This document shows, in pieces, positions 1-64,000 of a stretch of 64,000 nt of DNA (positions are counted from its first letter, which is position 1; each line of letters opens with the position of its first letter). The stretch comes from a virus. Location: IMG/VR virus record IMGVR_UViG_3300042446_001168. The stretch is one strand, 5' to 3'. A model generated the notes under the pieces. The model saw only the letters and a program-made list of their open reading frames with translations. It ran no database searches and had not been told where the DNA came from. The translations under genes were made by a program, and so were the position numbers.

Positions 1-214
1 TTAACCAGAAATCTGGAAAATATCTATGTACCCGGTTGTCAATGGGTGATAAATATGGAATAGAAAACTCTTCACTGGCCCATTCAAGGATTTGGGGATG
101 GGAATCCAAGTAGCTCATAAATTTACACTCCCATAGAGAGCGATAAATAATATTAGTTGGATTTCCTCTATACTTCGAGGGATTTTTTGGTTTAAAGGTT
201 CCGCTATAACTCAT
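1..214 (-). CDS. gp4: Head completion nuclease, T4 gp4-like (partial, runs off the window start)
   Basis: Not in the ORF track. Manual reverse-complement translation from ATG at 214 gives MSYSGTFKPKNPSKYRGNPTNIIYRSLWECKFMSYLDSHPQILEWASEEFSIPYLSPIDNRVHRYFPDF, the gp4/TnsA-like signature. Divergent from the baseplate genes, as in T4-like phages. Confidence 0.9.
   Translation of the reverse strand, partial: MSYSGTFKPKNPSKYRGNPTNIIYRSLWECKFMSYLDSHPQILEWASEEFSIPYLSPIDNRVHRYFPDFWL
142..149 (+). promoter_or_regulatory. Putative T4-type late promoter (GATAAATA)
   Basis: NATAAATA motif about 75 bp upstream of the gp48-like ORF, inside gp4 coding sequence. A second copy is at 48-55. Confidence 0.45.
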
Positions 215-225
215 AGGATATTTTA

Positions 226-1386
226 ATGAATGTTCCACCATCTACTGGACAGTCTAGCTCAGGACTCCAAGGGTATACCGTAAATAGTTCTGGGGGTACC
301 AATGATGAAAGGTTATCCAATCATCTCAGTCAGAAAAAAGGATCTCCAGCAACCAGTGGTAGCCCATCTACGTCCAGCACAACTTTGCCGGAAAAAGAGA
401 TTGATGAAAAAAGATCTAGTACCCTACTGGGAAACAAGTCTCCATTTATTTTTCCAAGTGATTTGTCTACTGATTATTATATATCTTTGAACGCATTTAA
501 ATTCTCTCAAGATAGAGCTACTGAGGTCAAAAGACAGTTTAGTTATGAACAATCAGTGTATCTTCCTCTACCTGGTAATATATCAGATAGTTTTGGAGCA
601 TCCTACGAAAAAGAAAATCTATTCTTCTTTGGTAACGCTGCAAAAGAGGGAATGAACTCCATGATGCAAGAAGGAGGTACTGTCAGTATTCAGAATGCTT
701 TAAGCCAGAATCTTGGAAATTTAGCTGGCAAGGGAGCCACTAACCTCGTTAACACTATCAAGAATGATCCAATGGGTGCTGGTAAAAATGCTCTGGCTGG
801 AGCATTGACGTATCTAGTGTCTGGAGTAGGTGGTCCACTAGCGGCCGCTGCAAAAAGCTCAATGCAAGTGACCACAAACCCTTTTCCTGTAATGATCTTC
901 CAGGGAACAGGTTTCAAACCTCCCTTTTCTTTTGACTGGACTTTTTATCCAGAATCGTTGGAAGAGTCTAAAACTATACGTAAAATTATTGGATATTTTA
1001 GAAGAGAGATGCTACCAGAGATGATGGCTGAAAATAAATCTATCCTAAAAGCTCCTGCAATATTTGAAATAAAGATGGTTCCTGACGCATATATGAGACA
1101 ATTCAAGCGATGTGTACTGACTAACATGAATGTAAACTATACTCCTAACGGAGCTACATTCTTATCCTCTTCCTCTGAAGACGCTAAAGTTCCTGCTGCT
1201 ATTACTATGTCGCTGACATTCGAAGAAATTGAAGTGTGGCTTGCAGATGATTATTACGCTAGCGAATACAATTCGTTTGGAGTCAAGGACAGAAACTACA
1301 CTCCACCAACCTCAATGACCGGTACTCAAGGAGTAGTTGCTAATAACGAAACAAGAGGCGTTGCCAAAGGAACCCCGTTTGGGTAA
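226..1386 (+). CDS. gp48: Baseplate tail-tube cap protein, gp48-like
   Basis: Motifs YLPLP..ISDS, NP...IFQG..F..FSFDWTFYP and CVLTNMNVNYTP...LTFEEIE; lies directly before gp53. Confidence 0.75.
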   Translation: MNVPPSTGQSSSGLQGYTVNSSGGTNDERLSNHLSQKKGSPATSGSPSTSSTTLPEKEIDEKRSSTLLGNKSPFIFPSDLSTDYYISLNAFKFSQDRATEVKRQFSYEQSVYLPLPGNISDSFGASYEKENLFFFGNAAKEGMNSMMQEGGTVSIQNALSQNLGNLAGKGATNLVNTIKNDPMGAGKNALAGALTYLVSGVGGPLAAAAKSSMQVTTNPFPVMIFQGTGFKPPFSFDWTFYPESLEESKTIRKIIGYFRREMLPEMMAENKSILKAPAIFEIKMVPDAYMRQFKRCVLTNMNVNYTPNGATFLSSSSEDAKVPAAITMSLTFEEIEVWLADDYYASEYNSFGVKDRNYTPPTSMTGTQGVVANNETRGVAKGTPFG

Positions 1387-1391
1387 TACAC

Positions 1392-2264
1392 ATGGATAAT
1401 TATTTTAAGCACTATCCGTTAGTACTATACGGAAATACATCTTCAAATACCGTATCGGTTAATCTGCTTTCCAAGATAGCATTTCGTAAAAATTTACAAG
1501 CTAATTACGAGGTGTTTCATCCCTATACAATTCAAGAGGGAGACCGTCCCGATACCATAGCCTACTTGTATTATGGTGATCCTGGGTATGACTGGTTAGT
1601 GTACTACAGCAATAATGCACTAGACCCGTATTTTGATTGGTACTTGGACTCCAACACCTTTAGATCATATATTGTGGATAAGTACGGGTCGGTTGCTGAT
1701 TCTCAGAAGAAGATAAAGTTCTTTAGATCTAACTACCGCGAAGATGACTCCTTAATTCCTGCAGGAGCATATACAATGCTTTCAGAAAAACAAAAGAGGT
1801 TTTGGAGCCCAGTTTTAAACTTGAGTGGCACCCCATACAACTACGATCGGAAAAAAGAAGATGTCACCTTTGAAACCAATCAAGTAAAAAATCTCAGTAT
1901 ATCTATTGTAGGGAACACATCCTTTACTCAGGATGAATATGTTTTTCAACAGAGTGGAGGACTTACAGTAGCCAGTGCTACACTTGGATTTTCAAACTCG
2001 TCAACAGCTGTTATTAGCAGGGTTATTGGAAACTGGTCAACATCCCTCAACATAAAAGGATCTTCTAGCGGGTCTAATGCCGTGGTGTCAGCTATCAACA
2101 CCATTTCAACCAGTATAGGTACTGATATACAAAACTATTTCTCAGCTGTGTCATACTATGATTATGAAAACGAAATAAACGAAGAAAGAAAAAATATTAA
2201 ACTCATTGATGCAGCATACGCGCAGTCCATAGAAAAAGAATTTAAACAACTACTATCGTCATGA
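1392..2264 (+). CDS. gp53: Baseplate wedge protein, gp53-like (LysM-like)
   Basis: YF...YTIQEGDRPDTIAYLYYGDPGYDWLV...N..DPYFDW; C-terminal YDYENEINEERKNIKLI. Confidence 0.85.
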   Translation: MDNYFKHYPLVLYGNTSSNTVSVNLLSKIAFRKNLQANYEVFHPYTIQEGDRPDTIAYLYYGDPGYDWLVYYSNNALDPYFDWYLDSNTFRSYIVDKYGSVADSQKKIKFFRSNYREDDSLIPAGAYTMLSEKQKRFWSPVLNLSGTPYNYDRKKEDVTFETNQVKNLSISIVGNTSFTQDEYVFQQSGGLTVASATLGFSNSSTAVISRVIGNWSTSLNIKGSSSGSNAVVSAINTISTSIGTDIQNYFSAVSYYDYENEINEERKNIKLIDAAYAQSIEKEFKQLLSS

Positions 2265-3559
2265 AACTAAGACCAAGTCAGTGTGAAATAAAAAATATAT
2301 CAATTACAAACCACGACAAATCTGTGCGGGTTGATCAGGACCATAACGAGTTCAGATTGCTAGAATTTATTGACACCATTGACATTCACGAAAGTATATT
2401 CACACCATATATTACGGCTGATGTATCATTCATTGATGGGGCTAACCTTCTAGAGCACCTCAACATATCTGGAAATGAGGATTTCGAGATAGATATATTA
2501 GGATACGGTAATGATACCTCTCTCAAACACTCATTGAGGGTTGTTGAGTGTACTTCTGTTCTACCTAACAGCACGTTAAGATCAAAATCTTTTAACCTTC
2601 GATTATCAAGCAAAGAGTTGTTGATAGATAGTGCTAGCACAATGTCAAAAAGCTATGCAGCTGGAACCAAGGCAATTGTTACTGATATCCTTCAAGGGGT
2701 TCTTGGTACCAGTAAACCAATATTTGTAGAGGATACCAAAGATCCTCCTGTGTTGGTTATACCTTACTTGAGTCCGTTTCAGGCCATTGACTATGTACGT
2801 CAAAGGTCTGTATCCTCAAAGTACAAGTCGTCGTCCTTCTTGTTCTTTGAAACAAAAGGACAATATATGTTTGCTACTGTAGAGGGACTAGCAGAACGTA
2901 ATGCTAGCAGTTCCGAGAGGTTCTTTCAGCAAGAGAGTATATCAAGGAACGTAAAAGGTAACCAAGGTACTATTACAGATCTTGAAGCGTATAGATTGTT
3001 TACTAACCTCACGGTATCAACCCCATTCAATGTAAGCAACTATTTCAAACGAGGGGGGCTGCAATCCACAATAACTCAGTTTGACTTCACTACTAAGAAG
3101 TATAAGTCTAGATTATTTCAAAATACACCTGGTGCTGGATTGTTTAATGACTTTGCAGCAGGAAAAAACCCTGATATTACACCCACGTTGTTTAACGACT
3201 ACTCAAAGTATCAGAACAAGGCTTATATGCTTCCCTTTGCTTTGTATAAAGATTCGAATAATAAGGCTGATAATTTCATATACGATACCCTTGCAGAGAG
3301 GTTGTGTTACTCCAGTATTTTTACCCAAAGAAGAGTGTATATTGATGTTCCAGGTAATACTAAAATTGGAGCCGGATCAATAGTGAATTTAGAGGTTCCA
3401 AGGTACGCTGCTATTGGATCTAAAAAGAATGATAACGAAGTCGATAGTGGTAGTTATATGGTAGCATCGGTAAGGCACAGTATTAAAAACGCTGACACCG
3501 CCAAGTATGATACACACTTAGAATTGTTGAGATATGGAAAAGGAGTGTTTGAGAAATGA
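2261..3559 (+). CDS. Putative baseplate hub protein
   Basis: IHESIFTPYITA..., FLFFET, VPGN..IGAG.IVNL and SGSYMVASVRH motifs typical of gp27/GpD-like hub proteins; lies between gp53 and gp5. Confidence 0.6.
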   Translation: MKLRPSQCEIKNISITNHDKSVRVDQDHNEFRLLEFIDTIDIHESIFTPYITADVSFIDGANLLEHLNISGNEDFEIDILGYGNDTSLKHSLRVVECTSVLPNSTLRSKSFNLRLSSKELLIDSASTMSKSYAAGTKAIVTDILQGVLGTSKPIFVEDTKDPPVLVIPYLSPFQAIDYVRQRSVSSKYKSSSFLFFETKGQYMFATVEGLAERNASSSERFFQQESISRNVKGNQGTITDLEAYRLFTNLTVSTPFNVSNYFKRGGLQSTITQFDFTTKKYKSRLFQNTPGAGLFNDFAAGKNPDITPTLFNDYSKYQNKAYMLPFALYKDSNNKADNFIYDTLAERLCYSSIFTQRRVYIDVPGNTKIGAGSIVNLEVPRYAAIGSKKNDNEVDSGSYMVASVRHSIKNADTAKYDTHLELLRYGKGVFEK

Positions 3560-4356
3560 CTACAGGGGTAATTGGCGAAGAGGGATTTCGATGGTTTGTG
3601 GGCGTGGTCGAGGATAGAGATGATCCTAAGAAAATGGGTAGACTCCGTGTAAGAATATACAACGTGCATCCATTCAGCACCAGTGGTGAACCAGATAAAG
3701 TAAAAGTTCCTACCGAGCACCTGCCATGGGCAAGTTGTGTAAATTCTATATTCAGCGCAGGAATCATAAAAGATTATGGTAACGATCTTGGCAAAGACGG
3801 GGTAGGCATTACACCACTAGGAACAATGGTTGGTTCTACAGTATTTGGCTTTTTTGTGGATGGTAATGAGTGTCAAATTCCTGTAGTATTAGGATCGTTA
3901 GCTGCGCTTGTAGGGGAAGCAGAAGATAATGAGATCCCCAAAGCTGGATACGAACAAAACCCTGTGGAGTCGTTTAAGAGAGGCAAAGAGGTTAAAGCAA
4001 ATGCACCATTTATTGGTGAACCTCCTTCTCCGTATGGAGCTAAATATCCATATAATAAAAGTATCAGAACAGAATCAGGTCACCTGATTGAGATTGATGA
4101 TACTACTGCTAACGAGCGAATTCATATAATGCATCGCTCTGGCACGTATGTTGAGATAGACAAGGATGGGCGCACAGTTATTAAGACCGTCGATAAACGA
4201 TGCGATATTACTGTGAAGGATAATCAAGTGTACATTGGTGGAAACATGGATGTAAGAGTAATAGGCAATGTTAATATGATGGTTGATGGTACATACACTG
4301 TGGAATCAAAAGGAAATATGTTGTTCAAAGCTCCTAGAATAGATTTTAATCCATAA
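3556..4356 (+). CDS. gp5: Baseplate central spike, gp5-like (OB-fold plus short beta-helix, no lysozyme domain)
   Basis: WFVGVVEDRDDP..MGRLRVRI, LPWA, VFGFF.DG..Q.PVVLG, YPYN...TESGH.IEIDDT...ERIH..HRSGT. Confidence 0.9.
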   Translation: MTTGVIGEEGFRWFVGVVEDRDDPKKMGRLRVRIYNVHPFSTSGEPDKVKVPTEHLPWASCVNSIFSAGIIKDYGNDLGKDGVGITPLGTMVGSTVFGFFVDGNECQIPVVLGSLAALVGEAEDNEIPKAGYEQNPVESFKRGKEVKANAPFIGEPPSPYGAKYPYNKSIRTESGHLIEIDDTTANERIHIMHRSGTYVEIDKDGRTVIKTVDKRCDITVKDNQVYIGGNMDVRVIGNVNMMVDGTYTVESKGNMLFKAPRIDFNP

Positions 4357-4646
4357 TGCCATCAGTTCATAGAGATACTGACTCCAGGTCGTGCGGTGCT
4401 GCTACGGTATCCGCTCAAGGTAAAAGCGTGTTTGTAAATGGTCTCTTGTGGTCAGTAAATGGGGATCCAAACTCCCACGGTGGAGGGGCATTATCAGCTG
4501 CAACCAATGCTGTGTATATTGGTGGAATTGCTGTTTGTAATAATAACGACTCAGCCGCCCCTGACGCACTGTGTCCAGATCCAGGTGGAGCTCATTGCAG
4601 TCCATCTGCTGTTGGTGGGTCAGGTAATGTTTTTGTAGGGGATTAA
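4356..4646 (+). CDS. PAAR-like spike tip protein (gp5.4-like)
   Basis: 96 aa with repeated S/NV(F/Y)(V/I).G motifs and Cys/His ligands; ends GSGNVFVGD; follows gp5. Confidence 0.8.
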   Translation: MPSVHRDTDSRSCGAATVSAQGKSVFVNGLLWSVNGDPNSHGGGALSAATNAVYIGGIAVCNNNDSAAPDALCPDPGGAHCSPSAVGGSGNVFVGD

Positions 4647-5075
4647 ATGGCAAGTGTATCTTATGCAGATAAATTTACAGCTACCCAGCTTCGCTCGGAG
4701 CGGTATAGTGATTTCTATTTAAATTTTAATCGGAATTATGGTTCTGGGGATCTGGCTCGGTTAACTGACGAGGATGCCATTATATCCTCACTAAAGAATA
4801 TCATCTTCACCAGAAAAGGAGAACGTCCTTTTTTTCCTGAGTTTGGGTGCAATGTTCAAGGTCTACTTTTTGAAAACTTTTCTCAATTTACCTCTGATAC
4901 CCTTCAAACTGAAATTCGTACTGCTGTGGAGAATTTTGAACCCCGAATAAAAACCATTAATATAACAGTTAATGAATCTCAGGATGCTCACTCTGTTGAG
5001 CTCTTTATATTTTTCACCACAATAAATAATCCAGAAACTCTCTCTATTAGTTTCCTCCTTACAAAGCTAAGATAA
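4647..5075 (+). CDS. gp25: Baseplate wedge protein gp25
   Basis: YSD..L.F, SLKNII.T.KGERPF.PEFGC, ENFEPRI. Confidence 0.92.
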   Translation: MASVSYADKFTATQLRSERYSDFYLNFNRNYGSGDLARLTDEDAIISSLKNIIFTRKGERPFFPEFGCNVQGLLFENFSQFTSDTLQTEIRTAVENFEPRIKTINITVNESQDAHSVELFIFFTTINNPETLSISFLLTKLR

Positions 5076-5076
5076 A

Positions 5077-6864
5077 ATGGCAAATTCTTCAATTAATCTG
5101 GTAGATCTGGATTTTAACGCGTTTAAAGAATCACTCAAAACATATCTAAGTTCTCAGACAAAGTTCCGAGACTATGATTTTGAGGGATCTAATCTAAATG
5201 TGTTGCTAGATGTTTTATCGTACAACACATACCTGAATTCCTTCTACCTCAATATGGTAGCTAGTGAGATGTTCTTAGACACAGCTCAACTTAGGGACAG
5301 TATAGTATCTCATGCTAAAGAATTAAATTATATGCCTCGATCGTTCAGATCGGCCTTTGCTAATGTCAACATTACTATAACACCATCTACTTCTACAAGC
5401 ACTGTAATAATCCCATCAAAAACTAGTTTTACTGCCCGGATTGGAGCTAACAACTTTAATTTTGTAACGGATGGAGCAATTGCAGTTACTACTAGTAACA
5501 ACGGGGTGTTCCATGCAAATAACGTAACAATTTATGAAGGTAGCTATGTTACTGACACTTTCGTAAAAAATACTATCATTGACAACCAAAGATTTGTGTT
5601 GACAAATCCTAATATTGATACCACCAGTATTGAAGTGGTGGTTACTGAAAATAGCGGCGCTAACGTGTACAGTTATATGCAAGCCTACTCTTTGTTTGGT
5701 GCTACCTCAAACAGCCAAATATTCTTTATGCAGCCCGCAGAAAACAATCAATACGAGCTGGTTTTTGGAAACGATGTGTATGGTAGAGATGTACGTAATG
5801 GAGCAGTTGTAGATGTTACGTACAGAAGCTGTAACGGAGAGTTGCCTAATGGAGCTGACACTTTTGTGAACAACAGCGCTATTGATGGTCATTCGAATGT
5901 GGCAGTCAATATAAACACTGGAGCCATATCGGGTGCGGTATCAGAAACTGACGCATCCATAAAGTTTAACGCTCCAAGGAGCTTTCAAACTCAAGAACGT
6001 GCCATAACGGAAAACGACTATAAAACTTTACTGCTTAGAGAGTTTCCAGAAATTGTAGCTATGTCAGTGTATGGAGGGGAGAAGGTCGACCCTCCACAGT
6101 ATGGTAGAGTTATAATTGCATTAGATACAAGCGATACTGATGGAGTTCCAGATATTAAAAAGCAAATATACAAGAGGTATCTGAGTGATAAAACTCCACT
6201 AGGATTCTCTGTAGAAATAGTGAACCCAATCTTCGTGTACCTACTTGTAGATAGCTCTGTAGTATATAACTACAACTCTACCAATTTATCAGAGGACGAG
6301 ATCAAGACCAAAGTTCGTGTAGCAATCAATACCTATAATGATACCTATTTGAATGACTTTAACAGTGAGATTAAGTTCAGCAAGTTCCTCAAAGAGATTG
6401 ACGATAGTGATCCTTCCATACTGAATAACGATACAGTTATTCGCCCGTACTTTAAACTTGTACCTTCCATAGGATCAAATACTAGTTTTGAATTTAGCTT
6501 CAACACCGAGGTGCTGAATACCACCCCAACATCAATATCTCACCCTATAGCATCTGATAGAGGCGTTTACTCCACTTCCTTTATTTCGGATGGTTTATCC
6601 TGCCAACTAGAGGATGATGGTAATGGTAATATCAGAGTAGTAAAAGTGACTACTACTGAGCATATTGAACTTAAAAAAGTTGGGACTATAGATTACACTA
6701 CTGGATCAGTTGTTATATCCAACCTCAAGGTATCCAGTTATGACGGAAGTGGTATTAAGTTTATAATTAAACCTATTAAGCAAGATTATAGTGTTGATCT
6801 AGATAAGATACTGGTTATTAACCCTTTTGATGTATCAGTCAATATGGTAGCAAGTACTAAATGA
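5077..6864 (+). CDS. gp6: Baseplate wedge protein gp6
   Basis: LDF...K.SLK.YL..Q..F.DYDFEGSNL.VLLDVL.YNTY.N.FY.NM...EMFLDTAQLRDS..SHAK; QERA.T..DY. Candidate late promoter AATAAATA at 5021-5028. Confidence 0.95.
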   Translation: MANSSINLVDLDFNAFKESLKTYLSSQTKFRDYDFEGSNLNVLLDVLSYNTYLNSFYLNMVASEMFLDTAQLRDSIVSHAKELNYMPRSFRSAFANVNITITPSTSTSTVIIPSKTSFTARIGANNFNFVTDGAIAVTTSNNGVFHANNVTIYEGSYVTDTFVKNTIIDNQRFVLTNPNIDTTSIEVVVTENSGANVYSYMQAYSLFGATSNSQIFFMQPAENNQYELVFGNDVYGRDVRNGAVVDVTYRSCNGELPNGADTFVNNSAIDGHSNVAVNINTGAISGAVSETDASIKFNAPRSFQTQERAITENDYKTLLLREFPEIVAMSVYGGEKVDPPQYGRVIIALDTSDTDGVPDIKKQIYKRYLSDKTPLGFSVEIVNPIFVYLLVDSSVVYNYNSTNLSEDEIKTKVRVAINTYNDTYLNDFNSEIKFSKFLKEIDDSDPSILNNDTVIRPYFKLVPSIGSNTSFEFSFNTEVLNTTPTSISHPIASDRGVYSTSFISDGLSCQLEDDGNGNIRVVKVTTTEHIELKKVGTIDYTTGSVVISNLKVSSYDGSGIKFIIKPIKQDYSVDLDKILVINPFDVSVNMVASTK

Positions 6865-9800
6865 AAAAAATAGAAGACAATATCACATTATTTGTTAAAA
6901 ACCAGTTCCCGGAATTTTACAGGGAGCAGGGGAACAACTTCATAGACTTTGTGGCAGAATACTATGACTGGACACTGCAGACCAACAATGTAGGTCACTT
7001 CACCAGAAACTTGCTAAATTACGGCGATATTGACACCACAATAGAAGAGTTTCTTGAATACTACAAAACCAAATATTTAAATGGATCTGTTATCAACCTG
7101 GCCCAAACCAGGTTTGAAGTAAAGCATGCCAGCGATCTATACACATCAAAGGGGTCAGAAAGAGGGTTAAAACTATTCTTAAACAATCTGTACAACGTAT
7201 CTGATGTGGACGTGTATCGCCCGTCAGAAGATGTTTTAAAGGCATCTGACGGGGAGTGGTATGTTCCTGTGTATCTTGAGGTAGCTATATCTTCAAAGAC
7301 TAGCTCTTTTGTGGGTAAGCAAATAGTTGGATCGGCTTCGGGAGCAACCGCTTTTGTTGAAGGAGTCAATAGAAAATCTTTAAACGGAAAGTATTTTGAC
7401 GTAGTATATCTTTCCAACGTGAGTGGTAATTTTCAGCTTGACGAAATTATAACTAATGATGGTAGTCTTGCGCAATGTCCACGAATTATTGGTTCACTGA
7501 CCAACGTAACCATTATAGATTCTAGCAGGGGGTTTGAAGTTGGGGATGTGGTTGATATTAGTTCTGATGCAAGAGGTAAGAATGCTAAGGGACTAATCAG
7601 TAATACTGCGCAATCTACTGGAAAGGTATTCTTTACTCTAGCCAACGGTGGTACTGGATACAGACTTTTGACGCAGCCTATTGTCTCGGAGAAAACGGTT
7701 TTAGTACGCAATATAACATCCGCAAATCCTCTGATCACAGACTTCTTAATTGACGAGTATGTTTATCAACCACTTGCTAACATAGCCTTTGATTCTTCTA
7801 ACACTGAATTTTCGTATGGACAGTTGATAACTGGCGCCAATTCAACAGCTAATGTTGCTACAGGAAATATTGTTGGTAAGACTCAGACTCCAATTACTGG
7901 TACTGCTACAGCAAATTCATCATCAGCAGTTGTTGTTGGGTCCAATACCAGTTTTCTCAATCAACTAGCCAATAACGATTATATCAAGTTTCAAGCGTGT
8001 ACTGCCTCCTTTCAAGTTTTATCAATAACCAATGGCACACATTTGACACTCACATCATCAGGTCCAAATGTGGACGCCAATACAGTGGTTGTGGCCAATG
8101 GTAGTCTATTAGTTACAGTTGATACAGGTAGTTTTGCAGATGCTGATCGAATTGCAGGGTCCGCTGCTCTTATCAGCGGATACACTAACAAGACAGCTTA
8201 CGGAGTTGTTGTCGGGGCTAATGGTGGTGCTATTGGATTTAGCAATGTTGTTAATGAGTTCACTCCTAATGGCCACAACTTCATATACGGTGAAACTTCT
8301 AATGTGTATGCCAATGTCTCATTTGTAAGTACCGGTACTGGCGCAGCTTTTAGTATTGGTAGTTTGACTGATGAAGAAACGGTTTACCTCAATACTGATA
8401 GGGTTGGTGGTAACAACTCTATTGCTACTGTTACACTGACAGGAACAATATCAGCCAATACTACTAGCCCGCAAGTGAACGGAGTTAGCACATTATTTAC
8501 TACTGAGTTGTATCCTGGTGCACATATTAAATTCCTTGGTAACACTCAAGTTTTCCAAGTTAATACTATAAGCAATAACACTATATTAAATCTTACAACA
8601 AATGGTATACTACGTGTTGCTAATCAGTATGCTGTTACTAATGGAGCCTATCTATCAATTCCATTATCCGTTTTGAAATACGGATTTCCAAAACTACTAA
8701 CTGGTAACGTAAGCACTATCCTGAATCTAGCGCTCACTAGAGATAGCTATGAAATTGGTACAATTGCGTCATTAGCAAATGTCAATCCCGGATCCAGCTA
8801 CAATATAGATCCAATTGTTCAAGTGCGAGATGCTCCAATTGCTAGCTTTGGAAGAAAAGATCTGCACGTGGAAACCTCTAATCAGGTTGGAGTTTTTATT
8901 GAGGGGGAAGAGATTGTGCAATCTCTCTCATCCAATTCATACACCCTAAGTGTATATGGTTCTGTTAGTAGTTTAGTTGTTGGTGAGACTGCTACCCAAG
9001 TAATAAACTCAACTTCAAATGCTTACGGAGAGGTTATTACTTCAAACAGTAGTTTATTACTAATAAAAACAGAAAATGGGTTTGTCAACTCGGCTATAGG
9101 ATCTGCGTTATCTGGCACAGTATCATGTAACTCTACAAGTCCCCAAGTCAATGGAGCTGGTACTCTGTTCACTTCCGAACTAGCAAGTGGGGATTTCATT
9201 AAGTTTTCAAGTAATACTTTAGTATTTAAAGTGGACTCTATATCTAATAATACCAGAATGAGTCTTACATCTAACGGTGTTGCAATTTCATCTAACGCTT
9301 ATTCGCTGGTGTCCAACGTGGTTGTTGGAATGTCTAGCGGTACCCGGTTCATTGTAAACACGGCAGTATCTAATACTCAGCTTGCAATCTCAAGAGGAAG
9401 TGTTATCAATACAGGTTTGGATTTCATTAATCTCAAACGTAAGACATTTAATCAGTCATTTACTGCTAATGTAGTAATCTCAGGAACAACATCCGGTGCA
9501 ACGGCAAACGTGACTGGTGTGACACAAATTGAAAGTACCCAGTCAATGGGTAATAATGCAGTTGTATATGCTGATACTAGCAGTGTTAATGGATCAATCA
9601 TATCCATGGCAGTGATAGATTCTGGATATGCTTATGAGAATGGGGAGACTATAACAATATCAAAACCATCTAGTGAGTATATTGCTACTGGGTATGCCAA
9701 TTTAATCAATCAGGGAGTTGGTGAAGGGTATTTTAAATCAACAAGAGGATTCTTGAACGATGATAAATACATTCACGATGGGGATTTTTATCAATCGTAT

Positions 9801-9956
9801 TCATATCAAGTGAAAACAAGTATTCCTCTAGAAGTGTACGGAGAAACACTCAAACAACTTTGTCACGTAGCTGGAACAAAGCTTTTTGGCAATATTATTA
9901 AAGTGTCAACCGCAACCGTCACAGTAACATCTGCAACCTTAGACATAATCATATGA
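6861..9956 (+). CDS. gp7: Baseplate wedge protein, gp7-like, with inserted domains
   Basis: QFPEFY...FIDFV.EYY.W, Y.SKGS, LKASDG.W; C-terminal D..FYQ.YSY.......H.AG.KLFG; lies between gp6 and gp8. Confidence 0.75.
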   Translation: MKKIEDNITLFVKNQFPEFYREQGNNFIDFVAEYYDWTLQTNNVGHFTRNLLNYGDIDTTIEEFLEYYKTKYLNGSVINLAQTRFEVKHASDLYTSKGSERGLKLFLNNLYNVSDVDVYRPSEDVLKASDGEWYVPVYLEVAISSKTSSFVGKQIVGSASGATAFVEGVNRKSLNGKYFDVVYLSNVSGNFQLDEIITNDGSLAQCPRIIGSLTNVTIIDSSRGFEVGDVVDISSDARGKNAKGLISNTAQSTGKVFFTLANGGTGYRLLTQPIVSEKTVLVRNITSANPLITDFLIDEYVYQPLANIAFDSSNTEFSYGQLITGANSTANVATGNIVGKTQTPITGTATANSSSAVVVGSNTSFLNQLANNDYIKFQACTASFQVLSITNGTHLTLTSSGPNVDANTVVVANGSLLVTVDTGSFADADRIAGSAALISGYTNKTAYGVVVGANGGAIGFSNVVNEFTPNGHNFIYGETSNVYANVSFVSTGTGAAFSIGSLTDEETVYLNTDRVGGNNSIATVTLTGTISANTTSPQVNGVSTLFTTELYPGAHIKFLGNTQVFQVNTISNNTILNLTTNGILRVANQYAVTNGAYLSIPLSVLKYGFPKLLTGNVSTILNLALTRDSYEIGTIASLANVNPGSSYNIDPIVQVRDAPIASFGRKDLHVETSNQVGVFIEGEEIVQSLSSNSYTLSVYGSVSSLVVGETATQVINSTSNAYGEVITSNSSLLLIKTENGFVNSAIGSALSGTVSCNSTSPQVNGAGTLFTSELASGDFIKFSSNTLVFKVDSISNNTRMSLTSNGVAISSNAYSLVSNVVVGMSSGTRFIVNTAVSNTQLAISRGSVINTGLDFINLKRKTFNQSFTANVVISGTTSGATANVTGVTQIESTQSMGNNAVVYADTSSVNGSIISMAVIDSGYAYENGETITISKPSSEYIATGYANLINQGVGEGYFKSTRGFLNDDKYIHDGDFYQSYSYQVKTSIPLEVYGETLKQLCHVAGTKLFGNIIKVSTATVTVTSATLDIII

Positions 9957-12253
9957 GCAAACTTATAACAAACAACCTTAAACTGTTTAACGTTGAGAAC
10001 TTTATCGAGTCATTTACAGAACCTGGGTTCAACATATACTATTTTTTTGTAGGCAATCCTCGACCGTTTACCAGCGACTCAACTCCCCCAGTGTTGTATG
10101 ATAATGTGCAGACCACTAGCATGGATGCACACGATAATATGATATATGGTAAGAGAATAACTGCTAACGATGTAGTTGCTATGTGTCCAAGACATGATTG
10201 GGAGAGTGGGTCAATCTATACAAAATATTCTCACGATAGCAACTCTCTCTTTGAGTCAGCTTTCTATGTGATGTCTGATGAGGGGTCAAGCTACGGTGTG
10301 TTTAAGTGTCTAGATAATGCGGGAGGAATTGCTTCTACCGACCAACCACTATCCACTGCTACAGAAGCGGATGATGATTTCTACTTCACCTCTGATGGGT
10401 ACCAGTGGAAGTATATGTACTCGGTTACCCCAACCCAGTATAGTAAATTTGCAACTCAAAGTCATCTACCAGTTTTTGTTAATGCTAATGTGGTAGGTAA
10501 CTCGGCTAGTGGATCTATAGATAATATTCAAGTAGTTTCACCAGGAAGTTCTTACGCATCCTACACTAATGGATCGTTTCAAGAAGTAAGAGTAGGTGGT
10601 AATCCACTAGTGTATGCTATTGAATCAACCGCATCATCTAACTCAAATTTTTACGTTAATAGTGCATTGAAAATTACTAGTGGAGCTGGAAGTGGGCAAC
10701 AAAGATTAATAACCGGATATACTGTTGCGGGTTCGGCAAGAAGAGTATACGTTGATAGTGAATTTGATGCATCAGGACTTCCTACTACGGCATCCACATA
10801 TGAAATTACTCCTTTAGTTACAATAACAGGAGATGGTTCTGGCGCTAAAGCTCGGGCTATTGTAAATGCTTCCAGCAATACCATACACAAAGTTGAGATT
10901 GTAAACAGAGGAGTTAATTATACATATGCCACAGTAACTATTACAGGCAATACTGGCATAGTCAATGTAGCTACAGCTACAGCTATAACGGCAAATACTG
11001 CAACAGCAAAAGTCATTATCAGTCCCAAGGGTGGACATGGTAGTAACGCCGCTGCTGAGCTTGGTGGTAAATATGCTGGAATTAGTGTTGAGTTTGATAG
11101 TGCGTTGTCAGGTAATAAGGTAATTGATGAGAATGATTTTAGAAGTGTTGGAATTATTAAAGATCCAGCTTTTGCAAACGTTGTATTATCAATAACTGGG
11201 TCGACCGGTACTTTTTCGGATGATGAGGAGGTCACTCAGGGTTCGGGAGCAGCAATTGCTGGTATTGTGGTTACTAGTCCGGGATCTGGATATACGGCTA
11301 ATGCAGTGGTGACCATAACTGGTACCAGCTCTAATTCCGCAACCGCAGTAGCTGTTGCAAATTCATCGGGAAGAATATCAACCATAAGTCTAACCAATGG
11401 TGGTGCCGGATACGTTATCCCATCAGTCACCGTATCAGCTCCAGCAGCATACTCGTTCAACTCATACAGTGGTACATCCACCCCTGATGATTTTATTATA
11501 GTATCCAATAATAAGTTTCAAAACAACGATTATGTGAAATATCTTGTAGCCACTGGTAATACTGTCATATCGGGGTTAGCAAATAATACTAGCTACTATG
11601 TGGTGTCTGCAAACTCTACGGGTGTAAAACTCTCTTCAACTCTTAACGGATCAGCTATTGATATAACGGCTGGATCTTCACCTGGAGAAACCGGACATTC
11701 GTTGACGGGGCAAACGGCAATAGCTACAGCTGTGCTGAGCACCGAAAGAACAATTACTGCACGTGGTACTGTGTACGCAGCAAACGATTCTGTAGTTAAG
11801 CTGACAAATGCGTATGGCTTTTTTGTAGTTGGTAACTCGTCCGTAAGTTTGCTGTATGGCAACACAACATCGTATGTTGCTGAGTGTACGTCAGTTACAC
11901 AACCTACCACATACTTTGACCAAACTTATAAGGTTGTTGCTGCCCTTCAGACAGCCCAAAACTTTGTTGAGGATGAACTTGTAACTCAATCTGAGAATGC
12001 AACTGGATATTTCTATTCATCTAATAATACAGTTGTTCGGTTAGTGGATAAACGAGGAACTATAAACCAAAGTGACATATCAACAAATTATTACATTGAT
12101 GGAAGTACGTCAACAGCCAAATCCCTAGTATCCGGGATTATTCCTGCAGACCTGATACATGGTTCAGGGGACGTTATATATATTGAGAACTTCACACCAA
12201 TTACAAAAACTGGCGGCCAAACAGAAACGGTCAAGCTCGTACTGGAATTTTAA
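9953..12253 (+). CDS. gp8: Baseplate wedge protein, gp8-like, with insertions
   Basis: FYV.....VFKCLDN, DGYQWKYMY, SPKGGHG.N...ELG, NDFR.VGIIKDP; C-terminal SGDVIYIEN..PI...Q.E.VKLVLEF. Confidence 0.85.
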   Translation: MSKLITNNLKLFNVENFIESFTEPGFNIYYFFVGNPRPFTSDSTPPVLYDNVQTTSMDAHDNMIYGKRITANDVVAMCPRHDWESGSIYTKYSHDSNSLFESAFYVMSDEGSSYGVFKCLDNAGGIASTDQPLSTATEADDDFYFTSDGYQWKYMYSVTPTQYSKFATQSHLPVFVNANVVGNSASGSIDNIQVVSPGSSYASYTNGSFQEVRVGGNPLVYAIESTASSNSNFYVNSALKITSGAGSGQQRLITGYTVAGSARRVYVDSEFDASGLPTTASTYEITPLVTITGDGSGAKARAIVNASSNTIHKVEIVNRGVNYTYATVTITGNTGIVNVATATAITANTATAKVIISPKGGHGSNAAAELGGKYAGISVEFDSALSGNKVIDENDFRSVGIIKDPAFANVVLSITGSTGTFSDDEEVTQGSGAAIAGIVVTSPGSGYTANAVVTITGTSSNSATAVAVANSSGRISTISLTNGGAGYVIPSVTVSAPAAYSFNSYSGTSTPDDFIIVSNNKFQNNDYVKYLVATGNTVISGLANNTSYYVVSANSTGVKLSSTLNGSAIDITAGSSPGETGHSLTGQTAIATAVLSTERTITARGTVYAANDSVVKLTNAYGFFVVGNSSVSLLYGNTTSYVAECTSVTQPTTYFDQTYKVVAALQTAQNFVEDELVTQSENATGYFYSSNNTVVRLVDKRGTINQSDISTNYYIDGSTSTAKSLVSGIIPADLIHGSGDVIYIENFTPITKTGGQTETVKLVLEF

Positions 12254-12264
12254 CAGAGGAATAA

Positions 12265-15200
12265 ATGTCACTTGAAACTAATTTTAACGCATCACCATTC
12301 TATGATGACTTTGACGAAGAGAAGAACTTTCATCGGGTTCTTTTCAGACCAGCTGTACCAGTTCAGGCAAGAGAGTTAACTCAGCTTCAGACTATTCTTC
12401 AGAACCAGGTTGAGCGTTTTGGTGACAATATCTACAAACAAGGTACTGTTATTAAAGGGTGTAATTTCACCTACGACTACAACTATCAGTACATCAAGAT
12501 TAGGGATTTACAAGTAGATGGCCAGAATGTAACGCTACCTAATTACATGGGGTTATATGCAACAGATACCACATCTAATTTAAATGCTGTGGTGGTAAAC
12601 TACGTTACTGGTCTTGAGACTCAAGATCCTGAAACTAATATATTATACATCAAGTATCTTAACACTGGCGATAGCGAGAAGAAGACCTTTGCAAACAACG
12701 AGACAATTACTCTTTTTAATAGTGATTATAGATTAGATGACGTTCTGATAACGGTTTCTGGTACTGGATATAGCAATACAGAATATCTAACTTTTACTGG
12801 AGGAGGTGGGTCGGGCGCAGCTGCTAATCTAGTAACTTACTCTAACGGCTCTATTAGATCTATTATAATTAGCAATTTTGGATCTGGATATGTTACCGCT
12901 CCAACTGTAGCCATAGTAAATTCAACAGGTGGTGCCACCGTTTCTGGATCTGGTGCAGGCCTTACAGCAATTAATTATTATGCACAGATAACTGTATGTG
13001 ATAGTACTTTTTCAGCTAACTCAACTACTCCTGTGGGAACAGGCACAGCTGCTACTATTGGCGATGGTATAATATACCAAAAAGGACATTTTGTCAGGGT
13101 AGAAGAGCAGACAGTCATTCTGGATAAGTACACTACGTCTCCTAACAATGTAGTTGTTGGATTCTATACCCAAGAATCAATTGTCAATTCCTATTTTGAT
13201 TCCACATTGCTGGATAATGCTCAGGGATATTCTAATTACACTGCTCCTGGTGCTCACAGATTAAAACTTACACCAACTTTACAGGTACTAACTACTCAAG
13301 CTGCATCGGGTAATTCAGAATTCTTTAAGTTAGTTGAATTTGAAAATGGTAGAGTAATTAAACTAAAAACTGAAACTGAATTTAACTCGGTAGATAAAAA
13401 ACTTGCTTTGAGGACGTCTGAGGAGAGTGGCGATTATGTTGTCAGTCCGTTTACCATTAGCACCGAAGATATTACTGGTAACACTACTCACCTAAATGCA
13501 GTAGTTAGTTCTGGTATAGGATATGTTGATGGTACTCGTGTAGAGTTGAATGATTCGGTGAGAATTGCCATCAGGCAAGGTACTGATACTAACACTTCTA
13601 TAAATCAGTCCATATCTACTAACTATGGTAATTATGTACTAGTGGATCAAATATTAGGAGTGTTTGATTTTACCGCTGCAGCTTCAGTTAATTTAAGAAA
13701 TACAGCTGCTACAGACAACTCGGATAATTTTGGAGGAGGACCATCCTCACCAGGATCAGTCATAGGCACATCAAAGATAAGATCTTTAGTATATGATTCA
13801 GGTGTACCGGGGTCACCAACTGCCAGGTATAGACTGTATCTATTTGATATTGTCATGTCACCTGGAAATACTTTTAAAGATGTAAGATCCATTCAAGCTA
13901 CTGGGGTTGTTGCCGACACGGTTCTTGAGAACAGTGTTTCTGTATTAAAAGATACGGATTATGATACACTATCATTTACAAGTGGGTATGCCTCAGTTAA
14001 GTCAGTTGCAAATGTAGATTTTATATACAGAACTGTTACTGCTAATACATTTACAACTTCGGGAAATGTGAATATTCAAGTGACAGGGACGTATGATTAT
14101 TTCCCATATACTCCAGCATCGACCCTGAATAGTATCCAAGAGCAGGATTTTATTGTTGTTCCCACTGCCAATGCTACAGGAGCCACAGCCCTATCTGGTA
14201 CTGTTGCTACTACCGGCAATGTTGTCACAGGTACCGGCACAGAGTTTGCTGGTCAGTTGCAGGTTGGAGATCATATTAAATTCCAAGCCAACGACACGTT
14301 CTTCAAAGTCACTGCTATCACTAACACCACTTCAATGACCGTGAACAGCGTTGGTCCACAGTCGTTAACTGGTAATACGTTGTTTTTAGCTTTCCCAAAA
14401 AATATTCCTATCAGACTTGACAGGGAGACTGCTAACGTTGCTATTGATGCTACCGGTAAATTTGCATCTATCTACGTCGGCAATACCATTTCAGGTACAA
14501 CTGATGTTAAAGTATTTCACAATGTAAAGGTGTCACCCGGTGTTAATACGGTGTACAAAGCAAAGACAGTTACTAAGCAGGTTTACGTAAAGTTATCTAC
14601 TGATAGATTGAGTACAACTACAATAGGACCTTGGTGCTTAGGTATCCCTGATGCCTATAAATTAAATGCAGTGTATGTTGGAACTTCTAATACATACTCA
14701 AATACTACAACCAATTATGCAAGTAGCTTCGAGTTAGTTACTGGCCAATCTGATAATGCGTATGGATTATCATATCTTAGATATAAGCCAGGCAGTATTT
14801 TGTCCTTATCAGCAACCAGTTGTTTGTTGGTGTCAGTTGACTTATTCACTCACAGTGCCGGTTATTTTTTAGCAGCTCCATCATATCCAATAGATGACTC
14901 AACAGTATCTCTACCAGCTAACAAAATAAGAACCTCTGATATACCAACATTTAGATCCCCAAAAACTGGTAGACTTTATAATATTAGAAGTATTGTTGAT
15001 TTTAGGCCAATAGTAGCTCCAACCGCTAACGTTGCTGCAACAACTGTTGCTAGTGCAACAGTGGATCCCGTAACTACAGAAACTCTAACTGGTACCTTAT
15101 ACTTTCCAACTCCCAACGAGATTTTTGAAGGGGATGTTGAATATTACATGCCTAGAGCAGATAGAATTGTTATTGATAAGAACAATAACATTAATGTTAT

Positions 15201-18200
15201 TGAGGGAGTACCTGGTATCAGTCCAGTACCACCCAGACCGTACGATAAGACGATGTCGTTAGCTACGGTGTTGGTTCCATCCTATCCATCCCTATCACCA
15301 CAGTTGGCGTTTGAATCACTGAGACCAGACTACGCTACGTTTGTGGTTACTGATCAGGTAAAACGATATACCATGAAGGATATCAAGAGAATTGAGCAAC
15401 GTATTCAGAGTCTTGAATACTATTCACTTCTCAACACTCTCGAGAAGAACACAAAGGATTTAATTATTCCAAGTGAAGCTAACTCAGCGGTGTCAAGATT
15501 TAAGAATGGTTTCTTTGTGGATCCACTAAACTCATATGATATTGCTAATGTTAATGACTTGGAATTTAATATAACTATTGATACTGCTAAATCAGTTGCT
15601 CGCCCACCACTTGATCAAAATGTAATCAATCTCAAAGCAAATACATCACTATCATCAGGATATGCTATAAAAGGGGATCTAGCTCTTCTCAATTACGCTC
15701 AAGCAGTTGCATTGGAGCAGCCACTAGCTACTAGATTTCGAAATCTTGCTGGGTTGGCCTGGTCGTATGATGGCCGAGCAAGACTTTTTCCTGAGTATGA
15801 TAATTACTATGATACTACACGAGATGCTGTTAAATTCACTATTGATTTATCTGCTCCCTTAGATGGACTGGTGAAATCTATAAATGATAGTGTGGTATTC
15901 AAAAAAGATTCAAAGACTGTCACTACTACTCAATCGGATTGGGTTAACGCTAATGAAAAATGGGGATTCACGTGGGGAGCTGGACTAGTAGACATTGAGG
16001 AACAAACAACCAAGACTATTACAAACACCAGCAAGTCATCTATAACCGCCGGTAAGACCACTCAATCAGAACAGCAGATTGGCGACTTTTTAACCGACTT
16101 TGACTTTAATCCTTTCGTGAGAGAGCAGGAAGTTTATTTTGTGGTGACTGGTCTAAGACCTGGAGCAAGACACTATGTTTTCTTCGATAAGAAAACTATT
16201 GATGCTCGACCAGGGGAAGTAGCAGATCTTGCTAGTATTGTCAGCAGTGAATCACTATCTAAGAACGATACCTTTAAATTTACCGGATCAAAGAGTGCTA
16301 ATCTAGTAGCCAACAGTACAGGTGGATTAGCTGGATGTATATTTATTCCAGGAAACACTTTTAACGTTGGTCAGAAGGAAGTCCTGATTGCTGATGTTGA
16401 TAGTATTAGTAGCCTCGATACTTCTGTGTCTAAAGCAATGGTATATTTTAATGCTTACAACTTTAACAAGCAAATTAAATCATTGACGATGGTAACAAAG
16501 GCGCCATCATCGTTCCAAACTACCGAAAAGGTTACCCGGACTGTTAATACTGCGGTAGTGTCTAGAGTATCAGTACATACTGTTGATCCGCTAGCCCAGA
16601 CTTTCAATATTAACTTTAATGAGGGTACTGATGGAGTGTTTTTGACCAAGGTGGATTTATATTTCCGTAGTAAAGATCCTTCGTCTGGAATAACAGTTCA
16701 AATTAGAGAGACAGATAATGGATATCCAGCTCCAGCCATATTAGCCCAAAAACAAATCTCGTCATCAGGGGCTCAAACAAGTAATGTGGGATCTGTAGCT
16801 ACTACTGTAACCTTTGATACTCCTATATTTGTAAGAAATAATAAAGATTATTGTATAACTCTAATTCCTGATGGAAATTCTCCTAACTGGTTAGCATGGA
16901 CATCAGTTCCTGGACAACCGGATGTAGATACCAATCAAGTTGATAATGGTGATTTTGGTGCTGGGGTGTTGTTTGTATCGTCCAATGATAAGGTGTGGAC
17001 ACCAATACAAAATGAGGATCTGAAATTCACAATATACTATGCTAACTTCACATCTCATACTGCTAACATAGTGTTAGAAAATGAGCCTTACGAATTTCTG
17101 ACCTTGACAGGTGTCGAAGGATCTTTTCAAGGGGGAGAAAGAGTAGCTCAAAAAGCTAGTGCCTACATTGCGAATAGTGCAGTGTTCACTGGTAACACAA
17201 GTAGTAGTGTGTTGAGTACGTCTACCAGTCTAACTAGTAATGTATCCGTAGGGGATTACTTGTTGATGGTGAATGCTAATAATATAACAACGTCGCTGAC
17301 AGGAACAGTTACAGCAAATGGTACGCACACTAACGTATCCGGATCTGGAACATCTTTCTCTACCCAGCTAACGGTTGGTGATTATATATACATTAACAAC
17401 AACATAAGAGAGGTAAGAAGTATTTCTAATACCACTCACATGAACCTTGACGCTCCTTTGCAATCCAATGTAGCAGCTAATTTGTTTTACGGTGTAACGG
17501 AGTCGTTCCAAGTAAGCAAGGTGTTGTCTGTAAATTCTACAAGTATATCGCTGAAAGATAACCTAGAGAAAAATATTAACAACACTACCGCATGGGTAGG
17601 AGTTCAAAGAGTTGTTAGTGCTGTTGTTGATAAAGTGGATACCAATGATACCGTTGTATTAAGAGATTCTAATGCAGCAAATACTACATTTTTGTTTGCT
17701 GCTACTGGGCGCTTAGTGGGATCAACGTCTGATGCGGTGGCTAGTATTTCTAGTGTAGATGACTTTACGGTTAATTATTGTGAGCCTCATATATCTACCA
17801 TTGTTCCTTTACCCGCAACAATCAGTTTGACTCAGACTATTGCAGGAACAACAGCTGCGTCTCAGTCGCAACCAATTAATTTTGGTGTGTCCAATAAAAC
17901 CATATATGAAGCAGAAATAAGATCAAGAAGCAATGAAATACTTTCGTATTCCGGAGCAAAATCACTTCAGGTCAGTGTTGGTCTCAGTAAACCTTCTACT
18001 GTAAGTAAGATTAGTCCTGTTGTAGATTTAATTCCTGCTAGTATGGTTGTATTGCAAAACAAGATCAATAATCTCTACGATAATGAAACTACTCGATATG
18101 GCAATGCCAAGGTAAAGTATATTTCCAAAAAGGTAGTATTAGCTGATGGGTTAGATGCAGAAGATCTCAAGGTGTATTTGACATCCTACAGACCTTCAGG

Positions 18201-18789
18201 AACCGATGTCAAGGTTTATTGTAAGGTGTTAAGCAACGATGACAATGAGTCTTTTGATACTAAAGAGTGGTCGGTAATGAATCTTGAGACAACATCTAAT
18301 CTATTCAGTGATTCAGCAAATGAAGATGATTATCTAGAGTATGAGTACTCCATTGCAAGAACTCCAACATCAACAAAACTTGCTGGACTTGTTAAAACTA
18401 ATAGTAATACCACTTTGACAGGATCAGGTACTACATTTACATCTAGTCTTGTTGCAAACGACATTATTAAGATTGTTAATTCAAGCACAACTACGGACTA
18501 TGAAATAAATGTGGTCGATAGTGTGACTAACAATACATCATTAGTTTTAAAAACTGCAATTGGCCCATATTCAGATACCGGTACCAGTGGTCTGAGTATT
18601 GAAAAGGTAACTCAACCAAAGGCTACGTTTAAATATGCTGACGATGGTAATTTTGCTAGATACTACGATGCTTCTTTATCGGCACATACATCGTTTAAAA
18701 TCTTTGCGATAAAGGTGGTGCTGTTGTCAACTTCAACACAGAATGTGCCAACTGTCAAAGATATTAGGGCGCTGGCGGTTTCTGTATGA
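12265..18789 (+). CDS. Large virion structural protein (DUF4815/VrlC-like)
   Basis: N.SPFYDDFDE.KNFHRVLFRP...VQARELTQLQTILQNQ.ERFG, APGAHR.K, YTMKDI..IE.RI..LEYY.LL.LE, RFKNGFFVD, DPLAQTF. Confidence 0.85.
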   Translation: MSLETNFNASPFYDDFDEEKNFHRVLFRPAVPVQARELTQLQTILQNQVERFGDNIYKQGTVIKGCNFTYDYNYQYIKIRDLQVDGQNVTLPNYMGLYATDTTSNLNAVVVNYVTGLETQDPETNILYIKYLNTGDSEKKTFANNETITLFNSDYRLDDVLITVSGTGYSNTEYLTFTGGGGSGAAANLVTYSNGSIRSIIISNFGSGYVTAPTVAIVNSTGGATVSGSGAGLTAINYYAQITVCDSTFSANSTTPVGTGTAATIGDGIIYQKGHFVRVEEQTVILDKYTTSPNNVVVGFYTQESIVNSYFDSTLLDNAQGYSNYTAPGAHRLKLTPTLQVLTTQAASGNSEFFKLVEFENGRVIKLKTETEFNSVDKKLALRTSEESGDYVVSPFTISTEDITGNTTHLNAVVSSGIGYVDGTRVELNDSVRIAIRQGTDTNTSINQSISTNYGNYVLVDQILGVFDFTAAASVNLRNTAATDNSDNFGGGPSSPGSVIGTSKIRSLVYDSGVPGSPTARYRLYLFDIVMSPGNTFKDVRSIQATGVVADTVLENSVSVLKDTDYDTLSFTSGYASVKSVANVDFIYRTVTANTFTTSGNVNIQVTGTYDYFPYTPASTLNSIQEQDFIVVPTANATGATALSGTVATTGNVVTGTGTEFAGQLQVGDHIKFQANDTFFKVTAITNTTSMTVNSVGPQSLTGNTLFLAFPKNIPIRLDRETANVAIDATGKFASIYVGNTISGTTDVKVFHNVKVSPGVNTVYKAKTVTKQVYVKLSTDRLSTTTIGPWCLGIPDAYKLNAVYVGTSNTYSNTTTNYASSFELVTGQSDNAYGLSYLRYKPGSILSLSATSCLLVSVDLFTHSAGYFLAAPSYPIDDSTVSLPANKIRTSDIPTFRSPKTGRLYNIRSIVDFRPIVAPTANVAATTVASATVDPVTTETLTGTLYFPTPNEIFEGDVEYYMPRADRIVIDKNNNINVIEGVPGISPVPPRPYDKTMSLATVLVPSYPSLSPQLAFESLRPDYATFVVTDQVKRYTMKDIKRIEQRIQSLEYYSLLNTLEKNTKDLIIPSEANSAVSRFKNGFFVDPLNSYDIANVNDLEFNITIDTAKSVARPPLDQNVINLKANTSLSSGYAIKGDLALLNYAQAVALEQPLATRFRNLAGLAWSYDGRARLFPEYDNYYDTTRDAVKFTIDLSAPLDGLVKSINDSVVFKKDSKTVTTTQSDWVNANEKWGFTWGAGLVDIEEQTTKTITNTSKSSITAGKTTQSEQQIGDFLTDFDFNPFVREQEVYFVVTGLRPGARHYVFFDKKTIDARPGEVADLASIVSSESLSKNDTFKFTGSKSANLVANSTGGLAGCIFIPGNTFNVGQKEVLIADVDSISSLDTSVSKAMVYFNAYNFNKQIKSLTMVTKAPSSFQTTEKVTRTVNTAVVSRVSVHTVDPLAQTFNINFNEGTDGVFLTKVDLYFRSKDPSSGITVQIRETDNGYPAPAILAQKQISSSGAQTSNVGSVATTVTFDTPIFVRNNKDYCITLIPDGNSPNWLAWTSVPGQPDVDTNQVDNGDFGAGVLFVSSNDKVWTPIQNEDLKFTIYYANFTSHTANIVLENEPYEFLTLTGVEGSFQGGERVAQKASAYIANSAVFTGNTSSSVLSTSTSLTSNVSVGDYLLMVNANNITTSLTGTVTANGTHTNVSGSGTSFSTQLTVGDYIYINNNIREVRSISNTTHMNLDAPLQSNVAANLFYGVTESFQVSKVLSVNSTSISLKDNLEKNINNTTAWVGVQRVVSAVVDKVDTNDTVVLRDSNAANTTFLFAATGRLVGSTSDAVASISSVDDFTVNYCEPHISTIVPLPATISLTQTIAGTTAASQSQPINFGVSNKTIYEAEIRSRSNEILSYSGAKSLQVSVGLSKPSTVSKISPVVDLIPASMVVLQNKINNLYDNETTRYGNAKVKYISKKVVLADGLDAEDLKVYLTSYRPSGTDVKVYCKVLSNDDNESFDTKEWSVMNLETTSNLFSDSANEDDYLEYEYSIARTPTSTKLAGLVKTNSNTTLTGSGTTFTSSLVANDIIKIVNSSTTTDYEINVVDSVTNNTSLVLKTAIGPYSDTGTSGLSIEKVTQPKATFKYADDGNFARYYDASLSAHTSFKIFAIKVVLLSTSTQNVPTVKDIRALAVSV

Positions 18790-19013
18790 TAGTGAAGACA
18801 GAAGATTCTGATTTTCTAAGAGATCAGTCAAATTACGCATTAATAAATAGTAATATTAATGCGTATAATCTTTACAAGCAGCAGCGGAAACAGCAGTATG
18901 ACTTCAGTAATGTGCAGCAGGAGATAGATATGCTGAAAACTGATATAAGTGATATTAAGAATATGCTGGGTATTTTAATTCAAAGGGAAAATAATGGCAG
19001 TACCAACAAGTAA
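18786..19013 (+). CDS. Small conserved coiled-coil protein
   Basis: LRD....ALIN.....Y..YK pattern followed by a coiled coil; typical neighbour downstream of DUF4815 genes; overlapping start/stop. Confidence 0.65.
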   Translation: MIVKTEDSDFLRDQSNYALINSNINAYNLYKQQRKQQYDFSNVQQEIDMLKTDISDIKNMLGILIQRENNGSTNK

Positions 19014-20595
19014 TGTAAACACAATCACTGATTCGTTTCAGAACTGGATTGACAAGACTAATGTATTGTTAGATGCTTATTCGACAAAGATTGTTACGGT
19101 TGCTGCCAACTCAGCTGGAGATGTTACAACAGGCAATGGCACTGTAAATGGATTTTTTGCTGCTAATACTCTTGTAGCAATCAACGGTCTTCGAGGTGGT
19201 ACACTGACTACAAGTGGATTACTGTCAATATCAAGCAATGTAAGCATTGGTAATAGTACAGTCAATACAGTCATCAACGCAACCACTTTGGACACCGATT
19301 TAGCATTAACTGTGTTAGGGGCAACTACATTGTCTAACACACTAAGTGTGACTGGTACTACTACGCTAACTGGCAATGCAGCGCTGAACGGAACCCTTCA
19401 GACATTCGCTGGTAATTCAAACTTTGATTCAGGTACCTTTTTTGTTGATGCTACCAACAATAGAGTGGGCATTGGTAATACAGCACCGGGCGTCGCGCTA
19501 AGAGTCACTGGGGCTGTTGATATTAGCTTGGGAGCCAATATACAATCAAGTGCTAATGTTGGCGGATCGTTGGGGGTTGTAGGGGCAATTACGGGAAGCA
19601 ACACACTTGCAATAACCGGGGCTGCAACTTTCTCAAACACACTATCAACTGTTGATAGTTCATTTTTAGCATCTAACACATTATCTGTAACTACCTCTGC
19701 AATAACCCTCAATGCAGCGGCATCATTTACCAATACCGTAAGTATTGGTAATAGTACTGTAAACACTGTTATAACATCATCAACAATAGATACTGATTTG
19801 GCATTAACTGTTCTTGGCGCTACTACCTTATCAAACACCTTGGGAGTGACCGGCGTTACCACTTTATCGGGTAACGCTAATTTGAATGGAACTCTTCAGG
19901 TAATATCAGGTAATTCTAATTTTGACTCGGGTGTACTATTTGTTGATGCCACTAATAATAGAGTGGGTATTAATAATACTGCTCCTGGAGTAGCTCTAAG
20001 AGTAACAGGGGCAACTGACATTAGTCTCACCGCTAACATACAAGGTAATGCTAATGTTGGGGGTACTTTAGGTGTGGTTGGAGCAATTACTGGTAGTAAT
20101 ACATTTACTGTAACTGGTAATGCTACATTCTCTAACGTAATCAATACTACTGGTAGCGTATTCCTAACATCTAACACGTTAGCAGTAACATCCAGTGCTA
20201 TAACCCTAAAGGCTAATACTACATTCACCGGTAATGTCATTATAACCTCAAACACACTTGTAGTCAACGCTGCAACGTTTATTGTAAATGCTGTTGGGGA
20301 TCTTGGATCCAATACTACAGCAGCAAACCTTGTATTCAGCTTTGATAAGACGCTGTACAAGGGAGCAAGAATGACTATAAACATGACTAAGTTAAATAGT
20401 AGTCAGGTATCAGATTTAATTTTAACACACGATTCGTCTGCTGTAGATGTAACAATTTTTGGTACGGTAAAGTCACCTACTGCCACGGCAGATCTTGGGA
20501 TAATGTCCACAGCTGTTGTAGCTGGAAATGTAGAAATCTACATAAGACAGACTGCCATAAATACAGGCGTAAAGGTTATTGCAACGTTATTTTGA
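18994..20595 (+). CDS. Tail fibre-like structural protein
   Basis: N-terminal TDSFQNWIDKTN anchor-like motif; beta-rich repeats FVDATNNRVGI.NTAP. AATAAATA at 18842-18849. Confidence 0.7.
   Translation: MAVPTSNVNTITDSFQNWIDKTNVLLDAYSTKIVTVAANSAGDVTTGNGTVNGFFAANTLVAINGLRGGTLTTSGLLSISSNVSIGNSTVNTVINATTLDTDLALTVLGATTLSNTLSVTGTTTLTGNAALNGTLQTFAGNSNFDSGTFFVDATNNRVGIGNTAPGVALRVTGAVDISLGANIQSSANVGGSLGVVGAITGSNTLAITGAATFSNTLSTVDSSFLASNTLSVTTSAITLNAAASFTNTVSIGNSTVNTVITSSTIDTDLALTVLGATTLSNTLGVTGVTTLSGNANLNGTLQVISGNSNFDSGVLFVDATNNRVGINNTAPGVALRVTGATDISLTANIQGNANVGGTLGVVGAITGSNTFTVTGNATFSNVINTTGSVFLTSNTLAVTSSAITLKANTTFTGNVIITSNTLVVNAATFIVNAVGDLGSNTTAANLVFSFDKTLYKGARMTINMTKLNSSQVSDLILTHDSSAVDVTIFGTVKSPTATADLGIMSTAVVAGNVEIYIRQTAINTGVKVIATLF
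19243..20230 (+). repeat. Internal duplication, two units of about 498 bp (166 aa)
   Basis: SIGNSTVNTVI...DTDLALTVLGATTLSNTL...FVDATNNRVGI... begins at 19243 and again at 19741. Confidence 0.85.
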
Positions 20596-20605
20596 CAGGT
20601 TATAA

Positions 20606-23600
20606 ATGGCAAATTCGAAGTTCGTAGCTCACTATGGAATAGACTCACAAGCCAATACCAATGTTACTGGAGACCTATATGTCTCTGGTAACGCTGCTAT
20701 TGGAGGTACTCTTTCATATAGTGGAGTGGCATTGGGTGATTTTCTTCCATCAGCTGATGGGGATAATTTAGGTAACACTACGCTGAGATGGGATATTTTT
20801 GGAGGTACTGCTAATATAGCAAGTACTTTAGTTGTAGGTGGTGCTACTACTATTAGCAACACTATACAGGTGTCGGGTGCAGCTACATTCCAAAATACAC
20901 TAACTACCACTGGTCAGGCAAACGTTGGAGCTAACCTCAATGTGGTTGGATTGGCAAACATAGCTGGGAACACATATATTGGTGGGTTTGTTAACGTATC
21001 CACAAGTGTAACTGCTGGAGGCCTTGCTAATATAGCCGGCAACGTGTCATTTACAAATACAATAGTGACAGCGACAACCAACTCCACATCCAATGTTGTG
21101 ACTGTTGGAGCTGCTAACGTATCAGTTGATTCTGGTGTGTTGTTTGTTGATTCTATCAATAACAGAGTAGGTATCAATAATACTGCTCCTGGAGTTGCTC
21201 TGCGTGTAACTGGTGATGTTGATATCAGCGCTACTGCCAATGTTCAGGGCAGCGCTACGGTAACAGGAAACCTAACTGCTAACGGTAATACTTCGCTTAC
21301 CAACTCATTGCTGGCATTAACTACCAACTCAACAGCTAGTGTATTGACAATTGGCTCTGCTAACACCAATATAGATTCGGGCACTTTCTTTGTAGATGCT
21401 ACTAATAATAGAGTGGGTATCAATAATACAGCTCCAGGTGTTGCTTTGTCTGTGACCGGCGCAGCTAATATATCCACCAGTGTTAACAGTGCCTTGCTGA
21501 CTGTAGGGGATGCATTTATAGCTAACACTACCGGGGTGTTTCATACTGGATTACTTACTGCTAATGGTAACACCTCACTTACAAATGCCATTTTTGGACT
21601 AACAACCAACTCAACAGCTAACGTACTAACAATTGGAGCAGCCAACACCAATATTGACTCTGGTGTGCTTTTTGTTGATTCGGTCAATAATAGAGTAGGT
21701 ATTAATAATACTGCTCCTGGAGTTGCTTTAAGAGTAACTGGGGATACAGATATTAGTGGTACAGCTAATATTCAAGGGAATGCAAACATTGGAGGTAATC
21801 TAGGGATAGCTGGACTGGTTACTCTTAGTGGTAATACAACTCTCAGCGGTAGCCTTCAAACAATTGCTGGTAATTCTAATTTTGATTCTGGTGTACTTTT
21901 TGTTGATTCTGTCAATAATAGAGTAGGTATCAACAATACTGCTCCAACAGTTGCTTTAGAAGTGTCTGGTGCAGCTAACGTATCGACTAGTGTTAATTCA
22001 GCACTACTAACAGTTGGTACGGCGTTCATAGCAAATACAACCGGAGTATATTCTACTGGAGTTGCCAATGCAGCATCCTTTACTACTTCTGGCATTAGTG
22101 CTAATGCAACAGCACTAGTACCTATTTCAAATACAGTTGGTCAGATACTGGGCAATACAATATCTCGTTGGGTATTGACTGCAAACAGTGGTAATTTCTC
22201 CGGCAATGTCCTATTAGGTAACACAACAACCAACACACTGATTGCACCGCAGTCGTATGCTTCAAACACTTCTGGCGCAGTGACCGGAACAGTAACCACT
22301 ATTGGTACAACCGTGGTATCTGGAACTGGTTCCGTATTCACCAATGATCTAGTGGCCGGGGATATAGTCAAGTTCTCAAGCTGCACAGCGTATTTTACTG
22401 TACAAGCAATCAGCAACTCTACTCAAATTGTTCTCACTACTAACTCCCCATCTGTATCGGGCGACACATTAGAAAAGAAAAATATTCAGACTGTAAATAA
22501 CAGTGGAGTATTTTTGTATGGGGCTAACCAAACAGTAACACCGTTCTCTAATGTAACCGCTTCGACGCTTGGAAATAGTACAGCAAGATGGATTATTAGC
22601 GCTAACACAATCCACGCTTCGGGATTAATTACTGCTGCAGGTGGGATGGATCTTACAGGATCTATTAATGCCTCATCATACCAAATTGCGTCAATCAACT
22701 CAACGTCCAATGGATTGATTGCTAACTCGACAGTGATTGCTGTTGGTAATAGCACTGTTAATACAGTAATAGATTCTACAGGTATTCGCACTAGTGGAAC
22801 TACCGGAGTTAGCCCGTATGCCAATGGGACTGATCTAGGCACACTAACTGCTCGGTGGGATGTGTACGCTGCAAACGCTGATGTTATTGGAACCCTAGCA
22901 GTTGGTAATAATGCTACGTTCTCTGGGAACGTATCTATTACCAGTGGCTCAAATCCAACGTTGTTTGTTGGTACAAGTGTAACAGTCAATACGTCTGGGG
23001 TGTATCCAGCTAGTAATACCTTAGGTAGCGCGTTAGGTACAGGAACCCAACGATTTGACATATTTGGTGATACTGCAAGTTTTGGAGGAGTATTGACTGC
23101 CAATGGTGGATTAACTATTGAATCCAATCCAATGACGGCTAATGGAACTACAGGAACATCTGGTCAGGTATTAACATCTAACGGCACTATTGGAGCTCCT
23201 TACTGGTCAACTATTAGTGCTGGTGGTGGTACTCCTGGTGGCTCCAATACCCAGGTACAGTTTAACGATTCAGGAGTGTTTAATGGGGATACTGGATTCA
23301 CCTACATTAAAACCTCAAATACACTGACTGTCGTAGGTCCAATAAACGGTGGTGATATAACTGCAACCGGAATATTAGATGGAGCATCAGCGACCATTGC
23401 AGGATCCATTGCTGGTAACTCTTTAGCAATTGCTGGAACCGCCAACGCCAACATTTTTAATGCGGCATCTACTCTAGTTGGTGGATCAAGTACCTACGGT
23501 AGCTCTGCTAGCGTTAGTACCAGCTTGTCTACAGGCACAACTCTCACAGTTGGTACCAGACTAAGTGTAAACGGTTCGTTTGGAACAGCCGGCCAGATGT

Positions 23601-24052
23601 TATATAGTGGCGGTACTGCTAATACATATTGGGCCGCTGCTCCCGCTTCTGGTGGGGTTCCTGGTGGTTCTAGTACTCATGTGCAGTATAACAATGCAGG
23701 AGCATTTGCAGGTTCAGCAAGTTTTACCTTTGCTGTTGGATCCGGTACTCTCAGTGCTACTATCATGACGACAACGTCAGATGAGAGACTAAAAACCAAT
23801 ATACAAACAATTAATGGTGGATTGGATATGGTATCTCGAATGAGAGGGGTATCGTATGAATTTAAAGATAGTGGTCATAAAGGATATGGTGTTATAGCTC
23901 AGGAGATCCAAGATATCCTACCTAACGTGGTACACACCAACGAAGACGGCTTTATGAAGGTTTCCTATAATGACATTATAGGTGTGCTAATCGAAGCCAT
24001 TAAAGACTTAAAACAAGAAATCAACGAGATGAAAAATGGCAACCAAAGCTAA
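20606..24052 (+). CDS. Tail fibre with C-terminal peptidase S74 intramolecular chaperone
   Basis: Four DSG..FVD..NNRVGINNTAP repeats; C-terminal TSDERLKTNI...RGV.Y...GVIAQE...V.Y..I..LIEAIKDL. CATAAATA at 20556-20563. Confidence 0.85.
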   Translation: MANSKFVAHYGIDSQANTNVTGDLYVSGNAAIGGTLSYSGVALGDFLPSADGDNLGNTTLRWDIFGGTANIASTLVVGGATTISNTIQVSGAATFQNTLTTTGQANVGANLNVVGLANIAGNTYIGGFVNVSTSVTAGGLANIAGNVSFTNTIVTATTNSTSNVVTVGAANVSVDSGVLFVDSINNRVGINNTAPGVALRVTGDVDISATANVQGSATVTGNLTANGNTSLTNSLLALTTNSTASVLTIGSANTNIDSGTFFVDATNNRVGINNTAPGVALSVTGAANISTSVNSALLTVGDAFIANTTGVFHTGLLTANGNTSLTNAIFGLTTNSTANVLTIGAANTNIDSGVLFVDSVNNRVGINNTAPGVALRVTGDTDISGTANIQGNANIGGNLGIAGLVTLSGNTTLSGSLQTIAGNSNFDSGVLFVDSVNNRVGINNTAPTVALEVSGAANVSTSVNSALLTVGTAFIANTTGVYSTGVANAASFTTSGISANATALVPISNTVGQILGNTISRWVLTANSGNFSGNVLLGNTTTNTLIAPQSYASNTSGAVTGTVTTIGTTVVSGTGSVFTNDLVAGDIVKFSSCTAYFTVQAISNSTQIVLTTNSPSVSGDTLEKKNIQTVNNSGVFLYGANQTVTPFSNVTASTLGNSTARWIISANTIHASGLITAAGGMDLTGSINASSYQIASINSTSNGLIANSTVIAVGNSTVNTVIDSTGIRTSGTTGVSPYANGTDLGTLTARWDVYAANADVIGTLAVGNNATFSGNVSITSGSNPTLFVGTSVTVNTSGVYPASNTLGSALGTGTQRFDIFGDTASFGGVLTANGGLTIESNPMTANGTTGTSGQVLTSNGTIGAPYWSTISAGGGTPGGSNTQVQFNDSGVFNGDTGFTYIKTSNTLTVVGPINGGDITATGILDGASATIAGSIAGNSLAIAGTANANIFNAASTLVGGSSTYGSSASVSTSLSTGTTLTVGTRLSVNGSFGTAGQMLYSGGTANTYWAAAPASGGVPGGSSTHVQYNNAGAFAGSASFTFAVGSGTLSATIMTTTSDERLKTNIQTINGGLDMVSRMRGVSYEFKDSGHKGYGVIAQEIQDILPNVVHTNEDGFMKVSYNDIIGVLIEAIKDLKQEINEMKNGNQS

Positions 24053-24365
24053 TATAGTAGTTGATCAGGGAACCACATTCACCACATCCATTTATTTGAC
24101 TGATGATGACGGAGTCGCTATAGACTTGTCTGGATACACTGGTAGATCTCAGATCAGAAAGCACTATACATCATCTAACTCAATCAGTTTTACAGTGACG
24201 CTTACAGCCATTCAGGGAATAGTTACTCTTGATTTGACATCTACTCAGACGTCTGCCTTGACGGCAGGTAGGTATGTGTATGATGTAGAGGTTGTGAGTA
24301 GTTCAAATGTTGTTGCAAGGATCATAGAAGGAAATGTAACAGTCACTCCGGAAGTAACTCGATAA
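24036..24365 (+). CDS. Conserved virion adaptor-like protein (BppU_N-like)
   Basis: NIVVDQGTTF...DLSGYT.RSQIRKHY...GRYVYDV...RIIEG.VTVTPEVTR, a family common in T4-like aquatic phages. Confidence 0.7.
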   Translation: MATKANIVVDQGTTFTTSIYLTDDDGVAIDLSGYTGRSQIRKHYTSSNSISFTVTLTAIQGIVTLDLTSTQTSALTAGRYVYDVEVVSSSNVVARIIEGNVTVTPEVTR

Positions 24366-24366
24366 A

Positions 24367-24630
24367 ATGGCTCTGAGCTCCCCAAAAGTCAAGCTGGTAA
24401 CAGGTTCTACACTAAAGGCAACGGTTAGTGGGACATCTCAGCTACAGACGACAAGCCCTATTACGTTGAAAACCTCAGTAGTTAGATTTGATCAACTAGC
24501 TGATGTTGTAGAAGGCACCCCTAATGATGGAGACTTTGTCGTGTACAGAGCGTATGATGATAAATATGTATTGAAGTCCGTTGGTGAAATAGAACTTCCT
24601 GCTGTCGACGTTGATGGCGGAACTTTTTAA
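24367..24630 (+). CDS. Small structural protein ending in DGGTF
   Basis: L.DV...DG..VY-type motif and C-terminal DGGTF. Confidence 0.6.
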   Translation: MALSSPKVKLVTGSTLKATVSGTSQLQTTSPITLKTSVVRFDQLADVVEGTPNDGDFVVYRAYDDKYVLKSVGEIELPAVDVDGGTF

Positions 24631-24638
24631 CATAAATA
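24631..24638 (+). promoter_or_regulatory. Late promoter (CATAAATA)
   Basis: Intergenic NATAAATA upstream of SD AAGGA and ATG 24696. Confidence 0.7.
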
Positions 24639-24695
24639 ATAATACCAGAATTTTAAAATAATAACAAAACCTCTATTTACCTTTAAGGACTGCCA

Positions 24696-27014
24696 ATGGC
24701 AAATAATCTGATTCAAATTAAAAAGTCGCTCACTACAGCGCTACCAACGTCATTAGCTAATGGTGAAATGGCCTATACGGCCAATGGTGATGTACTCTAT
24801 ATTGGTAGTAACAATCTAGTTGAGGCAATCGGAGGAAGACGTAACCCCGGTGTACTCACAGCAAATCAAGCTCTGGTTACTAACTCTACCAGTTATATTG
24901 ATAGCGTAAAGACTGCAAATCTAGTAACTACTAAAATTTATGCCAATGGTGCTCATGGTACTACTGGACAAATAATTGTAGCCAATAGCACTGGAGGATT
25001 ATTCTGGACAGATCCTACTTCAGGAATAGCTGGATCAGATACTCAAGTTCAATTTAATAATGCTGGCACTCTTGCAGGATCAGCTGGGTTTACGTTCACC
25101 ACTGGATCAAACACACTTAACGTATCAAACACCATAACTGTTGGTGCAAATGTAAGTCTGAATACATCGGTCTTGAACATTGGTAATAGTACAGTCAATA
25201 CTGTAATCAACTCATCGTCAGTATCAACAAACTCTGTTTCAGGCTTTACGGTAACAGCTGCCAATGCTGTAATTACTAAAATTTATGCTAACAGTGCTCA
25301 TGGTACTACGGGCCAGCTGCTAACTGCAAACTCCACTGGAGGAATTCATTGGGCATCACCAGCAACAGAAATAACAGCTCTCAATGATCTTACAGACGTA
25401 GCAGTATCGTCAGCAACTACTGGCCAAATTCTAGTTGCTAACTCAACAGGATTTTTTAGAAACGTCTCATTGTCTGGTGATGTGACGATTGATTCGGCCG
25501 GTGTTGCTACTATTTCAGCAGATGCAACGGTGCTTGGAACAGATACCACTGGAGACTACGTCGCAACAATTACTGCTGGTGATGGTATTTCAGGATCAGG
25601 TACTGGTGAAGGTTCGGCTCCAACAATAGCAGTTGTTGCTGGTACTGGTGTTGTTTCTAACGCGACTGGCGTACACATTGGTCAAGCAGTAGGAACAACA
25701 AGTGATGTACAGTTTGGTATTGTCAATGCAGCTAGTCACACAGTAGGTTCTGCATTCATAGCCAACAGCACTGCTATTGTTAGTACCGGTTTTGCTAATA
25801 TAGCAACAAGTGTTAATTCTGCTATGCTAACAGTTGGTACAGCATTTATTGCTAATAGTACTGCAATAGTAGGTACTGGTTACGCTAATATTACTGGCAG
25901 TGTCAATGCATCTAGTCACACGGTTGGTACTGACTTTATAGCCAATAGTACTGGAGCATATCATACAGGGCTTGTAAATGCCGCGTCGTTCAGGGTTGGT
26001 ACTGACTTTATAGCCAACTCAACGGTAGTAACGATGAACAACGATGTGACTGTTGGTAGTAGTTCTGCCGACAGTGTGACGGTTAATGCTGGAGTAGCAT
26101 CAAGCCTTGTTCCTTCTGCCAATGTTACCTATGACCTTGGTACCAGTGCTAAGCGTTGGAAAGATTTATATCTAGCTGGATCGACTATCACAATTGGTAC
26201 TACAAGTATATCAGCTACTGATGGTACATTGTCTATTGGTAATACGTCTGCAGCAGAATTTTCAGCCACTGGTAATACTATCATTGGATCTGATTCTAGT
26301 GATGTTGTATCAATTAAGGCTACAGTTAATACTGATATTATACCAAATGCTAATGTTACATATAGTCTAGGTAATAATGCAAATCGATACCTCAAGGTTT
26401 TTGCTCAGAATGTACATTCCGAGTATTTGTATATTGATAAAGATGTAAATATTGTAGGTAACTTGGTTGTTTCCGGTTCGCTAGTGACAATCAATGTGGC
26501 AACCTTAGCGGTAACTGACTCATTAATTCAATTAGCTTCGAACAACCTCATTTCTGATACATTGGATATTGGATTCTTTGGTAGTTACCAAAGCGGGGCA
26601 GATCCTACCGAACACACTGGTTTCTTCAGAGATGCTACTGACGGTAAGTTCAGATTGTTTGATGGCCTCCAAACAGCACCAACTACTACTGTTGATATTG
26701 GCGCTGGTACATATAATAAAGCAACGTTAGTATCATTTATTGAAGCTCATGCACTGGTATCTAACTCTACTGCTGTTACGCTAACTGCCAACAGTACTGT
26801 TGCTGTTAATATTACAGCCAACTCAATATCTTTGGGTACCGCACTACCAGGAACAAGTGGTGGTACCGGGTTGTCTACAATTGGAGTTAATGAGATACTG
26901 GTTGGTAATGCAACAAACACGTATTCTAAATTGAGTCTGGGATCCGAAGGATTTGTTCTTCAATCTAACGGAACAGCTCTGGTGTATGCAACTCTTGATG
27001 GGGGAACTTTCTAA
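24696..27014 (+). CDS. Tail fibre-like protein (Mtd_N-like N-terminus)
   Basis: N-terminal IQIKKS...L.NGEMAY...LYIG; FIANSTAIV repeats; GSDTQVQFN; ends DGGTF. Confidence 0.7.
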   Translation: MANNLIQIKKSLTTALPTSLANGEMAYTANGDVLYIGSNNLVEAIGGRRNPGVLTANQALVTNSTSYIDSVKTANLVTTKIYANGAHGTTGQIIVANSTGGLFWTDPTSGIAGSDTQVQFNNAGTLAGSAGFTFTTGSNTLNVSNTITVGANVSLNTSVLNIGNSTVNTVINSSSVSTNSVSGFTVTAANAVITKIYANSAHGTTGQLLTANSTGGIHWASPATEITALNDLTDVAVSSATTGQILVANSTGFFRNVSLSGDVTIDSAGVATISADATVLGTDTTGDYVATITAGDGISGSGTGEGSAPTIAVVAGTGVVSNATGVHIGQAVGTTSDVQFGIVNAASHTVGSAFIANSTAIVSTGFANIATSVNSAMLTVGTAFIANSTAIVGTGYANITGSVNASSHTVGTDFIANSTGAYHTGLVNAASFRVGTDFIANSTVVTMNNDVTVGSSSADSVTVNAGVASSLVPSANVTYDLGTSAKRWKDLYLAGSTITIGTTSISATDGTLSIGNTSAAEFSATGNTIIGSDSSDVVSIKATVNTDIIPNANVTYSLGNNANRYLKVFAQNVHSEYLYIDKDVNIVGNLVVSGSLVTINVATLAVTDSLIQLASNNLISDTLDIGFFGSYQSGADPTEHTGFFRDATDGKFRLFDGLQTAPTTTVDIGAGTYNKATLVSFIEAHALVSNSTAVTLTANSTVAVNITANSISLGTALPGTSGGTGLSTIGVNEILVGNATNTYSKLSLGSEGFVLQSNGTALVYATLDGGTF

Positions 27015-27218
27015 GTGGACGCTGAATTTATTAATGTATATATTGCAAAACAAAAATCCTGGATTGAAGATCTAACAGCAAAAATTATAATGATGGAAGT
27101 GCGTCTTCAGCTAGCCGAGGCCAGGTCGGCCAAGCTAGCTGAAGAATTAACCACCATAAGTAGTAAGCTGGAAAAGAATTCAAAGAAAAAATTAGATACA
27201 CCTGATTCAAGTTTTTAA
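27015..27218 (+). CDS. Small coiled-coil protein
   Basis: GTG start directly after the previous stop; heptad pattern. Confidence 0.6.
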   Translation: MDAEFINVYIAKQKSWIEDLTAKIIMMEVRLQLAEARSAKLAEELTTISSKLEKNSKKKLDTPDSSF

Positions 27219-27245
27219 CTCTATATAGAGTTTTTGAGGGGCCAC

Positions 27246-30200
27246 ATGGCTAATAAATTTCAAGTCAAACGTACGACGGTATCCGGCCGTACTCCAAATA
27301 CAACCAACTCTAGTAATTCTCGGTATATTGATACCGGAGAGCTGGCTCTCAATGTGCCAGATGGTAAACTGTATTCCTCTAACGGAACAGGCTACTTTGA
27401 GATTGGGGCTAACCTTCAGAATCTATCGGTAGCAGCAAACACCGTAATCAATAAGTTAGTAGCTAACGGGTCTTTGGGACAAAACACCCAGGTACTGGCT
27501 TCTAATGGAACATCTACTTACTGGGCCGATGCAGTGGTTGGCGAATTAGTGCTAACCGGTACGGATCTTGTTACAGATGTTTTTACTGGTAACGGAACCA
27601 ACACACAATTTACACTAAGCACAACTCCGTACGACGAATCAGCAGTAGCTGTAATTATTGACGGTGTAAGTCAACATAAATCAGCTTATAGTGTATCTGG
27701 TAATTTAATTATTTTTAGTAGTGCTCCATCACTTGATGCTGAAGTCGATGTTACTTGCTACACCACAACCTCAAATCGTCTCATGGGCATCGATGTCACT
27801 GTCGATACCTTTGTTGGTAATGGATCTAATACTAATTATAGCCTGAGTGTGACTCCTGATAGTGAGAGTCAGATACTAGTGGTTATTGATGGTGTAAGTC
27901 AACATAAATCAGCTTATAGTGTATCAGGATACATTCTAACCTTCAGTAGTGCACCATCAGTTGACGCTGAAATTGATGTTACAATATTTGCAACAGGTCC
28001 TGTTGGCGCAGGATCAAACACTAATGTGATGTTCAACGACGCTGGTACGTTTGAAGGATCAAATAATTTTGTATTCAATAAACTAAACAATACTCTGAGT
28101 GTAGACTCTCTACTCTTGAGTGATCGTGCTAACGCAACGTCATTTACAATTGGTTCATCGTTCGTAGCTAACTCTACTGGGGCCTTCCACACCGGTACAG
28201 TTAATGCAGCTAGTATTACTACTGCGGGAGTTGTCGCTAACGCTACATCGATTGCTCCAACGTCTAACACAATTCTACTAGGAAATACAATTGGTAGATT
28301 TGTAGTATATGCAAACACAGTCACTGCCTCTGGGTTAATCACGGGTGTGGATGGTGCAAATATTAGTGGCACTGCTAACCTAGTTGATGTTAATATATCT
28401 GGCAATCTAACCGTATCCGGTACAACTACCTACATCAATACCACAACACTCAATGTTGGGGATAACATAGTAACTCTGAATGCTGATTTGGGGCTGATAA
28501 GTCCATCAGAGAATGCTGGATTAGAAGTCAACAGAGGCACACTATCAAACGTAAGTTTCCTGTGGAACGAGACTTCCGACTCATGGACATCAGGTAACAC
28601 TGATATTACTGGATATGCAAATGCAACCATCAGTGTCAATTCCGCAGCACTTACTGTTGGGTCTGCTTTTATTGCTAATGCCTCTGCTCTTGTTATTACC
28701 ACTCCAGTAACTGCCAATGGTGGTACTGGTACATCGGGACAGGTGTTGAAGTCTAACGGATCTACCGGATCTCCTTACTGGGACGTTCCTGGTGCAACTG
28801 CAGGTGGATCTGATACACAGATTCAATTCAATGATGGTGGAACATCGTTAAACGCAACTGCTGGATTTACGTTTAATAAAGCTAGTAACACTGTATCTAT
28901 CAGCAATACCTTGTCAGTCAGTTCTGGCTTTTCTGTCAACTCATCCCAACTAACTGTTGGCACTCCTTTGTCTGCAAACGGAGTCACTGGTACTTCTGGG
29001 CATGCGCTCATATCTAACGGTTCTACCGGATCTCCTTACTGGGCAGCAGTCACTACTGGTACCGTAACCTCAGTTGCTACTGGCAACGGACTGACAGGTG
29101 GTCCAATCACATCTACTGGCACCATTGATGTGGTTGCTAACAACGGTATAATATCAAATTCAAGCGGGGTTTTTGCCAATGCTGGAACTGGTATTGTATC
29201 CAACGCAACAGGTATTCATGTTAATACCTCATATGTGGCCACACTAGACGCCAACAACGCTGGATACCTTGGAGGAACTGCTGCAGCATCATATGTTCAG
29301 AATACTGATTCTAGAACTCTTTCAGGCAATCTGGTAATATCAGGCACGCAGTTTACTCCATCATCAAACACTACTCTGCTTGGAAACTCTACTGCAAGAT
29401 GGGTGTTGTCTGCTAATAGCGGAGACTTTACAGGTACAGTATCTGGCACAGTAGCTAATATGTCTACTAGTGTTAACTCGGCAGCGTTATCAGTAGGCAC
29501 CGACTTTATTGCCAACTCTTCCCAGCTAACTGTCACTACTCCATTATCTGCTAACGCTACTGTAGGTACATCGGGACAGGTACTAAAGTCCAACGGATCT
29601 ACAGGATCTCCTTATTGGGGCAGTGTTACTACTGGTACAGTGACGTCTATTACTACCGGTAATGGGCTTAGTGGAGGACCAATCACATCCACTGGAACTG
29701 TTGATGTTGTAGCTGGCACCGGTATAATATCTAACACTACTGGTGTCCATGTTAATACCTCATACATCGCTACCCTTGACGCTAATAATGCTGGATATCT
29801 TGGAGGAACAGTAGCCGCATCTTATGTTCAGAATACAGATTCAAGAACATTATCTGGTAATCTGGTAATATCAGGTACACGGTTTACTCCAGCGTCAAAC
29901 ACTATACTACTTGGAAATTCAGTATCACGTTGGATATTGAGTGCTAATACGGGAGACTTTAGTGGTACGGTGTCTGGTACAGTTGCCGATATGACAACCA
30001 GTGTTAACTCGGCACTTTTGACGGTAGGTACCTCGTTTGTTGCTAATACTACTGGGGCCTATCACACTGGCACAGTCAATGCCGCATCGTACACAATTAA
30101 TACTAGTTACAGAGCAAATACTACTGGAATATACCATACTGGCACAGTCAATGCCGCATCGTACACAATTAATACTATTTACAGAGCAAATACTACTGGA

Positions 30201-33200
30201 ATATACCATACTGGCACAGTCAATGCGTCATCGTTCACCACATCTGGGTTAGTTGCTAATTCAACAGGTATAATTCCAACTTCAAACTCAGTTGGATCGT
30301 CACTAGGATCTTCAACTCAGCGTTGGAATCTTGATGCCAATGGTGCTACGTTCTCCGCTAACATTGCAATGGGCAACAATTATATTACTGGGCTCAGCGC
30401 GCCAATTAATAATCAGGATGCAGCTACTAAGGCGTATGTTGATGCTTTCCAGCAAGGTTTGCATGTTCACGAGGCATGCCATGTGGCAACAACAGATACT
30501 CTGGCAGTGATAACTGGTGGTAGTGTCACATACAATAATGGTACGTCTGGAGTAGGAGCTACTCTGACTCTTGGTACAGCTCTGACCTCACTAGATAGTC
30601 ACTCTCTTGTGAATGGTGATAGAGTGCTGGTCAAGAATCAATCCAACACTGCTCACAACGGAATATACACATGGGCCACCGGAGGAACTGTTCTCACCAG
30701 AGCCACTGATTTTGATACTGCTATTGAGATTGCAGGTGGTGATTTTACATTTGTCACAAACGGAACATTATACAATAGCACCGGATGGGTGCAGACTGAT
30801 GAAGTAACTACTATAGGAACAGATCCAGTTGCATTTGTACAGTTCTCTGGTCAAGGCCTCTATACGGCTGGTAGCTATCTGTACCTGAATGGATCTCAAT
30901 TCAATGTTAACGCAGCAAGTACGTCAACTGCATCTGTTGTGGTTGCTAGGGATACAGATAGTAACTTTAGTGCCAATACGATAACCGCTAACCTTGTGGG
31001 TGGTGCAGCTAATCTAACAACCAGTGTGAATAGTGCTTTGTTAACTGTTGGTACGTCGTTCATAGCCAATACTACTGGGGTGTATCATACAGGAACAATC
31101 AACGCTGCCTCGTATACCATCAGTACTAATTACAGAGCAAATACTACTGGGCTGTATCATACTGGCACAGTGAATGCAGCATCATTCACCACCACTGCCC
31201 TGAATGCTAATACTACTGCGTTGACAGTTACAGGATATGCTAATGTATCCACTAGTGTCAATAGTGCCTTACTAACTGTGGGAACAACATTCATTGCGAA
31301 TAGCACAGCTATTGTTGGTACTGGTTACGCCAATGTTACTGGTAGCGTTAATGCATCTAGCCACACTGTTGGGACAGCTTTCATTGCGAATAGCACAGCT
31401 ATTGTTGGTACTGGTTACGCCAATGTTACTGGTAGCGTTAATGCATCTAGCCACACTGTTGGGACAGCTTTCATTGCGAATAGCACAGCTATTGTTGGTA
31501 CTGGATATGCTAATGTAACAACCAGTGTTAACTCTGCTCTTTTAACTGTAGGAAGTGCATTTATTGCTAACAGTACTGCAATAGTAGGTACTGGATATGC
31601 TAATGTAACAACCAGTGTTAACTCTGCTCTTTTAACTGTAGGAACAGCGTTCATAGCCAACACCACTGGTGCATATCATACAGGCGTTGTCAATGCGGCT
31701 AGTTATACGGTAGGTGCTGCATTCATTGCTAACAGTACTGCAATAGTAGGTACTGGATATGCTAATGTTACTGGTAGTGTTAATGCATCTAGCCTTACAG
31801 TGGGAACTGCATTCATTGCTAACAGTAATCAATTAACACTGACAGGAATCCCATTATCTGGAAACGGTACTACGGGAACATCTGGTCAGGTATTAACATC
31901 TAACGGTACAACTGGATCACCATACTGGTCAACTGCAGCAGGTACACCTGCTGCTAGCTACGTTCAGAATACAGATTCAAGAACATTATCGGGCAACCTG
32001 GTAATATCTGGTACATACTTTAACCCATCAGCCAATACAGTTCTGCTTGGTAACTCTATATCTCGCTGGGTAGTATCGGCCAACACTGGAGACTTTACAG
32101 GTACAGTCACTGGCACAGTAGCAAATATGTCTACCAGTGTCAACTCAGCGCTACTGACAGTTGGGACAGCGTTCGTAGCCAATACTACCGGAGCCTATCA
32201 TACGGGTATTGTTAATGCGGCTAGTTATAGAGTTGGATCAAGCTTCATTGCAAATACAACACTGGTGATGACCCCACAGCAGGTAGTTATAACTGGTGGT
32301 GCTATCGAAGGCGGCCAAATCGTTATTGGATATGGTAATAACCTTGCAACATCATTGACAGGTCAAGCAAACAACACATTTAACCTTGATATTGTTGGTG
32401 GTAATACAGCTTCTACACCGATGTTCCGATCCTTCTTTCAACATAATGACGGAACAACTACAGCAGCCTTTAATGTTGCAAATACCGGTAGAATGCATGT
32501 TGGTAGTTTAACAGAACAAACAGATTCTACATTTAAAGTAAATGGAACAGCAAACGTAACAACGTCAGTTAACTCAGCTTTATTGACAGTAGGGACTGCT
32601 TTCATAGCTAACACAACAGCTCTTGTAATGACTACTCCAGTCACTGCTAATGGTACCACAGGCACGTCTGGATTTGTCCTCAAGTCAAATGGTTCAGTTG
32701 GATCACCATACTGGGCAGCAGCTGCTGGAGGCTCAGTTGGTGGTACTGACACCCAAGTTCAATTTAATGATGGTGGATCCACAACCAATGGTACTGCTGG
32801 ATTCACATTCACTAAGACTACAAACAACGTAACAATTGCCAATACATTAACTGTTGGTTCTTCATTTATTGCTAACAGTACTGCAATAGTAGGTACTGGA
32901 TATGCTAATGTTACTGGTAGCGTTAATGCGTCTAGCCATACAGTGGGGACTGCATTCATTGCTAATAGTACTGCTATCGTTAGTACCGGTTTTGCTAATA
33001 TAGCAACAAGTGTCAATAGTGCACTGCTGACAGTTGGAACAGCTTTCATTGCAAACACTACTGGTATGTATCACGGTGGAGTAATTAACGCGGCTTCTAT
33101 ATCAGTTGGGTCCGGATCGTTTGTTGCCAACACAACCCACATAGTTATGTCTGATCCACTGACAGCAAATGGTGCTACAGGAACAGCCAGGAACGTCCTT

Positions 33201-33530
33201 GCATCCAATGGGTCAGTAGGATCTCCGTACTGGGTAGACTTTAATACTGAGGTAGTATATGCATTATCTGGAACAGCATTGGATCCGTTGAATGGCACCA
33301 TCCAAACCAAAACAATAGCAGCAACAACAACATTTACAGATTCGCTGACAGCTGGACAATCAATGGTTCTGATGTTGAATGGCGGATCTTCCTACTCTGT
33401 TATATTCCCAACCATGACATGGGTCACTACTGCAGGAAATGTTGCTCCTACACTCACAGCTAACGTTGCACTTACATTCTGGAAAATCAGCACTACATTA
33501 TATGGTTCTTATGTTGGGAGTTATACATGA
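27246..33530 (+). CDS. Very long repetitive tail fibre protein (about 2094 aa)
   Basis: Start placed at ATG 27246 after GAGG. N-terminal FQVKRT...P....GELALN.PDGKLY; two FTGNG...F.L...IDGV.Q domains; DAATKAYVD / GDRVLVKNQ...NGIY domain; many 24-30 aa repeats. Confidence 0.8.
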   Translation: MANKFQVKRTTVSGRTPNTTNSSNSRYIDTGELALNVPDGKLYSSNGTGYFEIGANLQNLSVAANTVINKLVANGSLGQNTQVLASNGTSTYWADAVVGELVLTGTDLVTDVFTGNGTNTQFTLSTTPYDESAVAVIIDGVSQHKSAYSVSGNLIIFSSAPSLDAEVDVTCYTTTSNRLMGIDVTVDTFVGNGSNTNYSLSVTPDSESQILVVIDGVSQHKSAYSVSGYILTFSSAPSVDAEIDVTIFATGPVGAGSNTNVMFNDAGTFEGSNNFVFNKLNNTLSVDSLLLSDRANATSFTIGSSFVANSTGAFHTGTVNAASITTAGVVANATSIAPTSNTILLGNTIGRFVVYANTVTASGLITGVDGANISGTANLVDVNISGNLTVSGTTTYINTTTLNVGDNIVTLNADLGLISPSENAGLEVNRGTLSNVSFLWNETSDSWTSGNTDITGYANATISVNSAALTVGSAFIANASALVITTPVTANGGTGTSGQVLKSNGSTGSPYWDVPGATAGGSDTQIQFNDGGTSLNATAGFTFNKASNTVSISNTLSVSSGFSVNSSQLTVGTPLSANGVTGTSGHALISNGSTGSPYWAAVTTGTVTSVATGNGLTGGPITSTGTIDVVANNGIISNSSGVFANAGTGIVSNATGIHVNTSYVATLDANNAGYLGGTAAASYVQNTDSRTLSGNLVISGTQFTPSSNTTLLGNSTARWVLSANSGDFTGTVSGTVANMSTSVNSAALSVGTDFIANSSQLTVTTPLSANATVGTSGQVLKSNGSTGSPYWGSVTTGTVTSITTGNGLSGGPITSTGTVDVVAGTGIISNTTGVHVNTSYIATLDANNAGYLGGTVAASYVQNTDSRTLSGNLVISGTRFTPASNTILLGNSVSRWILSANTGDFSGTVSGTVADMTTSVNSALLTVGTSFVANTTGAYHTGTVNAASYTINTSYRANTTGIYHTGTVNAASYTINTIYRANTTGIYHTGTVNASSFTTSGLVANSTGIIPTSNSVGSSLGSSTQRWNLDANGATFSANIAMGNNYITGLSAPINNQDAATKAYVDAFQQGLHVHEACHVATTDTLAVITGGSVTYNNGTSGVGATLTLGTALTSLDSHSLVNGDRVLVKNQSNTAHNGIYTWATGGTVLTRATDFDTAIEIAGGDFTFVTNGTLYNSTGWVQTDEVTTIGTDPVAFVQFSGQGLYTAGSYLYLNGSQFNVNAASTSTASVVVARDTDSNFSANTITANLVGGAANLTTSVNSALLTVGTSFIANTTGVYHTGTINAASYTISTNYRANTTGLYHTGTVNAASFTTTALNANTTALTVTGYANVSTSVNSALLTVGTTFIANSTAIVGTGYANVTGSVNASSHTVGTAFIANSTAIVGTGYANVTGSVNASSHTVGTAFIANSTAIVGTGYANVTTSVNSALLTVGSAFIANSTAIVGTGYANVTTSVNSALLTVGTAFIANTTGAYHTGVVNAASYTVGAAFIANSTAIVGTGYANVTGSVNASSLTVGTAFIANSNQLTLTGIPLSGNGTTGTSGQVLTSNGTTGSPYWSTAAGTPAASYVQNTDSRTLSGNLVISGTYFNPSANTVLLGNSISRWVVSANTGDFTGTVTGTVANMSTSVNSALLTVGTAFVANTTGAYHTGIVNAASYRVGSSFIANTTLVMTPQQVVITGGAIEGGQIVIGYGNNLATSLTGQANNTFNLDIVGGNTASTPMFRSFFQHNDGTTTAAFNVANTGRMHVGSLTEQTDSTFKVNGTANVTTSVNSALLTVGTAFIANTTALVMTTPVTANGTTGTSGFVLKSNGSVGSPYWAAAAGGSVGGTDTQVQFNDGGSTTNGTAGFTFTKTTNNVTIANTLTVGSSFIANSTAIVGTGYANVTGSVNASSHTVGTAFIANSTAIVSTGFANIATSVNSALLTVGTAFIANTTGMYHGGVINAASISVGSGSFVANTTHIVMSDPLTANGATGTARNVLASNGSVGSPYWVDFNTEVVYALSGTALDPLNGTIQTKTIAATTTFTDSLTAGQSMVLMLNGGSSYSVIFPTMTWVTTAGNVAPTLTANVALTFWKISTTLYGSYVGSYT
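30066..30226 (+). repeat. 72-bp tandem repeat (about 2.2 copies, 24 aa unit)
   Basis: actggcacagtcaatgc recurs at 30066, 30138 and 30210 with near-identical intervening sequence. Confidence 0.9.
31290..31830 (+). repeat. 90-bp tandem repeat array (30 aa unit FIANSTAIVGTGYANVT...)
   Basis: tcattgcgaatagcacagct at 31291, 31381 and 31471 (identical units); a second unit type at 31501 and 31591; a further related unit to about 31830. Confidence 0.92.
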
Positions 33531-35134
33531 AATTGGCTAGAAGAATTATTGCAAAGAGTACTCCACTGGTTGGAGCGTGGAATATTGATTATGTTTATTA
33601 CAACCCCCCTTCCAGTCTGTGTTGGGATAGTAGGACAGCGGCGAATACAGGTACTACTGTTCAAAGCTTCACCTCTAGAGATTCATTTCCATCTGGGTTA
33701 TATGTCAAGTCTGACAATACTAAACTGTTTATGGTTGGCTCGACAAACGACAGAGTGTATGAATTTGCTATGTCAAACAACTATACCATTGCTTTCACAA
33801 ATTTTAAAAGTGTGTCCACAGAGGAAACACTTCCCACTGGTTTGACGTTTAGTCCTGATGGAATATTTATGTACGTAATTGGGTCAACAGGGGATGATGT
33901 TAATCAATATACATTATCAACCGCGTGGAGTGTTAGTACAGCTGTATTCACTAGAGTATCAACTGCATCGGTGACGAACCCGGAAGCTACTATGCAGGGG
34001 GTGTTCTTCAAACCAGACGGTACTGCGATGTATACCGTTGGTAGTACACTTAACACAGTGCGACAGTATAGCTTAGCTACTGCTTGGAATGTGAGCACAT
34101 TGGCGTTTGTTCGATCATTTTCTGTGGGAACAGTTGGTCCAGTTGACATATCTTTTGATCCCACCGGTACCAAAATGAGAGTATTCACGGATTTTGGTAC
34201 CGGTGGACAGTTCCTCTCATACACCCTATCAACCGCATGGAATATTAGCACTGCAACACTTGATTTTGCTAGACCATCAACACCGTCATTAGGAGACGCC
34301 TCAGTTCAAGCCGGATTCTTTGAGTCAACTGGTAGACACGTGTTTGTTACGGGTAGCACAGCGCAGGGTTTTTCCCCATATGTGCTGGGTGGTTTTGACA
34401 TATCAGCCAAGGAAACAGCACCAACAAGCATTGCGTTCAGCGACGATGGTACTAAGATGTATGTGTATGGTTCAATTAGTGATGCAGTACATCAATACAC
34501 TCTTAGCACAGCTTGGGATGTAAGTTCTGCTGTGTTTTTGCAATCCTTTGCAATTGCGGATGGTTCACCCAATGGGCTTGCTTTTAGCTCGGATGGTTTA
34601 AAATTATATTCTATTGGTACTAGTTCCGTGAGAGAGCATACTCTTTCTACTGCATGGAATATTAGCACTGCAACGTTTGTGCGAGTTCAGAGTTTTGCGT
34701 TTACTACAGGAGAGGCTCTGTCCACCGGTATATACTTTGACAGCACAGGTACCAGAGTATATACTACTGGATCGGGATCAGACAATGTATATCAATATAG
34801 CTTAGCCACTGCATGGAATATTTCCACTGTTTCTTATGTAAGAGCCAAAAGCGTAAGTGCACAAGATACTTCACCACAGGATGTTTTTTTTAAGCCTGAT
34901 GGTAAAACAATGTATGTTCTTGGACAAGTTGGCGGTGTTGGTGTATCCCCAGGACTACTCCAGTATACTCTTTCTACTGCATGGGATATTAGCACTGCAA
35001 CGTTTACCAGATTCAAGCCCACAGAGACCGAAGAAAATACCGCAACAGGATTTACTTTCAAACCAGATGGTACCAAGATGTATATTGTGGGTACCAAGAA
35101 TAGGGTATTCCAATATTCTTTAGGAGTTGAATGA
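33527..35134 (+). CDS. Beta-propeller repeat protein, putative receptor-binding tip
   Basis: About 10 repeats of F..DG.KMY..G...V.QY.L.TAW.ISTA; start overlaps the stop of the long fibre gene. Confidence 0.75.
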   Translation: MKLARRIIAKSTPLVGAWNIDYVYYNPPSSLCWDSRTAANTGTTVQSFTSRDSFPSGLYVKSDNTKLFMVGSTNDRVYEFAMSNNYTIAFTNFKSVSTEETLPTGLTFSPDGIFMYVIGSTGDDVNQYTLSTAWSVSTAVFTRVSTASVTNPEATMQGVFFKPDGTAMYTVGSTLNTVRQYSLATAWNVSTLAFVRSFSVGTVGPVDISFDPTGTKMRVFTDFGTGGQFLSYTLSTAWNISTATLDFARPSTPSLGDASVQAGFFESTGRHVFVTGSTAQGFSPYVLGGFDISAKETAPTSIAFSDDGTKMYVYGSISDAVHQYTLSTAWDVSSAVFLQSFAIADGSPNGLAFSSDGLKLYSIGTSSVREHTLSTAWNISTATFVRVQSFAFTTGEALSTGIYFDSTGTRVYTTGSGSDNVYQYSLATAWNISTVSYVRAKSVSAQDTSPQDVFFKPDGKTMYVLGQVGGVGVSPGLLQYTLSTAWDISTATFTRFKPTETEENTATGFTFKPDGTKMYIVGTKNRVFQYSLGVE

Positions 35135-35604
35135 TGTATGTGAAAATTGCCAATAATACCGTTGTAAAATATCCATACACACTCAGAGAGATGAGTGAGG
35201 ATAACACGAACGTGTGCTTTCCTGAACAGATACCAGATGAGGATCTTGCGTTATTTGGAGTGTATCGAGTGTATATTCCACCTATCCCTGCATACGATCA
35301 CATTACCCAGAGAGTTGAATGGGCAACAGTACCAACTTTAATTGATGGAATCTGGACGCTGGGTGGCACTGTGGTTGATAAGACAGATGTACAGCTGGAT
35401 TCAGATAATCGTAGTCAAGCAAAGCAAATTCGAAACGATCGTAAAGTCATACTGAGAGAATGTGATTGGACACAATCAAACGACACCCCACTTCCCGCAG
35501 CTCAAGTAGCTGCATGGGCAGCATACCGACAAGAGTTGCGAGATATTAGTACTCAGTCCGGATTTCCGTGGATTGTTGTGTGGCCAGTTGCCCCAACGGA
35601 GTAA
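35131..35604 (+). CDS. Tail fibre assembly chaperone
   Basis: R..R...L.ECDWTQ..D.P.....W.AYRQ.LRDI..Q.GFP....WP..P. Confidence 0.85.
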   Translation: MMYVKIANNTVVKYPYTLREMSEDNTNVCFPEQIPDEDLALFGVYRVYIPPIPAYDHITQRVEWATVPTLIDGIWTLGGTVVDKTDVQLDSDNRSQAKQIRNDRKVILRECDWTQSNDTPLPAAQVAAWAAYRQELRDISTQSGFPWIVVWPVAPTE

Positions 35605-35645
35605 CTAGTTGATAGTATTAAGTATTTGATACCTGGAGATGTATT

Positions 35646-36041
35646 TTGAGGAATGTTTTTGTTAATGGTACCTTTGACGTAATACATCCTGGGCATATTG
35701 AGCTACTAAACTTTGCTAAGGATCAAGGAGATCATCTCACAGTAGCTATTGATAGTACTGATAGAATAAGAAGATTGAAAGGTCCTTATCGCCCAATAAA
35801 CACAGAATATGAGCGGGTACTCATACTCCAGAATATTAGGGCAGTAGATCATGTGGTAGTATTCCACACAGATGAAGATCTGATCAAGTTAGTATCCAAA
35901 TGTGATGTAATGGTAAAGGGCTCTGACTACAGGGGCAAGCCTATAGTTGGTGAGAGTGAATGTAAGGAAATTCTTTTTTATGAGATATACAATGAATATT
36001 CAACAACAAAAAAAATTCAACATATTATTAGTAGGGGATAG
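35646..36041 (+). CDS. D-glycero-D-manno-heptose-1-phosphate adenylyltransferase-like (HldE/RfaE domain II)
   Basis: NGTFDVIHPGH (HxGH), KGPYRPIN...R, VKGSDY, YSTT; TTG start after GGAG. Confidence 0.85.
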   Translation: MRNVFVNGTFDVIHPGHIELLNFAKDQGDHLTVAIDSTDRIRRLKGPYRPINTEYERVLILQNIRAVDHVVVFHTDEDLIKLVSKCDVMVKGSDYRGKPIVGESECKEILFYEIYNEYSTTKKIQHIISRG

Positions 36042-36741
36042 CTGTACTGATGTGTATCAGTACGGTACTGTTGATAGAATCAGTCCAGAGGCACCGGTTC
36101 CCATCTTTAGTTTTTTGTATCAGGATGATAAACCTGGTATGGCATTGAATGTCCAGTCTAATCTAGAGCAACTTGGATGCAATGTCCATATCATGACTCA
36201 AACTCCTTCAAAAAAAACCAGGTTAATAGATAGAAAAACTAGTCAGCAGATGTTGAGGATTGATACTGATAGTATTAGTAAAACTCCGTTTATGTTTGAA
36301 GAACCTATAGTGGGGTATGATGCTGTAGTAGTATCTGACTATAAAAAAGGATGTGTCAGCTATAAAACTATTAACAGTATTCAAAGGTACTTTGATGGTC
36401 CCATATATGTTGATACCAAGAAAACCAACCTTAGTAATATTGATGGGTGTTTTGTTAAGATAAACAGTCAAGAGCGTAATCGAGTGGTGTCGTTGTGTAC
36501 TGAGCTGATTGTTACAATGGGCAAGGACGGAGCTCAGTATAATGGAGATACATATCCAGCAAATCACGTCGAGGTAAATGATGTGTGTGGAGCTGGAGAT
36601 ACTTTCATGGCTGCACTTGTTTACTTTCATTTGCACACAGGAAATATTAAAACAGCAATACATTATGCTAACAAAGCTGGATCTATAACGGTACAGCATC
36701 TAGGAACATATGCTCCTAGTATTGAAGAGATATTATTATGA
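35992..36741 (+). CDS. Heptose-7-phosphate kinase-like (HldE/RfaE domain I, PfkB family)
   Basis: LVGD...D.Y.YG.V.RISPEAPVP, SDYKKG, DVCGAGDTF. Start reassigned to ATG 35992. Confidence 0.88.
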   Translation: MNIQQQKKFNILLVGDSCTDVYQYGTVDRISPEAPVPIFSFLYQDDKPGMALNVQSNLEQLGCNVHIMTQTPSKKTRLIDRKTSQQMLRIDTDSISKTPFMFEEPIVGYDAVVVSDYKKGCVSYKTINSIQRYFDGPIYVDTKKTNLSNIDGCFVKINSQERNRVVSLCTELIVTMGKDGAQYNGDTYPANHVEVNDVCGAGDTFMAALVYFHLHTGNIKTAIHYANKAGSITVQHLGTYAPSIEEILL

Positions 36742-37499
36742 AAATATTAGTAACAGGATATAAAGGATTTATTGCTCAGAATCTAATTCCTCAGCTATCT
36801 GACCATGAAGTATCGGTATTTGAGTGGGGAGAGGATGAGCCAGTTATTGAAGGATTAGATTGGGTAATTCATTTGGGAGCCGAGTCTTCTACTACAGAAA
36901 CCAATGTAGAGAAGGTGATGACGAAGAACTATGACTTTAGTATGTGGTTACTGTCAAAATGTATTGATCACGGCGTAAACATGCAATACGCTAGCTCTGC
37001 ATCGGTGTACGGTAAAGGAATTGAATTTAGTGAGGAAAGTCCAAAGGATCCAAGGACACCATATGCTTGGTCAAAGTATCTTTTTGATAGAGAGGCTTTT
37101 CAATTAAATCATGCTGGGGATATTGTTTTACAGGGGATGAGATATTTTAATGTTTATGGTCCGCATGAAGATCGTAAAGGAAGTCAGGCTAGTGTATATC
37201 ATCAATTTCAGCAACAGTTTAGTGAAACTGGTAGGGTGAAGGTATTTGAAGGATCTGAGAATTTCTACAGGGATTTTATTTACGTTAATGATGCTATCTC
37301 TATGCAGATGGCTTTGATGGAGACAGGACAAAGTGGAGTCTGGAATATTGGGTCGGGTAAAATAGCCAGCATAATGGATGTTGCTAAATTGTTCACAAAT
37401 AATATTGATGTGATTCCATTTCCAAAGAATTTAGAGCATTCATATCAAGAGCACACGTGTGCTGATATTACAAAATTAAAACAAACGTTGGGTATATAA
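36738..37499 (+). CDS. hldD: ADP-L-glycero-D-manno-heptose 6-epimerase-like (extended SDR)
   Basis: VTGYKGFI, HLGAESSTTE, YASSASVYG, YAWSK, RYFNVYGPHE.RKGSQAS, RDFIYV, YQ..TCAD. Confidence 0.85.
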   Translation: MKILVTGYKGFIAQNLIPQLSDHEVSVFEWGEDEPVIEGLDWVIHLGAESSTTETNVEKVMTKNYDFSMWLLSKCIDHGVNMQYASSASVYGKGIEFSEESPKDPRTPYAWSKYLFDREAFQLNHAGDIVLQGMRYFNVYGPHEDRKGSQASVYHQFQQQFSETGRVKVFEGSENFYRDFIYVNDAISMQMALMETGQSGVWNIGSGKIASIMDVAKLFTNNIDVIPFPKNLEHSYQEHTCADITKLKQTLGI

Positions 37500-38422
37500 T
37501 GAACACTACATTTATGATTTCGGGTGGAGCAGGAAAAATTATATGTGCTATTCCTGCGCTCGAGAAGTTTGCAAGACTAAATCCGGAGAATGACTTCAGG
37601 GTTGTTATTCCAGCATGGGATAGTCTTTACTGGGGTAACCCAGTTCTTCAACCAAGAACATTTAACGTGGATCACAAGGGTCTTTTTGACCATGTTGTTA
37701 AAAACAACAAGTTAGTAGTCCCGGAGCCATATCACCTACACTCTTACTATAACCAGAAGAAGACTCTTATAGAGGCTTTTGATGAATTAATTAATACTAC
37801 CCACGATCACTCTGATTTAACTAAACCAAACTTATATGTAAGCACCAAAGAGGATCTTCAAGGGGCCAGTGTTATTAATAAGCTGCATGAGCAGCACGGT
37901 AAGAAGAAGGTAATTGTATTTCAGCCGTATGGTAGAGGAATGTCAGCAATTGATGGTATTCCTTTTGACCAATCTACTAGAAGCATTATACCTTCTATGG
38001 CACTGAATATGTCTACTGAACTTAGCAAGCATGCTATAGTGGTATATTTTGGAGACAAAGAATTCATGCATCCAACTGACAAGTCAATGGTTCATATTGA
38101 GGATGGTGGAACTGGTCTGCGGATGTATCTGAGTTTAATTAAGCACTGCGATTACTTTGTTGGTTGCGATTCAATTGGTCAACACATAGCTAGGTCTTTT
38201 AACAAACCTGGCACCGTTATAATGGGGGCTACCTCAGAGTATCAAGTATCATATCCTGATCATTTTGATATTGTCAGGAACGGAGTATCACCGGTACATA
38301 ATCCATATGGTATTACTGGATGGGAAGGTGGACTAATTGATATACTCAATCAGGATACTATGACATTTACGGACGAGCAGATTCATAATATAGTATGTTC
38401 TATAGTAGCAGAAATGCTGTGA
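37499..38422 (+). CDS. Glycosyltransferase, GT9/heptosyltransferase-like
   Basis: GGAGK.ICAIPAL N-terminus and DYFVGCDSIGQHIARSFNKPGTVIMGAT (GT9-like D.F.G.DS...H.A motif). Confidence 0.7.
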   Translation: MNTTFMISGGAGKIICAIPALEKFARLNPENDFRVVIPAWDSLYWGNPVLQPRTFNVDHKGLFDHVVKNNKLVVPEPYHLHSYYNQKKTLIEAFDELINTTHDHSDLTKPNLYVSTKEDLQGASVINKLHEQHGKKKVIVFQPYGRGMSAIDGIPFDQSTRSIIPSMALNMSTELSKHAIVVYFGDKEFMHPTDKSMVHIEDGGTGLRMYLSLIKHCDYFVGCDSIGQHIARSFNKPGTVIMGATSEYQVSYPDHFDIVRNGVSPVHNPYGITGWEGGLIDILNQDTMTFTDEQIHNIVCSIVAEML

Positions 38423-38450
38423 TATTAAAAGGTTCCCGGATACCTTATCA

Positions 38451-38458
38451 GATAAATA
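38451..38458 (+). promoter_or_regulatory. Late promoter (GATAAATA) of S74 paralog 1
   Basis: Intergenic, followed by AAGGAG and ATG 38480. Confidence 0.75.
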
Positions 38459-38479
38459 GAAGAAAATAAGGAGCATCTA

Positions 38480-39244
38480 ATGGCAATAACCTGTAGTGTA
38501 GATACAATAACCTTCAACGATGGTACTACACAGACCCAAGCGTTTTGTACGTCTTGTATGATTAGCTTTTGTACTAATCCTGTAAATATTAATTTTGGCA
38601 GTGCATCGGTTCCTGCTTTTACCGCTACCTCAGCCATAGCAGCGGGGGCATCAACAATATGCAGTCATAATCTTACATCTACAACATCCTTCTACAGGCA
38701 AGGTACAGGGGCTTCTGCCTGTATCAATTTTGACGTTTCTAGTAGTACCAAGAGAACTTACTTTGCTTCGTGTGTAGTCCAACGGCAGAATATTACACCG
38801 AGCACTACTAATACACTGAATTTAGGAAGTACAGGCCTTCGTTGGTCTACCTTGTGGATAGCCGGTGGATCAGTGACTAATGTGTCGGATGAAAACCACA
38901 AGACTGATATAATGCCCATATCTGATCAAGAAAGATCAGTTGCTCTGGAACTACAAAAGAATTTAAAGCGGTTCAAATTTAAGGATGCGGTTACTGAAAA
39001 GGGGTTTGAGGAAGCCAGATATCATCTTGGGTGTATTGCTCAAGAGGTTGCACAAATTTTCCGGGATAAGGGATTGGATCCTTTCAAGTACGGTATGATT
39101 GGTTATGATATTTGGTATGAGGGGATCAATCCTGATACTCAAGATTTTGAAAGGGTTGATACTCCTGCTGATGGTTATGTTAAGAAGGATCTGTATTCAA
39201 TTAGGTACAGTGAACTACTTTCCTTTATTGTAGCGGCAATGTGA
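38480..39244 (+). CDS. Short Ser/Thr/Cys-rich protein with peptidase S74 chaperone, paralog 1
   Basis: LGSTGLRW...SDENHK...KRFKFKDAV.EKG..ARYHLG.IAQ...YSIRY.ELL.F. Confidence 0.8.
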   Translation: MAITCSVDTITFNDGTTQTQAFCTSCMISFCTNPVNINFGSASVPAFTATSAIAAGASTICSHNLTSTTSFYRQGTGASACINFDVSSSTKRTYFASCVVQRQNITPSTTNTLNLGSTGLRWSTLWIAGGSVTNVSDENHKTDIMPISDQERSVALELQKNLKRFKFKDAVTEKGFEEARYHLGCIAQEVAQIFRDKGLDPFKYGMIGYDIWYEGINPDTQDFERVDTPADGYVKKDLYSIRYSELLSFIVAAM

Positions 39245-39297
39245 TATGATTGTTAGCTATCATCTTAAACTCTATACTGTACGGTATAATTGGATAG

Positions 39298-39305
39298 CAT
39301 AAATA
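39298..39305 (+). promoter_or_regulatory. Late promoter (CATAAATA) of S74 paralog 2
   Basis: Intergenic, followed by AAGGAG and ATG 39328. Confidence 0.75.
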
Positions 39306-39327
39306 GAAGAAAGGTAAGGAGTATCTT

Positions 39328-40107
39328 ATGGCAATATCAAGTAACGCTACTGCAATAATTTTTAACAATAGTACGGTTCAAACTACGGCGTTCAGTAAGA
39401 CATCCGGACTCACCTTTACAACTGCTGCTATAACTTCAACAGCTGCTACCCTGGCGTTATGTACTCCGGGAGCAATATGTGCACCATCTATAGTTGCAGC
39501 TACTCAGATCTTTTGTACTGGGGCCACACAGATACAATATCTTGTTACCGATATGATATTGACAGTTAACAATGCGACCAACCACGCACATGGTACAACC
39601 AGTACTGTACAATACAAAGATATAATTCCAATTACCACTAACGTATATCACTTGGGATCTACAGCTGTGCGATGGGGGGCGGCGTGGGTGACAAGTGGAT
39701 CGTTAGTGGCGTCCGACGAGAATCTAAAGACGGATATAACATCAATATCCAATCAAGAGAGAGATGTTGCCTTAGAGGTAAAGAAGAACCTTAAGCGGTT
39801 CAAATTTAAGGAGGCAGTTGCCAAGAAGGGATTTGATACGGCCAGATACCATTTTGGGTGTATAGCTCAAGAAGTTGAACAAATCTTCCGGGATGGTGGA
39901 TTAGATCCTTTTAAATACGGTATAATAGGATTTGATACGTGGTACGAGGGAGTAAAAATTAGTTTGAATGGTCAGAATCAGGAGTTTGAAGATATTGACA
40001 TATCGTACACCCCAAAAGACGGATATGTTAAAAAAGAGCTACACTCAGTTAGATACGATGAGTTAATTACCTTTATTTTATCGGCGTTGGCTGGTACAAG
40101 TAGGTAA
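39328..40107 (+). CDS. Short Ser/Thr-rich protein with peptidase S74 chaperone, paralog 2
   Basis: LGSTAVRW...SDENLK...ARYHFGCIAQ...SVRYDEL. Confidence 0.8.
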   Translation: MAISSNATAIIFNNSTVQTTAFSKTSGLTFTTAAITSTAATLALCTPGAICAPSIVAATQIFCTGATQIQYLVTDMILTVNNATNHAHGTTSTVQYKDIIPITTNVYHLGSTAVRWGAAWVTSGSLVASDENLKTDITSISNQERDVALEVKKNLKRFKFKEAVAKKGFDTARYHFGCIAQEVEQIFRDGGLDPFKYGIIGFDTWYEGVKISLNGQNQEFEDIDISYTPKDGYVKKELHSVRYDELITFILSALAGTSR

Positions 40108-40115
40108 GATAAATA
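40108..40115 (+). promoter_or_regulatory. Late promoter (GATAAATA) of S74 paralog 3
   Basis: Intergenic, followed by AAGGA and ATG 40138. Confidence 0.75.
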
Positions 40116-40137
40116 TAAAAAGAGTAAGGAATACCTT

Positions 40138-40950
40138 ATGGCAATAACCAGTAACGCTACTGCAATAGCTTTTAACGATGCATCTGTTCAAACTTCAAAT
40201 TTCAGTTTGACTTGTGGGCATGCGTTCACGTGTCAGCTTTGCTTTGGTTCCGGATTCACTACGTGCATAGGATCACCTACTCCAGCAACCAACCAGTCAA
40301 CTCTATCGTTTTGTACAACTGGTCAACTGTGTGCACCTACTTTCTGCTCAAGATTTCGAAATTTTGAATCTGCAGCTGGGGAAGCGTACGGAAGTACTTC
40401 AATGTATACTGGCTCCGCCATTGGTTGTCTAGTGACGCGTGTTGGGAGTGTTAATACAGCAATATTCACTACCACTGCACATAACGCAGGCAGCAATCTA
40501 TTTCCAACCAGCACAGCAGCTGCGATAAGCTTAGGGACCACTAGTCTTCGATGGGCAACCATTTGGGTAACTGGTGGATCGTTGATAGTGTCTGATCAGA
40601 ACTATAAGACCGATATAACTCCAATAACTGATCAAGAGAAAGCTGTTGCTCTAGAGATAAAAAGAAATATAAAAAGATTTAAATTTAAAGACGCAGTAGC
40701 TAAAAAGGGCTTTGATGCTGCTAGATATCATTTTGGATGCATTGCTCAAGAAGTTGAACAAATCTTCCGAGATAGTGGGTTAGACCCCTTTCAGTATGGT
40801 GTTGTGGGATATGATGTCTGGTATGAGAGGTTCAATCCAACTACTCAGAGGACGGAGGTAGTTCAAGAGCCTACCGATGGGTACGTCGAGACGACGTTGT
40901 ACTCAGTTAGATATGATGAGCTGCTTTCGTTCATTGCTTCAGCCCTATAA
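40138..40950 (+). CDS. Short Ser/Thr/Cys-rich protein with peptidase S74 chaperone, paralog 3
   Basis: LGTTSLRW...SDQNYK...ARYHFGCIAQ...YSVRYDELL. Confidence 0.8.
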   Translation: MAITSNATAIAFNDASVQTSNFSLTCGHAFTCQLCFGSGFTTCIGSPTPATNQSTLSFCTTGQLCAPTFCSRFRNFESAAGEAYGSTSMYTGSAIGCLVTRVGSVNTAIFTTTAHNAGSNLFPTSTAAAISLGTTSLRWATIWVTGGSLIVSDQNYKTDITPITDQEKAVALEIKRNIKRFKFKDAVAKKGFDAARYHFGCIAQEVEQIFRDSGLDPFQYGVVGYDVWYERFNPTTQRTEVVQEPTDGYVETTLYSVRYDELLSFIASAL

Positions 40951-40959
40951 GGAAATTAG

Positions 40960-41700
40960 ATGGCAGTCCCTACAAGTAGAAGTGCATTTAAAGAATACTG
41001 TTTAAGAAGTCTTGGCAAACCTGTGATTGAGATCAACGTTGACGATGATCAGGTTGAAGATCGTATTGACGAGGCTTTAAAATATTTCTGGGATTATCAT
41101 TTTGATGGTTCTGAGCGTGTGTATTATAAGCATCAGATTACTAATGATAATGTAACTGACAAATATGTCACTCTGCCAGAAAATATTATTGGAGCCGTAA
41201 GGATTTTTAATATTGGCGATCCAATGGTATCAAACAATCTATTTGATATTAGATATCAAATTGCGCTCAATGATCTATACACTCTGACGTCTGTGTCAAT
41301 GATACCATACTATATGGCATTCCAGCATATTCAGCTGATGGAACAGCTGTTAGTTGGGATGCAGCCAATTCGTTACAACAGACACATGAACCGCCTCCAT
41401 GTTGACATGGACTGGGGTAAAGTTACTGTTGGTAACTTCTTAATTGTAGACGCGTATCAAATTGTGGATCCTGATACGTATACTGATGCATGGGGGGACA
41501 GATGGTTAGCCCAATATGCCACAGCAAAGATTAAACGTCAGTGGGGATCCAACTTGACTAAATTCAGTGGTATGCAGCTACCTGGTGGAGTTCAATTCAA
41601 TGGCGATAAGATATATGAAGATGCAGTCAAGGAGATTGAAAATCTTGAGAATGAGATGATTATTAGCTACTCGCTTCCTGTAACCGATATGATTGGGTAG
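40960..41700 (+). CDS. gp13: Neck protein gp13
   Basis: K.YCLR.LG.PVIEINVDDDQ.EDRIDEAL...YHFDG; QWG.NL.KF.G.QLPGGV. Confidence 0.93.
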   Translation: MAVPTSRSAFKEYCLRSLGKPVIEINVDDDQVEDRIDEALKYFWDYHFDGSERVYYKHQITNDNVTDKYVTLPENIIGAVRIFNIGDPMVSNNLFDIRYQIALNDLYTLTSVSMIPYYMAFQHIQLMEQLLVGMQPIRYNRHMNRLHVDMDWGKVTVGNFLIVDAYQIVDPDTYTDAWGDRWLAQYATAKIKRQWGSNLTKFSGMQLPGGVQFNGDKIYEDAVKEIENLENEMIISYSLPVTDMIG

Positions 41701-41704
41701 TTGA

Positions 41705-42430
41705 ATGTCCTCAAACTTCTTTTTCAATAACTTTGGAGCTAGTCAGGAGCAGCTTCTGATAGAGTCTTTAGTTGTTGAATCTATAAAAATATACGGCCAC
41801 GACCTCTACTATCTCCCAAGAAACCGGGTAGTGGATGATGCTATTTACGGAGAGGAAAACTACTCATCCTTCGATTCTCATTATTTTGTTGAGATGTATA
41901 TTAAGAATGTTGAAGGGTTTGGTGGACAAGGAGACTTCCTATCTAAATTCAATCTTGAGATTAGAGACCAAGTCACCTTTACGATGTCAAGAAAGACGTT
42001 CTTTGACGATATTGGCGCATATACTACCTTTGAAAGACCTAGGGAAGGAGATCTGATATATTTCCCTCTTAATAGAAAACTTTTTGAGATTAAATTTGTT
42101 GAACACGAGGCTATTTTCTATCAGCTGGGGTCACTGCAAACGTTTGACTTGGTATGTGAGTTGTTTGAATACAACAATGAGATACTCAATACAGGAATTG
42201 CTGATATTGATGTTAGGCAAGAAGCCCTCACGTTTAATATGAGTGATTTCCGAATAACAACAGAATTAGGATTAGCGTTGGCTGATGAAGATGGGTTTGA
42301 TTTGGTTCAAGAGTCATTTGGAATGAAAACTCAGGATCCTATATCCGACAATGAGGACTTGCAGGTTGAGTCAGATACTATTTTAGATTTCACTGAAATA
42401 GATCCTTTTAGCGAAAAAGGAAGCTACTAA
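41705..42430 (+). CDS. gp14: Neck protein gp14
   Basis: EQ.L.E.L..ESIKIYG.D.YYLPR, RPREGDLIYFP, FEIKFVEHE..FYQLG. Confidence 0.93.
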   Translation: MSSNFFFNNFGASQEQLLIESLVVESIKIYGHDLYYLPRNRVVDDAIYGEENYSSFDSHYFVEMYIKNVEGFGGQGDFLSKFNLEIRDQVTFTMSRKTFFDDIGAYTTFERPREGDLIYFPLNRKLFEIKFVEHEAIFYQLGSLQTFDLVCELFEYNNEILNTGIADIDVRQEALTFNMSDFRITTELGLALADEDGFDLVQESFGMKTQDPISDNEDLQVESDTILDFTEIDPFSEKGSY

Positions 42431-43227
42431 TGTTTGGCCAAGTCTTCTACCACGATACAATCCGAAAGTATGTTATTCTTTTTGGAACTCTTTTTAATGA
42501 CGTGTACATTGTTAAAAATAATGGCACTGATAACACACAGACAATTAAAGTTCCTATCTCGTATGGTCCTAAGCAGAAATACCTAGCCAGACTCACACAA
42601 GATCCTGGTCTGAATAAGCCTGTGGCTATTCAGCTTCCAAGGATAGCTTTTGAGCTCTCGGATATTAGCTACGCACCAGAGAGAAAACTGCCAACTATTA
42701 ACAAGATAGCTGTGCAAGACCCCACTAACCCTGATAAGTTATACTACCAGTATTCTCCAGTACCGTACGATTTTGAATTCAATCTTAGTATAATGGTAAA
42801 ACAAGCCGAAGATGGTACTAGAATACTAGAGCAAATTCTTCCTTTTTTTACTCCAGACTGGACACCCACTCTGAATCTTGATTCAACTATGCAGCACAAG
42901 TATGATACTCCTGTTACACTCAACAGTGTAACATCGCAGGATACGTACGAAGGTAACTTTGTTGACCGTAGAGCTCTTATATGGGATCTACAGTTTACTA
43001 TGAAGGGGTATATTTTTGGTCCAACAAGGAAACAAAAGAGTATCAAGACCTCTATTATTAATCTGTATGAGGTAGGAGGCAATACTGATATAGATGCTGC
43101 TGTAAATAATACTCAGGTTTCCGAAACAATAACAACTATCCCAACTGTGGCAGGTAAGACGTTAGCACAGGTCGAATCCGATGATGACTATATAATTACT
43201 CAAACAATTGAACAATATTATGAATGA
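42430..43227 (+). CDS. gp15: Tail sheath stabiliser/terminator gp15
   Basis: MFG..FYH..IRKY..FGTLFN, KVP..YGPK.K, LPR, EQILPFF.P. Confidence 0.93.
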   Translation: MFGQVFYHDTIRKYVILFGTLFNDVYIVKNNGTDNTQTIKVPISYGPKQKYLARLTQDPGLNKPVAIQLPRIAFELSDISYAPERKLPTINKIAVQDPTNPDKLYYQYSPVPYDFEFNLSIMVKQAEDGTRILEQILPFFTPDWTPTLNLDSTMQHKYDTPVTLNSVTSQDTYEGNFVDRRALIWDLQFTMKGYIFGPTRKQKSIKTSIINLYEVGGNTDIDAAVNNTQVSETITTIPTVAGKTLAQVESDDDYIITQTIEQYYE

Positions 43228-43606
43228 TCCTATTGGAAACGCACTTGATCTAGATCCAATGTACCAGGTCCTTCCTGCAGCAAGCAAGAAGGCTGAGGAC
43301 ATTCCTTCGGATTATCAATATGCTCGTGGCAACATTATTAACATTCTTGAGAAGGGTAATGAAGCTCTTGATGGAATGTTAGATGTTGCTCAGCAGTCTC
43401 AGCATCCTAGAGCCTATGAAGTTGTTGCAGGTCTTATTAAGACGTTATCAGACACTAACAAAGATCTACTAGAGCTTGCAAAAAGGACTAAGGAGCTAGA
43501 AAGATCAGATAATGATTCCTCACCGCAAACCATAAACAATAATCTTTTTGTTGGTTCCACAGCAGAACTTCAAAAATTAATTAAACAGAATAATGAACAA
43601 AAATGA
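43220..43606 (+). CDS. gp16: Terminase small subunit gp16
   Basis: DY.YAR.N, HPRAYEV, NNLFVGSTAELQK. ATG 43220 taken as start. Confidence 0.92.
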   Translation: MNDPIGNALDLDPMYQVLPAASKKAEDIPSDYQYARGNIINILEKGNEALDGMLDVAQQSQHPRAYEVVAGLIKTLSDTNKDLLELAKRTKELERSDNDSSPQTINNNLFVGSTAELQKLIKQNNEQK

Positions 43607-45218
43607 GATATATCTTGGTAATAAGAACTTAAAACGGTCAGATGTTAAGGTTGAGTTCACTAAAGAAGAGATACAAGAGTATATAAGATGTGCAAGAGAT
43701 CCACTATACTTCATTGAAAATTATGTGAAGATTGTTAATGTGGATAGAGGTCTGATACCATTTCTACCCTACAACTTTCAAAAAGATATTATACGATTAG
43801 CTAATACAGAGCGCTTTGTAATATGCAAGATGCCTCGCCAATGCGGTAAGACAACCACCATGGGTGCATTTATACTGCACTCTGTACTATTCAACGAAAG
43901 ATACTCTGTTGCTATTCTGGCAAATAAAGAATCCCAAGCGCAAGAAATCCTAAGCAGGATTCAGCTTGCCTATGAACATCTACCGAAGTGGCTGCAGCAG
44001 GGAGTTGTGGAGTGGAACAAAACCTCAATTGAGCTAGAAAACGGTTCAAAGATTGTTGCAAGTTCTACGGCATCTAGTGCTATTCGTGGAACAACTCAGA
44101 ATTTAGTGTACTTAGATGAGTTTGCCTTTGTTCCAAACGGTATACAAGAGAGCTTTTTTGCTTCTGTATATCCTACTGTATCTTCTGGTACAACTACAAA
44201 GGTGTTAATAACCTCTACTCCTAATGGTCTTAATTTATTTTATAAGCTGTGGGTAGATAGCGAGAACGAACGAAACTCTTATAAGAGAATAGATGTACAT
44301 TGGTCCGATGTTCCAGGAAGAGATGCTGCTTGGAAAGAAGAGACTATTCGAAACACATCAAAGGATCAATTTAAAGCTGAGTTTGAGTGCGAGTTCTTAG
44401 GGTCTTCAAACACTCTTATTGATCCAGAAGTACTGCGTAGACTAGTATTTGAGCCTACTATAGCTAGTAATGAATTCCTTAAAGTATATGCTGATCCACT
44501 ACAAGGTAGATTATACACCATGACGGTGGATGTGTCAAGGGGTTTAGGAGGAGATTATTCGGCATTTATTGTGTGGGATATATCAGAGGTACCGTACAAG
44601 GTAGTATCAACGTATAGAAATAACAATATGTCTCCGCTCATGTATCCGGAAATAATATATACTACCTGCAAAAGATATAATTATGCTCATGTACTTATTG
44701 AAACCAATGATCTTGGCCAGCAAGTGGCGGACATTCTTCATGAAGAGCTCGAATATGAAAACATTATATACACCAACAAGAATCCAAAAGGCCTTGCCGA
44801 AATCTCGCAAGGATTCAGACAGGGCGCAGTTAAAGGTGTAAGAACAACAAAGTCAACAAAAAAAGTAGGATGTAATAATTTTAAAGCACTGGTAGAAAAC
44901 GATAAGGTAGAACTCAGAGATATAGATCTTATTTCAGAACTCTACAGGTTTGTAAGTAACGGCCAATCATATGAAGCAGAGGAAGGTAACGACGACCTTG
45001 CAATGTGTGGTGTTCTTTTTGGCTGGATGATGACTCAGAATTATGTCAGAGAGTTGACTGATTTAGATATTCGTCAGCGGATCTTGCTAGAGAAGCAAAA
45101 AACAATGGATGACGAGCTCCTACCTTTTGGTATTATTGAGGATGGACAACCCTTTACTGGTGAGCTCGAGTTGACCAAAGATCTACTTGCTGAACTACTG
45201 TTTCCTAGTGGAGATTAG
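43593..45218 (+). CDS. gp17: Terminase large subunit gp17
   Basis: PRQCGKTT (Walker A), LDEFAF (Walker B), STPNG, DVSRG.G.DYS, DDL.M. Confidence 0.97.
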   Translation: MNKNEIYLGNKNLKRSDVKVEFTKEEIQEYIRCARDPLYFIENYVKIVNVDRGLIPFLPYNFQKDIIRLANTERFVICKMPRQCGKTTTMGAFILHSVLFNERYSVAILANKESQAQEILSRIQLAYEHLPKWLQQGVVEWNKTSIELENGSKIVASSTASSAIRGTTQNLVYLDEFAFVPNGIQESFFASVYPTVSSGTTTKVLITSTPNGLNLFYKLWVDSENERNSYKRIDVHWSDVPGRDAAWKEETIRNTSKDQFKAEFECEFLGSSNTLIDPEVLRRLVFEPTIASNEFLKVYADPLQGRLYTMTVDVSRGLGGDYSAFIVWDISEVPYKVVSTYRNNNMSPLMYPEIIYTTCKRYNYAHVLIETNDLGQQVADILHEELEYENIIYTNKNPKGLAEISQGFRQGAVKGVRTTKSTKKVGCNNFKALVENDKVELRDIDLISELYRFVSNGQSYEAEEGNDDLAMCGVLFGWMMTQNYVRELTDLDIRQRILLEKQKTMDDELLPFGIIEDGQPFTGELELTKDLLAELLFPSGD

Positions 45219-45224
45219 CAATAT

Positions 45225-45232
45225 TATAAATA
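45225..45232 (+). promoter_or_regulatory. T4 late promoter TATAAATA (gp18)
   Basis: Exact consensus, intergenic, upstream of AGGAG and ATG 45263. Confidence 0.85.
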
Positions 45233-45262
45233 TAAAGAAACTCTAGTCCTTAGGAGAATAAA

Positions 45263-47557
45263 ATGGCATTTCAAGTTAGTCCTGGCGTAAACGTATCTGA
45301 AATTGACTTAACAACAGTCGTACCAGCGGTGGCAACATCCACTGGTGCGGTGGCTGGTGTATTTAAGTGGGGTCCTCTTGATGAAAGAACCCTAGTCAGT
45401 TCAGAAATTGGTTTGGTAGATAGATTTGGTAAACCAACTAACCACAACCCCGAAACATTTTTTACCGCTGCTAACTTTTTAGCTTACGGTAATGCGCTGT
45501 ATGTTGCAAGAGCTGGTAACACCACTCCAACATCAGCATATACCTCTTGTACCACAGCAGATAGCAATGCTCAAATCATTGCTGTTAGTACCGCTAGTTT
45601 AGCAGTTGGTATGAAGGTTGCTGGTTTAAGTACAGTTCCTGATGGCACACTGATTACAGCAATAACAAACTCAACGTTGTTTACTGTTGCAACTGCTGCT
45701 AATGGTATTGCATCATCCACCAACACATACTTCTACAGTGCAAACTCGGTATTGAGTGCAATTGCTACCAGTGATAGTTCTAATTCAATTGTAGTGAGTA
45801 ACTTTGCTACAACGACTACAGTCAAAAACGACACCCACTATGGTACGATGACGTTTAGCGATTCGGATCTATATTACATTGCTAGACATCCTGGTGAGTT
45901 TGGTAACTCGTTGAAGATCTCGGTTTGTGATAGTGCTAATGCATACCTCAGAAACCTCAGTATCACAAACTCTGACGCTAACCTAGCATCTGGCTCTTTG
46001 GCCGCTACTATTGGGTCAACCACTGTTACCGTGTCCGTTGCTAACTCTTCGACAGGTACATTGGCAGAAGCCAACACTAGAATGGCGGCTCTCCTGAGCA
46101 GCATTGAAGTTGGTGACAACCTTGAGCTTGGTAATACATCAATTGGTAAACAGTATGTTAGGGTGCTGAGTGTTCCAGCTACTATGGGAACCAACTCCGA
46201 GTTTGCAAATACAACACACAGATACTTTAGTGTGACAGTTGATAGCGCTTATCAACTTGCTGCAGATTTCAGCGGAAGCAATGTTGTTGCATACTGGGAG
46301 TATTTCAACACAGTTGATGTTGCTCCTGGCACATCAGACTACCAAACAAGTTTTGGTAATACATCTGCCGTAGATGAGATGCACATCGTTGTTGCTGATG
46401 AAGATGGATTATTTACAGGTGTGCCTGGATCTATCCTTGAAGTATACAAAGGAGTATCGCGCGCAACAAATGCAAAGACCACTGATGGTGCCACCAACTA
46501 CTATGTAAATGTTATCAACGATTCAAGTAAGTATGTGAGATGGGCTAACCACAGAGCTGGAGTAGCTTCTAACACAGCCTCTAATTTGGCAAGTGTTGAT
46601 ACAGTACCACTCTACGCTTCGTTCCATAACGGTCAAGATGGTGATGCTGAGGATGCTATTCCACTAGGTAGAGTCCTGGCTGCATATGATTTGTTTGCAT
46701 CCACTGACGATGTTGACGTTGCTCTAGTTATGACTGGTAAGTCAAGAGGCGGCACTAACGGAGAGCAGATTGCTAACTATTTGGTTGATAATATTGCAGA
46801 AGTAAGAAAAGATTGTATTGTTCTTGCATCTCCTGAAAAAGCAGATGTTGTCAATAACAATAACTTAGACGAAGCTAGCGATACTGTCACATTTAGAAAT
46901 TCGTTAAGATCATCTTCGTATCTAGTTATTGATTCTGGATACAAGTATCAATATGACAAGTATAATGATGTGTTCCGTTACGTTCCATTGAATGGTGATA
47001 TTGCTGGTCTATGTGTTAGAACCGATGCTACTCGTGATCCTTGGTTCTCGCCTGCTGGTTTCAATCGCGGTCAGATTAAAAACCTAGTAAAACTAGCATA
47101 CAATCCAGATAAAGCAGATAGAGATCTTCTGTATAAGAATGGTATCAATCCAGTAGCAACATTCCCTGGTCAAGGTACTGTTTTGTTTGGCGACAAGACT
47201 GCTCTATCGAAGCCTAGCGCATTTGATCGTATTAACGTACGTAGATTGTTTATTGTTCTTGAGAAGGCAATTGCAACAGCTGCCAAGTTCTCGCTGTTCG
47301 AATTCAATGACGAATTCACCAGAGCCCAGTTTGTGTCTCTAGTTGAGCCGTTCTTGCGTGATGTCCAAGGAAGAAGAGGCATCTACGACTACAGAGTGGT
47401 TTGCGATAACACCAACAACACCGGTGAAGTAGTCGATAGAAACGAGTTTGTCGGGGACATATATATTAAGCCAGCTAAGTCAATTAATTTCATTCAGCTC
47501 AACTTCGTTGCAGTAAGAACAGGTGTGGCTTTTGATGAAATAGTTGGTAAGTTTTAA
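45263..47557 (+). CDS. gp18: Tail sheath protein gp18
   Basis: SPGV...EIDLT, PWFSPAG.NRG, FDRINVRRLF, YIKP..SINFI.LNFVA. Confidence 0.97.
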   Translation: MAFQVSPGVNVSEIDLTTVVPAVATSTGAVAGVFKWGPLDERTLVSSEIGLVDRFGKPTNHNPETFFTAANFLAYGNALYVARAGNTTPTSAYTSCTTADSNAQIIAVSTASLAVGMKVAGLSTVPDGTLITAITNSTLFTVATAANGIASSTNTYFYSANSVLSAIATSDSSNSIVVSNFATTTTVKNDTHYGTMTFSDSDLYYIARHPGEFGNSLKISVCDSANAYLRNLSITNSDANLASGSLAATIGSTTVTVSVANSSTGTLAEANTRMAALLSSIEVGDNLELGNTSIGKQYVRVLSVPATMGTNSEFANTTHRYFSVTVDSAYQLAADFSGSNVVAYWEYFNTVDVAPGTSDYQTSFGNTSAVDEMHIVVADEDGLFTGVPGSILEVYKGVSRATNAKTTDGATNYYVNVINDSSKYVRWANHRAGVASNTASNLASVDTVPLYASFHNGQDGDAEDAIPLGRVLAAYDLFASTDDVDVALVMTGKSRGGTNGEQIANYLVDNIAEVRKDCIVLASPEKADVVNNNNLDEASDTVTFRNSLRSSSYLVIDSGYKYQYDKYNDVFRYVPLNGDIAGLCVRTDATRDPWFSPAGFNRGQIKNLVKLAYNPDKADRDLLYKNGINPVATFPGQGTVLFGDKTALSKPSAFDRINVRRLFIVLEKAIATAAKFSLFEFNDEFTRAQFVSLVEPFLRDVQGRRGIYDYRVVCDNTNNTGEVVDRNEFVGDIYIKPAKSINFIQLNFVAVRTGVAFDEIVGKF

Positions 47558-47573
47558 TCAAGGAGAACAGTAA

Positions 47574-48083
47574 ATGGCTTTCAACATTAATGCATTTAAA
47601 TCGCTAGTAAGTACTACCGATTTTGCAAGACCGTCGTTATTCCAGGTGTTTATGTCTACACCACCTGGTGTTACTCCTCTTATCCCTTTTAGTCCTTTCC
47701 TGGTTAGGTCGGCAAGCTTGCCGGCTTCTAACGTAGGACAGATCCCAATCTCGTATGGTGGACGTACCATTAAGATTGCAGGAGAAAGAACGTATTCGGA
47801 TTGGTCGACGACAGTTATGAACGACGAAGGATTTATCGTTCGTAACGCAATAGAAACATGGATGGAGATTATCAATCAGCGAGTGAGTAACTTCAGAGCT
47901 TTCCCTAGTGAGTACAAAGTTGACCTAACAGTCACTCAATACTCTAAAAAAGGACCTCCACTCAAGATTGTTAAACTCATTGGTTGCTTTCCTACAGCGG
48001 TTAGTGAAATAGCGCTGGATTGGGGATCGGCCGATGCAATTGAAGAATTTGGTATTACTTGGTCTTACGACTACTGGGAATGA
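47574..48083 (+). CDS. gp19: Tail tube protein gp19
   Basis: ARP.LF.V, GR.IK.AG.RTY.DW.TT..NDE.F.VR...E.W, FPT.VS.I.LDW...IEEF. Confidence 0.93.
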   Translation: MAFNINAFKSLVSTTDFARPSLFQVFMSTPPGVTPLIPFSPFLVRSASLPASNVGQIPISYGGRTIKIAGERTYSDWSTTVMNDEGFIVRNAIETWMEIINQRVSNFRAFPSEYKVDLTVTQYSKKGPPLKIVKLIGCFPTAVSEIALDWGSADAIEEFGITWSYDYWE

Positions 48084-48086
48084 TAC

Positions 48087-48110
48087 GGGAGGGGCTTAAT
48101 GCCCCTCTTC
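48087..48110 (+). terminator. Stem-loop after gp19 (probable weak intrinsic terminator)
   Basis: gaggggc-ttaat-gcccctc followed by only a short pyrimidine tail. Confidence 0.55.
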
Positions 48111-48125
48111 TAACAAGAGGATAAT

Positions 48126-48734
48126 ATGACACCATATACATACCTATTAGGATGGAGTGATCTTAATAAGTTTTATTATGGTGTTAGATATGCAAAGACC
48201 TGTAGTCCAGGGGATTTGTGGGTAACATATTTTACATCATCCAACGTTGTAAAAACGTTTTACCAGAAGCATGGTGATCCAGATATTATAGAAATACGAG
48301 AAACGTTTAGTAGTCAGCAAGATGCTCGCTGCTATGAGGAAAAGGTTCTGAGACGGTTGGATTGTGCTGGAAGAAAAGATTTTTTAAATGTTTGTAACGG
48401 CAGAGCAATACCATCAGAGATGGCTAGCCATCCTGGTGAGCAGCATCCAATGTTTGGTAAAAAACACTCGGATGAAACTAAAGAAAAGATGAAAAAGCCA
48501 AAAAGTACATCACACAAGTCCAATCTGAGTAACGCGGCAAAAAAAAGATGGATAGGTGTTAATAGGAGTGGTGTTAATAACGCTAACTTTAAAGGCATGA
48601 TCAAAACACCCTATGGAATCTTTGCTGGCTTAAAAGCTGCTGCTTTAGCAGAACCTGTTACGGTTGATGTATCTACAATTTCTAATAGGATAAAAAATCC
48701 TAAGTTTAATAATTATGAAAGAGTTGTGATATGA
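48126..48734 (+). CDS. Free-standing GIY-YIG-like (Seg-like) homing endonuclease with NUMOD3 motif
   Basis: YTY...YYG.R...YFTSS...E...L...FLN; HPMFGKKHSDETKEKM; inserted between gp19 and gp20. Confidence 0.75.
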   Translation: MTPYTYLLGWSDLNKFYYGVRYAKTCSPGDLWVTYFTSSNVVKTFYQKHGDPDIIEIRETFSSQQDARCYEEKVLRRLDCAGRKDFLNVCNGRAIPSEMASHPGEQHPMFGKKHSDETKEKMKKPKSTSHKSNLSNAAKKRWIGVNRSGVNNANFKGMIKTPYGIFAGLKAAALAEPVTVDVSTISNRIKNPKFNNYERVVI

Positions 48735-50248
48735 ATTTGTTTGGATTTGAATTTAAAAAAAGTGTACCACAAGAGGAACCAGTATCATTTGCACCACCTG
48801 TCAATGATGATGGTGCTGTAGTTGTTGCTGCTGGTGGCTCTTATGGCACCTTTGTAGATTTAGAAGGCACAGCTAGAACCGAAGCTGAGCTAGTAACTCG
48901 TTATAGGGATATGTCTCTCACTGCAGACATCGAACGTGCCGTAGACGAGGTAGTTAATGAAGCTATTGTTCATGATAAGATGGATGAAGTGGTAAGACTG
49001 AATCTTGATAGACTTGGGTACCCTGATAATATCAAGCAAGTTATTATTACAGAGTTCTCTAATATCAAGAGTTTGCTAGATTTTGATAACCAGGCTTATG
49101 AGATTTTCAGAAAGTGGTATGTTGATGGTAGATTATACTACCACGCCATTATTGATGAGAACAATCCAAGACTTGGTATCAAAGAGTTAAGAAATATAGA
49201 TCCACGGAAAATACGTAAGGTCCGTGAGCAGAAGAAGAAAAGAGACCCTAAGTCTCAGGTAGTCGTAACACAGAATCAGAAAGAGTACTTCCTGTACAAC
49301 GAAAAGGGATACAACGCTCAAGGTATTGGTAGTGGGGCTGTATCTCATTCGGCAACTGGTGTTAAGATTGCTAAAGATTCTATCGTTCATAGTGTATCCG
49401 GATTAATGGATAACAACGGGTCGATGGTTCTTTCGTTCCTGCACAAGGCTATTAAGCCATTAAACCAATTAAGAGTTCTTGAAGACGCAACTGTTATATA
49501 CAGACTCTCAAGAGCTCCAGAGAGAAGAATATTCTACATTGACGTAGGTAATCTTCCTAAGATGAAAGCAGAGCAGTATCTTCGTGATATGATGGCTCGA
49601 CACAAGAACAGATTAGTCTATGATGCCTCGACAGGGGAGGTCAGAGACGATAGGAAGTTCATGACAATGTTGGAAGACTACTGGCTTCCAAGACGTGAAG
49701 GTGGTCGTGGTACAGAAATCACGACATTGCCTGGTGGAGAAAACCTAGGCAAGATTGAGGATGTTGAATATTTCCAAAAGAAATTATATCAAGCCTTAAA
49801 TGTTCCAGTTACCAGACTGCAATCTGAGCAGACCTATTCAATAGGTAGAGCCACAGAGATAACAAGAGATGAAGTTAAGTTTGCCAAGTTTATCAAAAGA
49901 CTGCGCGCACGATTCTCTGCCCTGTTCCTCAAGTGCTTAGAGAAACAGCTAGTACTAAAAGGAATTGTTACTACTGATGACTGGGAGGCAATGTCTCAGT
50001 TTATCAAGTTCGAGTTTTCAAGTGACGATTATTATGAAGAATTGAAAGAGACTGAGGTAATGGCTTCAAGAATCAATGTTGCAAACCAACTAGCTCCTTA
50101 TATTGGTAAATACTATTCGCATAAATGGCTAAGACAGAATGTATTTAAGCAAAATGATGAGGATATGATTGCACAAGATGCTGATCTCAATGGAGAGTTT
50201 AGTAATGCAGTTTTCTACCCTCCACAACCACCTTCAGAGCCTCAATAA
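48731..50248 (+). CDS. gp20: Portal protein gp20
   Basis: WYVDGR, LHKAIKP.NQLR..EDA.VIYR.SRAPERR.FYIDVGNLPK.KAEQY, EDYWLPRREGGRGTEI.TLPGG. Confidence 0.98.
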   Translation: MNLFGFEFKKSVPQEEPVSFAPPVNDDGAVVVAAGGSYGTFVDLEGTARTEAELVTRYRDMSLTADIERAVDEVVNEAIVHDKMDEVVRLNLDRLGYPDNIKQVIITEFSNIKSLLDFDNQAYEIFRKWYVDGRLYYHAIIDENNPRLGIKELRNIDPRKIRKVREQKKKRDPKSQVVVTQNQKEYFLYNEKGYNAQGIGSGAVSHSATGVKIAKDSIVHSVSGLMDNNGSMVLSFLHKAIKPLNQLRVLEDATVIYRLSRAPERRIFYIDVGNLPKMKAEQYLRDMMARHKNRLVYDASTGEVRDDRKFMTMLEDYWLPRREGGRGTEITTLPGGENLGKIEDVEYFQKKLYQALNVPVTRLQSEQTYSIGRATEITRDEVKFAKFIKRLRARFSALFLKCLEKQLVLKGIVTTDDWEAMSQFIKFEFSSDDYYEELKETEVMASRINVANQLAPYIGKYYSHKWLRQNVFKQNDEDMIAQDADLNGEFSNAVFYPPQPPSEPQ

Positions 50249-50263
50249 TTATTAGGAGATATA

Positions 50264-50479
50264 ATGCCAGACGGACAACCACAGTATGATGTAAGTGACT
50301 TAGTTAAGCATGCTTACGAGGGTCAGCCTTCGAGGATGCAAGATGTGTTTAATGAGCTCATGATGGGCAGAATTTATGATTCAATTCAGCAAAAAAAAGT
50401 CGAGGTAGCTCAATCATTTTTTGCACAACCCACAGACAATACTGATTCAGATCACGAAGAACAAGAAGAGGATATTTAA
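50264..50479 (+). CDS. Small acidic prohead core protein (gp67-like position)
   Basis: AGGAG SD, acidic tail, directly after the portal gene. Confidence 0.6.
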   Translation: MPDGQPQYDVSDLVKHAYEGQPSRMQDVFNELMMGRIYDSIQQKKVEVAQSFFAQPTDNTDSDHEEQEEDI

Positions 50480-50480
50480 G

Positions 50481-51314
50481 ATGGCAAAAACTCTTAAAGG
50501 TATTTTGGAGGTTTATTCTCCTAAATCTAAGGACGAGAAACGCTTCAAAGACAAGCACATTATTGCTAAGCAGAAGCTAGATGATGCTGGTACTCAAGAT
50601 GATAAGATGTTCAATGCAACTAACATCAAGACTATTGGACGTGAGAAGACTCGTCATGGATACGATGTCAATAAGGATGAGAGAGTGTATGAGGAGTCTA
50701 CAAAGCTACATCCAATGGCTCTTCATGTCAGCCATGTTGATAGTGGTATGCACAAAGGTAAGTACAAGGTACATGCAGTTGGTAAAAGCCTATCCGATAG
50801 TATTGATGTTGGTGAGCATCTTTCTGATACTGAGTTAGATGATGCTGCTGAAATGGGTGCCAAGATTAAGCACAAAGATTCGTATTCGTCCGTCAAAGAA
50901 GAAGTTGAAGGTCTTGACGAGAGCGATACATCGCATCAGCGGTTCCAAAAGAACCACGAAGAAGCTGCTAAGCATATTAAAGGTATCACCAAGGCCCTAT
51001 CTGATCACTACGACGCTGTTACTAGTAAAAAGAATTATAACCAAGGTGAGGCCGGTTGGCACCATGTTGATCAGATTAAGACAATTAATAACTCACTATC
51101 TGACCTACATGATAGAATCTTGCAGATGGCTGATTACAGCAAGCCAGCTAAGCTCAAGGAAGGATATGATCAGGATCCAGAGATCAACGAGCTTCTAAAT
51201 ACCGTATATGAAAATTTGTCAGACGACAACAAAAAGGTATTTAACGATATACTTGAAAATAGCCCAGATCAAATGATTGAGTTTTTAGAGCAGTTGGAGG
51301 TGCAAAATGGCTGA
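50481..51314 (+). CDS. Putative prohead core/internal protein
   Basis: Start reassigned to ATG 50481. Highly charged, with gp21-type cleavage-like motifs (VYEE, VKEE, LDE, LKE); lies between gp20 and gp21. Confidence 0.55.
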   Translation: MAKTLKGILEVYSPKSKDEKRFKDKHIIAKQKLDDAGTQDDKMFNATNIKTIGREKTRHGYDVNKDERVYEESTKLHPMALHVSHVDSGMHKGKYKVHAVGKSLSDSIDVGEHLSDTELDDAAEMGAKIKHKDSYSSVKEEVEGLDESDTSHQRFQKNHEEAAKHIKGITKALSDHYDAVTSKKNYNQGEAGWHHVDQIKTINNSLSDLHDRILQMADYSKPAKLKEGYDQDPEINELLNTVYENLSDDNKKVFNDILENSPDQMIEFLEQLEVQNG

Positions 51315-51603
51315 TCCATTTAAACCAATAGGAGTAGAGGTTGCTTTGACAACAGCTAACAATCTCAGTTTGGCTTCTCTTGTAAGATTAGTCAATGTGG
51401 ATAGTGCCAATAGCGCGACCATTACTATAACATCAAATACAGGTACGGTGCTAGGAACATTTACACTTGGCCACCATGGTACTGATTTTGGTATAGAATA
51501 TGTTGTTAAAAATCCAACTGATACTTTAAAAGCAAATAACCAACCAAATAATGGCGCCTATGCTGGCGCGGGTATTTTTGCTGTTGCTGCTGCGTATAGA
51601 TAA
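51307..51603 (+). CDS. Hypothetical protein in the head module
   Basis: GGAGG SD; K.PTDTL motif; immediately upstream of gp21. Confidence 0.6.
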   Translation: MADPFKPIGVEVALTTANNLSLASLVRLVNVDSANSATITITSNTGTVLGTFTLGHHGTDFGIEYVVKNPTDTLKANNQPNNGAYAGAGIFAVAAAYR

Positions 51604-51612
51604 GGAACTAGA

Positions 51613-52260
51613 ATGAAACTAATCTGCGAAGTCAACGAAGGGATGAAGTTCCTTGTTGAAGAAAAAGAAGGAAAGAAGAGCTTTTTTATTGAAGGTATCT
51701 TTATGCAAGCCGATCGTACCAATAAAAATGGCAGGATATATAGGGGTAATGTTCTTGAGAGAGAAGTGAACAGATATAATAAAGAATACATTCAAGAGAA
51801 TAGGGCTTTTGGAGAGTTAGGTCACCCACAAGGTCCTAATATCAATCTTGAAAGAGTATCTCACATGACTGTTAAGCTCTTTAAAGAAGGGTCTAACTTC
51901 ATTGGTAAAGCCAAGATTATGGACACTCCATACGGCAACATTGTTAAGAATCTAATGAGTGAGGGATGTGTTCTTGGCGTATCGTCAAGAGGTATGGGTT
52001 CCTTGAAGCTCAACAGCGAAGGTATTAATGAAGTACAGGATGACTTTCATTTAGCTACCGCTGCAGATGTTGTTGCAGATCCTTCCGCACCGGATGCGTT
52101 TGTCAGAGGGATCATGGAAGGAGTTGAGTGGGTATGGGACAATGGTCTCCTTAAAGCTCAGAAGTTAGAAGAAATGAAGAAAACCATTCAAAAGACATCA
52201 AGTAGAAACCTTGAAGAGCAAAAGATCAAGGTTTTTAAACAATTCATTGATTCACTGTAA
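51613..52260 (+). CDS. gp21: Prohead protease gp21
   Basis: IEGIFMQA...N.NGR.Y, GELGHP, GVSSRGMGSL, D.VADPSAPDAFV.GIME. Confidence 0.97.
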   Translation: MKLICEVNEGMKFLVEEKEGKKSFFIEGIFMQADRTNKNGRIYRGNVLEREVNRYNKEYIQENRAFGELGHPQGPNINLERVSHMTVKLFKEGSNFIGKAKIMDTPYGNIVKNLMSEGCVLGVSSRGMGSLKLNSEGINEVQDDFHLATAADVVADPSAPDAFVRGIMEGVEWVWDNGLLKAQKLEEMKKTIQKTSSRNLEEQKIKVFKQFIDSL

Positions 52261-52270
52261 ATTTTTAAAA

Positions 52271-52278
52271 TATAAATA
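52271..52278 (+). promoter_or_regulatory. T4 late promoter TATAAATA (gp22/gp23)
   Basis: Exact consensus, intergenic, upstream of AAGGAG. Confidence 0.85.
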
Positions 52279-52306
52279 ATAAAGATACTTTTAAGGAGTA
52301 AAGAAA

Positions 52307-53266
52307 ATGGCAAGAAAACAACTAGATGAATTGGCAGTAGGTGGTGGTGCTACCGGTGTGTCAATGGTTCCTGATGCTGGTACCAAGAAAAATACCCTAC
52401 CTAATTCGAAGCAACAGGGTGATATGAACCCACAAACCATCGATGCAGATCAGAATGGTCAGCAAGATACCAATACAGAAAACAACACAGCTCCAACAGG
52501 AGATATGTCAGCTAAGAATAAGGCCTCGGTAGCAATGAAAGAACACATTGATGCTATGTTTAACGGAGAAGACATCTCCGAAGAATTTAGAGAGAAAGCC
52601 ACTACCATTTTTGAAGCAGCTATTCAAACTCGTATCTCGGAAGAGATTGCTGAGCTAGAAGAGCAATTCGAAACCAAGCTAGAGGAAGCTGTTTCGGAAG
52701 TTACTCAAGAAATCACATCTAAGCTAGATGACTATCTTGATTACTGTGTTGAGCAGTGGATGAAAGAAAATGAAGTTGCTATCGAGCATTCGTTGAAATC
52801 AGAGATCACTGAAGAATTCATGGATGGCCTCAAGAATCTTTTTGCAGAAAACTACATTGAGATTCCAGAAGAGAAGCTTGACGTGCTTGAGCAGTTAACC
52901 CTCAAAGTGGAAGAGCTGGAAGACAAGCTCAACAACTCAATCACAGAGAACATTGAGCTCTCGAAGTCGATCAGCCAATACTCGAAGCAAGACATTTTTA
53001 TTGAAGTTGCTGAAGGTCTGGCAATGACTCAAGTAGAGAAGCTACGTCAGTTGTCAGAAGGAATTGATTTTGACAGCAGCGAGTCCTATCAGAAAAAGTT
53101 GTTGTTGGTTAAGGAAAACTATTTTCCAGCAACCAAGAACGTACAGTACATTCAAGAAGAAGACGAAGCAATTGTAAACAACGATCTATCGGAAGATACG
53201 GAAGTTAAATTCCAAGACCAATCCGTTAAGCGTTATTTCAAGGCTATCTCGCGCTCTACTAAATAA
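52307..53266 (+). CDS. gp22: Prohead scaffold protein gp22
   Basis: SEEF.EKA.TIFEAA, D.YLDY.VEQW..EN..AIE, E.F..GLK.LF.E.YI; acidic coiled coil. Confidence 0.93.
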   Translation: MARKQLDELAVGGGATGVSMVPDAGTKKNTLPNSKQQGDMNPQTIDADQNGQQDTNTENNTAPTGDMSAKNKASVAMKEHIDAMFNGEDISEEFREKATTIFEAAIQTRISEEIAELEEQFETKLEEAVSEVTQEITSKLDDYLDYCVEQWMKENEVAIEHSLKSEITEEFMDGLKNLFAENYIEIPEEKLDVLEQLTLKVEELEDKLNNSITENIELSKSISQYSKQDIFIEVAEGLAMTQVEKLRQLSEGIDFDSSESYQKKLLLVKENYFPATKNVQYIQEEDEAIVNNDLSEDTEVKFQDQSVKRYFKAISRSTK

Positions 53267-53305
53267 TAATTATAAAGATTTTTTTAACCTCGAAGGAGAA
53301 GTAAG

Positions 53306-54622
53306 ATGATGTTAGCAGAAGAACTACAAAAAAAGTGGGACCCGATCTTGACTCACCCAGATCTATCCCCAATCAGAGATCAACATCGTAGAAGCGTGAC
53401 CGCTGTCGTTCTAGAGAACACAGAAAAAGCACTTCGCGAAGCTAATCACTACATTCCACAAACACTCACAGAAACTGCTCCAGCTAATGCAACCGGTGCT
53501 GATATTGACACATTCGATCCAGTTTTGATTAGCTTGGTTCGTCGTGCAATGCCTAACCTGATTGCTTATGATATCTGCGGCGTTCAGCCAATGACTGGCC
53601 CAACCGGCTTGATCTTTGCAATGCGTTCGAAGTACTCGAACAGCTCCAACAGCGGTGTTGAGAACTTCTACAACGAAGTTAACACATCGTTCTCGACAGC
53701 TGTTTCTGGTGCTAATACACTGGGTCAAAAGCACGTTGGTGGCTATCCTGGTAACACAACAACTGGTACAGCTAACTTGGCTGAGACAGGCATTTACAAC
53801 TTTGGTTCGGGTATGTCGACCGCCACTGCTGAAGGTAACAACTCTTTTGCAGAAATGGCTTTCTCGATTGAAAAAGTTACTGTTACTGCTAAGTCCCGTG
53901 CTCTTAAAGCTGAGTACTCGATGGAACTTGCTCAAGATTTGAAAGCAATCCACGGTCTTGACGCAGAAACAGAATTGTCGAACATCCTATCGGCTGAGAT
54001 CCTTGCAGAGATCAACCGTGAAGTTGTCCGTACAATCAGCGTAACTGCTACCAAAGGTGCTACAGAGAACACAACTACAGCAGGTCGTTTTGACTTGGAT
54101 ACAGATTCGAACGGTCGTTGGTCTGTTGAGAAGTTTAAGGGTCTGATGTTCCAAGTTGAGCGTGAAGCTAACCAAATTGCTAAGGCTACTCGTCGCGGTA
54201 AGGGTAACATGATCATTTGTTCGTCTGACGTTGCTTCGGCTCTTCAGATGGCTGGTGTTCTTGATTACGCTCCTGCTCTGAACAGCAACAACCTGAACGT
54301 TGATGATACTGGCAATACTTTTGCTGGTGTTCTAAACGGTCGTATCCGTGTTTATGTTGATCCATATGCTACTGGTAACTACCTAGTTGTTGGCTACAAA
54401 GGTGCATCGGCATTCGACGCTGGCTTGTTCTATTGCCCATACGTTCCTCTACAAATGGTTCGTGCTGTTGATCCTGACAGCTTCCAACCAAAGATTGGCT
54501 TCAAAACACGTTACGGCATGGTTGCAAATCCATATGCTGAAGGTGCTACGGTCGGTCTAGGTGCATTGACCAAAGATTCGAATGTTTATTACAGAAGAAT
54601 CCTGGTTGACAACCTGATGTAA
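53306..54622 (+). CDS. gp23: Major capsid protein gp23
   Basis: CGVQPMTGPTGLIFAMR, KSRALKAEY..ELAQDLKA.HGLDAE.ELS, FQPKIGFKTRYG. Confidence 0.99.
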   Translation: MMLAEELQKKWDPILTHPDLSPIRDQHRRSVTAVVLENTEKALREANHYIPQTLTETAPANATGADIDTFDPVLISLVRRAMPNLIAYDICGVQPMTGPTGLIFAMRSKYSNSSNSGVENFYNEVNTSFSTAVSGANTLGQKHVGGYPGNTTTGTANLAETGIYNFGSGMSTATAEGNNSFAEMAFSIEKVTVTAKSRALKAEYSMELAQDLKAIHGLDAETELSNILSAEILAEINREVVRTISVTATKGATENTTTAGRFDLDTDSNGRWSVEKFKGLMFQVEREANQIAKATRRGKGNMIICSSDVASALQMAGVLDYAPALNSNNLNVDDTGNTFAGVLNGRIRVYVDPYATGNYLVVGYKGASAFDAGLFYCPYVPLQMVRAVDPDSFQPKIGFKTRYGMVANPYAEGATVGLGALTKDSNVYYRRILVDNLM

Positions 54623-54662
54623 TTTGAATATAAAAACTACAATATAAACCAGCAATAAGTTT

Positions 54663-54689
54663 GAGAGGACCTTCGGGTCCTCTCTTTTT
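54663..54689 (+). terminator. Intrinsic terminator with cUUCGg tetraloop
   Basis: gagaggacc-ttcg-ggtcctctc-ttttt downstream of gp23. Confidence 0.95.
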
Positions 54690-54696
54690 GTCTATA

Positions 54697-54704
54697 GATA
54701 AATA
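54697..54704 (+). promoter_or_regulatory. Late promoter (GATAAATA) for gp3
   Basis: Lies between the terminator and the SD/ATG at 54722. Confidence 0.75.
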
Positions 54705-54721
54705 GTAAAAAAAGGAATACT

Positions 54722-55264
54722 ATGAGCGCTATTACAAATACCCCAACAAACAGAAACTTTCTATCTCCTCTGAATTTTAGATTGGTGCTTCAACGAGCTC
54801 CATCTCTGAACTTCTTTTTGCAGGGAGCATCTATTCCAGGACTATCGTTCGAGGGATATGTCAACCTAACTAACCCTTTTGCTAAGATACCTCTACCAGG
54901 GGATCACCTAAACTATTCACCACTCACAGTATCGTTCATGGTGGATGAGGACCTTTCTAATTACCTTGAGATCTTTAACTGGATGCTGTACATAGGTGGA
55001 CCTACTTCAATTGATCCTGGTGCCGTACAATCGCCCTACGGACTAGATAACTCTATTACAACAGATCCAATGCAGGCAATCAGGTCAGATATAAAGTTGA
55101 TGATCCTATCAAGTGCAAAAAATCCTAATCTAGAAATTACATTTAATGATGCCTTTCCAAGTCAGCTTGGCGAACTTCAATTCAACACCACTGCTGGAAC
55201 AATAAACTACCTTGAATCTTCTGTAACTTTCGAGTATGTAAAATACAGTATTGCTAAATTATAG
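54722..55264 (+). CDS. gp3: Tail tube terminator/completion protein gp3-like
   Basis: NFLSP..F, F.Q...IPG, PGD.L.Y..L.V.F.VDEDL.NY.EI.NW, F.DAFP..L. Confidence 0.85.
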   Translation: MSAITNTPTNRNFLSPLNFRLVLQRAPSLNFFLQGASIPGLSFEGYVNLTNPFAKIPLPGDHLNYSPLTVSFMVDEDLSNYLEIFNWMLYIGGPTSIDPGAVQSPYGLDNSITTDPMQAIRSDIKLMILSSAKNPNLEITFNDAFPSQLGELQFNTTAGTINYLESSVTFEYVKYSIAKL

Positions 55265-55293
55265 TTGACTTGAATCTGTTTTGGTGATATAAT
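55265..55293 (+). promoter_or_regulatory. Sigma70-type promoter (early/middle) for the uvsY operon
   Basis: TTGACT (55265-55270), 17-bp spacer, TATAAT (55288-55293) with an extended -10 TG. Confidence 0.85.
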
Positions 55294-55316
55294 GCAGGTT
55301 AGTATTGGAGACTTGT

Positions 55317-55751
55317 ATGAAGACAGATGAAATATTGGCAGCGTGGGAACAAGATTGTGCAATGGATAAGACTGAGTTAGGCAAAGAGTCTCTTCGTATT
55401 CCTCAATTGCATTCAAAGTATATCAATGAATTTTATCAAGCCAAGACGTCCTATATAAAGCATACTCAAGATTACAAGAAGCTGTACAAGCTCAAGCATC
55501 AGTATTATCAGGGAATTCTTTCGAAAGAAGAGCTAGACCAGTATGGTTGGGATGTACAGGCACTCAAGATACTGAAGGTTGATATTCCTGTATACCTTGA
55601 GTCAGATGATGATCTGCAGATCATCAAAGTTAAGATAGAGATGATTGAATACAAAATAGAGATGTTGGAAAACATTATCAAGACGTTAAACAATAGGGGA
55701 TATTTAATAAAAAATGCAATTGAGTGGTCCAAATTTCAACACGGACTATGA
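55317..55751 (+). CDS. uvsY: Recombination mediator UvsY
   Basis: W..D...D.TEL..ESL.IP.LHSKY...NR...IKNAIEW.KF. ATG 55317 follows GGAG. Confidence 0.9.
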   Translation: MKTDEILAAWEQDCAMDKTELGKESLRIPQLHSKYINEFYQAKTSYIKHTQDYKKLYKLKHQYYQGILSKEELDQYGWDVQALKILKVDIPVYLESDDDLQIIKVKIEMIEYKIEMLENIIKTLNNRGYLIKNAIEWSKFQHGL

Positions 55752-55776
55752 TACAGCAACACGGACTATGATACAG
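55737..55776 (+). repeat. Perfect 20-bp tandem duplication
   Basis: caacacggactatgatacag occurs twice in tandem. Confidence 0.95.
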
Positions 55777-57204
55777 ATTGAAAAATTCAACGAGACGTAC
55801 AATAAGATACATTGTAACGACGATATTGCTAGGGAGCTAAGTGATTACTTTACTTTTGAAGTTCCTGGTGCTAAGTTTATTCCATCCGTAAAGAATAAAA
55901 AATGGGACGGTAAGATTCGATTATTTAATGCTGGTACCCATAACATATACGCTGGCTTAATTGAATATGTTCAAGATTTTGCAAAACAAAATGAGTATCC
56001 AGTAGAGCTCCTCTCTGATTTCTCGGATGCTGATTGTGGCGATGTTGATGATCTGATCTCTAGGATTGGACTTACTAAGCCACCAAGAGACTATCAAATA
56101 GCTGCCTTCAGGCACGCAGTCAAGAAACAAAGATCGTTACTCCTATCTCCAACAGCATCTGGTAAGTCGCTAATCATCTACATGCTGTGTAGATACTACA
56201 ATCTCAAAACTCTCTTAATCGTGCCAACAACATCGTTAGTACATCAGATGTACTCTGACTTCGAGGAGTATGGATTTGACTCAAAAACTAACTGCCATAT
56301 GATATTCTCTGGCCAGGAGAAAGATGTTGATAAGCAGATATACATATCCACATGGCAATCAATATACAACCTTCCTAAAAAATGGTTCCAGCAGTTTGAT
56401 TGTGTAATAGGAGATGAGGCTCATTTATTCAAGGCTAAATCGCTTACAACCATTATGCAGAACCTTTCTGCATGCAAGTATAGGTTCGGGTTTACAGGAA
56501 CGCTAGACGGGTCACATACACATAAGTTAGTACTTGAAGGATTGTTTGGAACTGTCAAGAAGGTAACTACCACATCAGAGCTTATAGATAGAAAATACCT
56601 TTCAGACTTTAAAATTAAAGCAATTGTTCTTAACTATGAGGATCAGTATCGGCAGCAGATCAAGATAGCAACGTATGCTGATGAGATGGATTTTTTGGTT
56701 AATCATTATCCTAGAAACAAATTTATTTGTAATCTAGCGTTGAATTTGAAGGGTAACACATTGATACTATATCAATATGTTGATAAACATGGGAAGGCCA
56801 TTTACGATGTTCTTAATGACAAAGCAAAAGATAGAAAAGTTCACTTCGTCTCTGGTGAGATTTCTGGTCAGGATAGAGATGTCATTAGAAGAGCTGTGGA
56901 GCTGGAGACTGATTCGATTATTGTTGCTTCTTACGGTACTTTTTCTACTGGCGTCAATATTAAGAACCTGCACAATATCATTTTCGCTTCACCTTCAAAA
57001 TCAAGGGTCAGGAACCTCCAATCAATTGGTCGTGGTCTTAGATTAGGGGATAGGAAAGAAAAAGCCTGGCTGTATGATATAGCTGATGATTTGCAATGGA
57101 AGCAAAGAAAGAATCATACTCTCAATCACTTCGTGGAACGTATTAAAATATACAATGAGGAGAAGTTTGATTACAAAACGTTTTCAATAGACATCAAAGG
57201 ATAA
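55768..57204 (+). CDS. uvsW: DNA helicase UvsW
   Basis: WDGKIRLF, SPTASGKS, DEAH, G.TGT, QSIGRGLR. Start taken at ATG 55768. Confidence 0.95.
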   Translation: MIQIEKFNETYNKIHCNDDIARELSDYFTFEVPGAKFIPSVKNKKWDGKIRLFNAGTHNIYAGLIEYVQDFAKQNEYPVELLSDFSDADCGDVDDLISRIGLTKPPRDYQIAAFRHAVKKQRSLLLSPTASGKSLIIYMLCRYYNLKTLLIVPTTSLVHQMYSDFEEYGFDSKTNCHMIFSGQEKDVDKQIYISTWQSIYNLPKKWFQQFDCVIGDEAHLFKAKSLTTIMQNLSACKYRFGFTGTLDGSHTHKLVLEGLFGTVKKVTTTSELIDRKYLSDFKIKAIVLNYEDQYRQQIKIATYADEMDFLVNHYPRNKFICNLALNLKGNTLILYQYVDKHGKAIYDVLNDKAKDRKVHFVSGEISGQDRDVIRRAVELETDSIIVASYGTFSTGVNIKNLHNIIFASPSKSRVRNLQSIGRGLRLGDRKEKAWLYDIADDLQWKQRKNHTLNHFVERIKIYNEEKFDYKTFSIDIKG

Positions 57205-57206
57205 CA

Positions 57207-57602
57207 ATGGTAAAGATCATCAAACTTCAAAACAACTGTGAAATTATTGGTAGCATGGTTGAAGATAATAATGATAGTGTTGTGATAGACAATCCTTTCT
57301 CTATCAATTATATGTTTACTGCAGCAAGTGACAGACCTATCATTGGTTTGTTAAGGTACATGCCGTTTGCTGAGGAGCGTCAGATGTCCTTTCAAAAGTC
57401 TGGTATAATTAACATTGCCAATGCCAGAACATCGATGTCCAACTATTACGATGTCATACTAGATAGTCATCTATCAGACATTGATGACCATGTTGATAAT
57501 GAACTTCAAGGAATTGTTGACTCTGATTTTGAGGACGAGAATAATTCCGATACTTTACAAGCGATACTAGAAAAAATGAACACTAACGATAGAATGCACT
57601 GA
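57207..57602 (+). CDS. Conserved hypothetical protein (Sm-like N-terminus)
   Basis: IIKL.N..EIIG pattern; usual position between uvsW and gp55 in aquatic T4-like phages. Confidence 0.6.
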   Translation: MVKIIKLQNNCEIIGSMVEDNNDSVVIDNPFSINYMFTAASDRPIIGLLRYMPFAEERQMSFQKSGIINIANARTSMSNYYDVILDSHLSDIDDHVDNELQGIVDSDFEDENNSDTLQAILEKMNTNDRMH

Positions 57603-57603
57603 T

Positions 57604-58137
57604 ATGGCAGATCACTATATTGATAACAAGACTTTTTATGAGGCAATAAAAAAGTACCGTGAAAGTATCGCTGAGGCAAAGGAGCTGGGAAAGGATAAAC
57701 CAATTATTCCTAACTACCTTGGCCAATGTATTCTGTTGATTGCCAATAGGCTAGCAACAAAACCAAACTTTATCAACTACTCTTATAAAGATGAGATGAT
57801 AGCAGATGGTATCGAGAACTGTATCATGTACATAGATAATTTTGATCCAGAGAAATCGACAAATCCCTTTGCATACTTTACTCAGATTATATACTTTGCA
57901 TTCCTACGCAGAATACAAAAAGAAAAGAAACATCTTTACATTAAGCATCAGGTACTAAAGAACTCTATCATATCTGATGAGATGTATAATCTACAGGACG
58001 GGGATGATGATGTATCAATGGCCAGTATGTTTGACAATGAGAAGATGAATGACTTTGTCAAGGCTTTTGAAGAGGGCTTGGAGAAGAAACGAAAACCTAG
58101 TCAGAAAGTAGGACTCGAAAAGTTCTTTGAGGAGTAG
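57604..58137 (+). CDS. gp55: Late-transcription sigma factor gp55
   Basis: HYIDNK.F, PNF.NY.Y...MI.DGIENC..Y..NFDP.KS.NPFAYFTQI.Y.AF.RRI.KEK. Confidence 0.95.
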   Translation: MADHYIDNKTFYEAIKKYRESIAEAKELGKDKPIIPNYLGQCILLIANRLATKPNFINYSYKDEMIADGIENCIMYIDNFDPEKSTNPFAYFTQIIYFAFLRRIQKEKKHLYIKHQVLKNSIISDEMYNLQDGDDDVSMASMFDNEKMNDFVKAFEEGLEKKRKPSQKVGLEKFFEE

Positions 58138-58144
58138 CTTGTAC

Positions 58145-58188
58145 GTGCACCCAAATGTTTTATAAATACAAGAAACATTGGGGGGCAT
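58145..58188 (+). promoter_or_regulatory. RBS-sequestering hairpin with late promoter TATAAATA (58161-58168) in its loop
   Basis: Arms gtgcacccaaatgttt and aaacattggggggcat pair at 14 of 16 positions (one G-U). Confidence 0.75.
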
Positions 58189-58189
58189 C

Positions 58190-58738
58190 ATGGGAGTAAA
58201 AAATCAATTTCCTGCTATATCAAGGCAGAACAGACTCAAAGCTATTGAAGAAGGGTCTACAACTTACATAAGTGGAACCACGTGTAAACACTGTGATACA
58301 ACTGTGAAGTATGTTAAAAACTCTTCTTGTGTAGAATGTACTACGGTGAAAACAAAGCAAAGAGATTCCAGTGTATATTCAAAGTATATTAACTCGGAGA
58401 AGGGTAAAAATTGGAAGAGCTCGTATAGAAAAACTACAGTGTATAAAGAAGTACAAAAAAGATGGTTGGATGCCACTGGGTATGGTTCCTTCAGACAATC
58501 CTTGAGAAGGAAGCAGATAAAAGACTCGATTACTTTATTATCAATTGATGAACTAGAACAAGTTGAGCAGATTTACAAAAAAGCAGCAGAACTAAGACAG
58601 TCAACAGGTAAGATGTATCACGTTGACCATATCATACGGCTGGCTGATGGTGGTACACATTGGCCGGATAATTTACAAATTTTAGATGAATCCACACACC
58701 GTGAGAAAACATCTGGTGAAAATAGAAAGGAGGGTTAG
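58190..58738 (+). CDS. HNH homing endonuclease-like protein
   Basis: CKHC...CVEC zinc motif; YHVDHII.L..GGTHW.DNLQIL....H..K. ATG 58190 taken as start. Confidence 0.85.
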   Translation: MGVKNQFPAISRQNRLKAIEEGSTTYISGTTCKHCDTTVKYVKNSSCVECTTVKTKQRDSSVYSKYINSEKGKNWKSSYRKTTVYKEVQKRWLDATGYGSFRQSLRRKQIKDSITLLSIDELEQVEQIYKKAAELRQSTGKMYHVDHIIRLADGGTHWPDNLQILDESTHREKTSGENRKEG

Positions 58739-58741
58739 TCA

Positions 58742-59798
58742 ATGAAAGTAGCACTTTTGACTGACACGCATTTTCGGTGCTAGAGGAGACCATGCAGCAT
58801 TCGACAAACATTTTAAGAAATTCTACGAGCAAACATTTTTCAGAACTCTCACCGAGCGAGATATACGGCACGTTATTCATCTTGGCGATATGTTTGATCG
58901 TCGCAAGTATATTAACTATCTTACTCTCAGCAATTGCAGGAAGTATTTTTTTGATACTCTTCGTGATCGGGAAATTGAGCTTGATGTTATCGTTGGTAAC
59001 CACGACGTATTCTACAAAAACACAAACGAAGTAAACTCTCCAGAGTTACTACTCACCGAGTATGATAACATTCACCCATACTCTGTAGCCACAAAGCTCA
59101 ACTACGATGGCCTGGATATATTAATGCTTCCATGGATATGCTCTGATAACTATCAAGAGTCCATGAATATAATCAAAGACACAAGTGCTGAAGTCTGCTT
59201 CGGACATCTTGAGCTTGCCGGCTTTCAAATGTATAAAGGACAAAAAAATGATCACGGATTTGATTCTAAAATATTCAGCCGATTTGATCTTGTGTGTAGT
59301 GGTCATTTCCATCATCGCTCAAGCTCTGGCAACATCCACTATCTCGGTAATCCTTACGAACTTACATGGGCTGATTATGAAGATCCACGAGGATTCCATA
59401 TATTCGACACAGAGACCAGGGAGCTAGAGTTTATTCAGAATCCCAATAGAATGTTCCATAAAATATTCTTCAACAAGGACTATACAATTGATGATCATAA
59501 CTATGATGTATTGAAAGATTGTTTTGTTAAAGTTGTGGTTCAGGATAAAGACACTCCAATGAAGTTTGATATCCTAATTGACAAGTTAGAAAAGGTTGGT
59601 ATAGCCGACTTGCAAGTAGTTGATGATCACATGCATATGGATATTGAGGACAACGAGGACATACTAGAGAGCGCTGAAGATACCATGACTCTATTGTCAA
59701 AATTCTGCGATCAGCTAGATGCCACTGTTGATAAAAAAAGGCTTGACGGCCTGCTTAGAAACCTGTACAATGAGGCGGTTAACCTAGAATCCGCATAA
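58742..59798 (+). CDS. gp47: Recombination endonuclease gp47 (Mre11/SbcD-like), interrupted by a +1 frameshift near 58772-58775
   Basis: MKVALLTDTHF in one frame, continued by GARGD...HLGDMFDRRK...GNHD...GHFH in the +1 frame; AAGGAGG SD at 58727-58733. Confidence 0.9.
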
Positions 59799-59801
59799 AC
59801 T

Positions 59802-61520
59802 ATGATATTGTTTTCCAAAGTTAGATGGCGCAATATGCTATCTACGGGTGATGCCTGGACAGAAGTAAACTTCACAAAATCTAAATCGACTCTGGTTGTA
59901 GGGGAGAATGGCGCTGGCAAGAGCACCATTCTTGATGCCGTTTGTTTTGCGTTATTCGGTAAGCCGTTCCGAAAGATAAACAAGCCGCAGCTCGTTAACT
60001 CCATCAACAAAAAGAATATGGTGGTGGAGATAGAGTTTAAGGTAGGTTCTCGAGAATATATTATCAAGCGAGGACAGAAGCCAACTCTTTTTGAGATACT
60101 GGTCAATGGAGAACTCATAAGCCAGAACTCCGAATCCAAAGAGTATCAAGAAATGCTCGAGAAGACCATTCTCAAGCTAAACTTCAAATCATTTTCCCAG
60201 ATTGTTATTCTTGGTAGTGCCTCATTCACGCCCTTCATGCAGCTACCAGCTGCTCATAGAAGAGAGATCATTGAGGACTTGCTTGACATTCAGATATTCT
60301 CTACTATGAATACTCTACTAAAAGAAAAAGTAGCTCTAAACAAACAAGAGATTACGTGTGTTTCTTACGAGATGAAGGTTGCTGCAGACAGGATTGAGTT
60401 ACACAACAAACTTGTAAAGACTCTTACCGACAATAAGCAGACTACAATTACTACAAAGAGTAATCAGCTCAAGGAAGTTACTGGCAACATGCAGATAGCC
60501 CTTGATGTTATTAAGGAGCACAGGGAGAAAGTTATAACGCTCAAAGGTAATATAGTAGACGAGGATGCAGTGTCTGGTAAGTATTCTACCTACATAAGCT
60601 TGAAGCGTGCAGGTGAGAATAAGTTAAAGAACATAAACGATAGCATTGAATTTCTAGAAGATCACGAGAGTTGTCCGACGTGTAATCAAGACATTGATGC
60701 TCATTTTAAATATGGTAGTATTGGAGAGAAGACTACTCAAAAAGTTGATGTTGAAACCTCACTTGCTTCATTGCAAAGACTCATGGTAGCTTTGGAGGAG
60801 AGACTAAAAGATATAGCAGGGGTGCATTCTCTGATACAAGACCAGGATGATCTTATTCAGGACTACAACACTCAAGTAAAGATATACGAGAACACAATTA
60901 AGCTACTACGAGATGAAATAAAATCTTTGCAATCTGAGATTGAAGTGCAGTATACAGATGATGCTGAAGAGTTAACTGCTATCAAACGAACATTAAAAGC
61001 AGCCATTAATACAAAAGAAGAGTTACTGAAGGATAAAGCTGCTCTAGATGTTGCTTCTGTGTTGTTGAGAGACTCTGGAGTAAAGACAAAGATCATTAAG
61101 CAGTACATCCCTGTCATAAACAAGCTCGTCAATAAGTACCTGGCAGCAATGGACTTCTTTGTTAACTTTGAGTTGAACGAGAACTTCGAAGAGACTATCA
61201 GATCAAGACATCGTGATGATTTTAGTTATGAGTCCTTTTCCGAGGGCGAGAAGATGCGCATTGACTTGGCTCTACTATTCACATGGAGAGCAATAAGTAA
61301 ACTACGTAACTCAGCATCAACGAATCTTTTGATCATGGATGAAGTATTTGATAGTTCATTAGACAATAATGGGACGGAAGAGTTCCTTAAAATTATCAAT
61401 ACGTTGACTGCTGACACAAACTTGTTTATAATAAGCCACAAAGGCGATCAACTCTTTGATCGGTTTCATTCTGTAATAAAATTCCAAAAAGTAAAGAACT
61501 TTAGTCAAATGGTGAAATAA
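59802..61520 (+). CDS. gp46: Recombination ATPase gp46 (Rad50/SbcC-like)
   Basis: GENGAGKST, CPTC zinc hook, FSEGEKMRIDLAL, DEVFDSSLD, ISHK. Confidence 0.96.
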   Translation: MILFSKVRWRNMLSTGDAWTEVNFTKSKSTLVVGENGAGKSTILDAVCFALFGKPFRKINKPQLVNSINKKNMVVEIEFKVGSREYIIKRGQKPTLFEILVNGELISQNSESKEYQEMLEKTILKLNFKSFSQIVILGSASFTPFMQLPAAHRREIIEDLLDIQIFSTMNTLLKEKVALNKQEITCVSYEMKVAADRIELHNKLVKTLTDNKQTTITTKSNQLKEVTGNMQIALDVIKEHREKVITLKGNIVDEDAVSGKYSTYISLKRAGENKLKNINDSIEFLEDHESCPTCNQDIDAHFKYGSIGEKTTQKVDVETSLASLQRLMVALEERLKDIAGVHSLIQDQDDLIQDYNTQVKIYENTIKLLRDEIKSLQSEIEVQYTDDAEELTAIKRTLKAAINTKEELLKDKAALDVASVLLRDSGVKTKIIKQYIPVINKLVNKYLAAMDFFVNFELNENFEETIRSRHRDDFSYESFSEGEKMRIDLALLFTWRAISKLRNSASTNLLIMDEVFDSSLDNNGTEEFLKIINTLTADTNLFIISHKGDQLFDRFHSVIKFQKVKNFSQMVK

Positions 61521-62038
61521 TGATATATGAATTAGTGAAGCCGGACCATGTGATGTTGAGAACCAAACTGGATAGATTTGACTTCAACAATCCACCAATG
61601 AATCCTCATGAGCTAGCTAACAACCTCATCGAAACAATGATCCACAACAACGGTATTGGGTTATCTGCCAATCAATGTGGTCTCCCGTACAAAGTATTTG
61701 TGTTGTGGTCAAACCCAACAAAAGTAATGTTTAATCCTACTGTGGCCGATATCTCTACGGAGGAGATTATGTTGGAGGAAGGATGTTTGACGTATCCAAA
61801 TCTTTTCATAAAGATTAAGAGACCGAAGTTAGTCCGTATTAGATACATGGATTCATTTGGAGAAGCTCAGACCGATAAGTTTACTGGGATGACTGCTAGA
61901 TGCGTACTTCATGAGATGGATCATCTGAATGGAGTTAATTTCACACATAAAGCTAGCAAGTTTCATTTTGAGCAAGCCATGAGACAGAGAAATAAACGAG
62001 AAAAATCATATAAGGTGCCTAGCCATGAGCAAAATTAA
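61520..62038 (+). CDS. def: Peptide deformylase
   Basis: GIGLSANQ, EGCL, HEMDHL. Confidence 0.95.
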   Translation: MIYELVKPDHVMLRTKLDRFDFNNPPMNPHELANNLIETMIHNNGIGLSANQCGLPYKVFVLWSNPTKVMFNPTVADISTEEIMLEEGCLTYPNLFIKIKRPKLVRIRYMDSFGEAQTDKFTGMTARCVLHEMDHLNGVNFTHKASKFHFEQAMRQRNKREKSYKVPSHEQN

Positions 62039-62876
62039 AGTAGCAGAATTATTCTATTCTCTTCAGGGTGAAGGGAAATATGTCGGAGTTCCTAGTGTGT
62101 TTTTACGAACATTTGGGTGTAACTTCACTTGTAGTGGATTTGGAATGCCTAAAGGAGACGTATCTAATGAACGAGATGGGATTGCAGTTAATATTGGCCA
62201 GTTTAAATCTTACAACGATCTACCACTTGTTCATACCGGTTGCGATTCTTATGCTAGCTGGGATCCTCGGTTCAAACATCTTTCACCGGTTCTTACTACG
62301 GATTCGATTGTGGAATCAATTAAGGAATTACTCCCGAATAAACACTGGAAAGAAGAACACCTAATTATTACTGGTGGTGAGCCATTACTTGGATGGCAGA
62401 GATCATTTGCCGATCTACTATCACACGAGGGGATGGCTGGCCTCAAGTCTATTACTTTTGAGACCAACGGTACTCAGAAGCTCACAGACGACTTCAAGAA
62501 GTTCTTGTTTCAACATGGATCAAAGAACAAAGGTAATGTTGAGATTGTGTTCTCCGTGAGTGCTAAATTGAGTGCATCAGGAGAAAAATGGGAAGAGGCA
62601 ATTCTACCAGCAGTTGTAGCTGATTATGAACAGTACGGTGAAGTATATCTGAAGTTTGTGGTTGATAAGGATAGTGACATTGAAGAAGTTGATAGAGCGG
62701 TGTATGTGTACAGAGATAATGGGATTCGTGGTAACATATATCTGATGCCTGTTGGAGGAACTGATCAGATATACTTTAGTAACTTCAAAGCTGTTGCAGA
62801 AATGGCCATGAAGCGTGGGTGGAGATATAGTCCAAGATTGCAGGTAGATATTTGGCGTAACGCATGGGGTACTTGA
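62025..62876 (+). CDS. queE: 7-carboxy-7-deazaguanine synthase QueE (radical SAM)
   Basis: ELFYSLQGEG...G.PSVFLR.FGCN..C...CDS, ITGGEPL, ETNGT, SPRL.V.IW. Confidence 0.88.
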   Translation: MSKIKVAELFYSLQGEGKYVGVPSVFLRTFGCNFTCSGFGMPKGDVSNERDGIAVNIGQFKSYNDLPLVHTGCDSYASWDPRFKHLSPVLTTDSIVESIKELLPNKHWKEEHLIITGGEPLLGWQRSFADLLSHEGMAGLKSITFETNGTQKLTDDFKKFLFQHGSKNKGNVEIVFSVSAKLSASGEKWEEAILPAVVADYEQYGEVYLKFVVDKDSDIEEVDRAVYVYRDNGIRGNIYLMPVGGTDQIYFSNFKAVAEMAMKRGWRYSPRLQVDIWRNAWGT

Positions 62877-62879
62877 TAA

Positions 62880-63353
62880 ATGGACATTGACCAAAATGAT
62901 TTCAATAAAGCAGTTGATAGCCTTTGTGTACAAATCAGAGAGAGTCAGGTTAAATTTGACTTCATTGTTGGAATCAGTCGTGGGGGCCTTATTCCTAGTG
63001 TTCTTTTGTCTCACCGTCTTCAGATTCCTCTTAGGACTGTAGAGTGGTCAACAAGGGATTCAGGTCTCAGGAATTGTTCCCCTGATATTGCCTATCAAGC
63101 AAGATATAAATCACCAACATATGAACGTAAGAACATATTAGTAGTAGATGACATTGTTGATAGTGGTATTACAATCAAAGAGCTACTTGATAGTTGGCAA
63201 ATGAAGGATAGTGATAACGTCAAGTTAGCATGTATAGTATTTAACAAGGAACAGCGATTGATAACACCTGATTACTATTATCAAGTGATAGATCGAAGTG
63301 AAAATAAACAATGGGTAAATTTTTGGTGGGAGCAAAATGAATCAACCAGTTAA
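62880..63353 (+). CDS. Purine phosphoribosyltransferase (Gpt-like)
   Basis: GISRGGLIP...SH.L, ILVVDDIVDSG.T (PRPP-binding motif), WV.F.WE. Confidence 0.88.
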   Translation: MDIDQNDFNKAVDSLCVQIRESQVKFDFIVGISRGGLIPSVLLSHRLQIPLRTVEWSTRDSGLRNCSPDIAYQARYKSPTYERKNILVVDDIVDSGITIKELLDSWQMKDSDNVKLACIVFNKEQRLITPDYYYQVIDRSENKQWVNFWWEQNESTS

Positions 63354-63837
63354 TTATAAATTCGTATCAACAAAAGAGTATGTGGATGCCTTCCCATGTG
63401 CTTACAGACAATTCCGTGCAGATTCTCACTGCAACCTAATTCATGGGTACAGCTTCTCCATGAAGTTCTACTTTGGAACCAACGACCTTGACGTTCGTAA
63501 TTGGGCTGCTGACTATGGTGGATTGAAAGAGCTAAAGGAAGTACTACAGGAACAGTTTGACCATACCCTTCTTGTAGCAGAGGATGATCCTGAGCTAGAG
63601 ACCTATAAACTTCTACAAGAGAAGAAGATGGCTAAGCTAACCATCCTACCACGACTGGGATGCGAAGGCCTGGCCGATTCGCTTTACAAGTATGTTAATG
63701 GAGTTTACATTCCTGACTATTGGGGTCCTGGTGAGTCGCGTCGTCTTTGGTGCTATCGTGTAGAGGTTCGCGAGACTCAAAGTAATATGGCTTTCCGAGA
63801 AGGACATCGTGAGTGGAACGAGGATCTATTCGAATGA
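63337..63837 (+). CDS. queD: 6-carboxy-5,6,7,8-tetrahydropterin synthase QueD-like
   Basis: C..IHGY, DYG.LK......FDH, E.LA, VEVRET. Confidence 0.85.
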   Translation: MNQPVNYKFVSTKEYVDAFPCAYRQFRADSHCNLIHGYSFSMKFYFGTNDLDVRNWAADYGGLKELKEVLQEQFDHTLLVAEDDPELETYKLLQEKKMAKLTILPRLGCEGLADSLYKYVNGVYIPDYWGPGESRRLWCYRVEVRETQSNMAFREGHREWNEDLFE

Positions 63838-64000
63838 GAGAGGGTAGGTACATACGAAAGAACTTTGATTGGGTGCCTGACGGAGTGTATGACAGTGAAT
63901 TCTATCTGGTCCGGTATGTTATTGAGGATGGAGCCCATCACATAGCCATTTCAAAAATGTGGCTGGATGATGGTGGTCCAGATGATGCTGATATAGCGTT
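63834..64000 (+). CDS. Hypothetical protein (partial, runs off the window end)
   Basis: ATG overlaps the queD stop (ATGA); the frame is open to the end: MREGRYIRKNFDWVPDGVYDSEFYLVRY... Confidence 0.5.
   Translation, partial: MREGRYIRKNFDWVPDGVYDSEFYLVRYVIEDGAHHIAISKMWLDDGGPDDADIA

Follow-up and report, generated by a model that had tools for sequence, protein, structure and literature searches.

A T4-like freshwater phage (IMG/VR record IMGVR_UViG_3300042446_001168) carries within its late structural block a cassette of four sugar genes, which we tentatively read as a phage-encoded heptosylation module that most likely places heptose on the phage's own fibre proteins; we assign this reading a probability of about 0.45. 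In the stretch of 64,000 nucleotides analysed here (the window), the original prediction had placed four coupled sugar genes between a tail-fibre chaperone and three paralogs with an S74 chaperone domain, with the neck gene gp13 soon after, and all seven genes were indeed found in this arrangement and with the domain content claimed for them. All features described below lie on the plus strand. The flanks are a tail-fibre assembly chaperone (35131..35604; PF16778, 1.2e-18) and a gp13-type neck protein (40960..41700; phrog_211, 6e-42; PF26809 on identical contigs), whose gene forms the downstream border of the variable region, and ATGA and TAATG overlaps at the kinase/epimerase and epimerase/glycosyltransferase junctions bear out the proposed coupling. 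Contigs from four lake samples span the cassette junctions with zero differences, which rules out misassembly as the source of the gene order. The chaperone gene shares an ATGA overlap with the preceding gene, which encodes a 535-residue, SGL/lactonase-like beta-propeller protein of the fibre module (33527..35134; PF08450, PF10282); RCC1-type propellers occupy the same place in relatives, and this protein is one candidate acceptor.

The donor half of the proposed module is well supported. The first gene (35646..36041, TTG start) encodes a predicted heptose-1-phosphate adenylyltransferase of the HldE domain II type with 131 residues (TIGR02199, 2.1e-32; phrog_7878, 3e-38; HPGH motif), the second (35992..36741) a 249-residue heptose-7-phosphate kinase of the HldE domain I type (TIGR02198, 3.1e-41; PF00294; GAGD motif), and the third (36738..37499) a short HldD-type ADP-heptose 6-epimerase of 253 residues (TIGR02197, 1.4e-64), which is 35% identical to E. 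coli RfaD and retains SSA, YxxxK and RKGS. The likely start of the kinase gene is ATG 35992 rather than 35947, as called by three independent gene callers on identical contigs; its overlap with the nucleotidyltransferase gene amounts to 50 nt, and such an overlap is seen again in P-SSM2 and in metagenomic relatives. For each of the three proteins the top family match is a distinct heptose-specific model and the catalytic motifs are intact, which supports the heptose-donor identity predicted for them; the scores remain below the NCBIfam equivalog cut-offs (111.9 vs 181.5 bits for TIGR02199, 141.5 vs 345 for TIGR02198, 218.2 vs 274.6 for TIGR02197), and each of the three is shorter than its bacterial counterpart. 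Purifying selection is strong, with dN/dS values of 0.08, 0.10 and 0.03 for nucleotidyltransferase, kinase and epimerase, respectively. Judged by homology, the cassette thus encodes three enzymes of ADP-heptose synthesis. The complete pathway including GmhA and GmhB is not present in the window: in agreement with the prediction, tblastn with cyanophage copies as queries found no gmhA-, HAD- or GmhB-like gene within the 64 kb, and cyanophage HAD-like, cupin and carbamoyltransferase queries gave zero matches there. The GmhA and GmhB steps would be supplied by the host or by another part of the genome. A GmhB-type HAD phosphatase is frequently added in relatives; the cassette of the window is minimal, with four genes and without carbamoyltransferase, HAD protein or further glycosyltransferases.

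The fourth gene (37499..38422) encodes a glycosyltransferase (GT) whose GT9-like fold, proposed from the sequence, was confirmed by structure search. A confident AF2 model (pLDDT 93) aligned with 3tov at Z 23.6 (rmsd 3.3, 277 residues; VIA), with WaaF (1psw) at 21.5, with TibC at 20.2 and with WaaC (2h1f) at 19.7, i.e., Z 19-24 as compared to values of at most 11 for unrelated GT-B folds, and Foldseek concurred; WaaF and TibC are tied in their similarity to the phage protein. In sequence searches, the Pfam GT9 match was only 0.0022 (PF01075, 17.8 bits vs a gathering cut-off of 22, residues 205-248 only), matches to the NCBIfam RfaQ and heptosyltransferase III models were far under their cut-offs, and the family profile had no PDB sequence match. 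The GT9 donor-binding half is kept: the motif GCDSxGQH is retained, and in the D-S/T-G-x-x-H donor motif (WaaC D261) the residues D224 and H229 are invariant across nine distant phage members and WaaC/WaaF, as is G243, which aligns with the donor motif of these enzymes; an hhalign alignment to WaaF spans the region. The first 40 residues, including G12 and (L/I)PAL, align with WaaC/WaaF without gaps. At position 13, in a register set by this ungapped N-terminal alignment and MAFFT, the G-D motif (G12-D13) of WaaC/WaaF is altered to Lys in the window GT and to Arg in all eight other aligned phage members, and Arg13 is nearly invariant in a 47-sequence family alignment. Asp13 of the G-D motif has a catalytic role in WaaC and WaaF, and TibC shares this catalytic Asp. 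Lacking it, the clade fits neither the plain WaaC/WaaF type nor the TibC type, and the GT chemistry itself is uncertain. Since the acceptor half is also smaller, by about 40 residues compared to WaaC/WaaF, the enzyme is expected to depart from WaaC, WaaF and TibC both in its acceptor and in how it activates this acceptor.

These features bear on the idea that the protein uses some other acceptor, such as a small molecule, a lipid or a peptide-like product, or acts as a non-catalytic, nucleotide-sugar-binding assembly factor, which we consider unlikely. The canonical catalytic base is missing clade-wide, and a precedent exists in PnsB1, a GT9-fold NDH subunit of chloroplasts; the match to the non-enzymatic GT9-fold protein 7wff_a (Z 19.4) equals that to WaaC. 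The 2OG oxygenases, cupins, halogenase-like genes and carbamoyltransferases found in the islands of relatives also occur in natural-product pathways. Against this stand the invariance of the donor-binding residues, a dN/dS of 0.04 for the GT, the frequent co-occurrence of donor-synthesis genes, and the clade-specific PEPY motif, in which the invariant glutamate, E76, is a potential substitute for the missing base.

Homologues of the GT are numerous (380 proteins; 568 IMG/VR loci), its closest Atlas clusters are entirely viral (100%), and among 185,579 species genomes only 11 matches were obtained, all on contigs of MAGs; several of these contigs bear phage genes. By this census the clade is phage-only, and it is old rather than recently captured from hosts. 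Use of ADP-heptose as the donor is indirectly supported by the adjoining nucleotidyltransferase, kinase and epimerase genes, which about 20-22 of 52 lineages (approximately 40%) carry no more than 10 kb from the GT; as one complete genome has the GT and no HldE-type nucleotidyltransferase, this donor is not proven for the entire clade.

Phage heptosyltransferases acting on DNA are known: for GT-B enzymes, transfer of one or two heptoses to 5hmC has been demonstrated experimentally, with a kinase-like enzyme and a cytidylyltransferase acting alongside them (bioRxiv 10.1101/2023.12.21.572611). That the window GT likewise protects the phage genome from restriction by heptosylating a modified base is nevertheless highly improbable, because the 5hmC enzymes resemble T4 beta-GT, BshA and MshA and not GT9, whereas here GT9 structures far outscore the other GT-B folds. 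In addition, there is no cytosine methyltransferase, TET or hydroxymethylase gene near the cassette, the visible DNA-modification genes of the window are of the 7-deazaguanine type (radical SAM, PTPS), and the GT keeps a conserved position among fibre and neck genes.

This position was examined across relatives, and the suggested linkage of the GT to the structural region is retained. The GT is always co-directional with the structural genes and is located late in the fibre region, towards its 3' end and just before gp13-15; of 52 lineages, 21 have gp13-15 downstream in the same orientation, and fibre chaperones or fibre proteins are found upstream. A PF16778-type chaperone lies at most 3 kb upstream of the GT in eight other lineages, in seven of them directly adjacent, and a fibre chaperone is also near the GT in S-SSM7 and L100. 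A recurrent arrangement, seen in 9-12 lineages, in three cyanophages and in L100, starts with Cys-rich fibre proteins (7-17% Cys, or Gly_rich_2 paralogs), followed by a fibre chaperone, the GT, and then carbamoyltransferase and heptose genes. As fibre genes abound in the variable region, the adjacency of GT and fibre genes is partly expected from position alone, and no single candidate acceptor family is conserved beside the GT among relatives.

The GT of relatives belongs to the published "host recognition cluster", described as a hypervariable region of fibres, glycosyltransferases and rfaE (PMC7029224), and is mostly found next to fibre chaperones and Cys-rich fibre proteins or embedded in larger glycan islands. 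PSSM2_307, SSSM7_120 and S-CAM3 gp154 are homologues with 32-36% identity and have the nucleotidyltransferase, kinase and epimerase nearby, and the 'LPS genes' of cyanomyophages and pelagimyophages (T4-GC 302-308 in P-SSM2) thus represent the same gene family in the same place (PMC1079782; PMC7029224), the window version being distinguished by its minimal set of four genes and its freshwater phage. In published records the GT is a 'hypothetical protein', and the region has been interpreted, without tests, as serving modification of the host O-chain or LPS (PMC1079782; PMC7029224), an interpretation shared by later cyanophage papers. Accordingly, the cassette might raise the ADP-heptose pool and the GT heptosylate a lipid-linked host glycan at the cytoplasmic face, be it LPS core, O-chain or a capsule precursor, so that adsorption of competing phages or of the phage's own progeny is blocked. 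We regard this remodelling of the host surface as possible, if on balance doubtful. The closest solved folds include the LPS-core enzymes WaaF and WaaC, and the islands are hypervariable like host glycan loci. The accompanying GT25, GT8, GT2 and GT32 enzymes, sulfotransferases and carbamoyltransferases of relatives are typical of surface-glycan loci, and these glycosyltransferase families count against a virion acceptor. The age and phage-only nature of the clade, the reduced acceptor half and the replaced catalytic Asp, however, speak against remodelling of the host surface. Cyanophages carry the GT together with a fuller heptose pathway, yet cyanobacterial LPS is reported to lack heptose and Kdo (PMC4515613), and the GT members of cyanophages would then have no canonical LPS-core acceptor. 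Furthermore, in 79-kb Vibrio and Aeromonas phages distant GT homologues are located between large virion and tail genes in compact structural modules with no other sugar genes nearby, and a late structural block without promoters for the sugar genes offers poor timing for superinfection exclusion.

Concerning transcription, the motif ATAAATA lies ahead of gp13 in 19 of 21 related lineages (90%) and was therefore taken as a validated late-promoter motif. Consistent with the original prediction, no late-promoter box was found before the sugar genes of the window, and across related lineages such a box precedes the sugar genes in only 0-10% of cases, which fits read-through from the fibre operon. 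Late co-transcription of the sugar genes with the fibre genes is therefore plausible, the timing of expression being inferred. In contrast, a separate NATAAATA box stands about 30 nt ahead of each of the three downstream paralogs, i.e., GATAAATA at 38451..38458 before paralog A, CATAAATA at 39298..39305 before paralog B and GATAAATA at 40108..40115 before paralog C, and thus these genes start new late transcription units.

The three paralogs are mini-fibre proteins of 254 (A, 38480..39244), 259 (B, 39328..40107) and 270 residues (C, 40138..40950) with a C-terminal PF13884 domain (2e-11, 7e-13 and 1e-12; 44.4, 49.1 and 48.5 bits vs a cut-off of 22). Paralog A is composed of a conserved N-terminal stretch of 22 residues, a variable middle part rich in Cys, Ser and Thr, and the C-terminal S74 chaperone, at the start of which a (V/A)SD(E/Q)NxKTDI stretch is conserved in the paralogs; with Ser at the expected cleavage site, S74 autocleavage is predicted. 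Of the description as Ser/Thr-rich S74 proteins, the S74 domain was verified, and the Ser/Thr content turned out to be ordinary: 28-32% in the mature paralogs compared to 26-29% in the long fibres of the same phage. It is rather Cys that differs (2-5% vs about 0.1% in long fibres). The mature part of paralog A is 63-64% identical between strains, compared to 93% for the GT, and has a dN/dS of 0.33. A search of 5.8 billion proteins retrieved only two relatives of the mature part of the paralogs, both from close strains, and in 80 related loci the 10 kb around the GT contain no paralog homologue; by these searches the paralogs are confined to one narrow lineage. The proposal that they are special substrates was accordingly not sustained, and they are regarded as possible acceptors that are not specifically implicated. 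Their lineage-specific occurrence and own promoters, like the missing catalytic Asp of the GT, speak against a virion acceptor.

For heptosylation of the virion, the donor enzymes, the GT9 fold and the structural linkage thus remain as support, and the three paralogs as substrates do not. We know of no glycosylated virion protein in any T4-like aquatic phage. Protein heptosylation as such has a precedent in the bacterial autotransporter heptosyltransferases (BAHTs) TibC and Aah, which, like the proposed phage enzyme, are cytoplasmic, use ADP-heptose and have a protein acceptor. BAHTs also carry a conserved iron-binding Cys cluster. As the 47-sequence GT family alignment contains no invariant or nearly invariant Cys column, such a cluster is unlikely in the phage clade. 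The GT9-type fold is common to both (4RAP, 4RB4; Z 20.2, 266 residues), only residues 97-391 of TibC align, the phage GT has no counterpart of the N-terminal part of TibC, and the phage locus differs by Arg/Lys at the position of the catalytic Asp and by the lack of an autotransporter-like substrate. With WaaC/WaaF (CAZy GT9; 2H1F, 1PSW) and 3TOV the phage GT shares a whole-chain GT-B match (Z 19.7-23.6, 252-277 residues) and, for WaaC/WaaF, linkage of the genes to ADP-heptose synthesis genes; its location among virion genes sets it apart.

Evidence for an acceptor on the side of the virion is circumstantial. In 24 of 52 lineages the islands encode a protein of helical, TPR-like repeats fused to a GT9 domain with the canonical GD motif, an architecture matching that of FlmG of Caulobacter (TPR and GT-B domains), a flagellin O-glycosyltransferase whose TPR domain binds the protein substrate (PMC7591256). 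These partners point to protein substrates and away from a host glycan, the likeness to FlmG being one of architecture: FlmG transfers pseudaminic acid, and the window lacks such a partner. Decoration of the particle by phage GTs encoded beside structural genes has been shown experimentally in mycobacteriophages, where, as cited in later papers, the C-termini of capsid and tail-tube proteins are the targets (Freeman et al. 2023, cited in PMC12801897 and PMC12619734); GT families, sugars and hosts are different there, and in the present case glycosylation is deduced from genes. In the freshwater phage, a soluble GT9-fold transferase would use ADP-heptose as donor in the cytoplasm during particle assembly and would heptosylate proteins from the fibre module of the same phage, the candidate acceptors being the propeller protein, the long fibres and the mini-fibres.

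The window comes from a T4-like myovirus: its genes include gp13, gp14, and gp15, the sheath, the portal, and a gp23-type capsid protein with 66-72% identity to the counterparts of DLP6, phiM12, and Melnitz, and because the stretch was found in many lake-water metagenomes, the virus is a freshwater phage. Every gene from 33.5 to 41.7 kb lies on the + strand, in the order beta-propeller protein, PF16778 tail-fibre assembly chaperone, HldE domain II-type adenylyltransferase (nucleotidyltransferase, NT), HldE domain I-type kinase, short HldD-type epimerase, GT9-like glycosyltransferase (GT), three S74-chaperone paralogs (A, B, and C), and gp13. The original prediction had likewise placed the four enzyme genes beside the tail-fibre chaperone, with the S74 paralogs next and gp13 after them. 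This gene order is real, since contigs of four samples bridge the gene junctions with zero differences to the window, which shows both presence and order. None of 50,697 phage records matched this region in a megablast search. Elsewhere in the window, a 1148-aa fibre (20606-24052) also carries a C-terminal Peptidase_S74 chaperone domain, so that the phage has, with the three paralogs, at least four S74-type fibres. At the 3' end (62025-63837), radical-SAM (QueE-like), phosphoribosyltransferase, and PTPS/QueD-like genes are consistent with a 7-deazaguanine DNA-modification pathway that continues past the window.

The cassette itself (35646-38422) is compact: the kinase gene, which most likely starts at 35992 according to the gene callers on identical contigs, overlaps the NT gene by 50 nt, and the kinase/epimerase and epimerase/GT pairs are coupled via ATGA and TAATG overlaps. 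For NT, kinase, and epimerase, the best NCBIfam match was in each case a heptose-specific model; none of the scores reached its equivalog cut-off, and all three proteins fall short of their bacterial counterparts in length. The motifs HPGH (NT), GAGD (kinase), and SSA, YxxxK, and RKGS (epimerase) are intact, the epimerase shows 35% identity to RfaD of Escherichia coli, and the dN/dS values between the window phage and two close strains are low (NT 0.08, kinase 0.10, epimerase 0.03, GT 0.04). These sequence features point to functional enzymes and to ADP-heptose as the pathway. Equivalents of GmhA and GmhB were not found in the window, in agreement with the original prediction. When the cyanophage HAD-like 'phosphoheptose isomerase', the cupin, the carbamoyltransferase, and the Cys-rich paralogs were compared with the window by tblastn, nothing was detected at E <0.1.

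The GT is barely recognizable by sequence searches: PF01075 was matched at 0.0022, and a 47-sequence family profile searched against PDB sequences gave no match beyond chance. The predicted model (pLDDT 93) matched the five GT9-type representatives over the whole chain, with Z scores of 23.6 for 3tov, 21.5 for WaaF, 20.2 for TibC, 19.7 for WaaC, and 19.4 for the plant protein PnsB1, whereas the next GT-B folds reached Z scores of at most 11; Foldseek agreed. The GT9-like fold proposed from the sequence was thus recovered in the comparison with WaaC/WaaF and TibC (Z 19.7-21.5), and since WaaF and TibC were tied, the fold does not separate an LPS acceptor from a protein acceptor. With hhalign of the GT family, the C-terminal half alone aligned to WaaC (probability 2%) and WaaF (38%); when the N-terminal part was compared in an ungapped register and with MAFFT, residues 1-40 aligned to both proteins free of gaps. 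G12 and the C-terminal residues D224, H229, and G243 (WaaC D261 region) are invariant in the GT clade and WaaC/WaaF. In WaaC/WaaF, G12 is followed by Asp13, the GT9 catalytic residue; this position is occupied by Lys in the window GT and by Arg in all other phage members compared, including 27%-identical Vibrio and Aeromonas phage homologues. In addition, about 40 residues of the acceptor domain are missing from the clade, which has an invariant PEPY motif of its own. Metagenomes contain 380 homologues and IMG/VR 568 loci, and the nearest Atlas clusters are 100% viral; 185,579 species genomes yielded 11 matches, all on MAG contigs, and phage fibre genes are present on several of these. The GT clade is phage-only. 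Its members in Vibrio phage K479 (L089:7863-8711) and Aeromonas phage HJ05 (L090:8001-8921), which are 27-28% identical to the window GT and have Arg13, are flanked by very large virion/tail genes in 79-kb phages, with no sugar-nucleotide genes nearby; as both phages are in culture, the family is open to genetic test.

The genomic context was analysed in the window, in 80 loci from IMG/VR, and in four from metagenomes (L004-L007), which group into 52 lineages at 90% GT identity. Genes gp13-15 lie downstream of the GT on the same strand in 21 of the 52 lineages, and NT, kinase, and epimerase within 10 kb of it in about 20-22; because one complete genome has the GT and lacks an HldE-type NT, heptose genes of the phage are a common but not an obligatory companion of the GT. 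Of three recurrent layouts, the first starts with fibre-like proteins very rich in Cys (7-17%) and a fibre chaperone, after which come GT, carbamoyltransferase, GmhB-type HAD phosphatase, NT, and kinase; it also occurs in the cyanophages P-SSM2, S-SSM7, and S-CAM3, with arrays of Cys-rich Gly_rich_2 paralogs, and in locus L100. The fibre-like proteins with 7-17% Cys stand directly upstream of the chaperone-GT-carbamoyltransferase block in L067:81-785, L069:4938-7670, L073:7549-9441, L076:2302-6675, L084:6471-9920, L085:5385-8066, and other loci. Such a Cys content is odd in a virion protein made in the cytoplasm. Ten Cys-rich GT neighbours of the relatives were compared with Pfam and belonged to no family, apart from a weak CxxCxxCC match. 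A small protein (125-180 aa, 5-7% Cys) that weakly matches the zinc- or iron-chelating CxxCxxCC family (L043:10959-11402 and 13 other lineages) often comes directly after the GT in multi-GT islands. In the three cyanophages, proteins of 106-114 aa are annotated as 'phosphoheptose isomerase' (P-SSM2, L001:13030-13374; S-SSM7, L002:17705-18040; S-CAM3, L003:12921-13241); they have no Pfam match and start with a DxDGT motif, which is typical of HAD phosphatases; they may represent GmhB-like phosphatases and not GmhA. In some lineages, genes for heme oxygenase and ferredoxin-dependent bilin reductase stand between GT and gp13 (L070:7086-7625, L065:11416-12006, and also L060) and identify these contigs as cyanophage-like. 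In another layout, the GT is flanked by arrays of ~350-aa paralogs.

The remaining layout consists of bigger islands with GT25, GT2, and GT32 enzymes, sulfotransferases, methyltransferases, and 2OG oxygenases. Accompanying GT families of this kind are typical of surface glycans and, like the LPS-core enzymes among the nearest solved structures of the GT, speak for the host surface as acceptor. This is the published view, in which the region, a "host recognition cluster" that is hypervariable and includes glycosyltransferases and rfaE, is read as modifying the host O-chain (PMC7029224; PMC1079782). In the literature we found neither an experimental test of this reading nor reports on tested virion glycosylation in cyanophages or pelagiphages. 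We consider a host-surface acceptor rather unlikely, though a serious contender. The same islands also encode a protein of 330-460 aa, typically ~450 aa (L004:8005-9351 and 23 other lineages, e.g., L013:7843-9222), which is absent from the window and has no Pfam match; in the predicted fold of a 450-aa representative, residues 1-180 form ten TPR-like helices and residues 190-449 a GT9 fold (Z 15-17) with the canonical G-D catalytic motif. It thereby shares the architecture, TPR plus glycosyltransferase domain, of FlmG, whose TPR domain binds the protein substrate (PMC7591256).

The three paralogs next to the cassette (38480-39244, 39328-40107, and 40138-40950) had been singled out as candidate Ser/Thr-rich substrates. 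They are 254-270 aa long; a variable middle separates the common N-terminus of 22 residues from the conserved Peptidase_S74 chaperone at the C-terminus. The Ser+Thr content of the mature parts (28-32%) is no higher than that of the phage's long fibres (26-29%), so the label does not set them apart; their Cys content is 2-5% vs ~0.1% in the long fibres. No paralog homologue was found near the GT in any of the 80 GT loci, IMG/VR contains four relatives, each matching in the chaperone half, and among 5.8 billion proteins the mature part has two relatives, which come from close strains whose gene order is identical. The cyanophage paralog arrays beside the GT were considered as homologues and rejected, as they are of the Gly_rich_2 type and have no BLAST similarity to the S74 paralogs. 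In strain-to-strain comparison, identity is 63-64% for the mature part (dN/dS 0.33) and 93% for the GT (dN/dS 0.04), and the paralogs look like fast-evolving exposed mini-fibres. They occupy the position of wac (fibritin) in the T4 gene order and may be neck or collar fibres.

The paralogs also appear to be transcribed separately. A late-promoter-like box, NATAAATA, lies ~30 nt upstream of each, together with a strong ribosome-binding site. Since 19 of 21 related lineages have the box core ahead of gp13, the paralogs would open new late units; before the sugar genes the core occurs at 0-10%. In the window, gp13 (start at 40960) lacks a box of its own, the boxes falling within 38451-40950. The exact sequence TATAAATA was found three times vs 5.5 expected, and sigma-70-like and terminator-like sites between 33 and 42 kb were at chance level and are uninformative on early or middle promoters. 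With no homologue beside the GT, ordinary Ser/Thr content, and separate boxes, the paralogs are not supported as particular GT substrates; they are possible acceptors that no observation marks out. In comparison with strain L109, dS is ~0.16 for the propeller and chaperone genes and 0.8-1.3 for NT, kinase, epimerase, GT, and paralog A; the chaperone/NT gap (35605-35645) is a likely recombination breakpoint, and sugar cassette and paralogs seem to have moved jointly, as a unit, with respect to the fibre genes upstream.

That the GT acts on virion proteins has, in our estimation, not quite an even chance. It is favoured by the phage-only nature of the clade, by the fixed position and strand of the GT among structural genes, by its repeated occurrence next to fibre chaperones and to Cys-rich fibre proteins, which fall into several unrelated families, by homologues in compact structural modules of unrelated phages, and by the FlmG-like architecture of the TPR-GT9 partners. 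A further argument is that cyanobacterial LPS reportedly lacks heptose and Kdo (PMC4515613). An acceptor of yet another kind, or a non-catalytic role of the GT, is improbable, and DNA is a very improbable acceptor: other GT-B enzymes of phages are known to heptosylate DNA (bioRxiv 10.1101/2023.12.21.572611), but these are beta-GT-like, not GT9-like, and the visible DNA-modification genes in the window are of the deazaguanine type. With a probability of roughly 40%, T4-like lake and ocean phages, including cultured cyanophages, would use a phage-only GT9 offshoot with Arg or Lys in place of the catalytic Asp to heptosylate the tip proteins of their own fibres; further carbamoylation, sulfation, or methylation of the sugar would take place in many relatives, and the marine 'LPS genes', long a puzzle, would constitute a glycocalyx system of the virion by which adsorption is tuned or the fibres are shielded. 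A sharper variant, linkage via the cysteine sulfur, is suggested by the cationic residue in the base position together with the recurrent neighbours of unusually high Cys content, and is a long shot.

The gene set and its location are already known from the literature and from GenBank annotations; new are the recognition that the GT represents a separate GT9-fold clade, which is phage-only and altered at the catalytic position, the measurement of its recurrent neighbours, the finding that the paralogs are not conserved GT partners, and a clean experimental test in cultured cyanophages. The enzyme is present in the cultured phages P-SSM2, S-SSM7, S-CAM3, Vibrio K479, and Aeromonas HJ05; because the cyanophage hosts reportedly have no LPS heptose, heptose on purified cyanophage virions would be a clean readout, and the four-gene form of the window, as the simplest version of the system, would be the easiest to reconstitute. 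Cyanophage and pelagiphage fibre regions have been known since 2005 to contain glycosyltransferase and "LPS" genes, which were always ascribed, without tests, to modification of the host surface; a single conserved GT9-fold enzyme, phage-only and distinctive in its active site, now provides a handle on them. If the virion is decorated instead, host range, adsorption, and phage-phage competition would have to be reread for some of the most abundant aquatic viruses.
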